This document shows, piece by piece, positions 1 through 64,000 of a stretch of 64,000 nucleotides of DNA. The translations under genes and the position numbers were made by a program. The stretch's first letter is position 1; each line of letters begins with the position of its first letter. The stretch covers positions 744,001 to 808,000 of the forward strand of contig OZ218965.1 in assembly GCA_965112735.1 (NCBI GenBank). The letters are read 5' to 3'. Source of the DNA: Phaeosaccion multiseriatum. Its lineage: Eukaryota > Protista > Ochrophyta, other classes. The notes below the pieces were generated by a model that ran no database searches, was not told the DNA's origin, and worked only from the letters and a program-made list of their open reading frames with translations.

Positions 1-1987
1 GTGTGGGGGGCTTGCGCGCCGCCTTCCGGGGAAAGTCTGTAACCGCTTCGGGGAGTAACGCATTACCGCACTCCTCTACATCACACACCGTACATGTGCT
101 TCTACTGCTGCTGCTATCGTCATCGCTGTCCTCCTCCTCCTCCTTGTCGCCGTCCTCCTCGGCGTTTCCGTTAGAGGAGACCCCCCCTCCCTGCTCCTTC
201 TTGCTATTGTTCTTCTCTGTGCTGCTGCCGCCGTCGCTCACCAGCCGCAGCGCGAGGCAGTGCTCCTTGATGGGACAGGCCGAGCAGTTGGGACTCTTGA
301 CGGTGCACAGCGTGGCCCCAAGTTCCATGAGAGCCTGATTGAAGTCCCCTGTAAGCGGCAAGCGGAGCCGGAGCCGGGTGAACGGTCGTCAGTTGGTCAG
401 TCAGTCAGTCAGTCAGTCAGTCAGTCAATCAGTCTGTCTGTCTGTCAGTCAGTCAGTCAGTCAGTCAGTCAGTCAGTCAGTCAGTCAGTCAGTCAGTCTG
501 TCTGTCAGTGAGTCAGGCGGAGAGCGGCCGTCGCCAGACCACCAACACCACTTTGCTGCCGTGGCCGGATATACCGATACACTTATGATCGACGCTGCTC
601 ATCTCGATGTGTAGATAAACACCGAGGTCAATAAACTGAAACTGAAACCCGACCCAACCCACCCTGCCCCCACCTGGTCTCTGCTTGTCCACGAGGCTCC
701 TGGCCATCTCCCAACAGAGAGCATTGAGGTCTGACTGTTTGGGGTCCGAGCCCACGGCCCGGAGCCTGCTGAGTACTCGAATCACGTTACCGTCCACCAG
801 GGCCTCCACTTGTCCGAAGGCGATGGAGCTCACCGCGCCTTCACATACATCGCATAGAAGAGGGTACGGAGTGTTGATTGGGGAGTGGGGTGCGGTGATA
901 AGAATCAGAAACAGACGCTTCACTCACGAGCATTATTATGACAAGGTACATTGTGCCGAAGAAAAGTGAAGATGAAGTAAGTATTCCCTACCAGCGGTGT
1001 ACGCTCCAATGCCGGGTATTCTTTTGAGTTCGATCACGGTGGAAGGAAGCTTCCCCCCGAAGTCTGAAACGACCGTCTTGGCCCCGTTGTGCAGCATTTT
1101 GGCACGGCGGTAGTAGCCCAGACCGGCCCACATGGCATTCACGTCGTCTGCAGAGATGGAGAGAGAGAGAGACAGAGAGAGAGAGGGCGAGAGATAGGGA
1201 GAGAGGGAGGGAGAGAGGGAGAGAGCGAGAGAGAGAGTCAGAGGAGAGCGAGAGAGAAAGCGGCAGAATACGCTGAGAAAGGAGAGAAGTGAGGGAGAGA
1301 GGGAGAAAGCATGCACGCACGCACATACGCACCAAGCTCGGCCTCCGCCAGCGCCTGCACGGTGGGGAAACGCCTCATCCAGCGCTGAAAGTAGTCGATG
1401 ACCGTCTCCACACGGGTCTGCTGAAGCATAATCTCAGACACCCACGTCCCGTAAGGACTCCGGGGAATGGCAGCAGCAGTGTCGGCAGTGCTGCTGGTGC
1501 TGGTCATGGACAAGCCGGTTGCACCGACCTCTCCACTCTCCTCGTCGTCTATTTCTATAGCCATAGACTCCGTTTTTCCTGCAGCTGGCGGGCCGGGCTT
1601 GAAGAACGAGCTGATTCGGCCCTGCTGGGTATCCTTTGCCGCAGCTGCAATCACTGCAGCCGCCTTCCCCTTCTTCTTGCCCCCCCCTCCTGTTGCTGGT
1701 GCTGCTGCGGCTGCATCTTTGGCGGCTGCATCTTTGCTCCGCGTCCAGGGTGGGTCATCCCCTCGCCATGGAAGCTTCCGCCGCTCCTTGTCGTACCACT
1801 GGGTCAACTTGTGCCCAATCAAAGCCACCTCCTCTTCCGAAAAGGTGTGCAGCTCGGGCGAGTGTTTTAGGTACTCGCCCACTAAGCCGCTGTTCCGCCT
1901 CCCCACGGCCGGGCCCATAGTGAGAGAGAATGCTGAAGAGAATCTACCCCGCACACCTAAGGACAGCAGGACAATTGTAGCCCTCAT
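1..1987 (-). CDS. MUTYH: A/G-specific adenine DNA glycosylase MutY/MUTYH; multi-exon, 3' end runs off the window
   Basis: Exons 1987-1333, 1147-992, 838-674 and 348-<1 with GT-AG junctions splice in frame. They give [41 protein letters not shown], Hh[32 protein letters not shown] and [31 protein letters not shown] (4Fe-4S loop). Confidence 0.96.
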
Positions 1988-2249
1988 TCATTTTTTGAAA
2001 GAAGTAGACAAGGATAGAGCGGCTGCAAAGCTACAAGGCTACTCCATACATAATTGGAGGAGAGCGTAAGCTATATTCTCCGCAAGGGAGAAGAGGGACG
2101 AAGGAGTGGATGTATTGTTTTTTATTATCCTGAAGCCCTGAAGCACGAAATAAGCAATGGAACGGTTGGTCGTTCGCCGCCAAATGACAACTCTTCCTTC
2201 TCTGGCCCCTACAATTGTAAGCGCGCATTGGCCTCGTTGTTAGTCAACG
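1988..2249. promoter_or_regulatory. Probable bidirectional promoter between MUTYH and the plastid-targeted protein gene
   Basis: About 260 bp of relatively AT-rich sequence between two divergent ATGs (1987 on -, 2250 on +). Confidence 0.45.
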
Positions 2250-3656
2250 ATGAGGACGGCGCTTTTCATCGCCCCGGTCTTGTACGCCTCGCTGACCCCC
2301 GCCTCAGCATTCCTTTTCGGAGCCAGCTGCACGAGCAGCGGTAGAAGCAACACACGGGCCCCGAAACTCCCGACCACAGGACAGGGTTCAGGTTAGATGA
2401 AGGCAAAGAAAGAAATGGAGAGGGGGTTAGGGACAGGGCGTGATGAGAGGACGTGGTGGGGGGCGGGAGTGAAAGAGACTCTTCACTCCCCTTAGCAAGG
2501 GAGACAATGCTTGGTTCCAGCGCGGGTGGAGCCCTATGCTAGTTTGCGAACACACGTCCCTTTGACACCCACCGAAACACACCCACACGCACATACATGC
2601 ACTCACTCACAGGAACACCATGTCGCAGAGAGAGGTCAATGATCGTGGTCACCAACGTCCTCCCCCCCAAGTCCGACAAGGAAGGGTACGCAACTCCCGA
2701 GGATGAGATCAACATGCACCCGAACTATTGGGTGGACCCTGACTTCGAGGGCACAGCGCCACCAGGGCTGGCAGGAGAGGACTCTCCAGCGATTGCGATG
2801 ATGCACATGGATGTCGTGCATGACGCACACGGCTTCATTGAGCTCACGTACCATGACCCGTGGATGCCAGCAACCGCCTTCTACATGGATGCATTAGGTA
2901 GGGCAAGAGAGAGAGAGAGACAGGGACAGTAGGGAGGGAGGGAGGGAAAGAGAGAGGGAGGGGGGGGAGGCGGGAGAGGAGACACACACAGACACACGCG
3001 CATACCACATGAGAGAGAGGGCGAGAGTGATGAATCCGTTCCTGCTCTACCTGCTGTTCATCGCTGACCGCTCGCTCTCGTGTGTCGTATTGGGGTGACG
3101 CAGACGCTGAAGACGGTATCAACGACGGAACCTGGTCCGAAGATGAGGATCTGGATAAGGATATGAACGATGAGAGGGCCCTGATGGCCTTGGCAGAGGC
3201 CGAGGAAATGGACGATGGGGAAGAGGAAGTGCTCGTTGACGACACCCTCGAAGACGCTTTCGATGATGTGAGTAGTGAGTGAGTGTGTGTGTGAGAGTGA
3301 GTGAGTGAGTGTGAGAGAGAGTGTGTGGGTGGATGTGTCTGTTTGTCCAGCACACACGGGAGGAAGGCCTGCAGGAGGGTATCACACGTGCGGCGCACTG
3401 CCTTCCCGCCCCGCCTTGTCAGCCATCCCTCTCTCTCTCTGCTTACAGTGTGTGTTTTGTCTTTCTCTCCCTGCTTACAGTGTGTGTCAGCATCTCTTTC
3501 TCTCTCTGCTTACAGTGTGTGTTTTGTCGGAAGGGGGATGGGGTGAACGTCGCTTGTGGTGCTTTTCCCTTGTCTTATCGCCAACATGTGCATGTGCATC
3601 GTCTTTTCCTCTGCTCTGCGCGAAATGTACAGGAGGAGTTCCCGGTGCAGACATAG
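2250..3656 (+). CDS. Putative plastid-targeted acidic protein of unknown function (4 exons)
   Basis: ATG at 2250 gives MRTALFIAPVLYASLTPASAFLFG (signal peptide + ASAF motif). Exons 2250-2391, 2613-2897, 3104-3267 and 3633-3656 join in frame with canonical GT-AG sites and end EEFPVQT*. Confidence 0.75.
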
Positions 3657-4541
3657 GCGCAAAGCAGATGAGCAGGGGTCCAATTACGCCGTCTGGAGTG
3701 TGGCAGAGGGAGGCCCGAGCTCACTGGAAGACAAAGCAGTGCAAGAGCAAGGCATCTCCTCTCATGGGCTGGCCTTCCTTACCGACCGACTTACTAGTGG
3801 GGATACTTGCTCTGCGCTTCTGTGCTCTGCACGCTCTGGGAGAGAGGGGGGAGGATGGACTTGGGGACGGTGTACCTTCGTGCGTCTTCGTGAGCGCAAG
3901 AAGCGAAGCGCAAGAGCGAAGCGAGCCCCTCCCCAGCTCGAGTGCTCGTCCGTCCTCCTCACACACACGATTGATTTCTCACCGCTATGTATGTATGCAT
4001 CTGCCTTCCTTCCTTCCGCCGCAAACGCGAAGGAAGGGGGAAGGTGGCGGAGGAGGGGGAGGAGGAGGAGGAATGAAAGACATGCGACAGAAGCAAAGGA
4101 AGAAGTGGAGCAGCAGCAGTAGCGGCGCCTCTATAAATAGAGAGTGGAGAGGGGTGTGGGTCGGCAAGGCAACTAACTACCTGCCGTATACGCCTCGCCA
4201 CACTGCCGGCCGCCTCCCCACCCTCTCCATTTGAGCCCTTGAGGGTCGGGGGTCTGCATTGGATGGCCAAGCAAAGGCATCGGCACAGCCACAGCAGAGA
4301 CAACGGCGGGGTAACTCTCTCGGCAACTCTCTCCCTGTCTCGGCTCCTGTCTCTGTGTCCACCCCCCTGGGCTGGGCTCTGTCCAGCGGGGCGGCAAAGC
4401 TCTTTTTTTTTTACTTTCACTTCGTCTAAAGTATCAATAGGAAGAAGTGTGCTATTTAGAAAAAAGGTCTGGCCGCTACTGCGACTAGATAAGAGTGGCC
4501 GAGAGAGAGGGAGAGAAGAGGCAACTCTCTCTCCCCTCGCC

Positions 4542-7500
4542 TCAGTCGTGGCTGACGATGCTGTAAATCTTCCTCTCCCCTACCTTGTGCATTTCGAGTC
4601 TGCGCAAGTGCACGAGAGAGAGCAGCACCTTTTTGCTCTTGTCCCCCTGGGCGATGATCCCATTCACGTCCTCCTGAGGGGAGGGAGGAGGAGGAGGACG
4701 AGGGGGGGGGGCGGCGGGGAAGGGACAGGGAGAGACTGTTTCAGTTTCAGTTTCAGAACAGCTCCACACACACACACACACACACACAACCAAAGCAACA
4801 GCATTGTCGTTTTTGGAAAGAGCGCCGGCAGACGAGTCTTGCAGTTTCGTTTCCGTATTTGCTTGCACTTCACGGCATTGCATCCCGAAGGGGAAACCCG
4901 AAGGGGGAGGCTCGACACCGTGACCTCATTGTCAGACTCAGTTTCGTCGCCAGTCTCCCGCCCTGCCGTGTACAACCTTTCGTAAACACTTCGTACGCCT
5001 CTCGTAACCTCTCGTAACCTTTCGTAACTGACCTGCGAGAGGCGCCACTCCGCCTGTGAGTCCGCCTGCACAGCAAAGCCGTTGAGCTTCTCCACCGCCG
5101 AGTTGAGCAGCTCCTGCGACACCTGACATTGACATTGCCATGCCAAGTATGTCAGTGATTGATTGAGTCATGCCAAGTATGTCAGTGATTGATTGCGCAG
5201 CGGGGTGTGTGTGTGTGTGTGTGTGTGTTTGTAATGTGTCAGTGGGAGAGTGTTCGCACGCCTGTTATAAGCCCCCACCCGCGAGGAGCGACCACCTTGC
5301 CATTGATCGCACTTGACAAGCTCTAAACCTGGAACTGAAACTAAGCCAGCCTCTACCCCCTCTCCCCTCCCCTTCCCACGCCTAGAGCCCCAATGCCCTG
5401 CCGCTCGCCCAGCCCCCAATCGATCACTCGCACGCACCTGCATGGTGAGGAACTTCGGCGCTGCGGCGTACTCGGCGTCCTCGATGCGCGACAGAGGCCT
5501 TAGAGCTCTCTCCTCCTCCCTGCGTGCCCTCTCCTCCTCCTCGAGCTTGAGATTGGCTGTGCACTCTTCCAGCTCCTTCACAGAGAGAGAGAGAGGGAGG
5601 ACAGAAAAAAGGGATGGAGGAGAGAGACAGAGATAGAGGAGAGAGAAACAGAGAGGAGGAGGACGGGCGTAGAGGGCAGCAGCAGCAGCAGCAGAGGTTG
5701 GGAATGTTGCAGCAGGGCGTTTCGTACACTCAGCGAGAGACATGGGCACACCAAAGGCTGCCACCATCATCACCCCCCCCCCCCCCCCTCCATCTCTCCC
5801 CACTCTCTCCCTCTCTCTCTCCCTTCTGTGCCCCCCCCCCTCTCCTTCCTCTCTCTCAACCTTTTGTGCCCCCCTCCCCTCCCCTCTCACTCCTCTCACC
5901 TCCACTGTCATCATATCCCCTCCCCCCTTCGGTGGCGAGGGCATCCCAGGCGTCTTATCGGCGTCTTCCTCCCCGTCCGGGCCCTCATCCCCCGCCCCTC
6001 CTCCTCCTCCTCCTCCTCCTCCTCCTCCTCCTGCCCCCCCCATGCCCAGGGTTCGGTAGCCCCCCCCCCCCGGAGTGCTCATCGGGTGTGCGGTGGTGAC
6101 AGCTGCAGTAACCAACGAGCGAGGCACGAGCGGGAGGAGAGAGTAGGTAGGTCGGCAGGTCGGCAGGTCGGCAGGTGGGTAGACAGGTAGGTAGGTAGGT
6201 AGGCAGGTAGGCAGGTAGGTAGGCACGTGGGTAGGAAGAGAGGCGGCTAGGTAGGAAGGCAGATAGGTAGGTAGGTAGGCAGGTACGTGCGTAGGCAGGT
6301 AGGTGGTAGGTAGGTAGGTAGGTAGGTAGGTAGGTAGGGAGGTAGGTAGGTTGGGTGGTAGGAAGGTGTGTGGCGAACCACGGAAGACCAGTCATACGAC
6401 TGAAGAACGGAGGAGGCGACAAGGCGAGGCACTCTACTGAAAGAAATGACTCCTCCTCCTCCTCCTCCTCCTCCTCCTCCTCCTCCTCACCTTGAGCACC
6501 CTCGGAAACAACGCCCTCGTGCTGCTGCTGCTGCTGCTCGGACGACGGTGTGTCTGGCCCGAGCATGACGCTATCTTCGGCGGCATCATATCGGACGTTG
6601 GAGGCGCTGATGGGGCTCTCGCCCTCCCCAACGAAGCCCAAGCCTCCGCCTCGGACCCCTCCCCCCCTTGAAGCAAAGCAGCGGACGGCCATACGGACAG
6701 AGAGGGGCAAGGACAGACAGGGGTGGGGTGAGTGCAGCCATCAGAGTCATTAGTCCGGTGGTGGTGGTGGAGGAGGAGGAGGAGGAGGAGGAGGAGGAGG
6801 AGGAGCAGGAGGGTCCGGCAGTGTGCAGGAGGGAGGGGTGCAACTTGTGAGTAAAAGCGTACGGACGGGCAAAAAAGACGGAAGAGGGATGCCACACAGA
6901 GCCGCGAGGAAGAGATACATGTAGAAGAGACAAGACACAGGACAAACTCTTCCTAACCCTCTTCTTCCCTCTTCCTTCCCGCTTCCTTAGCCTCCTCTTC
7001 CCTCTTCCTTCCCTCTTTCTTACCCTCCGTGATCGACGGAGTAGTCCGCAGCGGCGGCACCGAAGCCGTGGCCGGGTGTGTCAGTGACAGCGGGCGGTCG
7101 AACGATGGGCAGAGCGGACCTCGAGGACGTAACCGAAGTAACCGGCAGCAACATAGGCTTGTGAAGGGGCGTCTTGATGCCCTGCGCCGCCGCCGCTACC
7201 ATCGCATTGGGGGTCCCTTCCAGGCTGGAGCCGCTCTCCAGGCTACTTCTCCCTCCGTAGGCGCTGTCGTCTTCCCGTCCTCCTCCTCCTCCCTCCCCCC
7301 CTCCCCCTTCCGCGCCTCCTCCTCGCCTGACGACCGTCTTTAGCCGAGCCGTCTTGAGCCCTCCGCCCATAATGCCTGGAGTGGGAGGATCCGAGTCGGC
7401 AGGGCTGCTGCCCAGTCCGTCTGCAGCACCGTGGCCCTGTCCTGAGGGCGTGGTGTTTCGTCCTTGCCCACTACCAGCGCCCTCCTCCTCCTCAACACCA

Positions 7501-8833
7501 CCAGAAGCAGCCTCACCGTCGCCTCCTCCTCCTCCTCCTCCTCCTCTCGTTGCGGTTCGAGGAGCGCCCCCCGGCCCCGGGAGGAGTTTTCTACCGGTGG
7601 TGGTGAGGAACGACCCCTCTGATCCACCTCCTACTTCCAACGCTTCTTCCTTGTGCAGGAGCGCTCGGGTACTCTGCGACATGCTCCAATCGGGCAGCTG
7701 AGGGGTGCGGGGCTCCTCCAGCAGCGACTCAGACAAAGATGGGGGCGGGGAGGAGCCCGCGAGGGGTTGGGGTCGCCTCTGCCCTTGCTGCTGCCTCTGC
7801 TGCTGCTCCTGTCTAGGCGACGATTGCGAGGTGGCGCTTGATGACGCCCCTGCTCCTCCCCCTTCGTCCTCCCCGCCTTCTGCGACCGCCCCCATGGCAA
7901 GGCCATTGGAAGTGTCATGGTCGCCCCCGTCATACTCCTCATCTTCGGCAGCCGCATCGGCGCTCGTCGCGTCTTCTTCCGCACTAATCATCGAGTCCAA
8001 GATGGAGCCCCCTTCCCCTTCTCCTCCCCCATCCTCGCCCTCCTCCTCCTCGTCGTCTCTCTTTCCCCCACTCCTCCCCTCTTCCTGCTGCTCTGCAGAG
8101 CTTGACAGCACAGAGGCGTCTCGCATGAGTGATGCGTCTATCAGCATGGACTGCTCTGCTCCCTCCTCCCCCCCCTGCTGCCCGACCTCCTGCTCCAAAC
8201 CACCACCACCCGCCTCCTCTCCCTGCCGCTCCTCTTCCTCCTCGTCCTCCTCCTCCTCAGCCTGCTGTCGCAGCTGACGCTGCTCCTCTTCCAGCCACTC
8301 CACCCTCTCAGCGGGCCGCTCATACCCATACGCCTCTAACCTCTCCTCCAGGTCTTGGAAGGCAGCAGCGTTGTACTCGCACAAGGCTTGGCATCTGTCC
8401 ACCGCGTGCCGGAGGAGACTTCCTTCGGGAGTGGTGAGCCACGGGGCCTCCATGCTGCTGACCAGAGAGTCGAGCCCGCGGATGTCTACCATCATGCCTT
8501 CAATCACTTGCTCGGCATTCGCGCCTGCAGCATAGGGGAAGTGTGTAGGCAGCCAGGAGAGGGAGAGACGGTTTGGAAATTAACGAGTGCCTCCAAAACA
8601 AATCCAAAACATATAGAGAAGGGGTGAGGGATATCGGTGAGGACAACATTGCCCCAACACTAAAAGGAAATGAGGCACTTACGATCGGCTCTTGATTGCC
8701 CCTTCGTTCGCTGTTCTTCCCCATCGGCATCCTTGTCCTGCTCGCTGAGCTCGGATCTGAGGGCCTTGGCTGTCTCATCCAGTCCCACAGAGAAGGAGCG
8801 AAACTGGGAAAGGAAGGATGAAGTGCTCGCCAT
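4542..8833 (-). CDS. SKA3: Spindle and kinetochore-associated protein 3 (SKA3)-like, multi-exon
   Basis: N-terminus [29 protein letters not shown]...[24 protein letters not shown] matches the SKA3 N-terminal coiled coil. A long acidic/TP-rich linker follows. C-terminal exons ([58 protein letters not shown]) resemble the plant-type SKA3 C-terminal domain. Exon 1 is 8833-8683 and exon 2 starts at 8524; middle exons are uncertain. Confidence 0.78.
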
Positions 8834-9155
8834 CGCAACCCCCTCGTCGGCCACAGAGCTAGAGCACTGAAGGCGCGTAAAATGGAGAGGGCTTGGCGGG
8901 GGAGTGGGATTTTTTTCGATGGCAGTGGATGACGAGCTCGACGCCTCGCCCGCTACTCAATCACGCTACGGCCAAGTGATAAAATCGCAAGGAAGAAGAA
9001 GACCTTTGACAGAAAATCCTCTTTCCTCCTGATACGTATGGCCTCCACTGAGTAGGGATGGGGCGGGGGGGGGAGATAGGATCCTCAGACTGAGAAGCAA
9101 ACAAGAGAGAGGGAAGAGAGGAAAAGGGATCATCGAAAAGGGGGGGAAGAAGGAG

Positions 9156-11853
9156 ATGGAAGAATCATCTTCGTCCCAGGGCAGCGGAGACAAGGAGCTT
9201 CTCGTCGAGACATTCAAGCGGGCATCATACTGCATCAAAGGGTCGGGAAAGGGGGATGCCGTGCTGATTTCGTCTCTCCATGGAGCTCTCGGAGAGGTGG
9301 ACACGGTGCTTGCAGAGATGGAGCAGGACTCAGAAGACGAAGACTCGATCCAAGAACTCCACAATGAGGCGCAGCGTTGGTACCAAGGCTTGTTTGTGGA
9401 TCTACTGCTGCGAAAAAAGCTGTGGGCCGTCCGACTCGTGTTCATGAACCACAGGCTGAACCCGCTGGTGCCGTTCTCTGACCCGCGTGGGAAGCTGAAG
9501 ACGCCTCTCGGAATGCTGGTGGGGCTGCTGTGCAGTATGGAGGATGAGCTCAACGGGTTAATTGTGGAGGTAGAGCTCGACGACAGCCCCAGTGTGGAGC
9601 CAGAGCTCAACAGCCTCAGCGACTTGTCAGAGCCCGGACGAGGCGCGCGGAAGAGACTGGAGGACGCGGAGAAGGACTTTTGGGAGCTGGCTTGCGCTCT
9701 GCGCTTGCTGCTGGACGAGCGACTGGCCTCCATCCACGTCGCCTACCCAGACGTCATCGAAGATGGCACGCCGCTTGTCTGGGAGATGGCAAGGCTGGGG
9801 GCCGCGCGAACGCTGATGGTGAGCAAGCGCAAAGCCGCCGGCGCGTCTCTGCGTGGCTGTGTCTGTTGGGCTGTTCCGCGATGCTTAGCGCTTGCCTCTC
9901 CATGTCCTTTGGGAATTCCTGTGCGTGTGTGAGTGTGTGTGTGTGTGTGTGTGTGCGAGCTGCGAGACCCTCCGGACCTCTCTCTCTCCGGCCCCTCTTG
10001 CTTCTCTTCCACGTCCTCCTCTTGACCTTATTGACCATACCCCCCTACTCCTCAGGTTCTGCTGGAGCACCGTGACTTGGAGGAGGGCCCTGTGACCATG
10101 AGTGGGCACCTCTCCAAGAGCGCGGACAACACATCGAGCGTAGTCGTAGGCATGGGGGAGCGTCTTGGCATTTTCGAGGCGCTTTCAAATCAAGTGCGTC
10201 CGATTGTCCACGTGGGAAGAAGCAGCTGGAACGGAGGAGGAGAAGACAAGGACGAGGAGGGGCAGGAGCAGCAGCAGCAGCAACCGCCGCCGCCAATGTC
10301 CACGGAAGAGAAGAAGGAGGACTGCATACAAAGGATGGAGCGACGTCGTGGGGAGGATGTGCTACGGCTTCTCGTGAAGGTGAGGCCCTCTGCCCCCCCT
10401 GCTCTTCTGTCCTGGTCGCAGTAGCCCTGGGATCATTCCACACTGCCGAGTCTTACCCCGAGTCTTTCGATCGCTCTCACTTCACTCGAATCTTCCCCCA
10501 AGTCTGTCGATCGCACTCACCTCCACGCGCTGCCTGCGGTGGGCATTCCGCGTTCTCCGTCAAGGATTCTTCCCGTGCTGCACCGCACCATCCTCACCCT
10601 CTTGCTTCTCCTGTCCTTGTGCTTGCTGATGTACGCTCTCATCTCTCTCTCTCTTGTCTCCCTCTCTACTCCTGCCGTCCTGGTGGGTGGGTTGGACGCC
10701 CCTTAGAAGGGGCAGTGGTCAGTAGATGACCCTCACATGGAGGCCCAACTGAGCCGTTATCTGAGCCCTGGAAACCTTCTGGGCGCCGCCATCCTGTGCA
10801 ATAATAGCAGACTCGTGTCCATCCTCCTCGAGTTGGGGGCATACGTGGAGCATGATTACTTCCCCGAACGCGGAAGGATGTTCTGGGACAGGATCCTACG
10901 CTCCGCCTTGTGCCCTTTGACCCTTGCTTGTAGCTGGGCCCATGTTAGCAGCGACATCGTGGATTGTTTACTCCGAGTGGGAGTGGGTGGCGGCAAGAGG
11001 GTTGGAGGCAGGCTGACGGGCCCTGACCCAGGCTCTGGACGCCCTGTTCGTCCTGGCGGGACGGAGGAGGCAACGGCGGGTAGTGGGGGGGAGGAAGAAG
11101 TGGGCTGTGGAGGGGAGGAGTGGAGTGTTGGCCTCGCTCAGTGCAACGAGAAGGAGGGGGTTGCCGCCGTCGTGCTCGAGGCGGCGCTTCGTATCCTCAA
11201 CGCTAAGGAGCGAAGAGGGCCCGTGCCAGCCGGGACCGTGACGGCCTGGGGAGGAGATTTGGAGGCAATGACCAAGGCAATGGCCGAGTCGCCTTTCAAA
11301 GACGCTGTGGCCGATGCTTGGAATGCCGCCGAGGAGCGGGAACGGGAGCGGGTGGCTGCCGCCGGAAAGGAGGGAGCAGCCCCCCTGGAGGATGGAGCAG
11401 ACCCGCTGGAGGCGTTGGACGAGGCTGTGTTTCAAAACCTCGAGGCCAAGGTCTTGCTGCTGCTGGAAGTCTCGCGAGGGCAGGTGAGTGGGGGGCGGGG
11501 GGACAGGTTCTATACCCACACACACGTACACAAGAGAGTGTATCAAAGAAGGAGGCTCGTACTGTACTGCTTCTTTCCTACTCCTTCTCACGCCTGAAGG
11601 AACTGTCGCAATCACGTGCACACACGCACGCACACGCAACAGAAGCGCTCTCCCTCTCCTCTGCTTATCTCGAAGGGGGCGGCTCGGCTCCCTCCTTGCA
11701 GCTGTCAGCTGTCTGTGCCCTCTCACTGCTTGGTCAGCCTTCTCTCCTCGACACCTTCACCTCGCTCTCTCGCAATTCACACACCGGGCCAGTCACTGCC
11801 GAGCTGTGACGTCGTTTCCTTCCCTTTTGCATTGTTGCGCTCGCGTCCTTCCT

Positions 11854-11891
<38 letters not shown>

Positions 11892-14800
11892 ATCCAGCAT
11901 GCACCATCCACCGTGCATAAGAATCTGCAAATCGTGGCGTGGGAGCATGTACGTTTGTTAGGTTATTGCAGCTTTTTGCTTTTTTTTGTTTAGTTTGTCT
12001 CCTGTTCTCTGCAAGGAGTGTGCATCCTGTCTTCAAGGTTTCTGCTGCCCTCATTGGTGTGTGTGCACCCAAGCCTTCGTTCCTTGACTTTCACCACAAA
12101 TCCCCTCTCCACCCTCCACCATGACTCATGACTAATGAAGCAAACACAACGGAGTAGCTGACCCTCCCTTCTGTGACCGTAGAGGAGCATCCGCGTTACC
12201 CACCCGCTTTCTGCTCTCTCGCGCGCTCTCTCTCGCGCCCCTCACCCGTCCATCCTCGTGCTGATTGGTGACTTACCTCCCTTTCTTCTTCTCCTTCCGA
12301 CCTCTGTCCTCCACTTTTGCTTCCACGATTCCCCACGCCGTCGCCAGGCCAGTGGGGTGCGAATCACCAAAGAGGAAGGCTTCGTCAAGCCTAGGTGGAG
12401 CAGGAAGCTGCTGGCCCGCTTGATGGAACTCGAACTGTACACGAACGAGCATGTCCGAGTCTGCTTCTTGGCATGTGCTGATCTACAACGTGCGTGCGTC
12501 TTGTTGGGAGAGGAGAGAGGGAGCTATTATAGTGGAGTACGTGCCGTTTGGAGGGCTAGGGGAGAGGAAATGGGGTTGGAAGGGGGGAGCGAACATGCTC
12601 CCTCCCCCCCCCTGGGACGAGAAAGACTGAGCGTAGGAAAGTCAAAGTCCCATGCCTCTTGAGTTCCACTCTCATCAAAAGTGCTTTCTGTGTTTGCACC
12701 CCTCCTCCTCTTCACTTATTCCTCCCCCTGCACTCCTACCACCACAGGGACCGAGGAAGCGGAGTTCATACTCCACCTGGGCAGCCAGCTGCCAGGGTCC
12801 TCTTTGTGTAGCGCGGATCAAACCCTTCACATGTGTGCCCGGGGCAATTTGAGGTATTTGCCGCTCCTCATTAACAGCGGCATAGTCGACCCTTTCACCT
12901 CGGTCGAGAACGATAAGCGCTTCACTCCACTCCTGTAAGTCCCTTACTGATGTCCCACTGCAATTCTTCCAATAATCTATGTCGACACTAGATATCGATC
13001 TCATATCGGTGTGCTTTGAAGTTGGCATACGCATTGCATTACACAAAGAATGGTCCACCCATGAACCCTTCCGCGGCCCACAGAAGGCCAAGCACACCCA
13101 ACCCCCCCTCCCTCTTCTCCCTCATTTTAGTATGAGAGGGAGGCACCTCGTCCATTCTTTTCTTCCGTCCGTGTTGTCGACAAGCGAGAGGCCCCTTTCT
13201 CTCTAATGCCCCCTTGTCTACTGCTGCTGCTGTTGCTGAATGACCAACTGCTACTGCTGCTGCTGCTGCTGTTGCTGCTGCTGAATGACCAACTGCTACT
13301 GCTACTGCTGCTGCTGGCTGTCAACATACGCACCACCCCTCCTTCCCTCTACGTACCACAGATACGCTTGCCTTATGGACTTCAAGAAGGAGGAGGATCG
13401 ACATCGCGTGTTGGAGATCATGCTCAAGCCGCCACCGCCAGGCCCAGACACCCCCAACGAGCCGCGAGCCTGGGCCATCAAGCGCAAAGTGGCAATTTTG
13501 AAAGTTATGGATGAGCTTGCCGAAAGGCTGGTCTTGAACCGGGTAAGTGTGAGTGTACGGTACTGCATGGGCGGACCAAGAGGGACGGACGGAGGCTGGG
13601 GGGGAGGGAAGGTCTGCGGTCCAGTGGATGCGGTATGTTGGGGCACCTCGTTGTGTCTGCCGGAGTCGAGACCGCAGTCAGCGAGGGCGATGAGTGATTT
13701 CTTGACTTACTGGGCACCGAAGCAATTCTGTGTACGAGAGAGAGAGAGAGCCTGTGATTGCCCCCCTTTGACCTCCCTCACGCTCGGCGGCTCCTGACAC
13801 CCTCCCTTTGTCTGTATCGCCTGAAACGCCTGAAACGCCCCTCCCTCCCTCCCTCCCTCCCTCCCTCCCTCCCTCCCTGCCGGCAGATGGAAACGCTTGT
13901 TGTGCTCGGCGGATGTTGCCCCAGCAGATTCATCTACCCCGTGCTGCGGGCAATGGTCAGTGGCTCACTTAGTCGATTTCGATTCGATTTCGAAAACTTC
14001 TGTGTATTACTCAATTTTTTTCTTTCATGTCTCCCCCTTCCTCCCATCCACTGCCATCCACCCACGTGCACTGCAAGCCCCTCATTCAGCCCCGTGTCAA
14101 GATGGCGGAGGTACGAAGCAGTCTGTGCAGGATCATCGATTTGGTGCACTCTCCTCCCGACACCCCTGGCTTGGGCGAGCCTGCCAACTGTGATGACTCT
14201 ACGATTCTACATGCCGCCATAAAAGCAGACGACGTTGATATCGTAAGTGGAGAAGCGAGGCACGATTCCACCCCTGGGACCACTCAGTAGGGAGGTGTTG
14301 TCTCCTCCTTTCAGACTTGCAGAGGACTTGAGGGGGGGGGGCGACTGACTGACACGCCATCGACCCTCGCCTCCCTTCTTTCGCGATGAAAGCAGAGGGG
14401 ACGGAGTACGGAGTGACAGTCCCTGCTTGACCACATCCGATGCTCAGGAAGCATTCTTTGCCCCTATTGCTTTGCTTTTGTCTCATCCTTCGCCCTCCTT
14501 CCCCTGCCCTCTCTTTTCCTGTGCCGCAAGATGAGGCACCTCCTCCCGAAACTGTCCAAGCAGCAGGTGGAGCATCGTTACGGGGATCAAAAAGTCTCCG
14601 TGCTGCACTTGGCGGTGGAGAATTGCTCTGCCGGGGTGCTGCAAGCTCTGCTGGAATTCGGCATCTCTGTCGATGAGCACAGTAAGTGAAACCTCCCTCC
14701 CCCCCCCCCCCCTTTCCGTCCCTGCCCCATCGCACACTGACTGACTGACTGACCCCCCTGCCTACCCCTCGGATATATGCCGCCGTAACCCCTGTAACCG

Positions 14801-17800
14801 CCGTAACTGCCGTTTGCAAGCCTCGCCGGCGGACGTCAAAGCTCATTCGGAGGCTGCTCATAGGCATGTGGGCGTCACCCCACTGTGGCAAGTGATGCAC
14901 TACAAGGGCAAAGATGACGTGGTGGAAGTGCTCCTCAAGTTTGGCGCCAACCCCTTGCGCACCCCCGGCATGATGGGGAGCAAAGACAAGAGTCGCAAGA
15001 ACGTGTCCCCAATGGATGTGGTAAGTTTTTCACCCGTCGCAGAGGGAGAGAGAGAGGGAGAGGGAGGGAGGAGGAGAGGAGGAGAGGAGGAGAGGACGGG
15101 GGGTGAGGGGTGAGCGTTGGTGCTTTGGGCACAACTCTTGGGGGTTTGAGTTGGGCGGCGGTGAAGGGTTAGTAATGTCGTTGCTTGTGGCAATGCCCAA
15201 CCTTGTCCTCCTCCACCTCCTACCCCTCCTGCCTCAGGCGAAGGTAAAGGGTCCAGCCTACCTGGCCTTCATCAAGCAGTACATGAAAGAACGCCCAGGG
15301 CTGCGGGCCAAGTACGAGAAGGAAGCGGCGGCCAACGAGGGCCTCCAGAGGTAGGTAGGCTCATGGAGGACCGACCAACCCTACCAACCCTCTGGGGACC
15401 AACCAACCCTCCAAAGGCCCTCAAACTTCCCTCGGCCTTTCCTTCTTCGAGCGATTGGATAGTACCGAACTCACCCCCCTCTGCTTTGAAGGGACACGAG
15501 GAGGTCTTGACGTCATCAATCGTCACCAATGCCTCCCCGAGTTTGTTTGTCTGTCTGTTTGTTTGTTTGTTGCATTTGTTCATTAATGACGACTTGTGCC
15601 CCCCCCCCCCTGCATGGGTATTGCTTTGGGTGCAGGAGGCTCGCGGAGAGAAGGGGACAGAAGGACGCGGCCGAGGCTGCGGCGAAAGCGCAGGCCAGCA
15701 AGGGCAGCAGCAGCAGGGGGCACGAGGAGCAAGCAGCGAGGGAGGCTCGGGAGAAGCTGTTAGCTGAGGAGGAGCAGAGCGCGGAGAAGCAGAGGCTGGC
15801 CGACTCAAAGGTGAGCCATCCAAGCCAAGCCAGGCCTTTGACCCGGCCTCTGTCAGCCAGAGTGATGTGGTGATCGAGCCAAGCCAGCCTGTGACCGAGC
15901 CTCTACTACTCAGTGACAGAGATGTACGGACATGAGCTCTCCCACCCGCCTTCTCACTCACACGGAGATGTGTGCAGAAGGCCTTGTGTGCTCTGTGTGT
16001 CCTGCAGCAATCGCCGCTCATGTAGCACTGTGTTGCCAAGTCTTATCCGCAGTATTGCTTTGCTTTCTGTCGTTGTACTTTGTACGCTACACGTAATTCT
16101 TACGTACCCCTTTCTCTCATCTCAGGCCAAGAGCAAGAAGAAAAAAGGAAAGGGGAAAGGAGGAAAGGGGGGCTCAAGTAAAAAGGGAGAGAAGGAGGCC
16201 AAAGCAGCAGCAGGAGCAAGTGGAGCGACCCCGACAAAGGGCGAAGGCGACGACGGGGCTGGGGAAGCAGAGATGGAGCGGAAGGAAGGGGGAAAGACGG
16301 AGGAAGAAGCAGAGATGGAGCGGAAAGAAGGGGGAAAGACGGAGGAAGAAGCAGCAGGTGGCATGAAGAAGAATGATGGGGGAGACAGGGTGTCCCACTT
16401 CGATTCTCCAGCACCACCAGCACCTCCTCCACCTCCGCCACCAGCGAATCCTGGAGGGGAGTCGATGGCAGTGGATGGAGAGAGAGCGCAGCAGGCACAG
16501 CAGCAGTATCGGGAAGAGAAGGCACGGGACCTTGGCAAGGACGGCGCCAATGGAACCAACGGAACGTTCGACACTGGCGCGCCTTCCACGCCTTCAACTA
16601 CCTCGCCTTCATCTTCAGCAGTGGCTGATGCCGTGTCTCCTGCGGTTTCAGCGTACGAGTCTGCTTGTTCCACACCTTTCGACAGCCCGCTTCAGTCTCC
16701 CAATACGGACGAGGAGGAGGAGGCGGAGCAGTGTATACGGGCCATAATGCGCGGTACGAAGGAACCGCAGCCTGTCAGCAGAGAGGAGGGTAAGGGTGTG
16801 GGTGAGGGGGGGGGTGTGGGTAGTGGTGTTGGTGAGGGTGAGATCAAGCACGAAGGGACGGAGCAGGAGAAGCGAATGGAGGAGTACCGACGGTGTGTGG
16901 CAGTCGAGAAGCAAGACGCCGCCTTCCAGGCCCAATTGAAGGTTTGGCAGCAGCAGAGGCCCAAGAAGAGCAGGAAGAGGTATCTGTACGACCTCAAGAC
17001 CGGAAACAGCATGATTATGGCGGGAAAACTGTACAGCGCCCTCATGTGGCTCACAGAGTAAGTTCGATTGGAGGAGAGGGAGGGAGGGACGGAGAGAGGG
17101 AGGGAGCGAGGGGTGAAGAATGAAGAAGCACGACGGGAAGGTATGCACCTCCCTCCCTCTCTCCCTCCCTCTCTCTCTCCCTCTCTCCCTCGCTTTTTTC
17201 CTACACTCCCTCAGAGGCGAAACGAAGGCCGGGCGGTGGATTCGCGTGACGACTTTTGAGTTACCTGTGGCGTATCCTCTCTTCCCCACCGAGCGGGCAG
17301 GGTACCTTTCGTCTCCTGTCGCAAGCTAACTTTGGACCTCACTTCACCCCTCCCCCACCCCCCCCCACCCACCCCCCCCTATGCTCTTCGCTGCTTTGAT
17401 TTTACACGTGTTGGTGATACACTAGGCTCATTGAGAGGCACGATCCGTGCACGGAGGCCTTGCTGAACAGGGCCTGGGTTTTCCTGCTGTTGGATGAGCC
17501 TCGACCGAACGAGTGCCTTCTGGATGTTTCCAAGGTAAGGGAGGAGAAGGAAGAGGAGGAGAGGAGGAGGGGAGGGAGGAGGAAGGGGAGGAGGGAGGAG
17601 GAGGAGGAGGAGGAGGAAGGGGATGAGGGAGGAGGAGGAGAGGAGGAGGAGAGGGAGGAGGAAGGGGAGGAGGGAGGAGGAGGAAGAGGAGGAGGAGGAG
17701 GAGGAGGAGGAGGAGGAGGAGGAGGAGGAGAGGGAGGAGGAAGGGAAGGAGGGAGGAGGAGGAGGAGGAGAGGAGGAGGAGAGGGAGGAGGAAGGGGAGG

Positions 17801-18643
17801 AGGGAGGAAGGGGAGGGAGGAGGATGCTCGTATCCCTCGTGCGCTGTCTATCCCGCACCCACACCCACCCACACACCCCACACCGCCCCTCTTGTGTGTC
17901 TTTTGTTGTCCTCTTGTCTCTCTTGTGGTGCGTGTATGTGTATCCGTACCCCGCACGCTGTATCTCTGCTCCTCTGTCTCTATTTCTCACTGTGTCACTG
18001 TCTCACTGCTCCTCTGTGTCTCTTTGTCCCTCTTGTGGTGCGTACGTCTGTGTATCCGCACCCCGCACGTCCGCCTCTCTGCGCCTGTCTCTGTCGCTCT
18101 GCTCTTCTGTCTGTCTTGTGGTGTGGTTTTTGTTTGTCCATTCCTCTGTGCGTGATATATTTATATATACATGTTTATACATATATGTTTGTGTATGTGT
18201 GCACAGGTGCTGAGCAAAGACACGGAGAACAGGAAGGCCCTGTTCAGGCGGGCGGAGGCCCTGCGCCTCTTGGGAGACTTGGATGGTGCCTACAGAGACC
18301 TATCGAGGTTGGAGCAGCTTGAGCCAGGTAGGGAGGGCAGGGTGTGTTGTGCTAGTGGAGAGGTCAGCACGACAAGTGCTCTCCTGCGACAAGTCTCTCC
18401 CTTGTATCTATCTCTCCCTCTCGCTCTCGCTTTCTTTGTCTCATGCTCCCTTCTCTCTCCCCCCCTCTCTCTCTTCTGTATCTGTCTTTTGTCTCTCCCT
18501 CTCCCTCTCCTCTGCCTGTCCCCTCTTCTCACTCTCTTATGTTCTGCCCAGGCAATCCACAATTGACGGATGCGATGAGCAGGGTGCAGCAGCTGCAGGA
18601 TGAGGACATGGACAGACAAGCCAGGCTGCTCTGTGATGACTAG
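9156..18643 (+). CDS. Large multi-exon ankyrin-repeat and C-terminal TPR protein
   Basis: Ankyrin-like segments: NLLGAAILCNNSRLVSILLELGA, STILHAAIKADDVDIV, SVLHLAVENCSAGVLQALLEFG, TPLWQVMHYKGKDDVVEVLLKFGANP. A K/E-rich coiled coil follows, then TPR segments LLNRAWVFLLLDEPRPNECLLDVSK and NRKALFRRAEALRLLGDLDGAYRDL. Stop at 18643; internal exon boundaries are approximate. Confidence 0.75.
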
Positions 18644-19330
18644 GGAAGGGAAGGGGCAGACCACATTGCTCTTGCTCCGAGTTCCCTGTGGTGACTTGTG
18701 AAGCGCGTGAACGGGTAGGCCAGAAGGCCAGGCTGTAAAGGGGCGTGGGGAAGGGAAAGTGAGTGGGGAGAGGGGAAGGGCGCGAGGAGGGAGTAGCAGG
18801 GGGAGCTGCCCTCTCATCGTCTGGTAGGGGTGTGTGGGGGGGGCGGCATGACCTGAGAGAGAGGGGGGGGGGAGGGAGGAGAGAGAGAGAGAGAGAGAGA
18901 GGGCGAGAGAAAGGAACAGAGAGAGAGAGAGGACAGCGAAGAAGTATGTAGTCGAGAACCGAAGAGTTGCGCGACGACAGAATGGATATTGGCATTTTTG
19001 TCTTTTTTTAAGTGGTGGCTGGGTGAGGATACTGATGTATAGTATATTGACTTTTATGAAAGGCGGGTGTGGGTGTGACGAGAATCGTAGATTCGTGACG
19101 ATAATAAAAAGTTGGGGTGTTGGTCCTCTTGTCTCACAGATTCGAAAACGGTGGCCAATTAGATGCCCTCTTGTATCCCTCCCTTCCATTCTCTTCCCGG
19201 CTAATATCACTGCTCAACTGAACCATAAGCCCTTTTAATCCAGAGACAGAGAGAGGGGTGAAGCGGTTAAGTTAAGCCCTTTGCGCCTCGGAGAGAGAGG
19301 GGTGAAGGAAGGCGGTGGAAAGGCCTACCC

Positions 19331-20223
19331 ATGAGTACTGGAAACACGGCAATTGCGCAGCAGGCCCCACAGCCCCACCACTTGCTGGGGCAAAGGCAGC
19401 GCCAGTGGCAGCTGATGCAGCGTCAAGCCCTACAGCAGCAGCAGCAGCAGCAGCAGCAGCACGCGCAGCAGGAGGCGCACCAGCAGCAAGGTAGCTATGG
19501 AGCAGAGTACTCAGAGAGATATTGGGAGCAGCAGCAGCACCAGCAGCAGCACCAGCAGCAGTACCCACAGCACCAGCACTCGCAGCCACAGCCACAGCAG
19601 CAGTCGCAGTGGCTGCAACAACGACCACCACCTCAACCGCAACAACAACAGCAGTGGCAGGAGCACCGAGCTATGCACCCACAACACGCACATCCACAGC
19701 CGCAACAGGGACATCCGCAGCAGAGCCATCAGCGCCAGAACCAGCACCAGCAAGCGCAGCAGCAGAGTCACCAGCACCAGCATCAGAACCAGCACCCGTA
19801 CCAGCCCCGGCAGACAGGAGGGGCGGGGATTGTACTTCAAGGGGGACCTGGACCTGCTCGATTGGCATTTAACCGTGGAAACCCCGGAGGCCCTGCCTTA
19901 GTGTCTGGTATGAAAAGAAAGAGGGAGGAGAGCCCTCAGGCAGCAGCAGCATCAAGCGGGAGGCACAGGCAACCACCTCCACGAGCTGTGACCACAATGC
20001 CCAAGCCGAGCACCGCTCAGCCCAGCGGCAACCCTACCTCGTTCTTCTACGGCAAGCTGCATGCTAGCAACGTGGCTGCAGCTGCAGCAGTAGCCCAGAG
20101 CAGTAAAGGACCCATCCCTCGGGCTCAGCCCCAAAACCCCCGCCCCCAGCAAGCGAGGGCACCGCAGCAGCGGCCACCGATACGACAAGCGCCAAGCGGG
20201 ACACCACACATCCATCAGCAACC

Positions 20224-20260
<37 letters not shown>

Positions 20261-20878
20261 CGACGACCAGGCCAGCACCACCAGCAGCACACGCAGCGAC
20301 CGCCGCACCAACAACAGCACCCCGTTCGGCAGGTTCCTCGCTTCGTGAACGCCCCTCCCCGCCCGCCGCCGCCCGCTGGCCCGGCCACTCGCTCAGGAGT
20401 ACGGGGCCCAATCGCTGGCCGCCCACCTCCTGCGCCTCCCTCTGCCGCTGCCCTCCGAGGGGGTGCGAAGGGGCCTCCCTCTGCACCACCCCACATGCAC
20501 CACCACCCGAGGAGGATGGCGACGGTCCCCCGGGGGATGACGCCGCCCCCCCGGGCTGCCCCAGGCTCGGCGGGAGGACTAATAAGGAAGGGATCTCCTG
20601 CGGTGGGCAGTGGTTTCGTAAGGGCACCGAGCGGAAGCTTCGCTAGAAGGGGACCAGTGCAGAGGCCACAGCAGTTGGTGGTACAGCAGCATCAGCAGCA
20701 GCAGCAGCAGTGTGGACCACGGCGAGCACGCAGCAGGCCCATCATGGCAATGTCTTCTTCGGCCGTCCCTCCGAAATGGGCTCTTGCCTCTGCCCCCCCC
20801 TTTGAGATGGGTAAGGGCATGGGCAGCTTGCGGCCAGAGGGTGCTGCTCCGCTCAAGAGGCCCAACACACTGGGGTAG
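19331..20878 (+). CDS. Q/H/P-rich low-complexity protein (515 aa ORF), function unknown
   Basis: Single long ORF with polyQ tracts and a basic NLS-like MKRKRE; no recognisable folded domain. Confidence 0.5.
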
Positions 20879-21523
20879 ATAGGAGGGCTTGAAGGGAGAG
20901 ACAGGAAGGACTGGAAGGATGGGAGGGACGGGAGGGACGCGAGGGATCATCTATCGTGTCGCGGGATGGAAGGGTAGAAGCGTTGGGAAAGGAGGGCCCT
21001 GGTTAGGCAAGGGTCATGCCTACCAAAGGGGGGGAGGGGCGGGTCTTGCGAGGGTAAGACTTTCCCGGCCTTTCCCTCCCCCCTTGGTAGTGGGGAGGGC
21101 GCCGCAGTCGTCGGCCTTTCGCCCATCCTTTATAGCTTCCACTCTTTCCTTCCACTCTTTCCTTCCTTCCTTCCTTCCTTCTTCCAACGAGAATTATGTG
21201 CAAAGAAGAAGAAGCTCCACTTCGCTGCCATCTGCGTGACTCTTTCCTTTTCTGTCCCTCCCTCCCTCTTGCACTACTTTTTCGTGCTCACACGGCACAC
21301 AAAGGGCTTCAGAAATGCGCCAGAGATACCACACACTGCAGAGGAAGAAGGGGCAAATATAAATATACCCTAAATAGGAGAAGGGGGGAGAAATGAGAAA
21401 TTCTTCCCACACACGTGAAATTCTTCCCCGCGTGTTGGCTCTCTGAGCTACTCACAATTGGCGAGTGGGAGGACCCTCTCTCTCGACTATTCGCATACCA
21501 CTGGCTGTATTGCAAGGCCGGGA

Positions 21524-24005
21524 ATGAAATGCTGCCAGGTACCGAACGTGTGTGTATATGTGCGTGTGTGTATGTGTGGGGGCGGATGTGTTTGTGTGGT
21601 GTGTGTGTTGTGTCCCCTCCACTCCACTCGTCTCCCTTCCACTCCTCTCGTCTCTCCTATCCCTCCTTCATTCTCTCCTCCCCTCCTCACCCCTCCACAC
21701 TCTTCCTGTCCTCTCCCCGCTCCCCCCCCTCTCATCTCCTCTCCCTCCACCTTCCCTCACCACCCCTTCCCATCTTCCCCTGCACTCCTCGCATGCTCCT
21801 CCCGACACCCTGCTGGCCCCACAGATGGTGATGGGCCCTGCTGGTGCGGGCAAGAGCACCTACTGCAAGGCCGTTCAAGAGCACTGCCACAACTCCGGAA
21901 GGAGGATGCATGTGGTCAACTTGGACCCGGCCGCAGAGAGCTTCCAATACGAGGTCGCCTTTGACATTCGCGATCTCATCTCGGTGGAGGAAGCCATGGA
22001 GGAGCTGGAGCTGGGGCCTAACGGAGGGCTGGTGTATTGCATGGAGTACTTGCTGGTACGTGCGTGCGTGTTGGTGGTGCAGGGGGAGCAGGGGGGGCGG
22101 AGGCACAACGCTCTACCGCACGATGGATACCCGATGGACACCGCCACCGTCACTCTACTTCTCTCTCTCTATCTCTCTCTCGTCCTCAAGGTCCATTCCT
22201 CCCCTTCCACCCTCCTCTCCACACCCTCCAAACCTCCAACTCGAACCTTTCCAGCACCACCTTCTCCTCCTCTCCTTCCCCTCTTCGTACCCACTTACGT
22301 ACCTCCCTACCTCCCTACCCACGCACCTACCCACCTACCTACCCACCTGCCTACCCACCTACGACACCTCACCCACCCCTACAGGACAACATGGACTGGC
22401 TCAAGGACGAGCTCGACAACTACGACGACGACGAGTACATCATCTTCGACTGCCCCGGGCAAGTGGAGCTGTACAGCCACATCCCTGTCATGAGGCAAAT
22501 GCTCGACAGCCTGAGGGACTGGGGCTACAACATCTGCGGGATCTACACCCTCGACGCTACCTTCCTCACCGATACCTTCAAATTCATCAGTGGCACCCTG
22601 CTCTCCCTCTCTGCCATGGTGCAACTCGAGCTGCCGCACCTCAACGTGCTCACCAAGGTCAGACACGACATCAGACAAGACACCTCATGATAGGATGCCA
22701 TTCACAAGTCCCCTCTACTCCTCTACTCCCACCACCCAACTTCCCCCCTTTCTCCCTCCCTCCCTCCCTCCCTCCCTCTCTCCCTCCCTCCCTCTCTCCC
22801 TCCCTCCCTCCCTCCCTCTCTCCCTCCCTCCCTCCCTTCTCCTCCTTCTGCGGCTATCTCACACATCGATCCAATTGTACTCTATCGACTCTGCTCTCTC
22901 AACTCAATGAACGTGCTCTCTCATCTCAACGAACGTGCTCTCTCAACTCAACGAACGTGCCCTCTCAACTCAACGAACGTGCTCTCTCATCTCAACGAAC
23001 GTGCTCTCTCAACTCAACGAACGTGCCCTCTCAACTCAACGAACGTGCCCTCTCAACTCAACGAACGTGCCCTCTCAACTCAACGAACGTGCTCTCTCAA
23101 GTGCGACTTGGCAGACGAGGGGGAGGTGGAGCGCTTTCTCGACTCGGAGGAGGCAGGCACCATGGCGGTTCCATTCCGCAGCCACGATCTGACAGAGGGG
23201 GGGGGGGGCTCTTCGACCTTTACGGCAGGTGAGAGGGGGAGGAGGGAGGGAGGAGGGAGGGAGAAGGACAGGGGAGGAGTGAGAGTGGGAGTGAGTAGGA
23301 CGCCCACAGGCCTGCTGGCGAGTCGTCCATCTGTTTCACTTCCCGGCTCCTCGTCCAGCTCTCGGCACCCTCTCTTCACCACACAACACGCTCTCTCTCC
23401 CTTTACATACAGTACTGTGCATTGTCTTGTGTGTCGTGCCAGCGCTTACGGCTCTCTCACACCCGTCCCGTCCCCTATCTCACCCCAAGTCCCCCCTCCC
23501 CTCCCCCACAAACACACAAACGCACACGCACACACTCATCACACCTTCCCGCTCTCCTCTCCTGTCCTCTCCTCTCCTCTCCTGTCCTCTCCTCTCCTGT
23601 CCTCTCCTCTCCTCTCCTCTCCTCTCCTCTCCTCTCCTCTCCTCTCCTCTCCTCTCCTCTCCTCTCCTCTCCTCTCCTCTCCTCTCCTGTCCTCTCCTGT
23701 CCTCTCCTGTCCTTTCCTCTCCTCTCCTCTCCTGTCCTCTCCTCTCCTCTCCTCTCCTCTCCTCTCCCCTCCCCTGCCTCACCTCAGGCCAACAGGGGCC
23801 GGCTCGGCTGGCGGGTCTGACCGCAGCCATTGCAAGTGTGGTGGATGACTACACCATGGTGAGCTACGTGCCACTGAACATCGACGACGAGGACAGCGTG
23901 GCGCTGGTGCTGGCCCATGCTGATCACGTGTTGCAGTACGGGGAGGGCCTCGAGCCTAAGGAGCCCAAAGACGAGGACCTAGACGAGGGGGGTGAGGATG
24001 CTTGA
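21524..24005 (+). CDS. GPN3: GPN-loop GTPase 3
   Basis: Exons ~21524-21538, 21824-22055, 22385-22657, 23102-23228 and 23789-24005 give [62 protein letters not shown] and [12 protein letters not shown]. Confidence 0.95.
22893..23100 (+). repeat. 22-bp intronic minisatellite (TCTCAACTCAACGAACGTGCYC, ~9 copies)
   Basis: Directly visible tandem repeat in GPN3 intron 3, ending at the acceptor site. Confidence 0.9.
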
Positions 24006-24344
24006 AGGAAGGGGTGGAGGAAGGCGAGGAGAGGGAGGAGGAGGAGGAGGAGGAGGAGGAGGAGGAGGAGGAGGAGGAGGAGGAGGAGCAGCAGGAGGAG
24101 GAGGAGGCTGTCTGGGGGGTTGGGAGGGGGGCGGGCGGGGAACATCTAGGGTAATGATCACCGCCGTCGCTGCCACTAGTTTCGAGCGAGAGGAAGGAAG
24201 TGCCCTCCTGATATTCCCTCCTCCCGAAGCTGAACGAGCAGCGGAGCTTAGCTGAGCTGCTGGCGTAGCGTGGTCGGACCTCCCAGTGGCAACGGAGTTG
24301 GGAGGAGCAGTAGCGGCTTTGTATTGGCATGGTCTTGTGCGTGA

Positions 24345-25188
24345 GACACCACACTGGCAGGCTCGGCACGGTGTACACTCTGTGCCTCATGTGCAGCCCG
24401 GGCATGCCCACTTTGGTGCTGCCGTTTGCTGCCATCGCCTTCTTGGATGGAGAAAAAATCGTGTGCCTTCACGTGTACGGCATCCTGCCGCAGTACCCGA
24501 GTGATGTGATCCCGGGCCTGCTCAACAATACGCCCTTGTGCATGTGTGTGCATGTGAGGCTGGGCAATGGACACATTTTCGAAGCTTCTGAGGAGGAGCA
24601 CCCAGGTCAGTCTGAAACACGAACGTCACGTGACGCATACACACACCTTCCTGGTGCTGACCGGTGGGCTACATGCTCTACACGTGTTGTGGACACCCGT
24701 CACCGTTGCCTCTCTCTTCATCTCTGTGTTTCCTATCCCTCTATCAATGTCCTCTTTGTCTCTCTCTGCGCGGCTGTGTTTGTGTATCTCCATCTGCTCC
24801 CCTATCTCTGTCCCCCCCTTCCCGTCCCCTCTCACTTACCCCCTCTCTCCTCTCCTCTCCCCTCCTCCTCCCTCCTCCTCCTGCTGCTGCTGCTGCTGAT
24901 GTTGCGTTCCCTTGGCACTTCCCTCTGGCCTCTTCTCCCCTTCCCCCTCTGCTCGCTACCCTCTCCTCCCTCTCTCTCTTCCGCTCTGTGCGTCTGTCCC
25001 CCTTCTTGCAGGAGGCCGCACGCCATCGAGGCGGTGCTCTTCACTGGGCCGCGGACAGCCACGCCACAATGTCAGCTCCCAAGTAAGTCAGAGAAGGGAG
25101 AGGAAACAGACCTCCTTCCTGTTTTGCTTTTGTTGCAGGAGGGACTCACTGTAGGGCGCAGAGGGTCACACCCCTCCTGTCTGTGCGC
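24345..25188 (+). repeat. Dispersed repeat copy A (other copies ~29417-30312 and ~40817-41703), containing exon/intron-like gene debris
   Basis: Near-identical sequence from GACACCACACTGGCAGG through CAGGAGGGACTCACT occurs three times. It has + strand splice-like sites (CCCAG|GTCAGT, TTGCAG|GAGG, AA|GTAAGT) and frameshifts between copies. Confidence 0.85.
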
Positions 25189-25195
25189 GCTTTAC

Positions 25196-25648
25196 CTGTA
25201 CCCGCCAATTGGCTGCATTTGTTGCGATGGTTGCGGCCGCCGCTGCCGCTGCGAAGGCTGCGTGGGCTGTGTAGTGGGCCGCCTCCGCCGCGTTGGTGGC
25301 GTTGGCGATGCCCTCCTTGCTCAAGATGTCCTGCACAGAGGCGCTGAGGTTGGAGTACACTTGATATACCAACTGGACACGCACAAGGGGGGAGAAGGGG
25401 GACGAAAGGGGGTAGTTGAGGAGAGCGGACGGGCTGCAGGCGGCAAATACGAGACAAGGCAAGATGACAAGACAACAAGACAAAGGATTGTCAAGCTTTG
25501 AGACAGCACCCCCAGAGAGGCTCCGTGTGCTTACTTACGTCCAGAAGAGACTGCACCTCCCCCTCCAGCGAGGGCCTCAAGTTCTTGTGCAGGTCGAAGA
25601 CGGTGCGCAGGCAGGTCAGGGCGTTGTCGTCGTCGTTGCCGTTCGTTG
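25196..25648 (-). pseudogene. Two-exon fragment of a TRRAP/Tra1-like gene (N-terminal HEAT region)
   Basis: Exons 25648-25539 and 25372-25196 splice to NDDDNALTCLRTVFDLHKNLRPSLEGEVQSLLD|LVYQVYSNLSASVQDIL. This resembles the TRRAP motif (N)EEN-LICLRII-(D/E)LHK-FRP-LE-EVQ-FLDFV-IY. The rest of this very large gene is absent. Confidence 0.7.
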
Positions 25649-25834
25649 CTGCCCACGGGGGAGGGGCAGGGCGGGAGGGGAACGGAATTACCATTCAGTG
25701 GACATTGCATTGCATATGCATGTATGAAATAACATAATTTGGCGCGCTCTCGCTTCGAGCAAAGGAAGGAGGCGTTGGTTGTTCGTAGAGATCACAGATA
25801 TTTTTTTCTTTTCTTTTTTCCTTCTTTCTATTTC

Positions 25835-25893
25835 TTAGGGTTAGGGTTAGGGTTAGGGTTAGGGTTAGGGTTAGGGTTAGGGTTAGGGTTAGG
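25835..25893 (+). repeat. Interstitial telomeric repeat (TTAGGG)9 + TTAGG
   Basis: Nine perfect TTAGGG units preceded by a T-rich tract (25800-25834). Confidence 0.97.
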
Positions 25894-26278
25894 TTTTGCT
25901 TTCTTTCCTTCTTAATCCATTTCCTTCTTGAGTGTGCTCATCAGTGTACGAGTCGTAATGATCAGGGCCCAGTCGGCAGGGATCGACCTCACAGGAAAAT
26001 AGGCAGGGAGGGGAAAGGAAGGAAGGAAGGAAGCACAGCAGATCGACAGTGGCAACTTCGGCCATGTGAGTATTTGTGCCGCGCTGCTCTGCCTCGCTGT
26101 TGTGCCTAGCTGCTGTGCTTCTACCCGTTCTCTGCCTGGTAGGGACCATAGCCTATCGTCCCCGCTCTCCCCTCTGATATCCTTCTTCCCCTTTTCTCTC
26201 CTTTCCCACACATTTTCCTTCCATCTGACGCGCGAGGATCAAGAAGTAAAAAATAGAGAAGAGGAGTGCGAGGACTTC

Positions 26279-27025
26279 ATGTCTACTGCCCAGGTGGTGC
26301 TTGGCGTGGTGGCTATCGTACTGGGCGTATGTTCCTTCGCATACACATTTCACAAGGATGACACTGCTACGCGGCGCGACAAGATGACGGCGTTCAAGGA
26401 GCTGACGAAAGATTATCAGGACGTTCAGACGATGATTACTAAGTTGCATTCGATCAAGGCATCTTTGGAACTTCAATTTACAGGCACCCCGTGGTATATC
26501 CAGGTCTACAGGCTTCAAGAATCAGACGAGGATCGGAAATTCGTCGAGGAGGCACGCCAGAAAATGGCCGCGTTTTGGGACGTGGTATCGACGTTCAGCA
26601 AGCACCAGCTTTACCCTCATGGGCTTGTGTTCCCGCCTTTAGAAGACGAGAGAGGGTGGTTTGCTCGCCAATGCAAAAAGATACGGCAGTTTACATGCCA
26701 ATGGAGGGAGGGGGAGGGAGAGGGGGAAGAAGGGGAAGAACGAGAGGCAACAACTTGGTTGACTAGAGCCAACAGCTACCGCGCACTTGTTGAGCCCTTG
26801 GATTGCGCCAACTATCATAGACTTAATTTCAACAAGGAAGGGGATGAGAAACCACGCCATAAACGCTACGACTACCAGAGTGGAAATGAGTCCCTAGATA
26901 ACCGGCCGTTGCGGTATGCCGACTTTGAACGAAGATGGGTGCTGTGCAAACCAGCGGATGAGGAGAGGGTGGCCAAACAACTCAGCGATGTTGTAGCGGA
27001 GTGCTTGGACGCTCAGGACGGATGA
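26279..27025 (+). CDS. Intronless orphan protein with N-terminal membrane anchor (possibly DUF4760-like)
   Basis: 248-aa high-complexity ORF: MSTAQVVLGVVAIVLGVCSFAYTF (TM helix), then a helical domain ARQKMAAFWDVVSTF...LVEPLDCANY...RYADFERRW. The family call is tentative. Confidence 0.7.
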   Translation: MSTAQVVLGVVAIVLGVCSFAYTFHKDDTATRRDKMTAFKELTKDYQDVQTMITKLHSIKASLELQFTGTPWYIQVYRLQESDEDRKFVEEARQKMAAFWDVVSTFSKHQLYPHGLVFPPLEDERGWFARQCKKIRQFTCQWREGEGEGEEGEEREATTWLTRANSYRALVEPLDCANYHRLNFNKEGDEKPRHKRYDYQSGNESLDNRPLRYADFERRWVLCKPADEERVAKQLSDVVAECLDAQDG

Positions 27026-30000
27026 GATGATTGAAAGGTGCTGATCTTGTTGGTGCTGCTCACCACGATGAGCTCGGAGCTCGGAGATGACGATGGAGCT
27101 CAAAGAGAGGGGGAGAGCGGCAAAGGCCGGCACAGGGGGAGAATGGTTAGGAGCGAAAGGGAGAGGAAGAGAGAGAGAGACTGATGGAGAGAGGCGAGAC
27201 CCGTCTACAGACTGGTGGAGAGAGGCGAGACGGCGCCGGTCTAGAGAGGCCCTGGGGGCTTGAGGACCGGCGTTGGCGTTAGCGTTAGCGTCAGCGCGTA
27301 CCTGGGGCTGAGAGAGTTGGAGTGCGTCGGGCTGGGGGGATCTATGGATATTGAGGGCGAGGCTGGGGCGGAGGAGAGACTGGCATATACATACATATCT
27401 ATATATATATATATATGAGCAGCTGGAGGCATATGGTGGTTGTGCTCATATGGTACTGCGGCGATACCCCTGATCTGCTGAGGGACTTTAGCAACGAGAT
27501 TGGCGTCTGCTGGCTGGGTATGTGGGGACGCTTGGCACGGTTGCACCTATCAGCGAGAGGCCGGCAGATGGCGACTGGGATGGAAGCGCTCCGGTGGTCC
27601 AAGGACGGAGCTGGAGCTGGGCCCGCGTGCGACAGCTGGTGCTACGCGAAGGTTGGTATGGCGACGCGTATCTGATGGGGTGGGTGTTGGTGATTAGTAG
27701 AGGCGTTCTGTTGGGTTGGTCTCTGTGCTACGTAGCTACCAGCGCCATGCTTATGGGGTAGTAGTTAGCGATGGGTGAGGCTGAGTGGTAGCTAAGGGGG
27801 CCTGTGGATGGGTGTAGCTCCCGTGACTAGGGTGACCTCACCTTGGGGGAAGGGCTGTGTATTTTCCTTTGTTGTGTTGTTTGTTCGGGTTGGATGCGTT
27901 TTTTTTTCGTGTCCAAGGCAGAGAGAGGCAGGTCTACCACAGTGGTGTTTGTCAGTGTGTGCTTCTGCAAGCTGCTGTGCGTCACCGCCCCCCTTTGGTG
28001 CGTTATCACACAGACGTCCTTACGCTTACGCTGCGTTGAAAGGAAAGATAGACTTGCCTTTGTCTGCGTCTCCGCTCCTCTCCTCTGTCCTAGCTGCTCC
28101 ATTTCCCCTACCTATCCTCCACCAACTTCTGTGAACGAATCAGCGACTCTGTGACACTCCTCCGTAAAGCTGCCTGTTTTTCTGATGCCCTCCCTCCCTC
28201 CCTCCCCTTCCCCCCCATTCTAGAGAAACACACGCTCTCTGGTACGAAGCTTATCAACACGGCCGTGAGCAGCCTTCATGGCAGTCATCTTCGGAGTCAA
28301 GCTCGCCTACGATGGCGTGGTGAGTGGGGGAGGGAACGATGGAGGGCGGGCGGGCGGGAGGGAGGGGAGGGAGGGAGGGAGGGAGGGAGGGAGGGAGAAA
28401 GAGAGCGCGTCCGTGAGTGAGTGAGTAAGCCAAACTGTACTGTAGGCCGAACTGTCATACAACACCGAAGGGGCATCAACAGAGGCCAAAACCCTTCCGT
28501 CTTGTCCGTGCCATTCAGTCCGGTCGTCCGAGCGCTCTCTCTAGACTGTCGCACACCCGATGTCATGTTTTGACTCCCATCCTCCCTCCCCTTGCGCCTC
28601 CAACTTGCTCCACTTCGAATCCGCTCAGCGTAAAGCGGTACCGCGACTCGGGGGCGGCTCTCATGCTGACTATGGCAATGAACGCCTTTATCCCTCACGC
28701 TGCCGTCAGCTTTAAGGCTACTCAGACTTAGAGGGTGAGTCGAGGAGGGAGGGGGGGAGGGAGGGTGTGGGCGGGTGCGTGGGTGCGTGCGTGCGTGCGT
28801 GCGTGAGTGCCCCGCTCCACGCAGACCTGAGTGCAGAGGGAAAAGAACACGCCGGTTTCACTAAGAAGCAGCGGCAGTAGGGCGGAGGGGGAGGGGGGGG
28901 CTTTCGTCGGCAAACCGAAGGGTGCAGAGAAGAGACCTTCCGCCCTGCTGCCTCCCGTCCCACCGAGAGGCTGTGACGATCTCCCTCTGCACCTGCCCGG
29001 CTCCCCCCTCGTCGGGCCCTGAGTTGTGTCCCCCGTCGGCAGCGGTCAGAAGGATGAGAGGTCGGGCCCGAATCATATCATGGATGACGACGACGTAGCA
29101 TGATTTCCGACGTGAAACCTAGACACTGACGGGCCTCTCTCTGCCCTCCTTTGTTTGGAGGTGCACTGCGTACTTTGTCGATTGTCTCGCAGAGAATGGT
29201 TCGTTCTACGTAACGGCATGTCGACCCACCTCTTCCCCCACCCCCACCCCTCTCCACCCTCCACCTCCCCCGCCCCCCACATACCCTTTTCTACTGACCT
29301 GACCCAATCCTGACCTGGCCTGCACTGGACTGGCCCGTCCCTCCCCTCGCCTCCGCATCTCACCCCTCTTGTCGCTCACTGCCACCGCCACTGCCACCGC
29401 CACTGCCACCTCCCCCGACACCACACTGGCAGGCTTGGCACGGTGTTCACTGTGTGCCTCATGGACAGCCCGGGCGGGCATGGCCATGTTGGTGCTGTCG
29501 TTTGCTGCCATCGCCTTGTTGGATGGAGAGAAGTTCATGTGCTTTCACATGTACCGCATCCTGCCGCAGTGCCCGAGTGATGTGATCCTGGGCCTGCTCA
29601 ACAGCACGCCCTTGTGCACATTTTTGAAGCTTCTGAAGAGGAGCACCCAGGTCAGTCTGAAACACGAACGTCACGTGACGCATACACACACCTTCCTGGT
29701 GCTGACCGGTGGGCTACATGCTCTACCCGTGTTGTGGACACCCGTCACCGCGGTGCATGATGGCTGCTCTTTTGCTTCTTCATCTCTTCATCTCTGTGTT
29801 TCCTGCATCCCTCTATCAATAGTTCTCTTTTCTCTCTCTCTCTCTTCGTGGCTGTGTTCGTGTATCTCCATCTGTTCCCCTCTCTCTGTCCCCCGCCCTT
29901 CCCGTCTCCTCTCACTTACCCCCTCTCTTCCCCCTCCTCCCTCCTCCTCCCTCCTCCTCCTCCTGCTGCTGCTGATGTTGCGTTCCCTTGGCGGGCACTT

Positions 30001-30725
30001 CTCTCTGGCCTCTTCCCCCCTCCCCCTCTGCTCGCTGCCCTCTCCTCCCTCTCTCTCTTTGACTCTGTGCTCGTGCGCTCTCTCTCTCTCCCTCTCTGTC
30101 CCGCTTCTTGCAGGAGGCCGCAAGCCTTCGAGGCGGCGCTCTTCACTGGGCCGCGGACAGCCACGCCACAATGTCAGCTCACAAGTACTGCCAAGTAAGT
30201 CAGAGAAGGAAGAGGAAACAGACCTCCTTCCTGTTTTGCTTTCGCTGCAGGAGGGACTCACTCACTCACTGGCTGTGGGGCGGAGAGGGTCACACACCTC
30301 CTGTCCGTGCGCTCTTGCCTTACCCTGTGCCCGCTAGTCGCGAATCAATGTGTGACGTTCTTTGTGGATCGATGACCTCACCTCCCCGCTGTGCCTACCC
30401 GACACCAGGCAAGCCCCCCAGCAGCACCGAGGGGGAAGGTGGTACGTGCACGAGCGAGATCATCCCGAGCTTGGCCGGCAGTGCAGATGCCCATACACTT
30501 CTCCCCAAAGAGAGCGCTGGGCTGGCTGGGCGGAGTGAGGGTGAGTCAGGGTGGTACTGCGAGGATGCGGCGCTTTACTCCTTTTGAAAGAGGGCTATAA
30601 TACTCTCTCCTCGTCCTGGTGCTGCTCGTGTCCTTGTGGACCATGTATGCTCCGTTGTTCGAAGCCCCCGCCCATGAGCACAGAATCAGGCTGTAAGTAG
30701 AAAGCAGAGGATGATGAGGCGAAGC

Positions 30726-30830
30726 ATGGCTGCTGTAGAGTTGGCGTTGGGCGTGGCGGGGGCCGTGTTGGGCGGATCTTCTCTCGTGCGCACTATCGTC
30801 AAGGAAAGATCAAAGACAAGATGGGTGGAG
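30726..30830 (+). pseudogene. N-terminal remnant of a paralog of the 26279 membrane-anchored ORF (second remnant at ~42108-42200)
   Basis: MAAVELALGVAGAVLGGSSLVRTIVKE aligns ungapped with MSTAQVVLGVVAIVLGVCSFAYTFHKD; similarity is lost afterwards. Confidence 0.55.
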
Positions 30831-31067
30831 CTCGAGGAGAACACTTTGAATTTGATTTATTTTTATTTGCCCGACCTATGTAACAAAACAATTGTTTGAG
30901 TTGCTTTTTTTGCTCCCCAAAGGGGCAAAATCCTGCTCGCTCAGCGCTCTAATCATATGCTTCGATGTACACGGCTACAGACCGATTTTTCCTCGGACCA
31001 ACTGCACCTCTACTGCCCACATGACCACAAGTCAGTCTCAAGGTACAACTGAAGCAGAGCAGCAGCA

Positions 31068-31290
31068 GCCCTCACCACTAGAGTAGGGCCCAAGGACAGA
31101 CGTCTCCCGCATTGGTATTGACCTACGAGGCGATGTCTTCTCCCACGGACAGCTCTACGTCGCCCTCTCCCGAGCCAAAGGCCACGACCGCTTCGTCGTC
31201 CATGTCCAGCTCTCGCGACTCTTGGACGGCGTCGCCCACACTGCCAATATTACATACCCTGCCTTTATTAACGCTGCTTTATCCCTATAG
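31068..31290 (+). mobile_element. Helitron RepHel (Pif1-type helicase) C-terminal remnant, copy 1
   Basis: With small frameshifts it reads ALTT..[29 protein letters not shown]...HTANITYPAFI*. This matches the Helitron helicase end [35 protein letters not shown]...TxNIVY. Confidence 0.85.
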
Positions 31291-31371
31291 AACTCTCCCT
31301 GTCTCGTCTGCCCCTCCTCCTTCATCCCCTCCACATCCTGCACTCGCCATTTGTGACTCCCTCCTAATTTG

Positions 31372-34300
31372 CTAATTTGCTTCTCCTTCCTCGCCTGCCC
31401 CGTTCACCTTTTTCTCCTCCACTCCATCTTCTTCTGCCAGTTCTTGCGAAGCCAACCCCTCTTCCCTCCTCCTCTTCCTTCCCCCTGCCGAGGGCGCAGC
31501 CCGAAGACCCGTCTTGTTCATCCTAATGATACCGTCAATGCGCTCCCTTACCTTCTCAACGTAATCAGCCTCATACTGCTGTTCCTCATACTCTTGGCCG
31601 GTTACGCTCGAAAGCTCACGCAGAAGCTCCTCCCAGGTCTTCGGCCAGTCTTTCTCCGGTTCATCTTCCTTTCTCCACGCGTCCCACTGCTCGCCGATCT
31701 CGGGATGAGCCTCGAGCAGCCGCTCCGTTCCGTTGTAGCAGTCCCCCGGGGTGAGTTTGTAGAAGAGGGGCACCACCAGGAAGTCCTCTTCATTCTTGAG
31801 CCTCTCCATGAAAATCTCTGTCTCCTTGAGGCACCACTCGCGGCAGAGGAACTGTGGGCTCAGCACCACCAATCCGATCTTGGCCTTCTTCGCCGCATTG
31901 ACCATGTAGTTGGGAGCTTGACCACCCAGTTGAAGATCCTCCCTATCCAGAAAGGCCGTTACACCGCTGTCCCACAGCGCCGCCCACAGGTTGTAGACAA
32001 GCCCCCACTTGTCCGGCCCGGCGTGGCTCAAAAAGACATCGAACTGCGCCGCGTCGTGCTGGGCATACTCGTTGCCGAGCAGCCCCAGCTCGGCCGCCAG
32101 GGGGTGCCGTCTACTTGCAATCGACTCCATGGATTCTTCAGGGGAAATGAAGGCTAAGCCCTTGAATCTCTCGTCCAGCATAGCTCCGATCCAATTGTGA
32201 ACCATCCCCCCAACCTCCCAACAGTTACTCTGGACGTCGCTCTTCACGAACAGCAGAAGATCTGCCCCTTCTACCATGACGAGAACGTCCACTTGGTTCA
32301 CCCGAAGCGCAGCGGCGTACTTGGCGCACCCGCGGATCTGGACGACCTTCTTGTGTGGCTCTTCGCTTCGCTTTCCCAGAAACCAGGCAAGCAAAAAGGG
32401 TAGCGTCCCAGACGGGAAATGAGCATTGCGCGCCTCGAAATGGCCTCGAGTACACTCCTCCGATTTCGCCTTGAGGAAAGTCATTAAGACCTCCCGCACC
32501 TCAGCATTGCCATCCCCCCCCAATCGGAGCCTCGTTGGGGCCACGTACACGTCCTTACGGCCCTCCTCGTCTTTGAGTCCGGTCACGGGCAGGATCACAC
32601 CGTGCTGAGCCAGTGTCTCCAGCATACCTTTGAAGAACCCCTTTTCCTCTTGGAGCCGCTGAAACGCCTTCTTCACTGGCTCACCTTCTTCGCAGGACGC
32701 AGCACCGACTTCGTGTCCCACGGACACCCAGAGCTGCCACAGGCAATATATGTACTCGGAAGAAGTCGTTGCTTTGGTCAGGAAGTTGCTCTCCTGCACG
32801 TGAAGAGCACGGAACGATGGAAGCTGTTCGTTGGTCCCAGTGTTGCTATACGCCATATCCTCAAGCATGTCGGCCCACAGTGTGTGTTTCACCGTGGCTT
32901 CCGTGAGTTTGTGGGAAGCAAGTGGCTTGACCAATGCCATCAGCCAAAGTGGGTTGACGTGCACATACCCCTCCAGCCACAGCACCGCTCCCACCGCCTC
33001 TTGCAATTTCAAGGCCAAGTCAAAAGTCTTCTTGGGGTCCTCTATGTCGAGTTCCTGAGCTCCCTCGGACTCCCTCCACTTGGCCTGCAGCTGCTTATCA
33101 CCAATGCACAGCTCGTCTTTGCACGCTTCTAGCGTGAGGCGTACAGTCACCCACGGAAGGGGTACCACCTTTCCCACATCCGGGAACAGCGTGCTGGGTG
33201 TGTCCTCTGTGCAGCCCTCCAACGCGAGCCTCTCAATGTACTCGCGAACATCCTGCACATCTTTGTCGGCTGTGAGATCCACAGCCAAGTAGTCCCCTTG
33301 CACCTTTAAAGGCTCTATGGTTCCAGCGCGTTTCTTGTGTGTCTTCAGAACTCTGTCCACTAGTTTCTGGACGTCACCCACTACTTTGTCAACGTCGCCC
33401 CCCTCCTGCTCCACGATATCAGCGTGAGATCCCAAAACAACCACAACACTGCCAGGCGCGTATACTTGCAGAGCATCGAGCCACTCAACGACCAAATCGC
33501 GTTCCGCTGTCTGCGATCCCCCGCTGAAGGCCTCGAGGTTAATGGTGAGTACGTACAAAGCCCCCTCAGTCAGACAGAGCTGGTGGTAGGCGTAGTAGTC
33601 TCGCTGACCCGCAAAGTCCCAAATCACCAATTTTAAAGGCCTACTCTCGTCCTTGCCCAGCGTTACTGCGTGCGTCTCGACGCCAATCGTCGACTCATCC
33701 TGTCCATCACGAAGATCCCTCTGTCCCCCCGTTAGCGATAGCGCCAAGGTCGTCTTCCCTGCCTTGTGCCGCCCCACCAGCACGACCTTCAGTTTCCACG
33801 ACCGCTCCTTGCCTTGACTCAGGTCGATCCAATACCGCTTCACTGCCTCAAGGCCGCGAGCCACCACATCGGTGCTGGGCGCTGTCCATGGATTGCCATG
33901 GAGGTATAGTGATTTTGAGAGCTTCTCCAGGCCTCTTGCTGCGTCAAGCGATATCTCTGAAAACGGGCAAGCAAGAAGGGAGACGATTTTCACTCTTGTC
34001 AGTATTTCAAGTCAAAGGGGCGAGGAAATTTCTTTAGTCACGCTGAGCTCCAGGCCAAAGGATGTGAACGGGGCTCGAGTACCACTCACCAGTGAGTTTA
34101 TTGTTGTTGAGGTCCAGTTCCTCAAGGTTCTGAAGACCTCCAAGCTCGGGTGGAATGCCCCCTGCGGATGGGAGGAGAGTTCTGTTGGTCACACTCATAT
34201 CAAGTGAAAGGGACGCGAACGGGTACGCGTACCACTTACCAGTGAGCTCGTTGCTTTGGAGGCGCAGATAAGTGAGCAGACCGAGACGTCCAAGCTCGGG

Positions 34301-37300
34301 TGGAATGCTCCCTGCGGATGGGACGAACGTTGTTTGGTCACAATCGTATCAAGTCAAAGGGACGCGAACGGGTGTGCTAACCACTCACCAGTGAGCTTAT
34401 TGTTGTTGAGGCAAAGTCCCTCAAGGTTCTCAAGATCTCCAAGCCAGGGTGGAATGCTCCCTGCGGATGGGAGGAAAGTTCTTTGGTCATACTTCCATCA
34501 AGTGAAAGGGACGCAAACGGTTCGCGTACCACTACCTTCCAGATTGTTCTCGTGGAGCCGCAGTTCTTGAAGGTTTGAAAGCTCTCTAAGTCGCGGAGGA
34601 ATACCCCCTGAGATGGGAAGAAAGCTCTTAGATCATACAAAAATCAAGTGAAAGGGACGCGAACGGGTACGCGTACCACGTACCGCTGAGCTGGTTGGTC
34701 CACAGTTTGAGCACCGTCAGGTTCTGCAGGCGCCCAAGCTCTGGTGGAATGATCCCTGCGGATGGGAGGAGAGTTCTTTGGTCACACTGATATCAAATCA
34801 AAGGGACACGAACGGTTTCACGTACCACTCACCAGTGAGCTTGTTGTTTTTGAGGTCCAGTCTCTCAAGGTTCTTAAGACCTCCAAGCTCTCTAGGAATG
34901 CTCCCTGCGGATGGGTGGAAAGTTCTTTGGTCACACTGATATCAAATCAAAGGGACACGAACGGTTTCACGTACCACTCACCAGTGAGCTTGTTGTTTTT
35001 GAGGTCCAGTCTCTCAAGGTTCTTAAGACCTCCAAGCTCTCTAGGAATGCTCCCTGCGGATGGGTGGAAAGTTCTTTGGTCACACTGATATCAAATCAAA
35101 GGGACACGAACGGTTTCACGTACCACTCACCAGTGAGCTTGTTGTTGTCGAGGTAAAGTCTCTCAAGGTTCCGAAGACCTCCAAGCTCTGGTGGAATCCT
35201 CCCTGCGGGTGGGAGGAGAGTTCTTTGGTCACACTGTGTAAGAAGGCATCCTTTTGCTAGGCTGGCAGCTATCCACTGAATACTCACGGGGGTAGCTGCC
35301 AGCCAAGCAAAAGGATGCCTTCTTACAACTGATATCAAGTCAAGGGGACGCGAACGCGTACGCGTACCACTCACCGGTGAGCTTGTTGTTGTCGAGGGCC
35401 AGTTTCTCAAGGTTCTGCAGACGCCCAAGCTCGGGTGGAATACTCCCTGCGGATGGAGGGTTCTTTGGTCACACTCATATCAAGTCAAGCGGACGCGAGA
35501 AAAGTTGGGCCACACTAATATCAAATCAAAGGGACACGAACGGTTTCACGTACCACTCACCAGTGAGCTTGTTGTCGTTGAGGTCCAGTCTCTCAAGGTT
35601 CTTAAGACCTCCAAGCTCTCTAGGAATGCTCCCTGTGGATGGGAGGAAAGTTCTTTGGTCATACTCATACCAAGTGAAAGGGACGCGAACAGGACCACTT
35701 ACCGCTGAGCTTACAACCATAACCACGGCCGAATCGCAAGGAGGACAATCCAACTGCACGTCCCACCATCTTTCTCACTGCGGAGCGGAGGAAAGTGCTT
35801 CGGTCACACTAATATTGAGTAAAGTGGACGCGAACGCGTACGCGTACCACTTACCCCTGAGCTCCTCGGACACCAGCTTGAGCACCGTCAGGTTCTCAAG
35901 ACTTCCAAGTTCGGGTGGAATGCTCCCTGCGGATGGGAGGAGAGTTCTGTGGTGATTAGGTGGCCCCAGGGAGTTAAACCATTATAAGCCCGTCCCTGGG
36001 GCCACATAATCACCACAGTTCTCTGGTCACACTAGTATCAAGTCAAGGGGACGCGAAAGGGTTCGCGTACCACCTACCTTTTAGATTGTTCCCGTTGACC
36101 CGAAGTTCTCGAAGGTTCCAAAGCTGTCCAAGTTGCGGCGGAATAGTCCCTGAGATGGGGGGAAAGCTCTTCAGCCCAACCAATATCAAGTCAAGGGGAC
36201 GCGAACGGGTACGCGTACCACTTACTTGTACCCTTGACCTGGGAGGGGTATGGTGGACCTCCGACGATGCGTACGGAAAAGGAGAGGCTCAGATACTCAA
36301 GCGTCTCCAGACTCCCAAGCTCCCTTGGAATGCTCCCTTCGGATAGAGGCGTAATGTTTGCAGTTTTGGGAGTTTCTCCAGGTCTCTTGCTACGTCAAGC
36401 GATATCTCTGGAAACGGGCAAGCAAGAAGGGAGACGATTTTGGCTCTTGTCAGTATTTCAAGTCAAAGGGACGCGAACGTTACAATGGGGCGAGGAAAGT
36501 TCTTTGGTCACGCTGAGCTCCAGGTCAAAGGATGTGAGCGGGTTCGCGTACCACGTACCAGTGAACTCGTTGAAGGCGAGGCTCAAATGCTCAAGCTTCT
36601 CCAGACTTCCAAGCTCCCTTGGAATGCTTCCTGCGGAGTGGAGGGAAGTTCTTTGTCTTACGACTATCAAACAAAGGGACGCGAACGGGTACGCGTACAC
36701 CTACCTTCTAGAGAGTTCCAATCCAGTTTAAGTTCTCGAAGCTCTGCTAGCTTCCCCAACTCCTTGGGAATGTTCCCTGTGGAGCAAGGAGAGTTCTCTG
36801 GTCACACTCATACCAAGTCAAAGGGACGCGAACGGGTGTGCGTACCACTTACCAGTGAGCCTGTTTTTATGGAGGCTCAAAAACTTCAGCTTCTCCAGAC
36901 TTCCAAGCTCGGGTGGAATGCTCCCTGCGGATGGGAGGAAAGTTCTTCAGCCATACTAATATCAAGTCAAAGGGACGCGAACGGGTATAGTTGAGATAAG
37001 TTTTTGAAGGTTCGAAAGCTGTCCAAGTTGCGGCGGAATAATCCCTGGGGTGGGGGGAAAGTTCTTCAGCCATACAAATATCAAGTCAAAGGGACGCGAA
37101 CGGGTGTGCGTACCACTTACCTTCTAGATTGTTGTTGATGAGCGTAAGTTCTCGAAGGTTTGACAGCTGTCCAAGTTGCGGCGGAATGTTCCCTGCGGAT
37201 GGAGGGAAAGTTCTTCAGCCCTACTAATATCAAGTCAAGAGGACGCGAAGAACGGGTTGCTCGACTACCACGTCATGCCGCTTCATCACATTTTTTTTGC

Positions 37301-37619
37301 CCCGCTTTGCTTCGTCCTTCCCGAATATTCTAGACCCATCACATTGTTGGATGAACAGAGAGAGAGAACTTTTCGAAAATTCTGGAAGGGCTCTTCCGAA
37401 CCAAGGCGGAACAACCATAATCACGTCTCTCTCACCTCTGAGTTTCTTCAAGACCAGGTGGAGCTTCACAACATGGCCATTCTCTACGGTCACTCCGACC
37501 CAGGACTCCAAAGATGCGTCAGTCCATCCTTCTTCCTTCTTACGCAAAGCGCGTCCCCTCATGGCGTCAAAGACGGCCGTGAGTATGCTACGCTGCTGAT
37601 CTTGGGGGACGCTAGACAT
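31372..37619 (-). CDS. LRR-ROC-COR-TIR (ROCO family) immune-receptor-like protein, copy 1
   Basis: N-cap exon 37619-37436. Sixteen intact 72-nt LRR exons start at 37192, 36924, 36776, 36630, 36149, 35926, 35632, 35446, 35202, 35053, 34904, 34755, 34607, 34460, 34311 and 34161. Atypical in-frame exons lie at 36336-36226 and 35777-35703. Terminal exon 33956-31372 has ROC GRHKAGKTT/STIG/WDFAGQRDYY/GSHAD, a COR-like region and TIR FDVFLSHAGPDK...SPQFLCREWCLKE. Confidence 0.93.
35237..35327. mobile_element. 91-bp miniature inverted-repeat element, TGT...ACA ends, 4-bp TSD ACTG
   Basis: Left arm TGTAAGAAGGCATCCTTTTGCTAGGCTGGCAGCTA matches the reverse complement of the right arm, TGTAAGAAGGCATCCTTTTGCTTGGCTGGCAGCTA. 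ACTG is duplicated at 35233-35236 and 35328-35331. Sister introns show the empty site. Confidence 0.92.
35948..36017. mobile_element. 70-bp miniature inverted-repeat element, TGT...ACA ends, 4-bp TSD GTTC
   Basis: TGTGGTGATTAGGTGGCCCCAGGGA and TCCCTGGGGCCACATAATCACCACA form 25-bp arms with 1 mismatch. GTTC is duplicated at 35944-35947 and 36018-36021. Sister introns show the empty site. Confidence 0.9.
36337..36558 (-). pseudogene. Stub of a ROC-COR-TIR terminal exon and its specific upstream intron embedded in the LRR array
   Basis: Copy of the terminal intron (GAGCTCAGCGTGACCAAAG...CTTCTTGCTTGCCCGTTTCCAG) followed by EISLDVARDLEKLPKLQTLRLY. Compare EISLDAARGLQKLSKLQTLQVHL in gene 2. It is then fused to an LRR cassette. 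Confidence 0.85.
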
Positions 37620-37705
37620 CGTAACCTTCGTAACACGCAAACACTGGTAATAGCTCGCCCTGTCCTCCTACTAGGCGTAGTGCACACAAAGTGAACGCTT
37701 TGAAT

Positions 37706-38060
37706 CCATAAAGTTCACAAATGGATCACGGCACTGAAATTTATCCAACGCGTTGTTGCCTTGAAGAAGAGACGCTACCAGAAGACCCTCACGTACAAGG
37801 CCTATGTGTGAATCGCAAGGAATGATGGAGCGTTTTTCTGACTCAAGCAACGCGCCGTGGGAAAGAGAACACAAGAAAATCCCAACGAAGAACGTCTTCG
37901 CGATGCCACTGCTGTGGTGGATGGTCAAAGGAGAAACGCGAAAGATGCAAGCAATATACCGGTGTGGATCGAAAGGATAGCAGCGGATCGTATGATGACG
38001 ACAACTGTGTTTCTTTCTGCACAACTTTCTACACTCTCTGGCATCAGGCATCAGGCACAC
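37706..38060 (+). mobile_element. Degenerate DDE integrase remnant, Ginger2/KRBA2-like (tentative)
   Basis: Across frameshifts and stops it reads P*SSQMDHGTE(F)SNALL...RTRPMCESQGMMERF (cf. QSDNGxEF...PQSQGxVER), then VVDGQRRNAKDASNIPVWI and LSTLSGI. Confidence 0.45.
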
Positions 38061-38214
38061 TTCATCGCACATGTCCGTCGTGTGAGCAAGTACACATGCG
38101 AGGGAGTATAATTTGTTCCAGGTGCCCTGCCATTGCCCAGCTTTGCAGACGGCAGCGGACATTCTGCCTCAGCTGGCAGACATCCACAACCGATGGCGAC
38201 CGGGAGAGGTACCG

Positions 38215-38433
38215 GAGTTTCGGCGTGGTGAAGGGGATGGACATGGGGTGTGGGTGCACAGTTACCGCCAGCATACTGGACGCAAGAGCAAGCTTGATCC
38301 TGTGCGATGGTTTGGTCCGTGTCGTGTTGTTCAGCGTTTGAGGGAAGGGGGAGCCTCTTACTATTGCAAGCGACTGGCTTCGGATCCTCCAAAGGTGGGC
38401 TGGGTGCATGGGAACCGTCTTCGGCTGTACACG
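38215..38433 (+). mobile_element. Integrase C-terminal GPY/F module remnant (Ty3/gypsy or Ginger type)
   Basis: EFRRGEGDGHGVWVHSYRQHTGRKSKLDPVRWFGPCRVVQRLREGGASYYCKRLASDPPKVGWVHGNRLRLY fits FxxGDxVWV...KLxPRWxGPY/FxV...Y.L...VHxxRLKxY. Confidence 0.75.
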
Positions 38434-39564
38434 GGTGACGAGGAGGAGATCCCGGCTGCTCGCTCCTCCTGTTCGTCCACGGCCTCCTGTTCCGAGGCTT
38501 CCAGACGATCGTAGAGGACTTGCGCAGCGACGTGAGGTGCGAGAGGCGGGAAGAAGAGGTGCTGTGAGGCATTACGCTGCGGCTCAGGGGCGAGAGCGAC
38601 GGGTGGTTCGGAGGGGGCGCGTTGGTGATCCACAGCAGGAGCGGGAGGAGGACCCAGCGGTTGTTGGTCAAGGAGTGCCTCTTCCTCACACGCTGCCCTA
38701 CGCTTCACAGTTGACGAGGGAGCGTCTGTATCAACGAGGAGTGGTGGTGTTAGTGCGGGGCTCGGCGTGGGGGGAAGATTTGGGGCGGCCTCACGACAGC
38801 TCCCTCAGCCCCCTTAGCAGCAGCAACCACCGCCCAGTGGTGGTGGTGGAGGGGGTCTTGGACCGAACGGCTCGCTCACCCCTACGTCAGTAACCTTCTC
38901 CTCTGCTTCCAACTTCTCTGTACTGACAAGGGAGCCGGAGGAGGTGGTGATGGAGCCTGTGGTGGTGGGGGTGGAGGGAGAAGAAGGTTGGCGTGTTGCA
39001 TAGCTACCTTCGGAGGTGGCCCTTGGGTGAGGCGGCGGGGGGCGCGTGTTCGGCTCCGCTCTGCTGCTGCTGCTGCAGAAGGGGTGGGTGAGGCTCACCT
39101 CCGGCCGGCCCTGCGGGTGGGGGTGGAGACAGGGGAGCGCCTGCCCAGGGCCAGCAGAGCAGCAGCACAGCGGCAGCAGCAGCAGGATGATCGTAGCAGC
39201 GATCCTCTACAGCAAAATGGCCGCGCTCGGTGGAGAGAGAGGGATGAGGTGCGCCTCTTGCGAAGGGGGGGGGGGATGCTCTCGGTGCCCACCCACCCAC
39301 CCACCCCGGTGAGAGGGAGCTCTGGCGTGGGGTTGAGAAGGGCTCAGACGAGGGGCGAGGTCAGATAGAAACATGTGCGGCCCGCGCCCGCTTTCTCTCT
39401 TTCCTCTTGCGGAACGGACTGTGGCGAGAGGCAATAGGGCGAACACCACCAGCGCTGAGCAGATGGTAGCAGATGTCGCCGTGTGAGCCCGCACCGCCTT
39501 GACAATGGGGGGGGGACTTGACCTGAACGCAGCAGCAGCGGAGGGCATCGCAGAAGTGAAGGCA

Positions 39565-39609
<45 letters not shown>

Positions 39610-42568
39610 CGGTAGAACTAGGACGTCCCGAAGCGCCACGCACGCAGGAGGCCTAGGAGGCCGCAAGGGGCCTCCTATCAACACGGCCGTCAGCAGCCTT
39701 CATCGCAGCCATCTTCGGAGTCAAGCTCGCCTACGACGACGTGGTGAGTGGGGGAGGGAACGATGGAGGGCGGGCGGGCGGGAGGGAGGGTGGGAGGGAG
39801 GGAGGGAGAAAGAGAGCGCGTCCGTGAGTGGGTGAGTAAGCCAAACTGTACTGTAGGCGAAACTGTCATGCAACACCGAAGGGGCATCAACAGAGACCAA
39901 AACCCTTCCGTCTTGTCCGTGCTATTCAGTCCGATCGTCCGAGCGCTCTCTCTAGACTGTCGCACACCCGATGTCATGTTTTGAGTCCCTTCCTCCCTCC
40001 CCTTCCCCTCCAACTTGCTGCACTTCGAATCCGCTCAGCGTAAGCGGTACCGCGAGTCGGGGGCGGCTCTCATGCTGACTATGGCAATGAACGCCTTTAT
40101 CCCTCACGCTGCCGTCAGCTTTAAGGCTACTCAAAACTTAGAGGGTGAGTCGAGGAGGGAGGGAGGGAGGGAGGGAGGGTGTGGGCGGGTGCGTGCGTGC
40201 GTGCGTGCGTGAGTGCCCCGCTCCACGCAGATCTGAGTGCAGAAGGGGAAAAACACGCCGGTTGCACTATGAAGCGGCGGCAGTAGGGCGGAGGGGTAGG
40301 GGGGGGCTTTCATCGGCAAACCGAAGGGTGCAGAGAAGAAACCTTCCGCCCTGCTGCCTCCCGTCCCACCGAGAGGCTGTGACGATCTCCCTCTGCACCT
40401 GCCCGGCTCCCCCCTCGCCGGGCCCTGAGTTGTGTCCCCCGTCGGCAGCGGTCAGAAGGATGAGAGGGCGGGCCCGAATCAAGTCATGGATGGCGACGAC
40501 GTAGCATAATTTCCGACGTGAAACTAGAAACTGACGGGCCTCTCTCTGCCCTCCTTTGTTTGGAGGTGCACTGCGTGCTTTGTCGATTGTCTCGCAGAGA
40601 ATGGTTCGCTCTACGTAACGGCATGTCGACCCACCTCTTCCCCCACCCCCCACCCCCTCTCCACCCTCCACCTCCCCCACCCCCCCCCATACCCTTTTCT
40701 ACTGACCTGACCCAATCCTGACCTGGCCTGCACTGGACTGGTCCGTCCGTCCCTCCCCTCGCCTCCGCATCTCACCCCTCTTGTCGCTCACTGCCACCGC
40801 CACTGCCACCTCCCCCGACACCACACTGGCAGGCTCGGCACGGTGTTCACTGTGTGCCTCATGTGCAGCCCGTGCATGCCCGTGTTGGTGCTGCCGTTTG
40901 CTGCCATCGCCTTCTTGGATGGAGAGAAGTTCGTGTGCCTTCACATGTACCGCATCCTGCCGCAGTGCCCGAGTGATGTGATCCTGGGCCTGCTCAACAG
41001 CATGCCCTCGTGTACATTTTCGAAGCTTGTGAGGAGGAGCACCCAGGTCAGTCTGAAACACGGAACGTCACGTGACGCATACACACACCCTCCTGGTGCT
41101 GGCTGCTGGGCTACATGCTCTACATGTGTTGTGGACACCCGTCACCGCGGTGCATGAGGGCTGCTCTTTTGCTTCTTCATCTCTTCATCTCTGTGTTTCC
41201 TGCATCCCTCTATCAATAGTTCTCTTTTCTCTCACTCTGCGTGGCTGTGTTTGTATCTCCATCTGTTCCCCTCTCTCTGTCCCCCGCCCTTCCCGTCTCC
41301 TCTCACTTACCCCCTCTCTCTCCTCCTCTCCCCTCCTCCTCCCTCCTCCTGCTGCTGCTGCTGCTGCTGCTGATGTTGCGTTCCCTTGGCTGGCACTTCT
41401 CTCTGGCCTCTTCCCCCCTCCCCCTCTGCTCGCTGCCCTCTCCTCCCTCTCTCTCTTTGACTCTGTGCTCGTGCGCGTTCTCTCTCTCTCTCTCTCTCTG
41501 TCCCGCTTCTTGCAGGAGGCCGCAAGCCATCGAGGCGGCGCTCTTCACTGGGCCGCGGACAGCCACGCCACAATGTCAGCTCGCAAGTACGTCAGAGAAG
41601 GAAGAGGAAACAGACCCTTTTTCTGTTTGCTTTCGCTGCAGGAGGGACTCACTCACTCACTGGCTGTGGCGTGCAGAGGGTCGCACTCCTCCTGTCCGTG
41701 CGCTCTTGCCTTGCCCTGTGCCCGCTAGTCGTGAATCAGTGTGACGTCTTTGTGGATCGATGACCTCACCTCCCCGCTGTGCCTACCCGACACCAGGCAA
41801 GCCCCCCAGCAGCACCGAGGGGGAAGGTGGTACGTGCACGAGCGAGATCATCCCGAGCTTGGCCGGCAGTGCAGATGCCCATACACCTCTCCCCAAAGAG
41901 AGCGCTGGGCTGGCTGGGCGGAGTGAGGGTGTATCAGGGTGGTACTGGGAGGATGCGGCGCTTGACTCCTTTTGAAAGAGGGCTATAATACTTTCTCCTC
42001 GTCCTGGTGCTGCTCGTGTCCTTGTGGACCATGTATGCTCCGTTGTTCGAAGCCCCCGCTCATGAGCACAGAATCAGGCTGTAAGTAGAAAGCAGAGGAA
42101 GAGGAGGTTGCAGAGTTGGCGTTGGGCGTGGCGGGGGCCGTGTTGAGCGGATCTTCTCTCTTGCGCACTCTCGTCAAGGACAAGACAGGACAAGACAAGA
42201 TGGGTGGAGCTCGAGGAGAAAACTTTGAATTTGATTTATTTTTATTTGCCCAACCTATGTACAATGTAACAAAACAATTGTTTGAGTTACCTATATGCCT
42301 CCAAAGGGGCAAAATGCTGCTCGCTCAGCGCTCTAACCATATGCTTCTATGTAGGCGGTTATTCATCTCGGACGGCTCTCCACCGCCTTTTCCTATAGGA
42401 CACCGGCTCCCTCGTACCTCCTCCAGCATGCTGGGCGCCCCCTTCGTGAGGGGAATTCCGCTTGAAGATGACTTTTCACCTGCTGCACCTCCCTCCGGGC
42501 TTGCATGTACTGCCCACATGGCTGACCACAAGTCAGTCTCAAGGCACAGCTGAAGCAGAGCAGCAGCA

Positions 42569-42792
42569 GCCCTCACCACTAGAGTAAGGCCCAAGGACAG
42601 ACGCTCTCCCGCATTGGTATTGACCTATGAGGCGATGTCTTCTCCCACGGAGAGCTCTACGTCGCCCTCTCCCGAGCCAAAGGCCACGACCACGTCGTCG
42701 TCCATGTCCAGCCCTCGCGCCTCTTGGACGGCGTCGCCCACACTGCCAATATTACATACCCTGCCTTTATTAACGCTGCTTTATCCTCATAG
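42569..42792 (+). mobile_element. Helitron RepHel C-terminal remnant, copy 2
   Basis: [31 protein letters not shown]...HTANITYPAFI; internal stop. Confidence 0.85.
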
Positions 42793-43051
42793 AACTCTCC
42801 CTGCCTCCTCTGCCCTCCCTCCTTCATCCCCTCCACATCCTGCACTCGCCATTTGTGACTCCCTCCTAATATGCTTCTCCTTCCTCGCCTGCCCTGTTAC
42901 GATATAAGGCATCCCACTATGCCTTCAGTAATATCCGAACGTGTCCCTTTCATCTTTTTCTCCTCCACTCCATCTTCTTCTCCCAGTTCTTGCGAAGCCC
43001 ATTCCTCTTCCCTCCTCCTCCTCCTCCTCCTCCTTCCCCCTTGTTCCTTGT

Positions 43052-46000
43052 TCATCCTATGATATCTTGAATGTGCTCCCTTACCTTCTCAACGTAATCA
43101 GCCTCATACTGCTGTTCCTCGTACTCCTTGCCGGTTTGATTCGAAAGCTCAGGCAGAAGCTTCTGCCAGGCCTCCGGCCAGCCTTTCTCCGGTTCATCTT
43201 TCTCCCTCCACTCGTCCCACTGCTTGTCTATCTCGGGATGAGCCTTGAGCAGCCGCTCCGTTCCGTCGTAGCAGTCGCCAGGGGTGAGTTTGTAGAAGAG
43301 GGGCACCACCAGGAAGTCCTCCTCTTTCTTCTCAAGCCTCTCCATGAAAATCTCTGTCTCCTTGAGGCACCACTCGCGGCAGAGGAACTGTGGGCTGAGC
43401 ACCACCAATCCGATCTTGGCCTTCTTCGCCGCACTGACCATGTAGTCGGGAGCTTGACGACCGAGTTGAAGATCCTCCCTATCCAGAAAGGCCGTTACAC
43501 CGCTGTCCCACAGCGCCACCCACAGGTTGTAGACAAGCCCCCACTTGTCCGGCCCGGCGTGGCTCAAAAAGACATCGAACTGCGCCGCGTCGTCCTTGGC
43601 ATACTCGTCGCCGAGCAGCCTCAGCTCGGCCGCCAGGGGTTGCCGTCCGCTTGCAATCGACTCCATGGATTCTTCAGGGGACATGAAGGCTAAGCCCTTG
43701 AACCTCTCGCCCAGCATCTCTCTGATCCAATTGCGAACCATCCCCCCAACCTCCCTACAGTTACTCTGGACGTCGCTCGTCACGTACAGCAGAAGATCTC
43801 CCCCTTCTACCATGATCAGAACGTCCAAGTGGTTCACCCGAAGCGCAGCGGCGTACTTGGCGCACGCGCGGATCTGGACGACCTTCTTGTGTGGCTCTTC
43901 GCTTCGCTTTCCCAGAAACCAGGCAAGCAAAAAGGGCAGCGTCCCAGACGGGAAATGAGCATTGCACGCCTTGAAATGGCCTCGAGTACACTCCTCCGAC
44001 TTCGCCTTGAGGAAAGTCGTAACGACCTTCCGTACATCAGTATTGCCACCCCCCCCCAATCGGAGCCTCGTTGGGGCCACGTACACGTCCTTACGGCCCT
44101 CCTCGTCTTTGAGTCCGGTCACGGGCAGGATCACACCGTGCTGAGCCAGTGTCTCGAGCATGCCTTTGAAGAACGTCGTGTCCTCTTCGAGCCGCTGAAA
44201 AGCCTTCTTCACTGGCACACCTTCTTCGCAGGACGCAGCACCGACTTGGTGTCCCACGGACACCCAGAGCTGCCACAGGCAAAAGAGATAGTCGGAAGAA
44301 GTCGTTGCTTTGTCCAGGAAGTTTCTCTCCTCCTCGTGAAGAATATCGAACGACGGGAGCTCCATAAGTTCGTTGGTCCCAGTGTTGCTATGCGCCATAT
44401 CCCCAAGCATGCTGCGCCACAGTGCGTGTTTCACCGTGGCTTCCGTGAGTTTGTGGGAAGCAAGTGGCTTGACCAATGCCATCAGCCAAAGTGGGTTGAC
44501 GTGCACATACCCCTCCAGCCACAGCACCGCTCCCACCGCCTCTTGCAATTTCAAGGCCACCTCAAAAGTCTTCTTGGGGTCCTCTATGTCGAGTTGCTCA
44601 GCTCCCTCGGACTTGCTCCACTTCTCCTGCAGCTTGTTATCACCAATGCACAGCTCGTCTTGGCACGCTTCTAGCGTGAGGCGTACCGTCACCCACGGGA
44701 GGGGCACCATCTTTCCCACATCCGGGAACAGCGTGCTGGGTGTCTCCTTGGTGCTGCCCTCCAACGCGAGCCACTCAATGTACTCGCGAACCTCCTGCAC
44801 ATCATTCTTGTCTGTGAGATCGACAGCCCAGTACTTCTCTTGCACCTTCAAAGGCTCTATGGTTCCAGCGCGTTTCCTATGTGTCTTCAGAACTCTGTCC
44901 ACTAGTTTCTTGACGTCACGCACTACTTTGTCAACGCCCCCCCGCCCCGGCTCCACGGTATCAACGTGAGATCCCAAAACAACCACAACACTGCCAGGCG
45001 CGTATGCTTGCAGAGCATCGAGCCACTCAATGACCAAATCGCGTTCCGCTGCCTGTGATCCCCCGCTGAAGGCCTCGAGGTTAATGGTGAGTACGTACAA
45101 CGCCCGCGCAGTCAGACAGAGCTGGTGGTAGGCGTAGTAGTCTCGCTGACCCGCAAAGTCCCAAATCACCAATTCCAAAGGCCTACTCTCGTCCTCCCCC
45201 AGCCTTACTGCGTGCGTCTCGATGCCAACCGTCGACTCATCCTGTCCAACAGCAGGATCCCTTTGTCTCCCCATTAGAGATAGCGCCAAGGTCGTCTTCC
45301 CTGCCTTGTGCCGCCCCACCAACACGACCTTGAGTTTCCACGACCGCTCCTCGCCTTGACTCAGGTCGATCCAATACCGCTCCACTGCCTCAAAGCCGAC
45401 AGCCACCACATCGGCGCTGGGTGCTGTCCAAGGATTGCCGTGGAGGTGTACTTGTAGTGTTTGCAATTTTGAGAGCTTCTGCAGGCCTCTTGCTGCGTCA
45501 AGCGATATCTCTGAAAACGGGCAAGCAAGAAGGGAGACGATTTTCACTCTTGTCAGTATTTCAAGTCAAAGGGGCGAGGAAAGTTCTTTAGTCACGCTGA
45601 GCTCCAGGCCAAAGGATGTGAACGGGGCTCGCGTACCACTCACCAGTGAGTTTATTGTTGATGAGGTCCAGTTCCTCAAGGTTCTGAAGACCTCCAAGCT
45701 CGTGTGGAATGCTCCCTGCGGATGGGTGGGAAGTTCTTGGTCACACTAGCATCAAGTGAAAGGGACGCGAACGGGTATGCGTACCACTCACCGGTGAGCT
45801 TGTTGTCGCCGAGGTGAAGAGAAGTCAGCTGGCTGAGACCTCCCAACTCCTTGGGAAGGTCCCCTGCGGATGGAAGGAGAGCTCTTTGGTCATACTAATA
45901 TCAAGTCAAAGGGACGCGAACGGGTTCGCGTACCACTCACCAGTGAGGTAATTGTTGTTGAGGAACAGTGTCTCAAGGTTCCGAAGACCTCCAAGCTCTG

Positions 46001-47063
46001 GTGGAATCTCCCCTGCGGATGGGAGGAGAGTTCTTTGGTCACACTCATATCAAGTCAAGGGGACGCGAACGGGTTCGCGCACCACCTACCTTCTAGATTG
46101 TTCCCGTGGAGCCAAAGTTCTCGAAGGTTCGGAAGCTGTCCAAGTTGCGGCGGAATGCTCCCTGAGATGTGGGGAAAGTTCTTCAGCCATACTAATATCA
46201 AGTCAAAGAGACGCGAACGGGTGTGCGTACCACTTACCGGAGAGCTCGGTGTGGAAGAGGTACAAAACCTCAAGCTTCTCCAGACTTCCAAGTTCGGCTG
46301 GAATGCTCCCTGCGGAGCGGAGGAAAGTTCTTTGATCATACTATTTTCAAGTCAAAGGGACGCGAACCACTTACCAGTGAGCTTGTTTGAACCGAGAATT
46401 AAGTGCTTAAGCTTCTCCAGACTTCCAAGCTCGGGCGGAATGCTTCCTGCGGAGCGGAGGAAAGTTCTTGGGTCAAGTGAAAGGGACGCGAACGGGTGTG
46501 CGTACCACTTACCAGTGAGCTTGTCGTCGTAGAGGTGCAGCTTTTGAAGGTTCTGCAGATCTCCAAGTTCGGGCGGAATGCTCCCTGCGGAGCGGAGGAA
46601 AGTTCTTTGGTCATACTGAGATCAAGTGAAAAGTCGAAGGTTTTGAAGCTGTTGCGGCGGAATGATCCCTGAGATGTGTGGGGAAAGTTTTTCAGCATAC
46701 TACAATGTAATATCAAGTGAAAGGGACGCGAACGGGTCGCTCGACTACCACGTCATGCCGCTTCATCACATTTTTTTTGCCCCGCTTTGCTTCGTCCTTC
46801 CCGAATATTCTAGACCCATCACATCGTTACTTTCTTCTTCCGTCTCTCTCACCTCTGAGGTTGTTCCAGCCCAGGTCGAGCTTCACAACATGGCCATTCT
46901 CTACGGTCACTCCGACCCAGTTCTCCAAAGATGCGTCAGTGTTCCATCCTTTCTTGTGATTCCAAGCGGGTCCGCTCGTGGCGTGAAAGAAGGCTGTGAG
47001 AGCTCTGCACTCCTCATGGTCAATATATGTTGTCTCCTCGGGGACGCTGTGCGACGAACCCAT
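43052..47063 (-). CDS. LRR-ROC-COR-TIR (ROCO family) immune-receptor-like protein, copy 2
   Basis: N-cap exon 47063-46853 (MGSSHS...ALTAFFHATSGPAWNHKKGWNTDASLENWVGVTVENGHVVKLDLGWNNLRG). Seven intact 72-nt LRR exons start at 46584, 46446, 46309, 46161, 46012, 45863 and 45715. Terminal exon 45510-43052 has ROC, COR and TIR motifs as in copy 1. Confidence 0.94.
45644..46740 (-). repeat. Array of LRR exon + conserved intron cassettes (gene 2)
   Basis: Same intron consensus as in gene 1; one broken cassette at ~46668-46630. Confidence 0.95.
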
Positions 47064-47389
47064 CGGACGGTGTTCTTGCCCCTTGGTCAGGGCAGGTAGA
47101 TCCCGGGGATCCGGGCATTGATTAGTTTGAGTACCCTTAGTTAAGGAGAGCAACATGTGACTCTTTAGCGGTACAGATCCGGTACACGCGATCAAACAAG
47201 AGATGGATAATCAGAGATGATGTTGTATATTACACCCTTAAGTGCCATCTATGGTTGTCTAAAAGTAATGTCTGCACTGATGATGTGAAAAGATGTGTTT
47301 TTCCAAACTGAAACTGAAACTCGACTCTCCAGGTCTTGCAATAATCGGCCCTGCCCTACCCTCTGCTCTCTCTCCTGCCTCAAGACAGG

Positions 47390-48256
47390 ATGGACGGTAT
47401 GGAGAAACAAAATGCGAACCCCACAGTCTACCAGACGGAGGTCACTCGGCAGAAGGTGTGTGCTGATGAGGCTTGGGCGGGTGTGAGGCCCAGGAAAGAT
47501 CTGATCCCCCCCCCCTTCTCCCTCTTCCCCGTCCTTCCTCCGCAGACAATCGACCTGGACGAGCTTGACAGAGAGGACGACGAGATGGGCGGAGGGGAGG
47601 GGGGGAGGGACGCCTTCGATGACGCCGAGGTATTCGAGATGATCCGAAACATTGACGACCCCGAGCACCCCCTCACACTCGAGCAGCTCAAGGTGGCCAC
47701 GGTACGGTACCACGTGCATGGAACTGTATGCCTTCACCACCACGGGTTGGCCCTGGAAGGGAGGCTCATTTACTTGCATTATTCCCTGATGCGGCTCGCC
47801 GTGTGCCTCATTTGCCGGGCACAAGTGTGGCGGATCGTCGCCCAGTCGACACACTTACCGCGACTCGCCACCTCCTCCACCCCCCCTCCTGCATTGCAAC
47901 TATCCTGCTACCTCACATCCACCCCCAGCTTGACCAGGTGCACGTGGTGGACGATGAGGACAGCACCGTGGACGTCATGTTCACCCCCACCATTCCCCAC
48001 TGCAGCATGGCCACCCTCATCGGACTCTGCATCCGCGTCAAGCTCCTCCGCTCGCTGCCCGCTCGCTTCAAGGTCAAGGTGCGTGTGTGCGTGTGCATGT
48101 GCGTACCTCTGTGTGCATTTAAAGCACTGCCCTGTGCCACAGGCATGCAAGGCTCGCGGTGTATTTTTTTTCTCTCTCCCATAGTTGTATTTACTTGAGG
48201 AGTTGCTCAAGAGCTTGAGCCCCGACTGTACCTTGAGAGGAGGAGGATTGTGACAT

Positions 48257-48311
<55 letters not shown>

Positions 48312-48599
48312 GAGTAGTGGCGGGGTGTTGTCCAATTTTTTGCAACAAATTGCCCCTCCCAACCCACCTACCTCACCATCGAAGCACCTCTCCATCTGCG
48401 ATGCTCCGCCCCTCCCCCCCTCTCTCTTGTAAAACTCTCTCCCCTCCCATCCCCACAGGTGTCCATCACCCCCGGCACGCACAGCTCGGAGGAGGCGGTG
48501 AACAAACAGCTCAATGACAAGGAGCGCGTGTTGGCGGCCCTCGAGAATACGCACCTCAGCGGGGTGGTCAACAAGTGCATTGGCAGCTCGGATCGCTGA
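47390..48599 (+). CDS. CIAO2B: Cytosolic Fe-S assembly component CIA2B/MIP18 (FAM96B/AE7 family)
   Basis: Spliced product: NANPTVY...[23 protein letters not shown]...[27 protein letters not shown]...[28 protein letters not shown]. Exons ~47390-47455, 47546-47701, 47930-48078 and 48459-48599. Confidence 0.95.
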
Positions 48600-49569
48600 C
48601 TGACTGACTGACTGACTGACTGACTGACTGAGGGAGGGAGGGAGGCTCAGCGACAAAGGAGGAGGAGGAGGAGGAGGAGGAGGAGGAGGAGGAGAAGGAG
48701 GAGGAAGAGGAGGCTGAGCAGACGATTGGGTTGAGGCAGAGGCAGGAGAGACACGCACGCGTCGGGCGTTGCGTGGTGGCTGCTGTGGGGGGGGGGGATG
48801 GCCAGGGAGCCAAGCAGTGAGGCGCATCGTGCGTGCAAGAGGGTGATGGGAGAGCAGCTGCTCGTGTTGGTTGTTCAAGACAACTCGCCAGCTGAAGAGC
48901 GCAGGAGCTGATGATGATATGATGATGAGGATGATGGGAGAGCAGCAGCTGCTCGTGTTGGTCGTACAAGACGACTCCTTCCCCCTACTTTCGCTGGCGA
49001 GGTGCTGCACGCTCGAGCCGCCGTAATGGGAGTCTCCACGCGCTGAGCGGTGGTAGGCAACACGCGAGGTGGGTGGGTCCACCTCGACGTTGTGGAGGGG
49101 TACCGCCGCTCCAGGTCTGGGTCCTGACACTTGTGGTTCGTTTTGCGCCCCAGCGGCAGGCACGAGGCGGCTCACACCAGCGCCACGCCGGGCTCAGCGC
49201 AGCCACAAGCGACTCGCACCGCCTCTGCTACTCCTCGCTGCCTAAGTGTGAGTGTGGGTACAAAGAGAGGGACAGCTTGGCCAGCACACCGCCTCCTTGG
49301 TCCGTTCGTCGGTGTGGTGAACATGCCCTGTCTGCCCCATCCGAAGAGACCCTCTCTGCCCCATCAGCAGTGGGATACAGCGTGTAGTCTACAAAGGAAT
49401 TCCCGCTTATCGTCGGGGGTGGATCGATGCGTACTCACTCGTCCCAACAGCTTTCAGAGACCACCTTCCTTCTCTGAAGCCTCTCTGACGTGCAGAGCTC
49501 CCCACTCTCTGTTCGCCTCTGCTGATGGATGAAAGTGATCGATCTATGGATGAGTTCTCATCATCTTCA

Positions 49570-49618
<49 letters not shown>

Positions 49619-50047
49619 CAGCAGCAGTAGCGGCACAGAGCAGCAGCAGAGATGCGGCCCTCCTGGACGCACTAAAGCGGGGACTGGAGCAAATGTGTAC
49701 AACTGATCAGCTGGGGCCTATGTGCACCAGCGGATGGCACCAGATGGCACCAGTTGATTTGATTGGTCGCACATACATGGTCCGCACCGCCCCTTGCGCA
49801 TCAAGGGGTGGGGTGCTGTGCGGTTACTTTGCCGTTACTGTTAGGGACGAGAGCAAAAGAGGAGACTCGGTATTTCAAAAGAAGAGAATCGACATGTTTA
49901 CAAATGTTTACACGGCAAACAATGCACAATACAAATCGTCAAATCGTCCGTAAGACTTGTACCACAAACAACTAAGGCGACGAGTCGATTCTTTGCCTGG
50001 GTCCTGACAACTGTACACAGTCCCTCTGCTATCAGCTTGCGTTCTAT

Positions 50048-51907
50048 CTATCGTTCTTTCATCACCAACATGCCCGCCGTCTCCTCGTGCTTCTTCGCCC
50101 TGAGGTGGAGCTCATCGTTGATGTACGCCTGCAGATAGGGCAGCAGCACCCCGAAGCCGTCCTCGTTCCCCACCCCGCTGCCAGTGAGAATGTGCAGCCC
50201 TCCCCTTCCCTTGCCAATCTCGCCCTTCCTCCCCAGCCCCTCCACCTTCAACACGTGCCTAAGGGCCGCCTTGCCCGTCTCCTTGGTGAAGCCCTGCAAG
50301 TTCATGACCTTGCCCCGCCGGTCCCTCGCCCAATGCTCCAGCGCGCCTTCTCGGACCGCGTCTGCGTACAAACGGTCCTGAGCGGCCACCACCTCGTTCC
50401 GGCTCCGGCTCCAAGGTCCAGCTCCTGGAGCAGCAGGTGGTGGTACAGCATCCGCATCAGCAGCATGGGGCGCATCCCCATCGTCGTCAGGTGTTGGCGT
50501 ACCACCAATACCCGCCCCAAGGGCGTCAATGGCGGATCGATAGCACGAGTCGTTGGGCGGCACCCCCCTCAGCCGCATGTCTTCAAACACCTCCATTGCC
50601 GAGCTGATCTGACGGGCCTTGCAGCACGCCGTAATGACGGAGGAGTAAGTCATGAGGTTAGGGGCCACGCTCTGGTCAATCATGGCACGGAGCACCGCCA
50701 AGGCCTTCTCGTAGGCCCCGTTCTTGGCGCAGGCGGTGATGAGAGAGGTGAAGCTGATGATGTCTGGTCTGATGCCCTGCCGTACCATGTCATTCATAAC
50801 GCCAGCGGCTTGGGGTAGGTTGCCCACCCTCGCACAAGCGTCGAGAGCTGCATTGTAGGAGACGAGCGTGGGGTGGAAGCCTTGGGTCTTCATTTCATGC
50901 AAATACTCGAGCGCCTTGGTGTTGTCACCCGCCTTGCCACAGGCAGTGATGAGGGTGCTGTAGGTCACCACGTTGGGAGCAATCTGATTCTCTCTCATCT
51001 CGTTGAACACCATCAAGGCTCGCTTGTAGTCTCGGCCATTGCTGCACGCCTTCATCAGGCTGCCGTACGTCACCACGGTGGGGCGAAGGCCTTCCTGCTT
51101 CATGTCCGCAAGGAAGCCAAACGCTTCCTCCATGCGCCCCGCCCCACCCACAGCAGCAATGGCGGCATTGTAGGTAATCACATCAGGAGGTACTCCATTC
51201 GCTTTGGCCGCCCGGAGCAGGCCTGACACCTCGTCCCACCTCTTCTCCCAGCCCAAGGCCTGAATATCCTTGGTCAGGCTGATGCGCTTGTGCTTCAAGT
51301 TCCTGCCGCTACGAGTACCCCCATCTCCCGTCCTGACCTTTCCGTCCGCTGTTCGCGCCACTGGAGGGCCCCGATCCCGCCCTCGTCCGCCTCCCCTTCC
51401 TCCTCCTCCTCTTCCCCTGCCCCCTCTCCCACCACCTCTGGGTCCTCCACGACCACGACCCCCATCTTTCCCCCCCCGTGCCCCTCCCCGGCCGCCAGTC
51501 GCTCCAAACTCTCCCTGTATGTCCGCCTCCCACCCCTCCCACCCCGCGCTGCCGTACAATCTTCCTCTTCCTCCACCTCTTCCTCTCCGCCGGCTTCCTC
51601 CCAGTCGCGTCACCACCGCCCCTCCTTCTGCTTGTGCTGAGAGAAGGTGCGGCTGAGACCGCCGCCTTCTTCCCTCGTAGGCTGACATGGATGATGGAGA
51701 ACCCCACGTCTCGACGAGAGGCGATAGCACCAGATAGGGGTTGATCAGCCCCGAGGCATGGATAAAAGCCATCACGCCCTTTTCCTCCTCGCGTCGCCTT
51801 GCCTGACCTTGACGAACGTCTCCGCAACAGTTGCAATGGGCGCTGGGCGCTCTCTTCTCGCTCTTGAGCTGGAAAAGGAGTTGGGCGTCTTCAGATTTCA
51901 CTGGCAT
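50048..51907 (-). CDS. Pentatricopeptide-repeat protein with C-terminal SMR-like domain (start may be 51772)
   Basis: About 7 tandem 35-aa PPRs (PDVITYNAAIAAVGGAG, PTVVTYGSLMKAC, PNVVTYSTLITACGKAG...), an RGG-rich N-terminal region and SMR-like MNLQGFTKETG...LHILTGSG. Confidence 0.92.
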   Translation of the reverse strand: MPVKSEDAQLLFQLKSEKRAPSAHCNCCGDVRQGQARRREEEKGVMAFIHASGLINPYLVLSPLVETWGSPSSMSAYEGRRRRSQPHLLSAQAEGGAVVTRLGGSRRRGRGGGRGRLYGSAGWEGWEADIQGEFGATGGRGGARGGKDGGRGRGGPRGGGRGGRGRGGGGRGGGRGRDRGPPVARTADGKVRTGDGGTRSGRNLKHKRISLTKDIQALGWEKRWDEVSGLLRAAKANGVPPDVITYNAAIAAVGGAGRMEEAFGFLADMKQEGLRPTVVTYGSLMKACSNGRDYKRALMVFNEMRENQIAPNVVTYSTLITACGKAGDNTKALEYLHEMKTQGFHPTLVSYNAALDACARVGNLPQAAGVMNDMVRQGIRPDIISFTSLITACAKNGAYEKALAVLRAMIDQSVAPNLMTYSSVITACCKARQISSAMEVFEDMRLRGVPPNDSCYRSAIDALGAGIGGTPTPDDDGDAPHAADADAVPPPAAPGAGPWSRSRNEVVAAQDRLYADAVREGALEHWARDRRGKVMNLQGFTKETGKAALRHVLKVEGLGRKGEIGKGRGGLHILTGSGVGNEDGFGVLLPYLQAYINDELHLRAKKHEETAGMLVMKER

Positions 51908-51956
51908 ACTTCCCTCCTAAAGCGAGCAAGACTTCAAAAAACAAAGGAGGAGCGAT

Positions 51957-54910
51957 ATGAGGACTGTACACATGCAGCGGCAGTTGTACCTCCTTCTCCT
52001 CCTCCTGGAGCTTGCTCTCCGGGTATATCCTTTCGTGATCTGCCATGGCGAGATTTTGCAGGACTGCATTGGGGACGCAGGCCTCTCGCTGCAGGAAATG
52101 ACAAAAACAAAGCGCTTCACCGCGTTTCCCGGTGGTGCTCCCGCTAATGTCGCGTGCGGACTGAGCAAGGTATCAGGGAAGAGGATGTGATGTGAGATTT
52201 GGCGTGGCATGGGAATGACAAGTGCTTCAATCTTGCGTCTGTCAACATGAGCGTAACATTGCCCTCCTCCAACGCCTCGCATTCTCGCAGCTGGGCGAAA
52301 AGGTGCACTTCGCGGGAGCAGTGGGCGACGATGACAACGGCGCCATCCTTAGAAAACTGCTCCAGGTATGGGGGTGGACGGACGAGGCACTGCTAGCGAC
52401 GTCTCAGATACAGCTGGGCCTTCGAAAGAGAGATCACACTCTACCCTGTTTTCCCCCTCTCTCAACCACCTCCCCTCCCAACTACTACTTGCATATCGTA
52501 CCTCTCCCCCTTGCGCGACCGGTGCTGCGCTGCGGCCTTCAGGATCATCGTATTGAGACCGCCTGTCTAACCTCTGAGCCAGGAGGGGCCACACGGACTG
52601 TGATGGTGACTCGGGACGACAAGGGAGAAAGAACCTTTGCAGGTGCGCGGTACGCCAGCCACGAGCGATACTCTCGACGCTTCCATTGCTTCGTAAAATA
52701 GGGCAAGAGGGCCCTAATCCTCCTCCCACAGTTTGATTGGCGGTTGTGAAGCGCCTCCCTCTCCTTCTCATTGCTCTTCTCACTTGCTTGGTTCGCAGCC
52801 ATGTAGTAGTAGCTCCCCTGATCAGCGATACACCCTCCCCCCCTTAGCAGACACTCGTGAGTATCGTCACCAATCTCCCTTCCCCGCGAGTCGAGCAGAG
52901 TATGTCACCAACTTCCCCCCTCGCCCCTGACCCCTCCCTGCCCCTCGCTGACTGTTGCTGTGGCTGTTGCTGCTGTGGCTGTGGCTCCCACCCCTCAGGC
53001 TTTGGCGGCCCCGCGGCCCTCTGCTCGTGCGACTTTGCGGACGCTCTATACACGCCACCGCCCAATGTGGACCTCTCTGGTGTGACGTGGCTCGTGCAGG
53101 TAAGAAGCCTTCCTTCAATCCACCACCACCCCTCGAACTTCCACTGCCATCCCCGTTATCCCCGCAGACATCAGTCCTTCTTCTTCGGTTTCTCTGTAAC
53201 TGGAAAGGACGCAGCTGTCGATCGTTGTTTTGTACTTCGAGTAGGACTTTTGCAGGCAGCTAGGCTGGCTGGCCTCTGAGTGAAGAAGTGCGTGCATGTG
53301 AATAACGCCCCTGTTTGTCGTCTCTTCCCTCCATTTTCTTCATTGTACCAATACCCGTCGGTCGTCGCAGGGCACCCTCGGCTTAGCATGCGACGCCTCA
53401 GCTGCAGCACACGAGCACTTCACCACAAGGGTGCAGGAGGAGGGCGGCCTCACGCTCCTCGACATCAACTTCAGGTAAGGGGCGCTCTTTCTCTAAGTGT
53501 GTAGCTCTCTCTTCCACTCTCGTCTCGTCACGTGCATGTGCTACGGGTGAGGCGACGGCCTCGGAAGGAGGGAAGTGTCGCTCACGCCCACAGTCGGATC
53601 GTACACCAAATAGGCACTCTCATCTTCACTTGCTCGCCTCCTCCTCCTCCTCCTCCTCCTCCTCCTCCTCCTCCTCCTCCTCCTCCTCCCCCATCCTCCT
53701 CCCCCATCCCCCTCCATCCTTTTCAGAGACGTGTTCTGGAACCTCGACTCGGAGTCCCCCAACCTCACTCCCAAGACCATGAGCAAGTGGGGGTGGGAAG
53801 GCGACGCCCGCACCAGGATCAAGGCCCTCGCCGACCGCATGGATGTCATAAAGTTGACTGACGAAGAGGCAGTATGGTTGGGCATCGCGGAGTCCAGGGA
53901 GGAGGCGATGGCCAAGCCGGGCCAAGTTAGGGAGGCGTTTGCCTCTGCCAAGGCTGTGCTTGTAACGGCCGGGGAAGGGGGAGCTTCTTATGATGTCCTG
54001 GGTGAGTGAGGGGGCGTTGGGGGTGGAGTAGGGGAGGGAGGGAGGGAGGGAGGGAGGTTCGGAGGGAGGGAGAGAGCTACGTTCGGAGGGAGGGAGGTTC
54101 GGAGGGAGGGGAGGAAGGTGAGTGGGGGTATTTGTAGCTTGCCAAGTACGAGCTGCGGGTGTATGCACAACACGTGCACAAGGGAGGTGGGGTGTGGGGG
54201 GGTCGCGGGGCAATTTCACTTCTTCACTATCTTGCCTCCGTTTGAGCATGCTCGTGTATCACCAACTGCCCCTGATCAGACTTCTCCGTGCCTCGTCCTT
54301 TGCCCCTCTGATGCATCGCGGCAGGCCACTCGGGCCGATACGCGTCGTTCGATATTCAGGCGGTAGAGACAACGGGCGCCGGAGACGCCTTCACAGCAGG
54401 TGAGGAGGGAGGGAGGGAGGGAGGAAGGAAAGAGGGGGAGGGGAGGGAGAGGGGGGGGGAAGCGAGGAAAAGGGGAGGGAGGAAGGGAGGAGAAGAGGAA
54501 GGAAGGAAGGGAGGGAGGGGAGGGAGGGAGGGAGGGAGGGGAGGGAGGGAGGCTCTATAGCCGCATAGCATGTCTCACCCCAATGGTGCCCACTCACACG
54601 GAAAAGTCGCCCCCTCTCCCGCTCCTTTCCCCCCCCCCCCCCCCCTCCTCCTTCTGGTCCTCCCCCTCTCGCTCCTCGCCCCTCTCCTCGCCCCTTTTGT
54701 GTAGGCTTTCTCCACTTGATGAAGGACTTTGAAGGCTGGGCTCTGCCTGCAGGGGAGGAGCTGTCCTCAGGGGCAAAGGCGCAGGTGGATGAAGCCGTGC
54801 TCTTCGCCTCCGCTGTCGGAGCACTCACTTGCTGTGGGGAGGGTGCCATTGCCGCCCAACCCACCAACGCGCAGGCTGTCAGAGACTTCATCCTCTCGAA
54901 GCAGGGGTAA
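51957..54910 (+). CDS. PfkB-family carbohydrate kinase (fructokinase-like), multi-exon
   Basis: VICHGEILQD, FPGGAPANVACGLSKLG, AGAVGDDDNG, VTRDDKGERTF, LDINFR, VIKLTDEEA, VLVTAGEGG, ETTGAGDAFTAGF, FASAVGALTC..GAIAAQPT; hydrophobic N-terminal signal. Confidence 0.93.
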
Positions 54911-55244
54911 GGAAAGGAGAGAAAGAGAAGATGAAGAGCTCCACGTGAGGTCATGCATGCGGCACAGGCACAGACAAGGAAGGGGGCGGGAGGGAAGTGG
55001 GTGTGTCTGTGTGCGTTGGAACTGGAGTGGAGTGGCCATGGGAGGGAGGTGGGAGGGGAGCAGCTTGCAGCTTCCTGCAAAGTGCTGCACCACACACGAG
55101 GGTTTTTCGAATTTTTGTAGGCACAGTCAGACCAAGTGCCATTATTATTATTGCCCGCCTTCGGAGCCGTAACGTCCGAGAGAGCGTGAGGAGAGAGAGG
55201 CGAGGGAGTGGACTGTGGGGTGTGGGCAAAGGAGGAGACTCACC

Positions 55245-55570
55245 CTCCCAGCTGTCATGTAGACGGGTGCCACAGACAGACAAAGGGAAGGCGCGTGCGT
55301 GTCTCGCGGCACGGGGCTGAGAACGTGAAGATGCGCTGCCGAGTGGAAGGGTGCCGAAAGCATGTGGTCCTCGGAGGCGTTTTGCACTCTTCACGGGGCT
55401 CAGGTCAGGCAGGCTCGGTCAGGTAGAGGGGTGCCAGAAGCAGGAAGCAGGTGCTGCAAGGAGGCGTTTACACTTCTTACGGGGCTCTCGGGTCAAGCGC
55501 TGCCCTGTGGAGGGGTGCGGAAAGTACGAACAGAGAGGAAGGCTTTTGCATTGCACATGACGGGCCTCAG
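55245..55570 (+). pseudogene. Degenerate Cx4C...CxxH zinc-finger repeat gene fragment (WRKY19-like repeat type)
   Basis: SCHVDGCHRQ...SRHG, RCRVEGCRKHVVLGG(F)CTLHG, VEGCQKQ and RCPVEGCGKYEQR lie in different frames. Confidence 0.6.
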
Positions 55571-56192
55571 GTCATTGCACATGAGGGGCTCAGGTCGTCA
55601 GGAAGCTCCGAAGCTCTGCCGCGTTGGAGAGCGTGAGAACAAGTCGAAGGGGAGGGATGAGCGGGATGTGGAAGCGGCATGCGCGCGTCAGCAGGGAGGA
55701 GGCTGACGACAGAGCAGGGAGGAGACTGACGACAGAGACCGCGCCCAAGACGGGTCTCCCCCGCGGTGGCCGGGAAGAGGAGGAGGCACCCCTTGGGGGA
55801 GAAAATCGCAAGAAGCGAGGAGCGAGGGAGTAGCACAGGACCTCTCACGCTGTCACCGCTGCTCGTGGACAGGAAGGAGGAAGGGCAAGGGGAGAAGGAG
55901 CCCAGCCGCCCCCGTGCTGCCAAGAAAAGAGGGAAGGCGCGCTCCGTGTGGGGGACGAGGTGCCGCTGCCAAAGACATTCCGCAGGACCCAGTGAATAAA
56001 GGCATTCGTGCGTGTGCACATTCCATTTCCCTCGCGTTTTGAAAGGTGCTCCCCAAAGGAGAAAGAGGAGCCAAGTGTTTTCCAGCCTCCCCCCCCCCCC
56101 CCCCAGCTCTCTCTCTCTCTCTCTCCTACACTCGAACTGAACTGAACTGAACTGGTACACCACCTACATACCTCTATACCTGCACCGTGCCC

Positions 56193-64000
<7,808 letters not shown>

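Follow-up and report, generated by a model that had tools for sequence, protein, structure and literature searches.

Compact arrays of 72-nt LRR exons with uniform introns in a tandem pair of LRR-Roc-COR-TIR genes of Phaeosaccion multiseriatum

Results

A tandem pair of cassette-bearing genes

The window (the whole 64-kb stretch of P. multiseriatum DNA analysed here) carries two neighbouring genes on the minus strand, A (31372-37619) and B (43052-47063), each predicted from sequence to consist of a leader exon, an array of 72-nt phase-1 LRR exons and one large exon encoding Roc, a COR-like region and TIR. Their parts are listed below.

Gene A
37436..37619, minus strand: leader exon, 61 codons + 1 nt; LRR N-cap, W..GVTVENGHVVKL
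37193..37435, minus strand: first intron; unique 5' part, then array-intron core copy and 3' part
34090..37192, minus strand: LRR cassette array, 16 intact 72-nt phase-1 exons
37192-37121, 36924-36853, 36776-36705, 36630-36559, 36149-36078, 35926-35855, 35632-35561, 35446-35375, minus strand: cassettes 1-8, AG/GT-bounded, open
35202-35131, 35053-34982, 34904-34833, 34755-34684, 34607-34536, 34460-34389, 34311-34240, 34161-34090, minus strand: cassettes 9-16, AG/GT-bounded, open
36986..37044, minus strand: truncated LRR pseudo-cassette, exon 3' end and intron 5' end deleted
36226..36558, minus strand: relic within the array; last-intron copy, ROC-exon start, degenerate LRR
35949..36016, no strand assigned: hairpin (MITE-like) insertion in intron 5, AGAACT direct repeats either side
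35706..35777, minus strand: exon-like unit, 72 nt, AG/GT, open frame, without LRR motif
35237..35327, no strand assigned: hairpin (MITE-like) insertion in intron 8, CAGT direct repeats either side
34772..35146, minus strand: cassettes A9-A11 in an exact run of period 149; 226 nt repeated without mismatch at offset 149
33957..34089, minus strand: last intron, 133 nt; diverged array-intron 5' part, partial second core, unique 3' part
31372..33956, minus strand: last exon; final LRR-like cap, Roc GTPase, COR-like region, TIR
28252..31404, no strand assigned: duplicated flank 3' of gene A; partner 39676-42898, 92% identical

Gene B
46853..47063, minus strand: leader exon, 211 nt; 70 codons + 1 nt; start MGSSHS
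46585..46852, minus strand: first intron; exact core copy 46712-46735, truncated LRR pseudo-cassette 46633-46668
45644..46584, minus strand: LRR cassette array, 7 intact 72-nt exons
46584-46513, 46446-46375, 46309-46238, 46161-46090, 46012-45941, 45863-45792, 45715-45644, minus strand: cassettes 1-7, AG/GT-bounded, open
45511..45643, minus strand: last intron, 133 nt; first 60 nt match those of gene A at 59/60
43052..45510, minus strand: last exon; Roc, COR-like region, TIR

Flank and genes together form a tandem segmental duplication with a period of about 11.4 kb. Outside the arrays, nucleotide identity between A and B is 92% and amino-acid identity 84% (dS 0.089), and the non-coding flank is 92% identical, so that 'near-identical', as a sequence-only reading of this DNA had described the ROC-COR-TIR exons and flanks, was an overstatement. 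Open reading frames of 800+ codons persist in both copies, an outcome seen in 0.1% of neutral simulations, and both genes have therefore been maintained. The basis for this organism is one assembly and two genes, and repeat arrays are prone to assembly error.

Roc, COR-like and TIR regions

Pfam matched Roc and TIR in gene A (9.7e-16 and 5.2e-17) and in gene B (2e-16 and 2.2e-16), with both Roc scores above the cut-off, and the Roc P-loop and switch motifs are visible in translation as GRHKAGKT and DFAGQ. No COR match was obtained with Pfam, even at E<=10, and the same is reported for brown-algal ROCOs (PMC11378527). Foldseek searches with an AF2 model of the gene B last exon (pLDDT 74.7) retrieved the Roc-COR regions of LRRK1/2 and C. 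tepidum Roco together with plant TIR domains; the alignments to LRRK1/LRRK2 and the C. tepidum RocCOR tandem span about 590-740 columns (E 1e-17 to 1e-13), with a TM score of 0.61 on the target for C. tepidum RocCOR (3dpu_A). A COR domain following Roc is predicted by fold, not by sequence profile.

The TIR region matches both Pfam TIR and TIR_2, its best sequence alignments are to plant TIR-NLRs and bacterial TIR NADases, and its model superposes on the TIR domains of RPV1, RUN1 and L6 with TM scores of about 0.8. Its WCLKE segment aligns to WCLEE of Roq1, the aligned Glu being what we take to be the catalytic Glu of plant TIRs (after RPS4 and L6). The domain is probably an NADase-type fold that keeps the catalytic Glu, with a predicted enzymatic role, and the Pfam match and retained residue bear out the coupling to a TIR effector that had been proposed. 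Best matches to the Roc-COR-TIR exon, and to a PPR protein, were 30-41% identical and came from Chrysoparadoxa, brown algae and diatoms.

Two side observations concern other parts of the window. A neighbouring ORF (26279-27022) carries an EDS1 EP-domain motif; it had no relatives in the protein collections searched, and its single-sequence structure model (pLDDT 43) was unusable. A helicase-tail relic had Pfam support at E=0.11 only.

LRR cassettes and their variation

Scanning for AG + 72 nt + GT with an open phase-1 frame gave 23 intact LRR cassettes with the motif GxIPxxLGxLxxLxxLxLxxNxL, 16 in A (37192..34090) and 7 in B (46584..45644), and TRF returned a period of 149 (72+77) for the arrays, exactly the exon design and counts claimed on first inspection. 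The gene A leader frame is open from the ATG at 37619 to ...CTCAGAG/GTGAGA; since both leaders (184 and 211 nt) are 1 mod 3, all introns are phase 1, and the frame is preserved whichever cassettes are joined, which confirms the frame-safe design.

Mean pairwise identity among exons is 0.62-0.64, falling to 0.50-0.53 at codon position 3 and 0.54-0.57 at four-fold sites. The least conserved columns occupy the central stretch of the exon, which we read as the xxLxLxx part of the motif. Candidate orthologous A/B exons differ mostly by non-synonymous changes (dN/dS 1.1-1.9). The best A/B matches (A2/B2, A4/B3, A5/B4, A9/B5 and A16/B7, five of the seven B cassettes) are colinear, contrary to the claim that order differs and only the ROC-proximal LRR corresponds; the chain has weak support (p=0.03, or 0.14 with B7 fixed), and strict colinearity of the two arrays is suggestive only.

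Within the exact run A9-A11, exons A10 and A11 are identical, as are introns 9 and 10, and the run is a recent tandem duplication of exon+intron units. This run and the number change between duplicates agree with the gain and loss of cassettes proposed earlier, but for the reordering proposed alongside, colinearity with gains and losses fits equally well. No cassette was found outside the two arrays or on the opposite strand in the 64-kb window. Decayed cassettes lie on the same strand (36986-37044, 36226-36336 and 46633-46668), with none on the opposite strand of the window.

The relic at 36226..36558 combines a last-intron copy (36408-36558), the first 56 nt of the ROC exon (36352-36407) and a degenerate LRR with extra sequence (36226-36336); it holds an in-frame stop and is 76-78% identical to the real last-intron and ROC-start regions. 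We read it as the likely trace of an event in which tandem gene copies fused or lost the sequence between them. The hairpin insertions at 35949..36016 and 35237..35327 have RNA fold z scores of -8.3 and -13.9, respectively, and each is single-copy in the window; once insertion and one copy of the target duplication are removed, introns 5 and 8 of gene A are exactly 77 nt. Rfam found nothing in the arrays, sub-threshold miRNA-model matches falling solely at these two hairpins.

Array introns are more alike than silent sites

Simple array introns measure 65-78 nt, typically about 77 nt. Mean pairwise identity among the 15 aligned is 0.83 over the whole intron and 0.92 in a 24-nt core (CCGTTCGCGTCCCTTTSACTTGAT), so that 'near-invariant', as they had been called, suits the core only. 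At <=3 mismatches the core occurs 23 times (chance expectation 0), always on the minus strand and confined to the two arrays including the first introns, and its copies keep their CpGs. The copy near 37250 in the gene A first intron is a looser match with indels, and the last introns have a diverged 5' copy and a partial second core. Core copies do bracket the arrays as reported, but the supposed leader/terminal-repeat layout is the expected residue of tandem duplication, because duplicating an exon+intron unit leaves such edges. A scan of JGI metagenomes for the core gave two chance matches in unrelated sequence.

Among the findings that were to refute the sequence-only reading was an intron similarity no greater than that of synonymous sites. 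The introns are more alike, 0.83 against 0.54 at four-fold sites (difference 0.29, bootstrap 95% CI 0.14-0.44), which supports homogenisation of the array introns beyond neutral expectation. Moreover, edge introns are 0.80-0.82 identical to the consensus (A last intron, 0.80) and interior ones about 0.90, as unequal exchange predicts. Intron and exon similarity correlate weakly (r=0.28). Exon variants show only null-level linkage to the core of the downstream intron (r2 about 0.05), and exon similarity follows the 3' part of the upstream intron, not the 5' part of the downstream one; both patterns fit exchanges resolving in the intron. This breakpoint signal is soft, since linkage is weak even inside exons (r2 0.10-0.12, null about 0.05). 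The proposal that the intron is the exchange site thus fits the linkage and similarity pattern, but the rearrangement scars (36986-37044, 46633-46668 and 36226-36558) are illegitimate joins whose breakpoints fall within exons too, not in introns alone.

A similar arrangement in Chrysoparadoxa australica

The closest relatives found are LRR-Roc-COR-TIR proteins of C. australica (CAM9907097.1, CAM9660036.1 and CAM9880587.1; each an 'unnamed protein product'), 35-36% identical to the window genes across the whole Roc-COR-TIR exon. Their genes have the same plan of a leader exon, 72-nt phase-1 LRR exons and one large last exon, and their array introns are likewise short, uniform and more alike than four-fold sites, but differ in length (about 95 nt) and sequence, and the LRR exons are more uniform. 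Among the three loci the Roc-COR-TIR halves are 30-38% identical, with array introns at 0.89 and exons at 0.80; such diverged halves with common introns imply that exchange or homogenisation acted on the arrays separately from the remainder of the gene.

An intron pattern conserved between the two species, suggested by eye (GTGAGTGG.ACGC..ACCC.T.CG..GTCC), was rejected (local alignment p=0.88, anchored p=0.06-0.15), and no Chrysoparadoxa intron was recovered with a covariance model built on positions +7..+36 of the window introns.

Comparison with known systems

Brown-algal LRR-ROCO 'type I' exons (PMC3341825; four brown algae, PMC11378527) also encode one LRR per 72-nt exon in symmetric phase, with a motif, GxxPxxLxxxxxLxxLxLxxNxLx, that the 23 cassettes share. 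The LRR-Roc-COR order is the same, and LRR residues are in both cases under apparent diversifying selection. Inactivated or reverse-strand LRR exons inside array introns, known from the brown-algal loci, have a partial counterpart in the decayed same-strand cassettes of the window. Zambounis et al. (2012; PMC3341825) describe recent Ectocarpus ROCO duplicates with 72-nt LRR exons in which the LRR domain, of 13 exons in one copy and 17 in the other, is the sole difference; A and B, recent tandem duplicates alike outside the arrays (92% nt), differ mainly in having 16 vs 7. In contrast, at one Ectocarpus locus 416-557 nt separate neighbouring exons, and identity among intron ends is 0.58-0.61 (shuffle baseline 0.54), whereas introns here are about 77 nt and uniform; non-coding-strand cassettes are absent from the window; and Ectocarpus and Scytosiphon proteins align at 27-36% identity in the Roc region only. 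The TIR, absent from brown-algal ROCOs, sets A and B apart from an LRR-ROC-COR-only orthologue. The LRR-ROCO literature examined (including PMC3341825 and PMC11378527) makes no mention of a TIR fusion or compact homogenised introns; to that extent the form may be new, as had been supposed, but the principle of exon shuffling was published in 2012 (PMC3341825).

A Roc-COR GTPase with C-terminal TIR also occurs in Chondrus crispus TPR-ROCO-TIR (PMC11378527), with TPR instead of LRR, and in the metagenomic LRR-Roc-COR-TIR_2 proteins P0004 and P0005, all distant relatives (E 1e-5 to 1e-4). Plant TIR-NLRs (Roq1, RPP1, RUN1) likewise combine LRR sensing with an NTPase switch and a TIR effector that has the catalytic Glu, but their switch is an NB-ARC STAND ATPase rather than a Roc-COR GTPase, the domain order is reversed, TIR being C-terminal here, and in A and B, unlike in them, each LRR has its own exon.

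The earlier comparisons with VLR and integron arrays fail on the defining features of both. Lamprey and hagfish VLRs do use LRR modules as cassettes, with diversity in module number and order; they are assembled from an incomplete germline gene and flanking donor cassettes without splice sites, by cytidine-deaminase-driven copy-choice in lymphocytes. The genes here are complete, their cassettes are ordinary exons and the 64 kb hold no donors. Integrons employ a site-specific integrase and attI/attC sites flanking promoterless cassettes, whereas these are eukaryotic split genes with AG/GT-bounded exons. No AID/APOBEC-like deaminase, recombinase or integrase was found among the part of the window ORFs scanned. 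Dscam-type arrays of tandem similar in-frame exons could likewise give isoform diversity, by mutually exclusive choice guided by docking/selector RNA pairing; here many cassettes are presumably included together, and duplex energies of the intron consensus with the unique stretches of the two terminal introns, first and last, were no better than those of shuffles (fractions 0.17-0.71).

Discussion

The best reading, and in our judgement a probable one, is germline concerted evolution of the array, by unequal crossing-over or gene conversion, with diversifying selection on the exons. A and B, tandem duplicates (dS about 0.09) predicted to encode LRR-Roc-COR-TIR proteins, would be candidate intracellular receptors, in which the LRRs sense, the Roc-COR GTPase acts as the switch and an NADase-type TIR gives the output. 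With the LRR domain written as 149-nt units (72-nt phase-1 exon plus about 77-nt intron), germline unequal crossing-over, replication slippage and gene conversion between misaligned units would add, remove and homogenise units. Diversifying selection on exposed LRR residues would keep the exons different, and introns, free of it, would remain homogenised and, as the longest stretches of identity, be where exchanges tend to resolve; such exchanges keep the reading frame because every boundary is phase 1. Among the points against this reading, dN/dS between A and B is near 1 across Roc and COR, and homogenised 77-nt introns beside diverged 72-nt exons must require very short exchange tracts or selection removing exon-spanning ones.

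Purifying selection on a functional intron could instead explain the uniformity, although we think this unlikely. The first 36 nt or so would form a hairpin engaging the 5' splice site (+3..+8), and donors so weakened or regulated would allow stochastic or cued cassette skipping and many in-frame isoforms per gene. The hairpin is predicted at the same place in both species despite their differing sequences (z -2.5 to -3.4 in several window copies, -1.7 to -3.3 in Chrysoparadoxa copies), the core is highly conserved with its CpGs, introns keep to a length of 77 +/- 1 nt or so, and brown-algal ROCO genes are reported to splice their LRR exons alternatively (PMC11378527). Yet compensatory changes are absent, two stem pairs are broken in 5/15 and 10/15 distinct copies, and the folding of CGCA variants is matched by shuffles (z -0.5). 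Taken over its full length the intron shows no exceptional stability (z -0.15 to -1.6), nor does its self-pairing exceed that of shuffles, and the cross-species alignments and covariance model, the docking/selector comparison and Rfam all gave no signal.

We give still less credence to a broader proposal, in which the uniform intron is a working part, either a splice-site-masking hairpin or a recombination-prone inverted repeat, that varies cassette inclusion or number within an individual. Were it true, an alga outside the brown algae would couple LRR receptor diversification to a TIR enzyme, and the EP-like ORF (26279-27022) could be a downstream partner, paralleling plant TIR-EDS1 signalling.

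Plain recent tandem duplication with neutral decay, the introns being alike merely through the youth of the units, would suit the exact A9-A11 copies and the duplication of whole exon+intron blocks, but is contradicted by the gap between introns and four-fold sites in the same units; with the weak intron/exon correlation and the same intron excess across unlinked Chrysoparadoxa loci, we consider it very improbable. That part of the pattern is an assembly artefact, with units collapsed, expanded or mis-joined, seems equally improbable: 149-nt arrays with exact copies are hard for short reads and the relic ROC fragment in gene A could be a mis-join, but most units have unique substitutions, the two transposon-like insertions differ, the scars are distinct, and both arrays and the independently assembled Chrysoparadoxa loci share one design. 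Least probable is programmed somatic rearrangement, with cassettes gained, lost or copied within an individual's lifetime and the core as recombination signal as in VLR/V(D)J, a hypothesis raised in 2012 for Ectocarpus ROCO genes (PMC3341825) and permitted by the frame-safe design, the uniform core in each unit and the array-length difference. Against it, each gene as assembled is whole and can be spliced, whereas a germline VLR gene is incomplete; donors were lacking outside the arrays in the window, as were recombinases and deaminases among the ORFs scanned, and a duplication of dS about 0.09 accounts for the A-B differences.

The gene pair represents, in compact form and with a TIR added, the kind of exon shuffling already published for ROCO genes of brown algae. 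Among these algae and related groups, LRR exon shuffling in ROCO genes is the leading candidate for how receptors diversify. To our knowledge, such shuffling has been described only with long heterogeneous introns and in proteins without a recognised effector domain. The excess of intron over silent-site similarity, together with array sharing in Chrysoparadoxa, provides a quantitative, testable signature of array-specific exchange, and arrays of 1-3 kb can be spanned by single long reads, making the question of germline-only versus somatic change directly testable. By joining a stripped-down 149-nt unit to a TIR with its catalytic residue, these genes would link the cassette system to an output used in plant, animal and bacterial immunity.

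Gene structure and encoded proteins

Genes A and B lie side by side on the minus strand and share one layout, a leader exon followed by an array of 72-nt LRR exons (cassettes, numbered A1-A16 and B1-B7) and one large last exon:

37619 to 31372 (-), gene A, ATG to stop
47063 to 43052 (-), gene B, ATG to stop
37436-37619 and 46853-47063 (-), leader exons of genes A and B, 184 and 211 nt, both 1 mod 3, with the LRR N-cap motif W..GVTVENGHVVKL
31372-33956 and 43052-45510 (-), last exons of genes A and B, 2585 and 2459 nt

Each cassette lies between AG and GT, has an open phase-1 frame and codes for a single plant-type LRR (G.IP.ELG.L..L..L.L..N.L.), and a 149-nt period, that of one exon plus one intron, was detected in the arrays using TRF. 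The phase-1/phase-1 LRR exons described in the sequence-only reading are thus borne out by the open frames and the leader lengths, as are its counts of intact cassettes (16 in gene A, 7 in gene B). Since all boundaries are phase 1, any subset of cassettes can be joined in frame, and even the leader can be spliced to the last exon. A further 72-nt unit at 35706-35777 (-), RKMVGRAVGLSSLRFGRGYGCKL, keeps both AG and GT and can be read through in phase 1 yet lacks the LRR motif; at its 3′ end it is still cassette-like.

Roc and TIR domains were both identified in the last exon above the curated Pfam cut-offs, and no Pfam match was found there for COR. An AlphaFold model built from 14 homologues (pLDDT 74.7, pTM 0.74) aligned with LRRK1/LRRK2 and with the Roc-COR tandem of Chlorobium Roco over ~590-740 columns, and its C-terminal domain with plant TIR domains (TM ~0.8). 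Together with the cassette LRRs, these matches indicate that the proteins are of LRR-Roc-COR-TIR type, with ~1300 and ~1060 residues. WCLKE of the TIR domain aligned to WCLEE of Roq1, and the catalytic glutamate of enzymatic TIRs appears to be kept. The gene B leader starts MGSSHS, a possible N-myristoylation signal that the gene A leader (MSSVPQ) lacks, and gene A has a C-terminal extension of 49 residues that is absent from gene B.

Array introns are more alike than synonymous sites

Fifteen simple array introns (65-78 nt) can be aligned end to end. Two others (151 and 172 nt) are each lengthened by a MITE-like hairpin that made a short target duplication on insertion, and taking out the hairpin element leaves exactly 77 nt in both:

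35237-35327, hairpin element, 91 nt, fold z -13.9, CAGT target duplication
35949-36016, hairpin element, 68 nt, fold z -8.3, AGAACT target duplication

Both elements are perfect hairpins; they differ from each other, have no second copy in the window and gave only sub-threshold matches to miRNA-precursor models.

Mean pairwise identity of the array introns is 0.83 (0.82 without splice-signal columns), and 0.92 in a 20-column core (TTCGCGTCCCTTTGACTTGA), compared to 0.62-0.64 for the cassettes between them, 0.50-0.53 at cassette codon position 3 and 0.54-0.57 at four-fold sites (chance expectation 0.26). Intron similarity no greater than synonymous exon similarity had been named beforehand as the result that would count against a homogenised intron; we found introns to exceed four-fold sites by 0.29 (95% CI 0.14-0.44, units resampled), and hence they are really kept alike. 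A 24-nt core occurs 23 times at ≤3 mismatches (0 expected by chance), in the arrays only and on this strand only. Copies of the core do bracket each array in the first and last introns, as had been reported, but the leader/terminal-repeat layout proposed from them is not needed, since edge copies comprising the 3′ two-thirds of the unit in first introns, and a diverged 5′ part in last introns, match exactly the outcome expected of tandem duplication of exon+intron units.

Traces of exchange in the arrays

Cassettes A9-A11 repeat exactly with period 149 (34772-35146), the result of a very recent duplication of entire exon+intron units. Identity to the intron consensus is ~0.90 for interior introns and 0.80-0.82 for edge (last) introns, the gradient predicted by unequal exchange. 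Exon similarity correlated with that of the 40 nt upstream (rho 0.27-0.39, p 0.004-0.02) and not with that of the 40 nt downstream (rho ~0). Exon variants were linked to the downstream intron core at the null level only (r2 0.05), against r2 of 0.10-0.12 within exons and 0.08-0.10 from exon to the adjacent 20 nt. These signals, though soft, agree with resolution of exchange in the 5′ half or the core of the intron. The visible scars, by comparison, are illegitimate joins:

36986-37044 (-), truncated cassette
46633-46668 (-), truncated cassette
35474-35508 (-), partial second core in intron 7 of gene A, from a lost cassette
B introns 1 and 2 (-), short deletions
36226-36558 (-), relic in which a last-intron copy is followed by the first 56 nt of a ROC exon, then by a degenerate LRR; it contains an in-frame stop

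Their breakpoints fall in exons as well, so that the proposal of the intron as the exchange site is favoured by correlation and linkage but not by the scars. The relic was left by a fusion or deletion that joined two earlier tandem copies of the gene, indicating that the gene A array is a fusion product of them. As to somatic rearrangement, no donor cassettes were found outside the arrays or on the opposite strand in the 64-kb window, and neither a recombinase nor a deaminase was seen in the ORFs scanned, which cover part of it.

Genes A and B differ by gains and losses of cassettes

Both genes lie in a tandem segmental duplication with a period of ~11.4 kb (28252-37583 versus 39676-47000). 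The copies are 92% identical in the non-coding flank and, in the last exon, 92% in nucleotides and 84% in amino acids (dN 0.080, dS 0.089), for which "near-identical", as they had been called, is too strong. Between A and B, dN/dS is ~1 across Roc and the COR-like region and 0.5 across TIR. Both frames of 800+ codons are open, an outcome seen in 0.1% of neutral simulations at the A-B divergence, indicating that both genes are maintained.

Paired by best match, cassettes of A and B fall into a colinear chain (A2/B2 81%, A4/B3 76%, A5/B4 89%, A9/B5 88%, A16/B7 96%), albeit weakly significant (p=0.03, or p=0.14 with B7 fixed). Gains and losses are evident between the arrays, whereas a different cassette order, as had been claimed, is not. 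In candidate orthologous cassettes, most of the codon differences change the amino acid (dN/dS 1.1-1.9), and variability is highest in columns near the middle of the exon, a region we take to be the xxLxLxx portion of the LRR motif. Both observations fit diversifying selection on the binding face, already published for ROCO LRRs.

Arrays and effector halves are decoupled in Chrysoparadoxa

No close homologue of the Roc-COR-TIR protein was found in a collection of 5.8 billion proteins. In an exhaustive search of 1.84 billion representative proteins, full-length matches to the Roc-COR-TIR exon were limited to three proteins (38-41% identity by HMMER, 29-36% by BLASTP), all unnamed products of Chrysoparadoxa australica (GCA_964200425.2). 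More generally, the best matches of three window proteins, from Chrysoparadoxa, brown algae and diatoms, are 30-41% identical. The layout of the Chrysoparadoxa contigs is the same, from a leader exon that shares the N-cap motif, through LRR exons of 72 nt in phase 1, to a single large last exon, but their array intron, likewise uniform, is their own and ~95 nt long (~77 nt in the window). We found no significant sequence similarity between the introns of the two species, which argues for within-genome homogenisation over an ancient conserved element.

Compared between the three C. australica loci (L003, L004 and L006), introns are 0.89, LRR exons 0.80 and four-fold sites 0.71 identical, whereas the Roc-COR-TIR halves share 30-38% identity and are as distant from one another as from the window genes. 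Exchange or homogenisation therefore links the arrays of different loci without involving the remainder of the gene, and this decoupling from the effector is our strongest comparative evidence for array-specific exchange. L003 has an LRR exon of 147 nt (538-684) with about two repeats, phase-symmetric, which suggests loss of one array intron. The one Ectocarpus ROCO locus compared also has 72-nt exons, but spaced 416-557 nt apart, without TIR and with intron ends (0.58-0.61 identity) barely above the shuffle baseline of 0.54.

The main rival to exchange is that the array intron is functional, a predicted 5′ hairpin tuning cassette inclusion. In both species its first 36 nt can fold into a hairpin pairing with donor-site +3..+8 (many copies, such as 45905-45940 (-) and L006 235-270, score z -2 to -3.4), at a common position although the sequences differ. 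Nevertheless, we consider this function unlikely, given that hairpin covariation is nil, two stem pairs are often broken, CGCA intron variants fold no better than shuffles, whole-intron stability is not unusual and no docking/selector complementarity was found.

Neighbouring genes and repeats

A neighbouring EP-motif ORF and the other recognisable genes in the window are:

26279-27022 (+), within ORF 26066-27025, EP-motif ORF, 248 aa, with an N-terminal hydrophobic helix and the EDS1 EP-domain signature SYRALVEPLDCANYHR
50048-51907 (-), PPR protein
56193-57761 (-), RING-finger protein
1238-1987 (-), HhH-GPD fragment

The EP-motif ORF, 4.3 kb from the TIR end of gene A, matched Pfam EDS1_EP (32.9 bits, cut-off 23.1, E 6.6e-8) and EDS1/PAD4 chains in PDB (E=0.002). 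It had no homologues among the 5.8 billion proteins, and its single-sequence AF2 model was unusable. The EDS1 family senses plant TIR products and is regarded as a seed-plant invention. Upstream of this ORF is a third partial copy (24572-25150, 84%) of the flank 3′ of both ROCO genes, and a perfect interstitial telomere-like repeat, (TTAGGG) x 9.8, is at 25835-25893. The best relatives of the PPR protein (~30% identical) are from diatoms and unnamed protists.

The duplicated block also holds, directly 3′ of both ROCO genes, a decayed reading frame containing TANITYP (42571-42790 (+), copy within 31011-31404). Its sequence is similar to C-terminal motifs of Pif1/Helitron-type SF1B helicases, with a weak Pfam match (E=0.11); a Helitron-like element may have taken part in duplicating the block.

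Relation to published work

The principle of LRR exon shuffling in ROCO genes, named as known for Ectocarpus in the sequence-only reading, is already published. For Ectocarpus ROCO genes, Zambounis et al. 2012 (PMC3341825) reported "type I LRR exons" of 72 nt, recent duplicates that are the same outside a recombined LRR domain (13 versus 17 exons), intra- and inter-genic exchange and positive selection, with somatic recombination as a hypothesis. A 2024 study (PMC11378527) went on to cover LRR exon shuffling in four brown algae and also reported alternative splicing; its label of "phase 2" for LRR exons we take to be the GFF convention, equivalent to phase 1 in the usual intron definition and in agreement with our assignment. 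TIR is not mentioned in the Phaeoexplorer preprint. What the window adds is a TIR effector, a compact 149-nt unit with homogenised introns, and a measured excess of intron over synonymous similarity.

Follow-up and report, generated by a model that had tools for sequence, protein, structure and literature searches.

A partly palindromic box in the introns of LRR exon arrays, a candidate exchange point for receptor exon cassettes in Phaeosaccion multiseriatum

The window analysed here, a 64-kb stretch of Phaeosaccion multiseriatum DNA, contains two minus-strand LRR-Roc-TIR genes, repeat-built and immune-receptor-like, whose LRR exon arrays hold 25 short introns in total (Table 1). A box of about 23 nt, composed of GG, a 5' arm, CC, the 3' arm GTTCGCGT and CC, was found right after the donor in all 25 introns. 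We slightly favor the view that this box is a boundary element of LRR exon cassettes that acts on DNA, with breaks or exchanges occurring at or beside the center of its palindrome. A preliminary description of the sequence had proposed that the mobile unit breaks within the intron and that the core is a recombination substrate. This proposal was supported because three independent lines point to it: a switch of exon linkage at the box, a clustering of deletion joints at its center, and cassette homology in Ectocarpus, direct or inverted, that ends at the palindrome.

The two genes fit the description of type I LRR exon shuffling in the ROCO genes of Ectocarpus (Zambounis et al. 2012, PMC3341825; Teng et al. 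2024, PMC11378527). As in those genes, a 24-residue LRR is encoded by each 72-nt exon, the intron phase is symmetric, the architecture is LRR-Roc, probably inactivated exons lie inside introns, and recently duplicated genes carry differing arrays. Unlike in Ectocarpus, the introns are about 77 nt long with the box at the donor, no reversed exons or inverted cassettes were found in the arrays, and the protein ends in TIR. The 23 intact 72-nt exons, with one LRR each in constant phase, begin with GG and end with G before GT; the phase is 1 by our count, and Teng et al. (PMC11378527) name phase 2. Truncated LRR exons were found at about 36990-37044 and 46635-46669. Exons were translated individually for the searches, not joined into a spliced model. 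Pfam found Roc and TIR in the window protein and did not detect COR, which was mostly undetected by Teng et al. as well (PMC11378527). A metagenome scan with the Roc-TIR protein gave only loci with 23-35% identity, and the box was present in none of them. When the gene B array was mapped onto gene A in 40-nt windows, the best match merely jumped from place to place owing to the high similarity among introns, and no breakpoints could be read; the last cassette was the sole clearly orthologous one between the two arrays. An introner-type origin of the introns was rejected because they interrupt each repeat at an identical codon and are copied along with the exon. Neither paper on Ectocarpus mentions a palindrome, a hairpin or an inverted repeat in the introns; according to their authors the mechanism was not studied in depth, and plain homologous recombination was argued against (PMC3341825, PMC11378527).

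The preliminary description had placed a palindromic core beside every 5' splice site. A shared box is indeed present at every donor, and the plus-strand letters at 34200-34245 are as given there; its palindromy was overstated, however. The perfect 12-mer GGTACGCGTACC occurs only at 34222-34233, 34666-34677 and 36208-36219 (3 found versus 0 expected), and the two arms pair at 8/8 positions in one intron, at 7/8 in eight and at 6/8 or fewer in 16 of the 25. Similarly, the 8-bp inverted repeat reported at 45914-45931 is perfect there, but no other copy is. The hairpin energy is almost nil in many copies (-1.5 and -3.2 kcal/mol). The center is the most variable part of the box, and ACGCGT is found there in only some of the window copies. 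Because all copies derive from one repeat unit with a period of 149, the symmetry of the box is in effect a single observation. When up to 3 mismatches were allowed, the wider core AAAGGGACGCGAACGG had 25 copies inside the two arrays versus 0.57 expected, and only 2 weak matches outside them in 64 kb. The box is confined to the array introns and is essentially absent from the rest of the window. Two scans of viral contigs with box patterns gave no matches.

The introns showed an excess of conservation, with an identity of 0.83 versus 0.64 for the exons and 0.55 for exon four-fold sites, and intron identity was flat at 0.82-0.84 regardless of exon identity. Among the longer segments, conservation peaked in the 3' arm (0.94); within the 5' half it was lowest in the 5' arm (0.73). 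In the window introns the 5' arm is free to vary and the 3' arm is not. Linkage to the flanking exons was assessed with Mantel tests; Cramér's V, computed column by column for intron sites against the neighboring exons, was discarded because it was too noisy with 19 units. Intron positions 1-9 tracked the upstream exon (r 0.40, p 0.003), positions 10-27 tracked neither exon, and positions 28-41 (r 0.54) and 56-78 (r 0.51, p 0.0008) tracked the downstream exon. Linkage to the upstream exon stops at the box, and linkage to the downstream exon starts past it; this is the breakdown at the core that the recombination proposal predicted. The values for positions 56-78 also bear out the earlier remark that intron 3' ends co-vary with the next exon: CATCTCAG precedes three of the four intact QLGQL/NNLE-type exons and one truncated exon of this type, and CTCCGCAG precedes three of the four ELGSLEKL exons.

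Deletions in the arrays pointed to the same place (Table 1). The right ends of 5/7 deletions fall at intron positions 16-22, within 7 nt of the palindrome center (P 4e-6 for a fixed 7-nt window and 7e-4 after correction for 149 possible windows), in a sample of only 7 joints whose relics were recognized partly via the conserved motif. The box is touched by 6/7 of the deletions.

Table 1. Coordinates of the receptor genes, representative boxes and deletion joints in the window
Feature	Position	Strand	Description
Gene A large last exon	31372..33993	-	Roc GTPase, COR-like middle region and TIR; ORF; Pfam Roc 9.7e-16, TIR 5.2e-17
Gene A LRR array	34090..37192	-	18 exons: 16 of 72 nt (phase-1 LRR), one of 111 nt and one of 75 nt, both in-frame; introns about 77 nt; tandem period 149
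Gene B Roc-TIR exon	43052..45547	-	Paralogue of gene A; 93.6% identity across about 3.9 kb downstream of the arrays
Gene B LRR array	45644..46584	-	7 exons of 72 nt; introns 65-77 nt
Box of intron after exon A17	34211..34233	-	Intron positions 7-29; GG, 5' arm, CC spacer, 3' arm GTTCGCGT, CC; perfect 12-mer palindrome at 34222-34233
Box of intron after exon B5	45912..45934	-	8-bp inverted repeat at 45914-45931, perfect in this copy alone; energy as a DNA hairpin -7.8 kcal/mol, z -3.2
Deletion joint, 114-nt intron	35498..35499	-	Intron position ~63 of one unit joined to position 22 (3' arm) of the next
7-nt deletion	35693..35694	-	Loss in the 5' arm (intron positions 10-16)
Deletion joint	36479..36480	-	Fusion of a unit's acceptor region to the palindrome center (intron position 19) of the next unit
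Deletion joint	36986..36990	-	QLGQL-type exon, truncated at its position 56, fused to intron position 16 within the box
12-nt deletion	46367..46368	-	Exactly the 5' arm and spacer lost (intron positions 8-19)
Deletion joint	46634..46635	-	QLGQL-type exon, truncated, fused to the outer edge of the 3' arm at intron position 28

The element is common to P. multiseriatum and Ectocarpus, and probably present in Chrysoparadoxa also. The window box matches the palindrome of the Ectocarpus array L022 at 19/23 positions (p about 5e-4), and the remaining intron is unalignable between the species. In L022, the sequence of the window 3' arm has 14 copies at no more than 1 mismatch versus 0.71 expected, all within the LRR array. 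The palindrome or a recognizable remnant of it lies in almost every inter-exon interval, including 11/13 orientation switches, 20-105 nt from the donors, and flanks cassettes on both strands. Four cassette pairs, three of them inverted, are 84-94% identical only as far as the palindromes. Of the ends of homology blocks, 12/16 lay within 10 nt of ACGCG/CGCGT versus 9.6% expected, and in several pairs the homology ends at nucleotide resolution in the palindrome center. Chimeric palindromes made of two half-site types occur at L022 100-121 and 7795-7816, as expected if the two halves of a palindrome belong to different cassettes. The palindrome might simply be the place where two donor-side flanks meet head to head; as an explanation for all cases this was rejected, since the palindrome is also present in head-to-tail intervals and the flanking sequence outside it lacks symmetry. 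Motif density was 3.2-7.6 per kb in three brown-algal arrays of mixed orientation versus 1.5-2.6 per kb in three uniform arrays. The box was absent from three brown-algal cassette arrays (L026, L028 and L029), and it is therefore unnecessary for building or keeping such arrays. A generic scan for the best palindrome in brown-algal introns gave values only slightly above shuffles outside L022, so we make no claim of a palindrome in every brown-algal LRR intron.

Under the exchange-point reading, a cassette would start with the 3' arm, take in what follows of the intron, the acceptor, the 72-nt exon and the donor, and finish with the 5' arm, and the palindrome of each intron would be formed by two abutting half-sites of neighboring cassettes. 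Breaks or strand exchanges would take place preferentially in or adjoining the palindrome center, and rejoining of half-sites from different introns would delete, duplicate or invert cassettes. Since each joint would fall within a phase-1 intron and regenerate a donor, a box and an acceptor, splicing and reading frame would survive in the product; joining in either orientation would rebuild the palindrome since it reads the same on both strands. Frequent exchange would keep the introns alike, and selection would diversify the exons. We infer that the palindrome itself causes the breaks, through a hairpin-provoked lesion or a dedicated enzyme, and the exchange presumably proceeds on a germline and evolutionary time scale. 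The pattern resembles palindrome-provoked rearrangement (human palindromic AT-rich repeats, and short inverted repeats cut by Mre11/SbcCD-type nucleases as deletion hotspots), with its breakpoints at centers, small center-proximal deletions and loss of one arm; known fragile palindromes, however, are far longer and are not retained as a repeated element at functional gene joints. Several observations count against an exchange point. The window arrays have the highest box density yet lack inverted cassettes, box-free cassette arrays exist, and the near-identical recent units A11-A13 fit ordinary unequal crossing-over anywhere in homologous introns. The small number of joints, the motif-based recognition of relics and the many copies with almost no hairpin energy weigh in the same direction. 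Arms of 8-11 bp are short for cruciform extrusion, and a variable 5' arm beside a fixed 3' arm is more readily seen as a one-sided element than as a true palindromic site.

It is rather unlikely that the box is a passive part of the ancestral repeat unit, palindromic by chance, which looks conserved only because unequal crossing-over and gene conversion homogenized the introns while the exons diversified. Such a history agrees with a single 149-nt unit ancestral to all copies, with conservation that spans the whole intron and not the box alone, with the lack of covariation, and with a 5' arm that decays freely, largely through CpG transitions; by our own rough estimate, a 7/8 inverted repeat would arise by chance in about one in four 77-nt sequences. 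Introns more similar than the silent sites of neighboring exons are also known from MHC class I and plant R-gene clusters, although these involve alleles or paralogues, not tandem one-repeat exons, and have no discrete conserved element. Homogenization leaves unexplained the match in Ectocarpus beside an unalignable intron, the clustering of deletion ends at the center, and the stop of Ectocarpus cassette homology at the palindromes.

That donor use is adjusted by an RNA hairpin beside the 5' splice site, with in-frame LRR exons skipped stochastically as a result, is distinctly unlikely; the RNA stem modulating donor use that had been suggested earlier found no support. No compensatory change was found in either stem across the 25 window introns, where the paired fraction equaled the shuffle mean and pair-breaking cells outnumbered wobble-keeping ones (34 versus 10). 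Whole-intron RNA folds were no better than those of shuffled sequence (z-scores -1.6 to +0.5), RNAalifold gave no consensus structure and no pairs across species, and the consensus splice sites are intact in the two introns that lost the 5' arm. A weak signal came from the comparison across species, in which both partners of two inner pairs have changed (G-C to C-G and A-U to G-C) and the paired fraction is 79.6% versus 76.1% after shuffling, a value reached by 1/500 shuffles. The box begins at intron position 7 in both the window and Chrysoparadoxa, the complementarity of Chrysoparadoxa family 1 extends into the donor (GTGGAC...GTCCAC), and alternative splicing of LRR exons has been reported in Ectocarpus (PMC11378527). 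Against a splicing role, the inner pairs are broken in Chrysoparadoxa family 2, and the Ectocarpus palindromes lie 20-105 nt from the donors and flank cassettes on both strands. The box is thus a candidate for an element that acts on DNA, not as an RNA splicing stem. An Rfam scan found no family matching the box. In the same scan, two hairpin insertions alone matched, below threshold, as generic miRNA-like hairpins.

A more specific version of the exchange-point reading, in which the half-sites serve either as the terminal inverted repeats bounding a transposon-like cassette or as the sites on which a site-specific recombinase acts, is decidedly improbable. Inverted half-sites flanking each cassette, the chimeric palindromes and the homology that ends at the center in several pairs would suit it, but the scan of the ten large window ORFs turned up neither a transposase nor a recombinase, no target-site duplications were seen, and the spacer varies between taxa (CC, CCCA or none). 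In Ectocarpus, an involvement of transposable elements received no support from Zambounis et al., who also did not find RAG genes (PMC3341825). It is also very doubtful that the box is a true recombination signal, cut at its center by a dedicated enzyme for programmed, possibly somatic, reshuffling of LRR cassettes. V(D)J recombination signals with RAG/Transib are alike in that a short, conserved, partly palindromic element flanks every receptor cassette and the joints lie at the element; they differ as asymmetric heptamer-spacer-nonamer sequences cut by a known enzyme in somatic cells. A 12/23-type rule is likewise a feature of V(D)J. Bacterial shufflons and invertases (R64 Rci/sfx; Hin, Gin and Cin) likewise have short repeats between alternative coding segments, whose exchange inverts or deletes them and remodels a binding protein, but they are prokaryotic, use a defined tyrosine or serine recombinase and asymmetric core sites, and have no introns. 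In the assembly of lamprey variable lymphocyte receptors, LRR cassettes are recombined for receptor diversity; this assembly is somatic, however, and copies from flanking cassettes through short coding homology, with no intron palindromes.

It is scarcely credible that the 25 intronic copies form an enhancer of dimeric transcription factor sites. In favor of such a role, the motif is palindromic, CG-rich and highly repeated in genes likely to be stress-regulated, and its ACGCGT center resembles the MluI cell-cycle box and CGCG-box elements. Against it, ACGCGT is present in only some window copies, the center is the box's most variable part, and the junction data would be left unexplained.

LRR exon shuffling was recognized in brown-algal ROCO genes as early as 2012 (PMC3341825). 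A discrete element at the cassette boundaries, where deletion and inversion joints fall, offers a concrete handle on its mechanism: the box lends itself to mutagenesis, could serve as bait for proteins that bind it, and would allow junctions to be predicted in long reads from strains or tissues. If it is a true recombination signal cut by a dedicated enzyme, ochrophyte algae would possess a means of receptor diversification comparable to V(D)J or shufflons, of the sort that Zambounis et al. speculated about in 2012 (PMC3341825). If it is only a fragile palindrome, it would still show clearly how a receptor family's evolution is shaped by a small DNA structure.

Two paralogous genes, A and B, were found on the minus strand of the window, each with a tandem array of LRR exons followed by a single large exon for a Roc GTPase and a TIR domain. 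The array exons were nearly all 72 nt long, with GG at the start and G at the end, so each intron falls between the first and second bases of a glycine codon. The 149-nt period detected by Tandem Repeats Finder corresponds to one exon plus one intron. In the region downstream of the arrays, genes A and B were 93.6% identical over about 3.9 kb, 3' flanking DNA included (30000-34089 versus 41500-45643). The arrays themselves were unlike in size and order, with 18 exons in gene A and 7 in gene B. This cassette architecture is known for Ectocarpus ROCO genes (Zambounis et al. 2012, PMC3341825; Teng et al. 2024, PMC11378527). In two very large searches, the closest protein was a ROCO-TIR of Chrysoparadoxa australica (36-39% identity). 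The gene A intron after exon A4 (36337-36558) carries a copy of the terminal LRR intron and of the first ~70 nt of the Roc exon, which makes gene A look like a fusion of two arrays. Two array exons of unusual length lie in frame between normal box introns; the longer resembles an LRR at its start and is non-LRR sequence at its end, and the shorter has no LRR likeness. Two LRR introns contain hairpin insertions with terminal inverted repeats, which differ from each other, have sub-threshold miRNA-like Rfam matches and sit away from the box, at about positions 47 and 61 of the intron.

Features of the window and repeated blocks of the Ectocarpus locus L022
Feature	Location	Strand or orientation	Remarks
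Large Roc-TIR exon ORF	31372-33993	minus	Pfam Roc and TIR matches
Gene A array	37192 to 34090	minus	18 array exons
Gene B array	46584 to 45644	minus	7 array exons
Longer unusual exon, gene A	36226-36336		111 nt
Shorter unusual exon, gene A	35703-35777		75 nt
Hairpin insertion	35236-35330		95 nt
Hairpin insertion	35946-36019		74 nt
Interstitial TTAGGG run	25835-25893		9.8 perfect units
Pentatricopeptide-repeat protein ORF	50048-51907
RING-finger protein ORF	56193-57761
L022 block pair	8200-8462 and 1636-1363	inverted	~90% identity; homology stops inside palindrome on both sides
L022 block pair	8036-8202 and 2014-1848	inverted	94% identity; homology stops at or beside palindromes
L022 block pair	99-354 and 3211-2956	inverted	84% identity; homology stops at or beside palindromes
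L022 block pair	7083-7308 and 7805-8026	direct	89% identity; homology stops at or beside palindromes

The preliminary description had placed a palindromic core beside every 5' splice site, and its transcription of 34200-34245 was correct. In RNA sense, the intron opens with the donor GTRAGT, followed by the box: GG, a 5' arm with the consensus ACGCG(T/A)AC, CC, a 3' arm GTTCGCGT and a final CC. Downstream come CTTTGACTTGAT and a pyrimidine-rich intron end. The core was indeed present in 25 copies within the arrays (0.57 expected), with two weak three-mismatch matches as its only occurrences elsewhere in the 64-kb window. Perfect symmetry was rare: the 12-mer palindrome occurred in three copies and the perfect 8-bp inverted repeat in one, and at most 6 of 8 arm positions paired in 16 of the 25 copies. 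Many of the base changes were CpG transitions, on either strand (CpG observed/expected in the window, 0.66). The local DNA hairpin was strong in a few copies (-7.8 and -5.6 kcal/mol versus -1.5 and -3.2 elsewhere) and absent in others.

Conservation was examined by mean pairwise identity. It was 0.64 over all exon positions, 0.53 at third codon positions and 0.55 at four-fold sites of shared codon families, versus 0.83 for whole introns. By intron segment, it reached 0.97 for the GG plus T and 0.94 for the 3' arm, with 0.91 for the six bases directly after that arm, and was 0.73 for the 5' arm. The intron was more alike than the exon in 163 of 171 cassette pairs, and intron identity stayed flat (0.82-0.84) across exon identities from 0.50 to 0.79. 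Therefore, the introns form a homogeneous family decoupled from the exons.

Intron positions 1-9 tracked the similarity of the upstream exon (r 0.40, p 0.003), and positions 28-41 (r 0.54, p 0.04) and 56-78 (r 0.51, p 0.0008) that of the downstream exon; positions 10-27 showed no tie to either. When introns were cut at successive positions, the left part became untied from the upstream exon once it reached past about position 10, and the right part remained correlated with the downstream exon (r ~0.5) wherever the cut was made up to position 30. The unit of inheritance thus changes within the box. This agrees with the proposal that the mobile unit breaks within the intron. The sample was small, and repeated CpG changes in the 5' arm may account for part of the pattern. 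Deletion joints were read from alignments of all irregular introns with the consensus unit. The right ends of the seven deletions in the window fell at intron positions 16, 22, 19, 20, 17, 28 and 49, five of them between 16 and 22, on either side of the palindrome centre, 18/19 (P 4e-6 for a fixed 7-nt window; 7e-4 allowing for all 149 windows). The left ends were dispersed over exon, pyrimidine tract, acceptor and donor, and the 3' arm was kept in every deletion relic.

The comparison covered this one P. multiseriatum window together with eight algal loci, all of them from Chrysoparadoxa or brown algae. The decisive relative was L022, located upstream of a Roc gene in Ectocarpus sp. CCAP 1310/34. 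Within the first 8.6 kb of this locus are 20 LRR exons, split 13 to 7 between the strands, a mixed arrangement described by Zambounis et al. (PMC3341825). Almost every inter-exon interval contained a 22-nt palindrome (GGACGC-CAAC-G|C-GTTG-GCGTCC, or a variant with GTAC replacing CAAC) or a recognisable remnant, matching the window box at 19 of 23 positions (p ~5e-4). The window 3' arm had 14 matches there with at most one mismatch, all in the array (0.71 expected). Exactly one palindrome lay between the flanks at 11 of 13 orientation switches. Of 16 repeated-block ends, 12 were no more than 10 nt from an ACGCG or CGCGT (motifs covering 9.6% of positions), and the other four adjoined degenerate half-sites. 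Two palindromes (100-121 and 7795-7816) consist of two different half-site types, which fits halves belonging to different cassettes.

In Ectocarpus sp. 6 (L025) and Laminaria (L023), looser versions of the motif were present where blocks end. The motif was absent from three other brown-algal arrays (L026, L028 and L029), whose exons are nearly all on one strand. The density of ACGCG/CGCGT was 3.2-7.6 per kb in the both-strand arrays (L022, L025 and L023) and 1.5-2.6 per kb, near expectation, in the one-orientation arrays. Another type of palindrome, GTCCTGCCAACG-N-CGTTGGCAGGAC, occurs in L025 (5575-5600 and 13384-13410); its centre is that of the L022 palindrome and its outer arms are different.

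The box is best read, at about even odds, as the point at which exon cassettes are joined in the DNA. Neither main paper on brown-algal LRR exon shuffling mentions a palindrome, hairpin or inverted repeat (PMC3341825, PMC11378527), and a full-text literature search beyond them returned nothing relevant. Zambounis et al. did not investigate the shuffling mechanism in depth, and their initial observations did not support transposable-element involvement (PMC3341825). Among the alternatives, we rank first that the box is a passive relic.

Second comes an RNA hairpin at the donor. The RNA stem proposed in the preliminary description did not hold in the window introns, where no pair of the 8-bp stem or of the 12-mer palindrome was changed on both sides. 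The paired fractions (80.7% and 74.1%, respectively) equalled those of shuffled partners, and pair-breaking cells outnumbered wobble-keeping ones by 34 to 10. Whole-intron RNA folds were no more stable than shuffles, an Rfam search of the box matched no family, and splice sites were still normal in two introns from which deletions of 12 and 7 nt had removed the 5' arm. The lack of compensatory change, the shuffle-like folds and the 5'-arm losses speak against an RNA stem acting in these introns. LRR exons of 72 nt are likewise present in the Chrysoparadoxa ROCO loci (L020, L024 and L021), whose introns open with a donor, GG and a related box. Family 1 of these introns matched the window box at 17 of 25 positions (p 0.04), the match of family 2 was not significant, and outside the box Chrysoparadoxa introns did not align to window introns. 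Between the species, two inner stem pairs were changed on both sides and the paired fraction slightly exceeded that of shuffles. However, this cross-species signal is weak evidence for a stem because family 2 breaks those two pairs and RNAalifold predicted no pairs for the window and Chrysoparadoxa together. In a family 1 intron of C. australica (L020 474-508), box complementarity reaches into the donor (GTGGAC...GTCCAC), so by manual pairing an RNA hairpin of ~15 bp could sequester the 5' splice site. A 29-nt DNA fold of the family 1 box had 9 pairs.

Under the DNA-joint reading, the exchange might be caused by a lesion that a hairpin provokes or by a dedicated enzyme. In the window the 5' arm is decaying, a pattern more in keeping with a one-sided element than with a strictly palindromic site. 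The dedicated-enzyme version ranks third among the alternatives; no transposase or recombinase was found in the ten large window ORFs scanned. A transcription-factor site ranks last. Exchange in or beside the box would delete, duplicate or invert cassettes, of which the window arrays showed deletions only and no inversions, and its product would again be a spliceable phase-1 intron.
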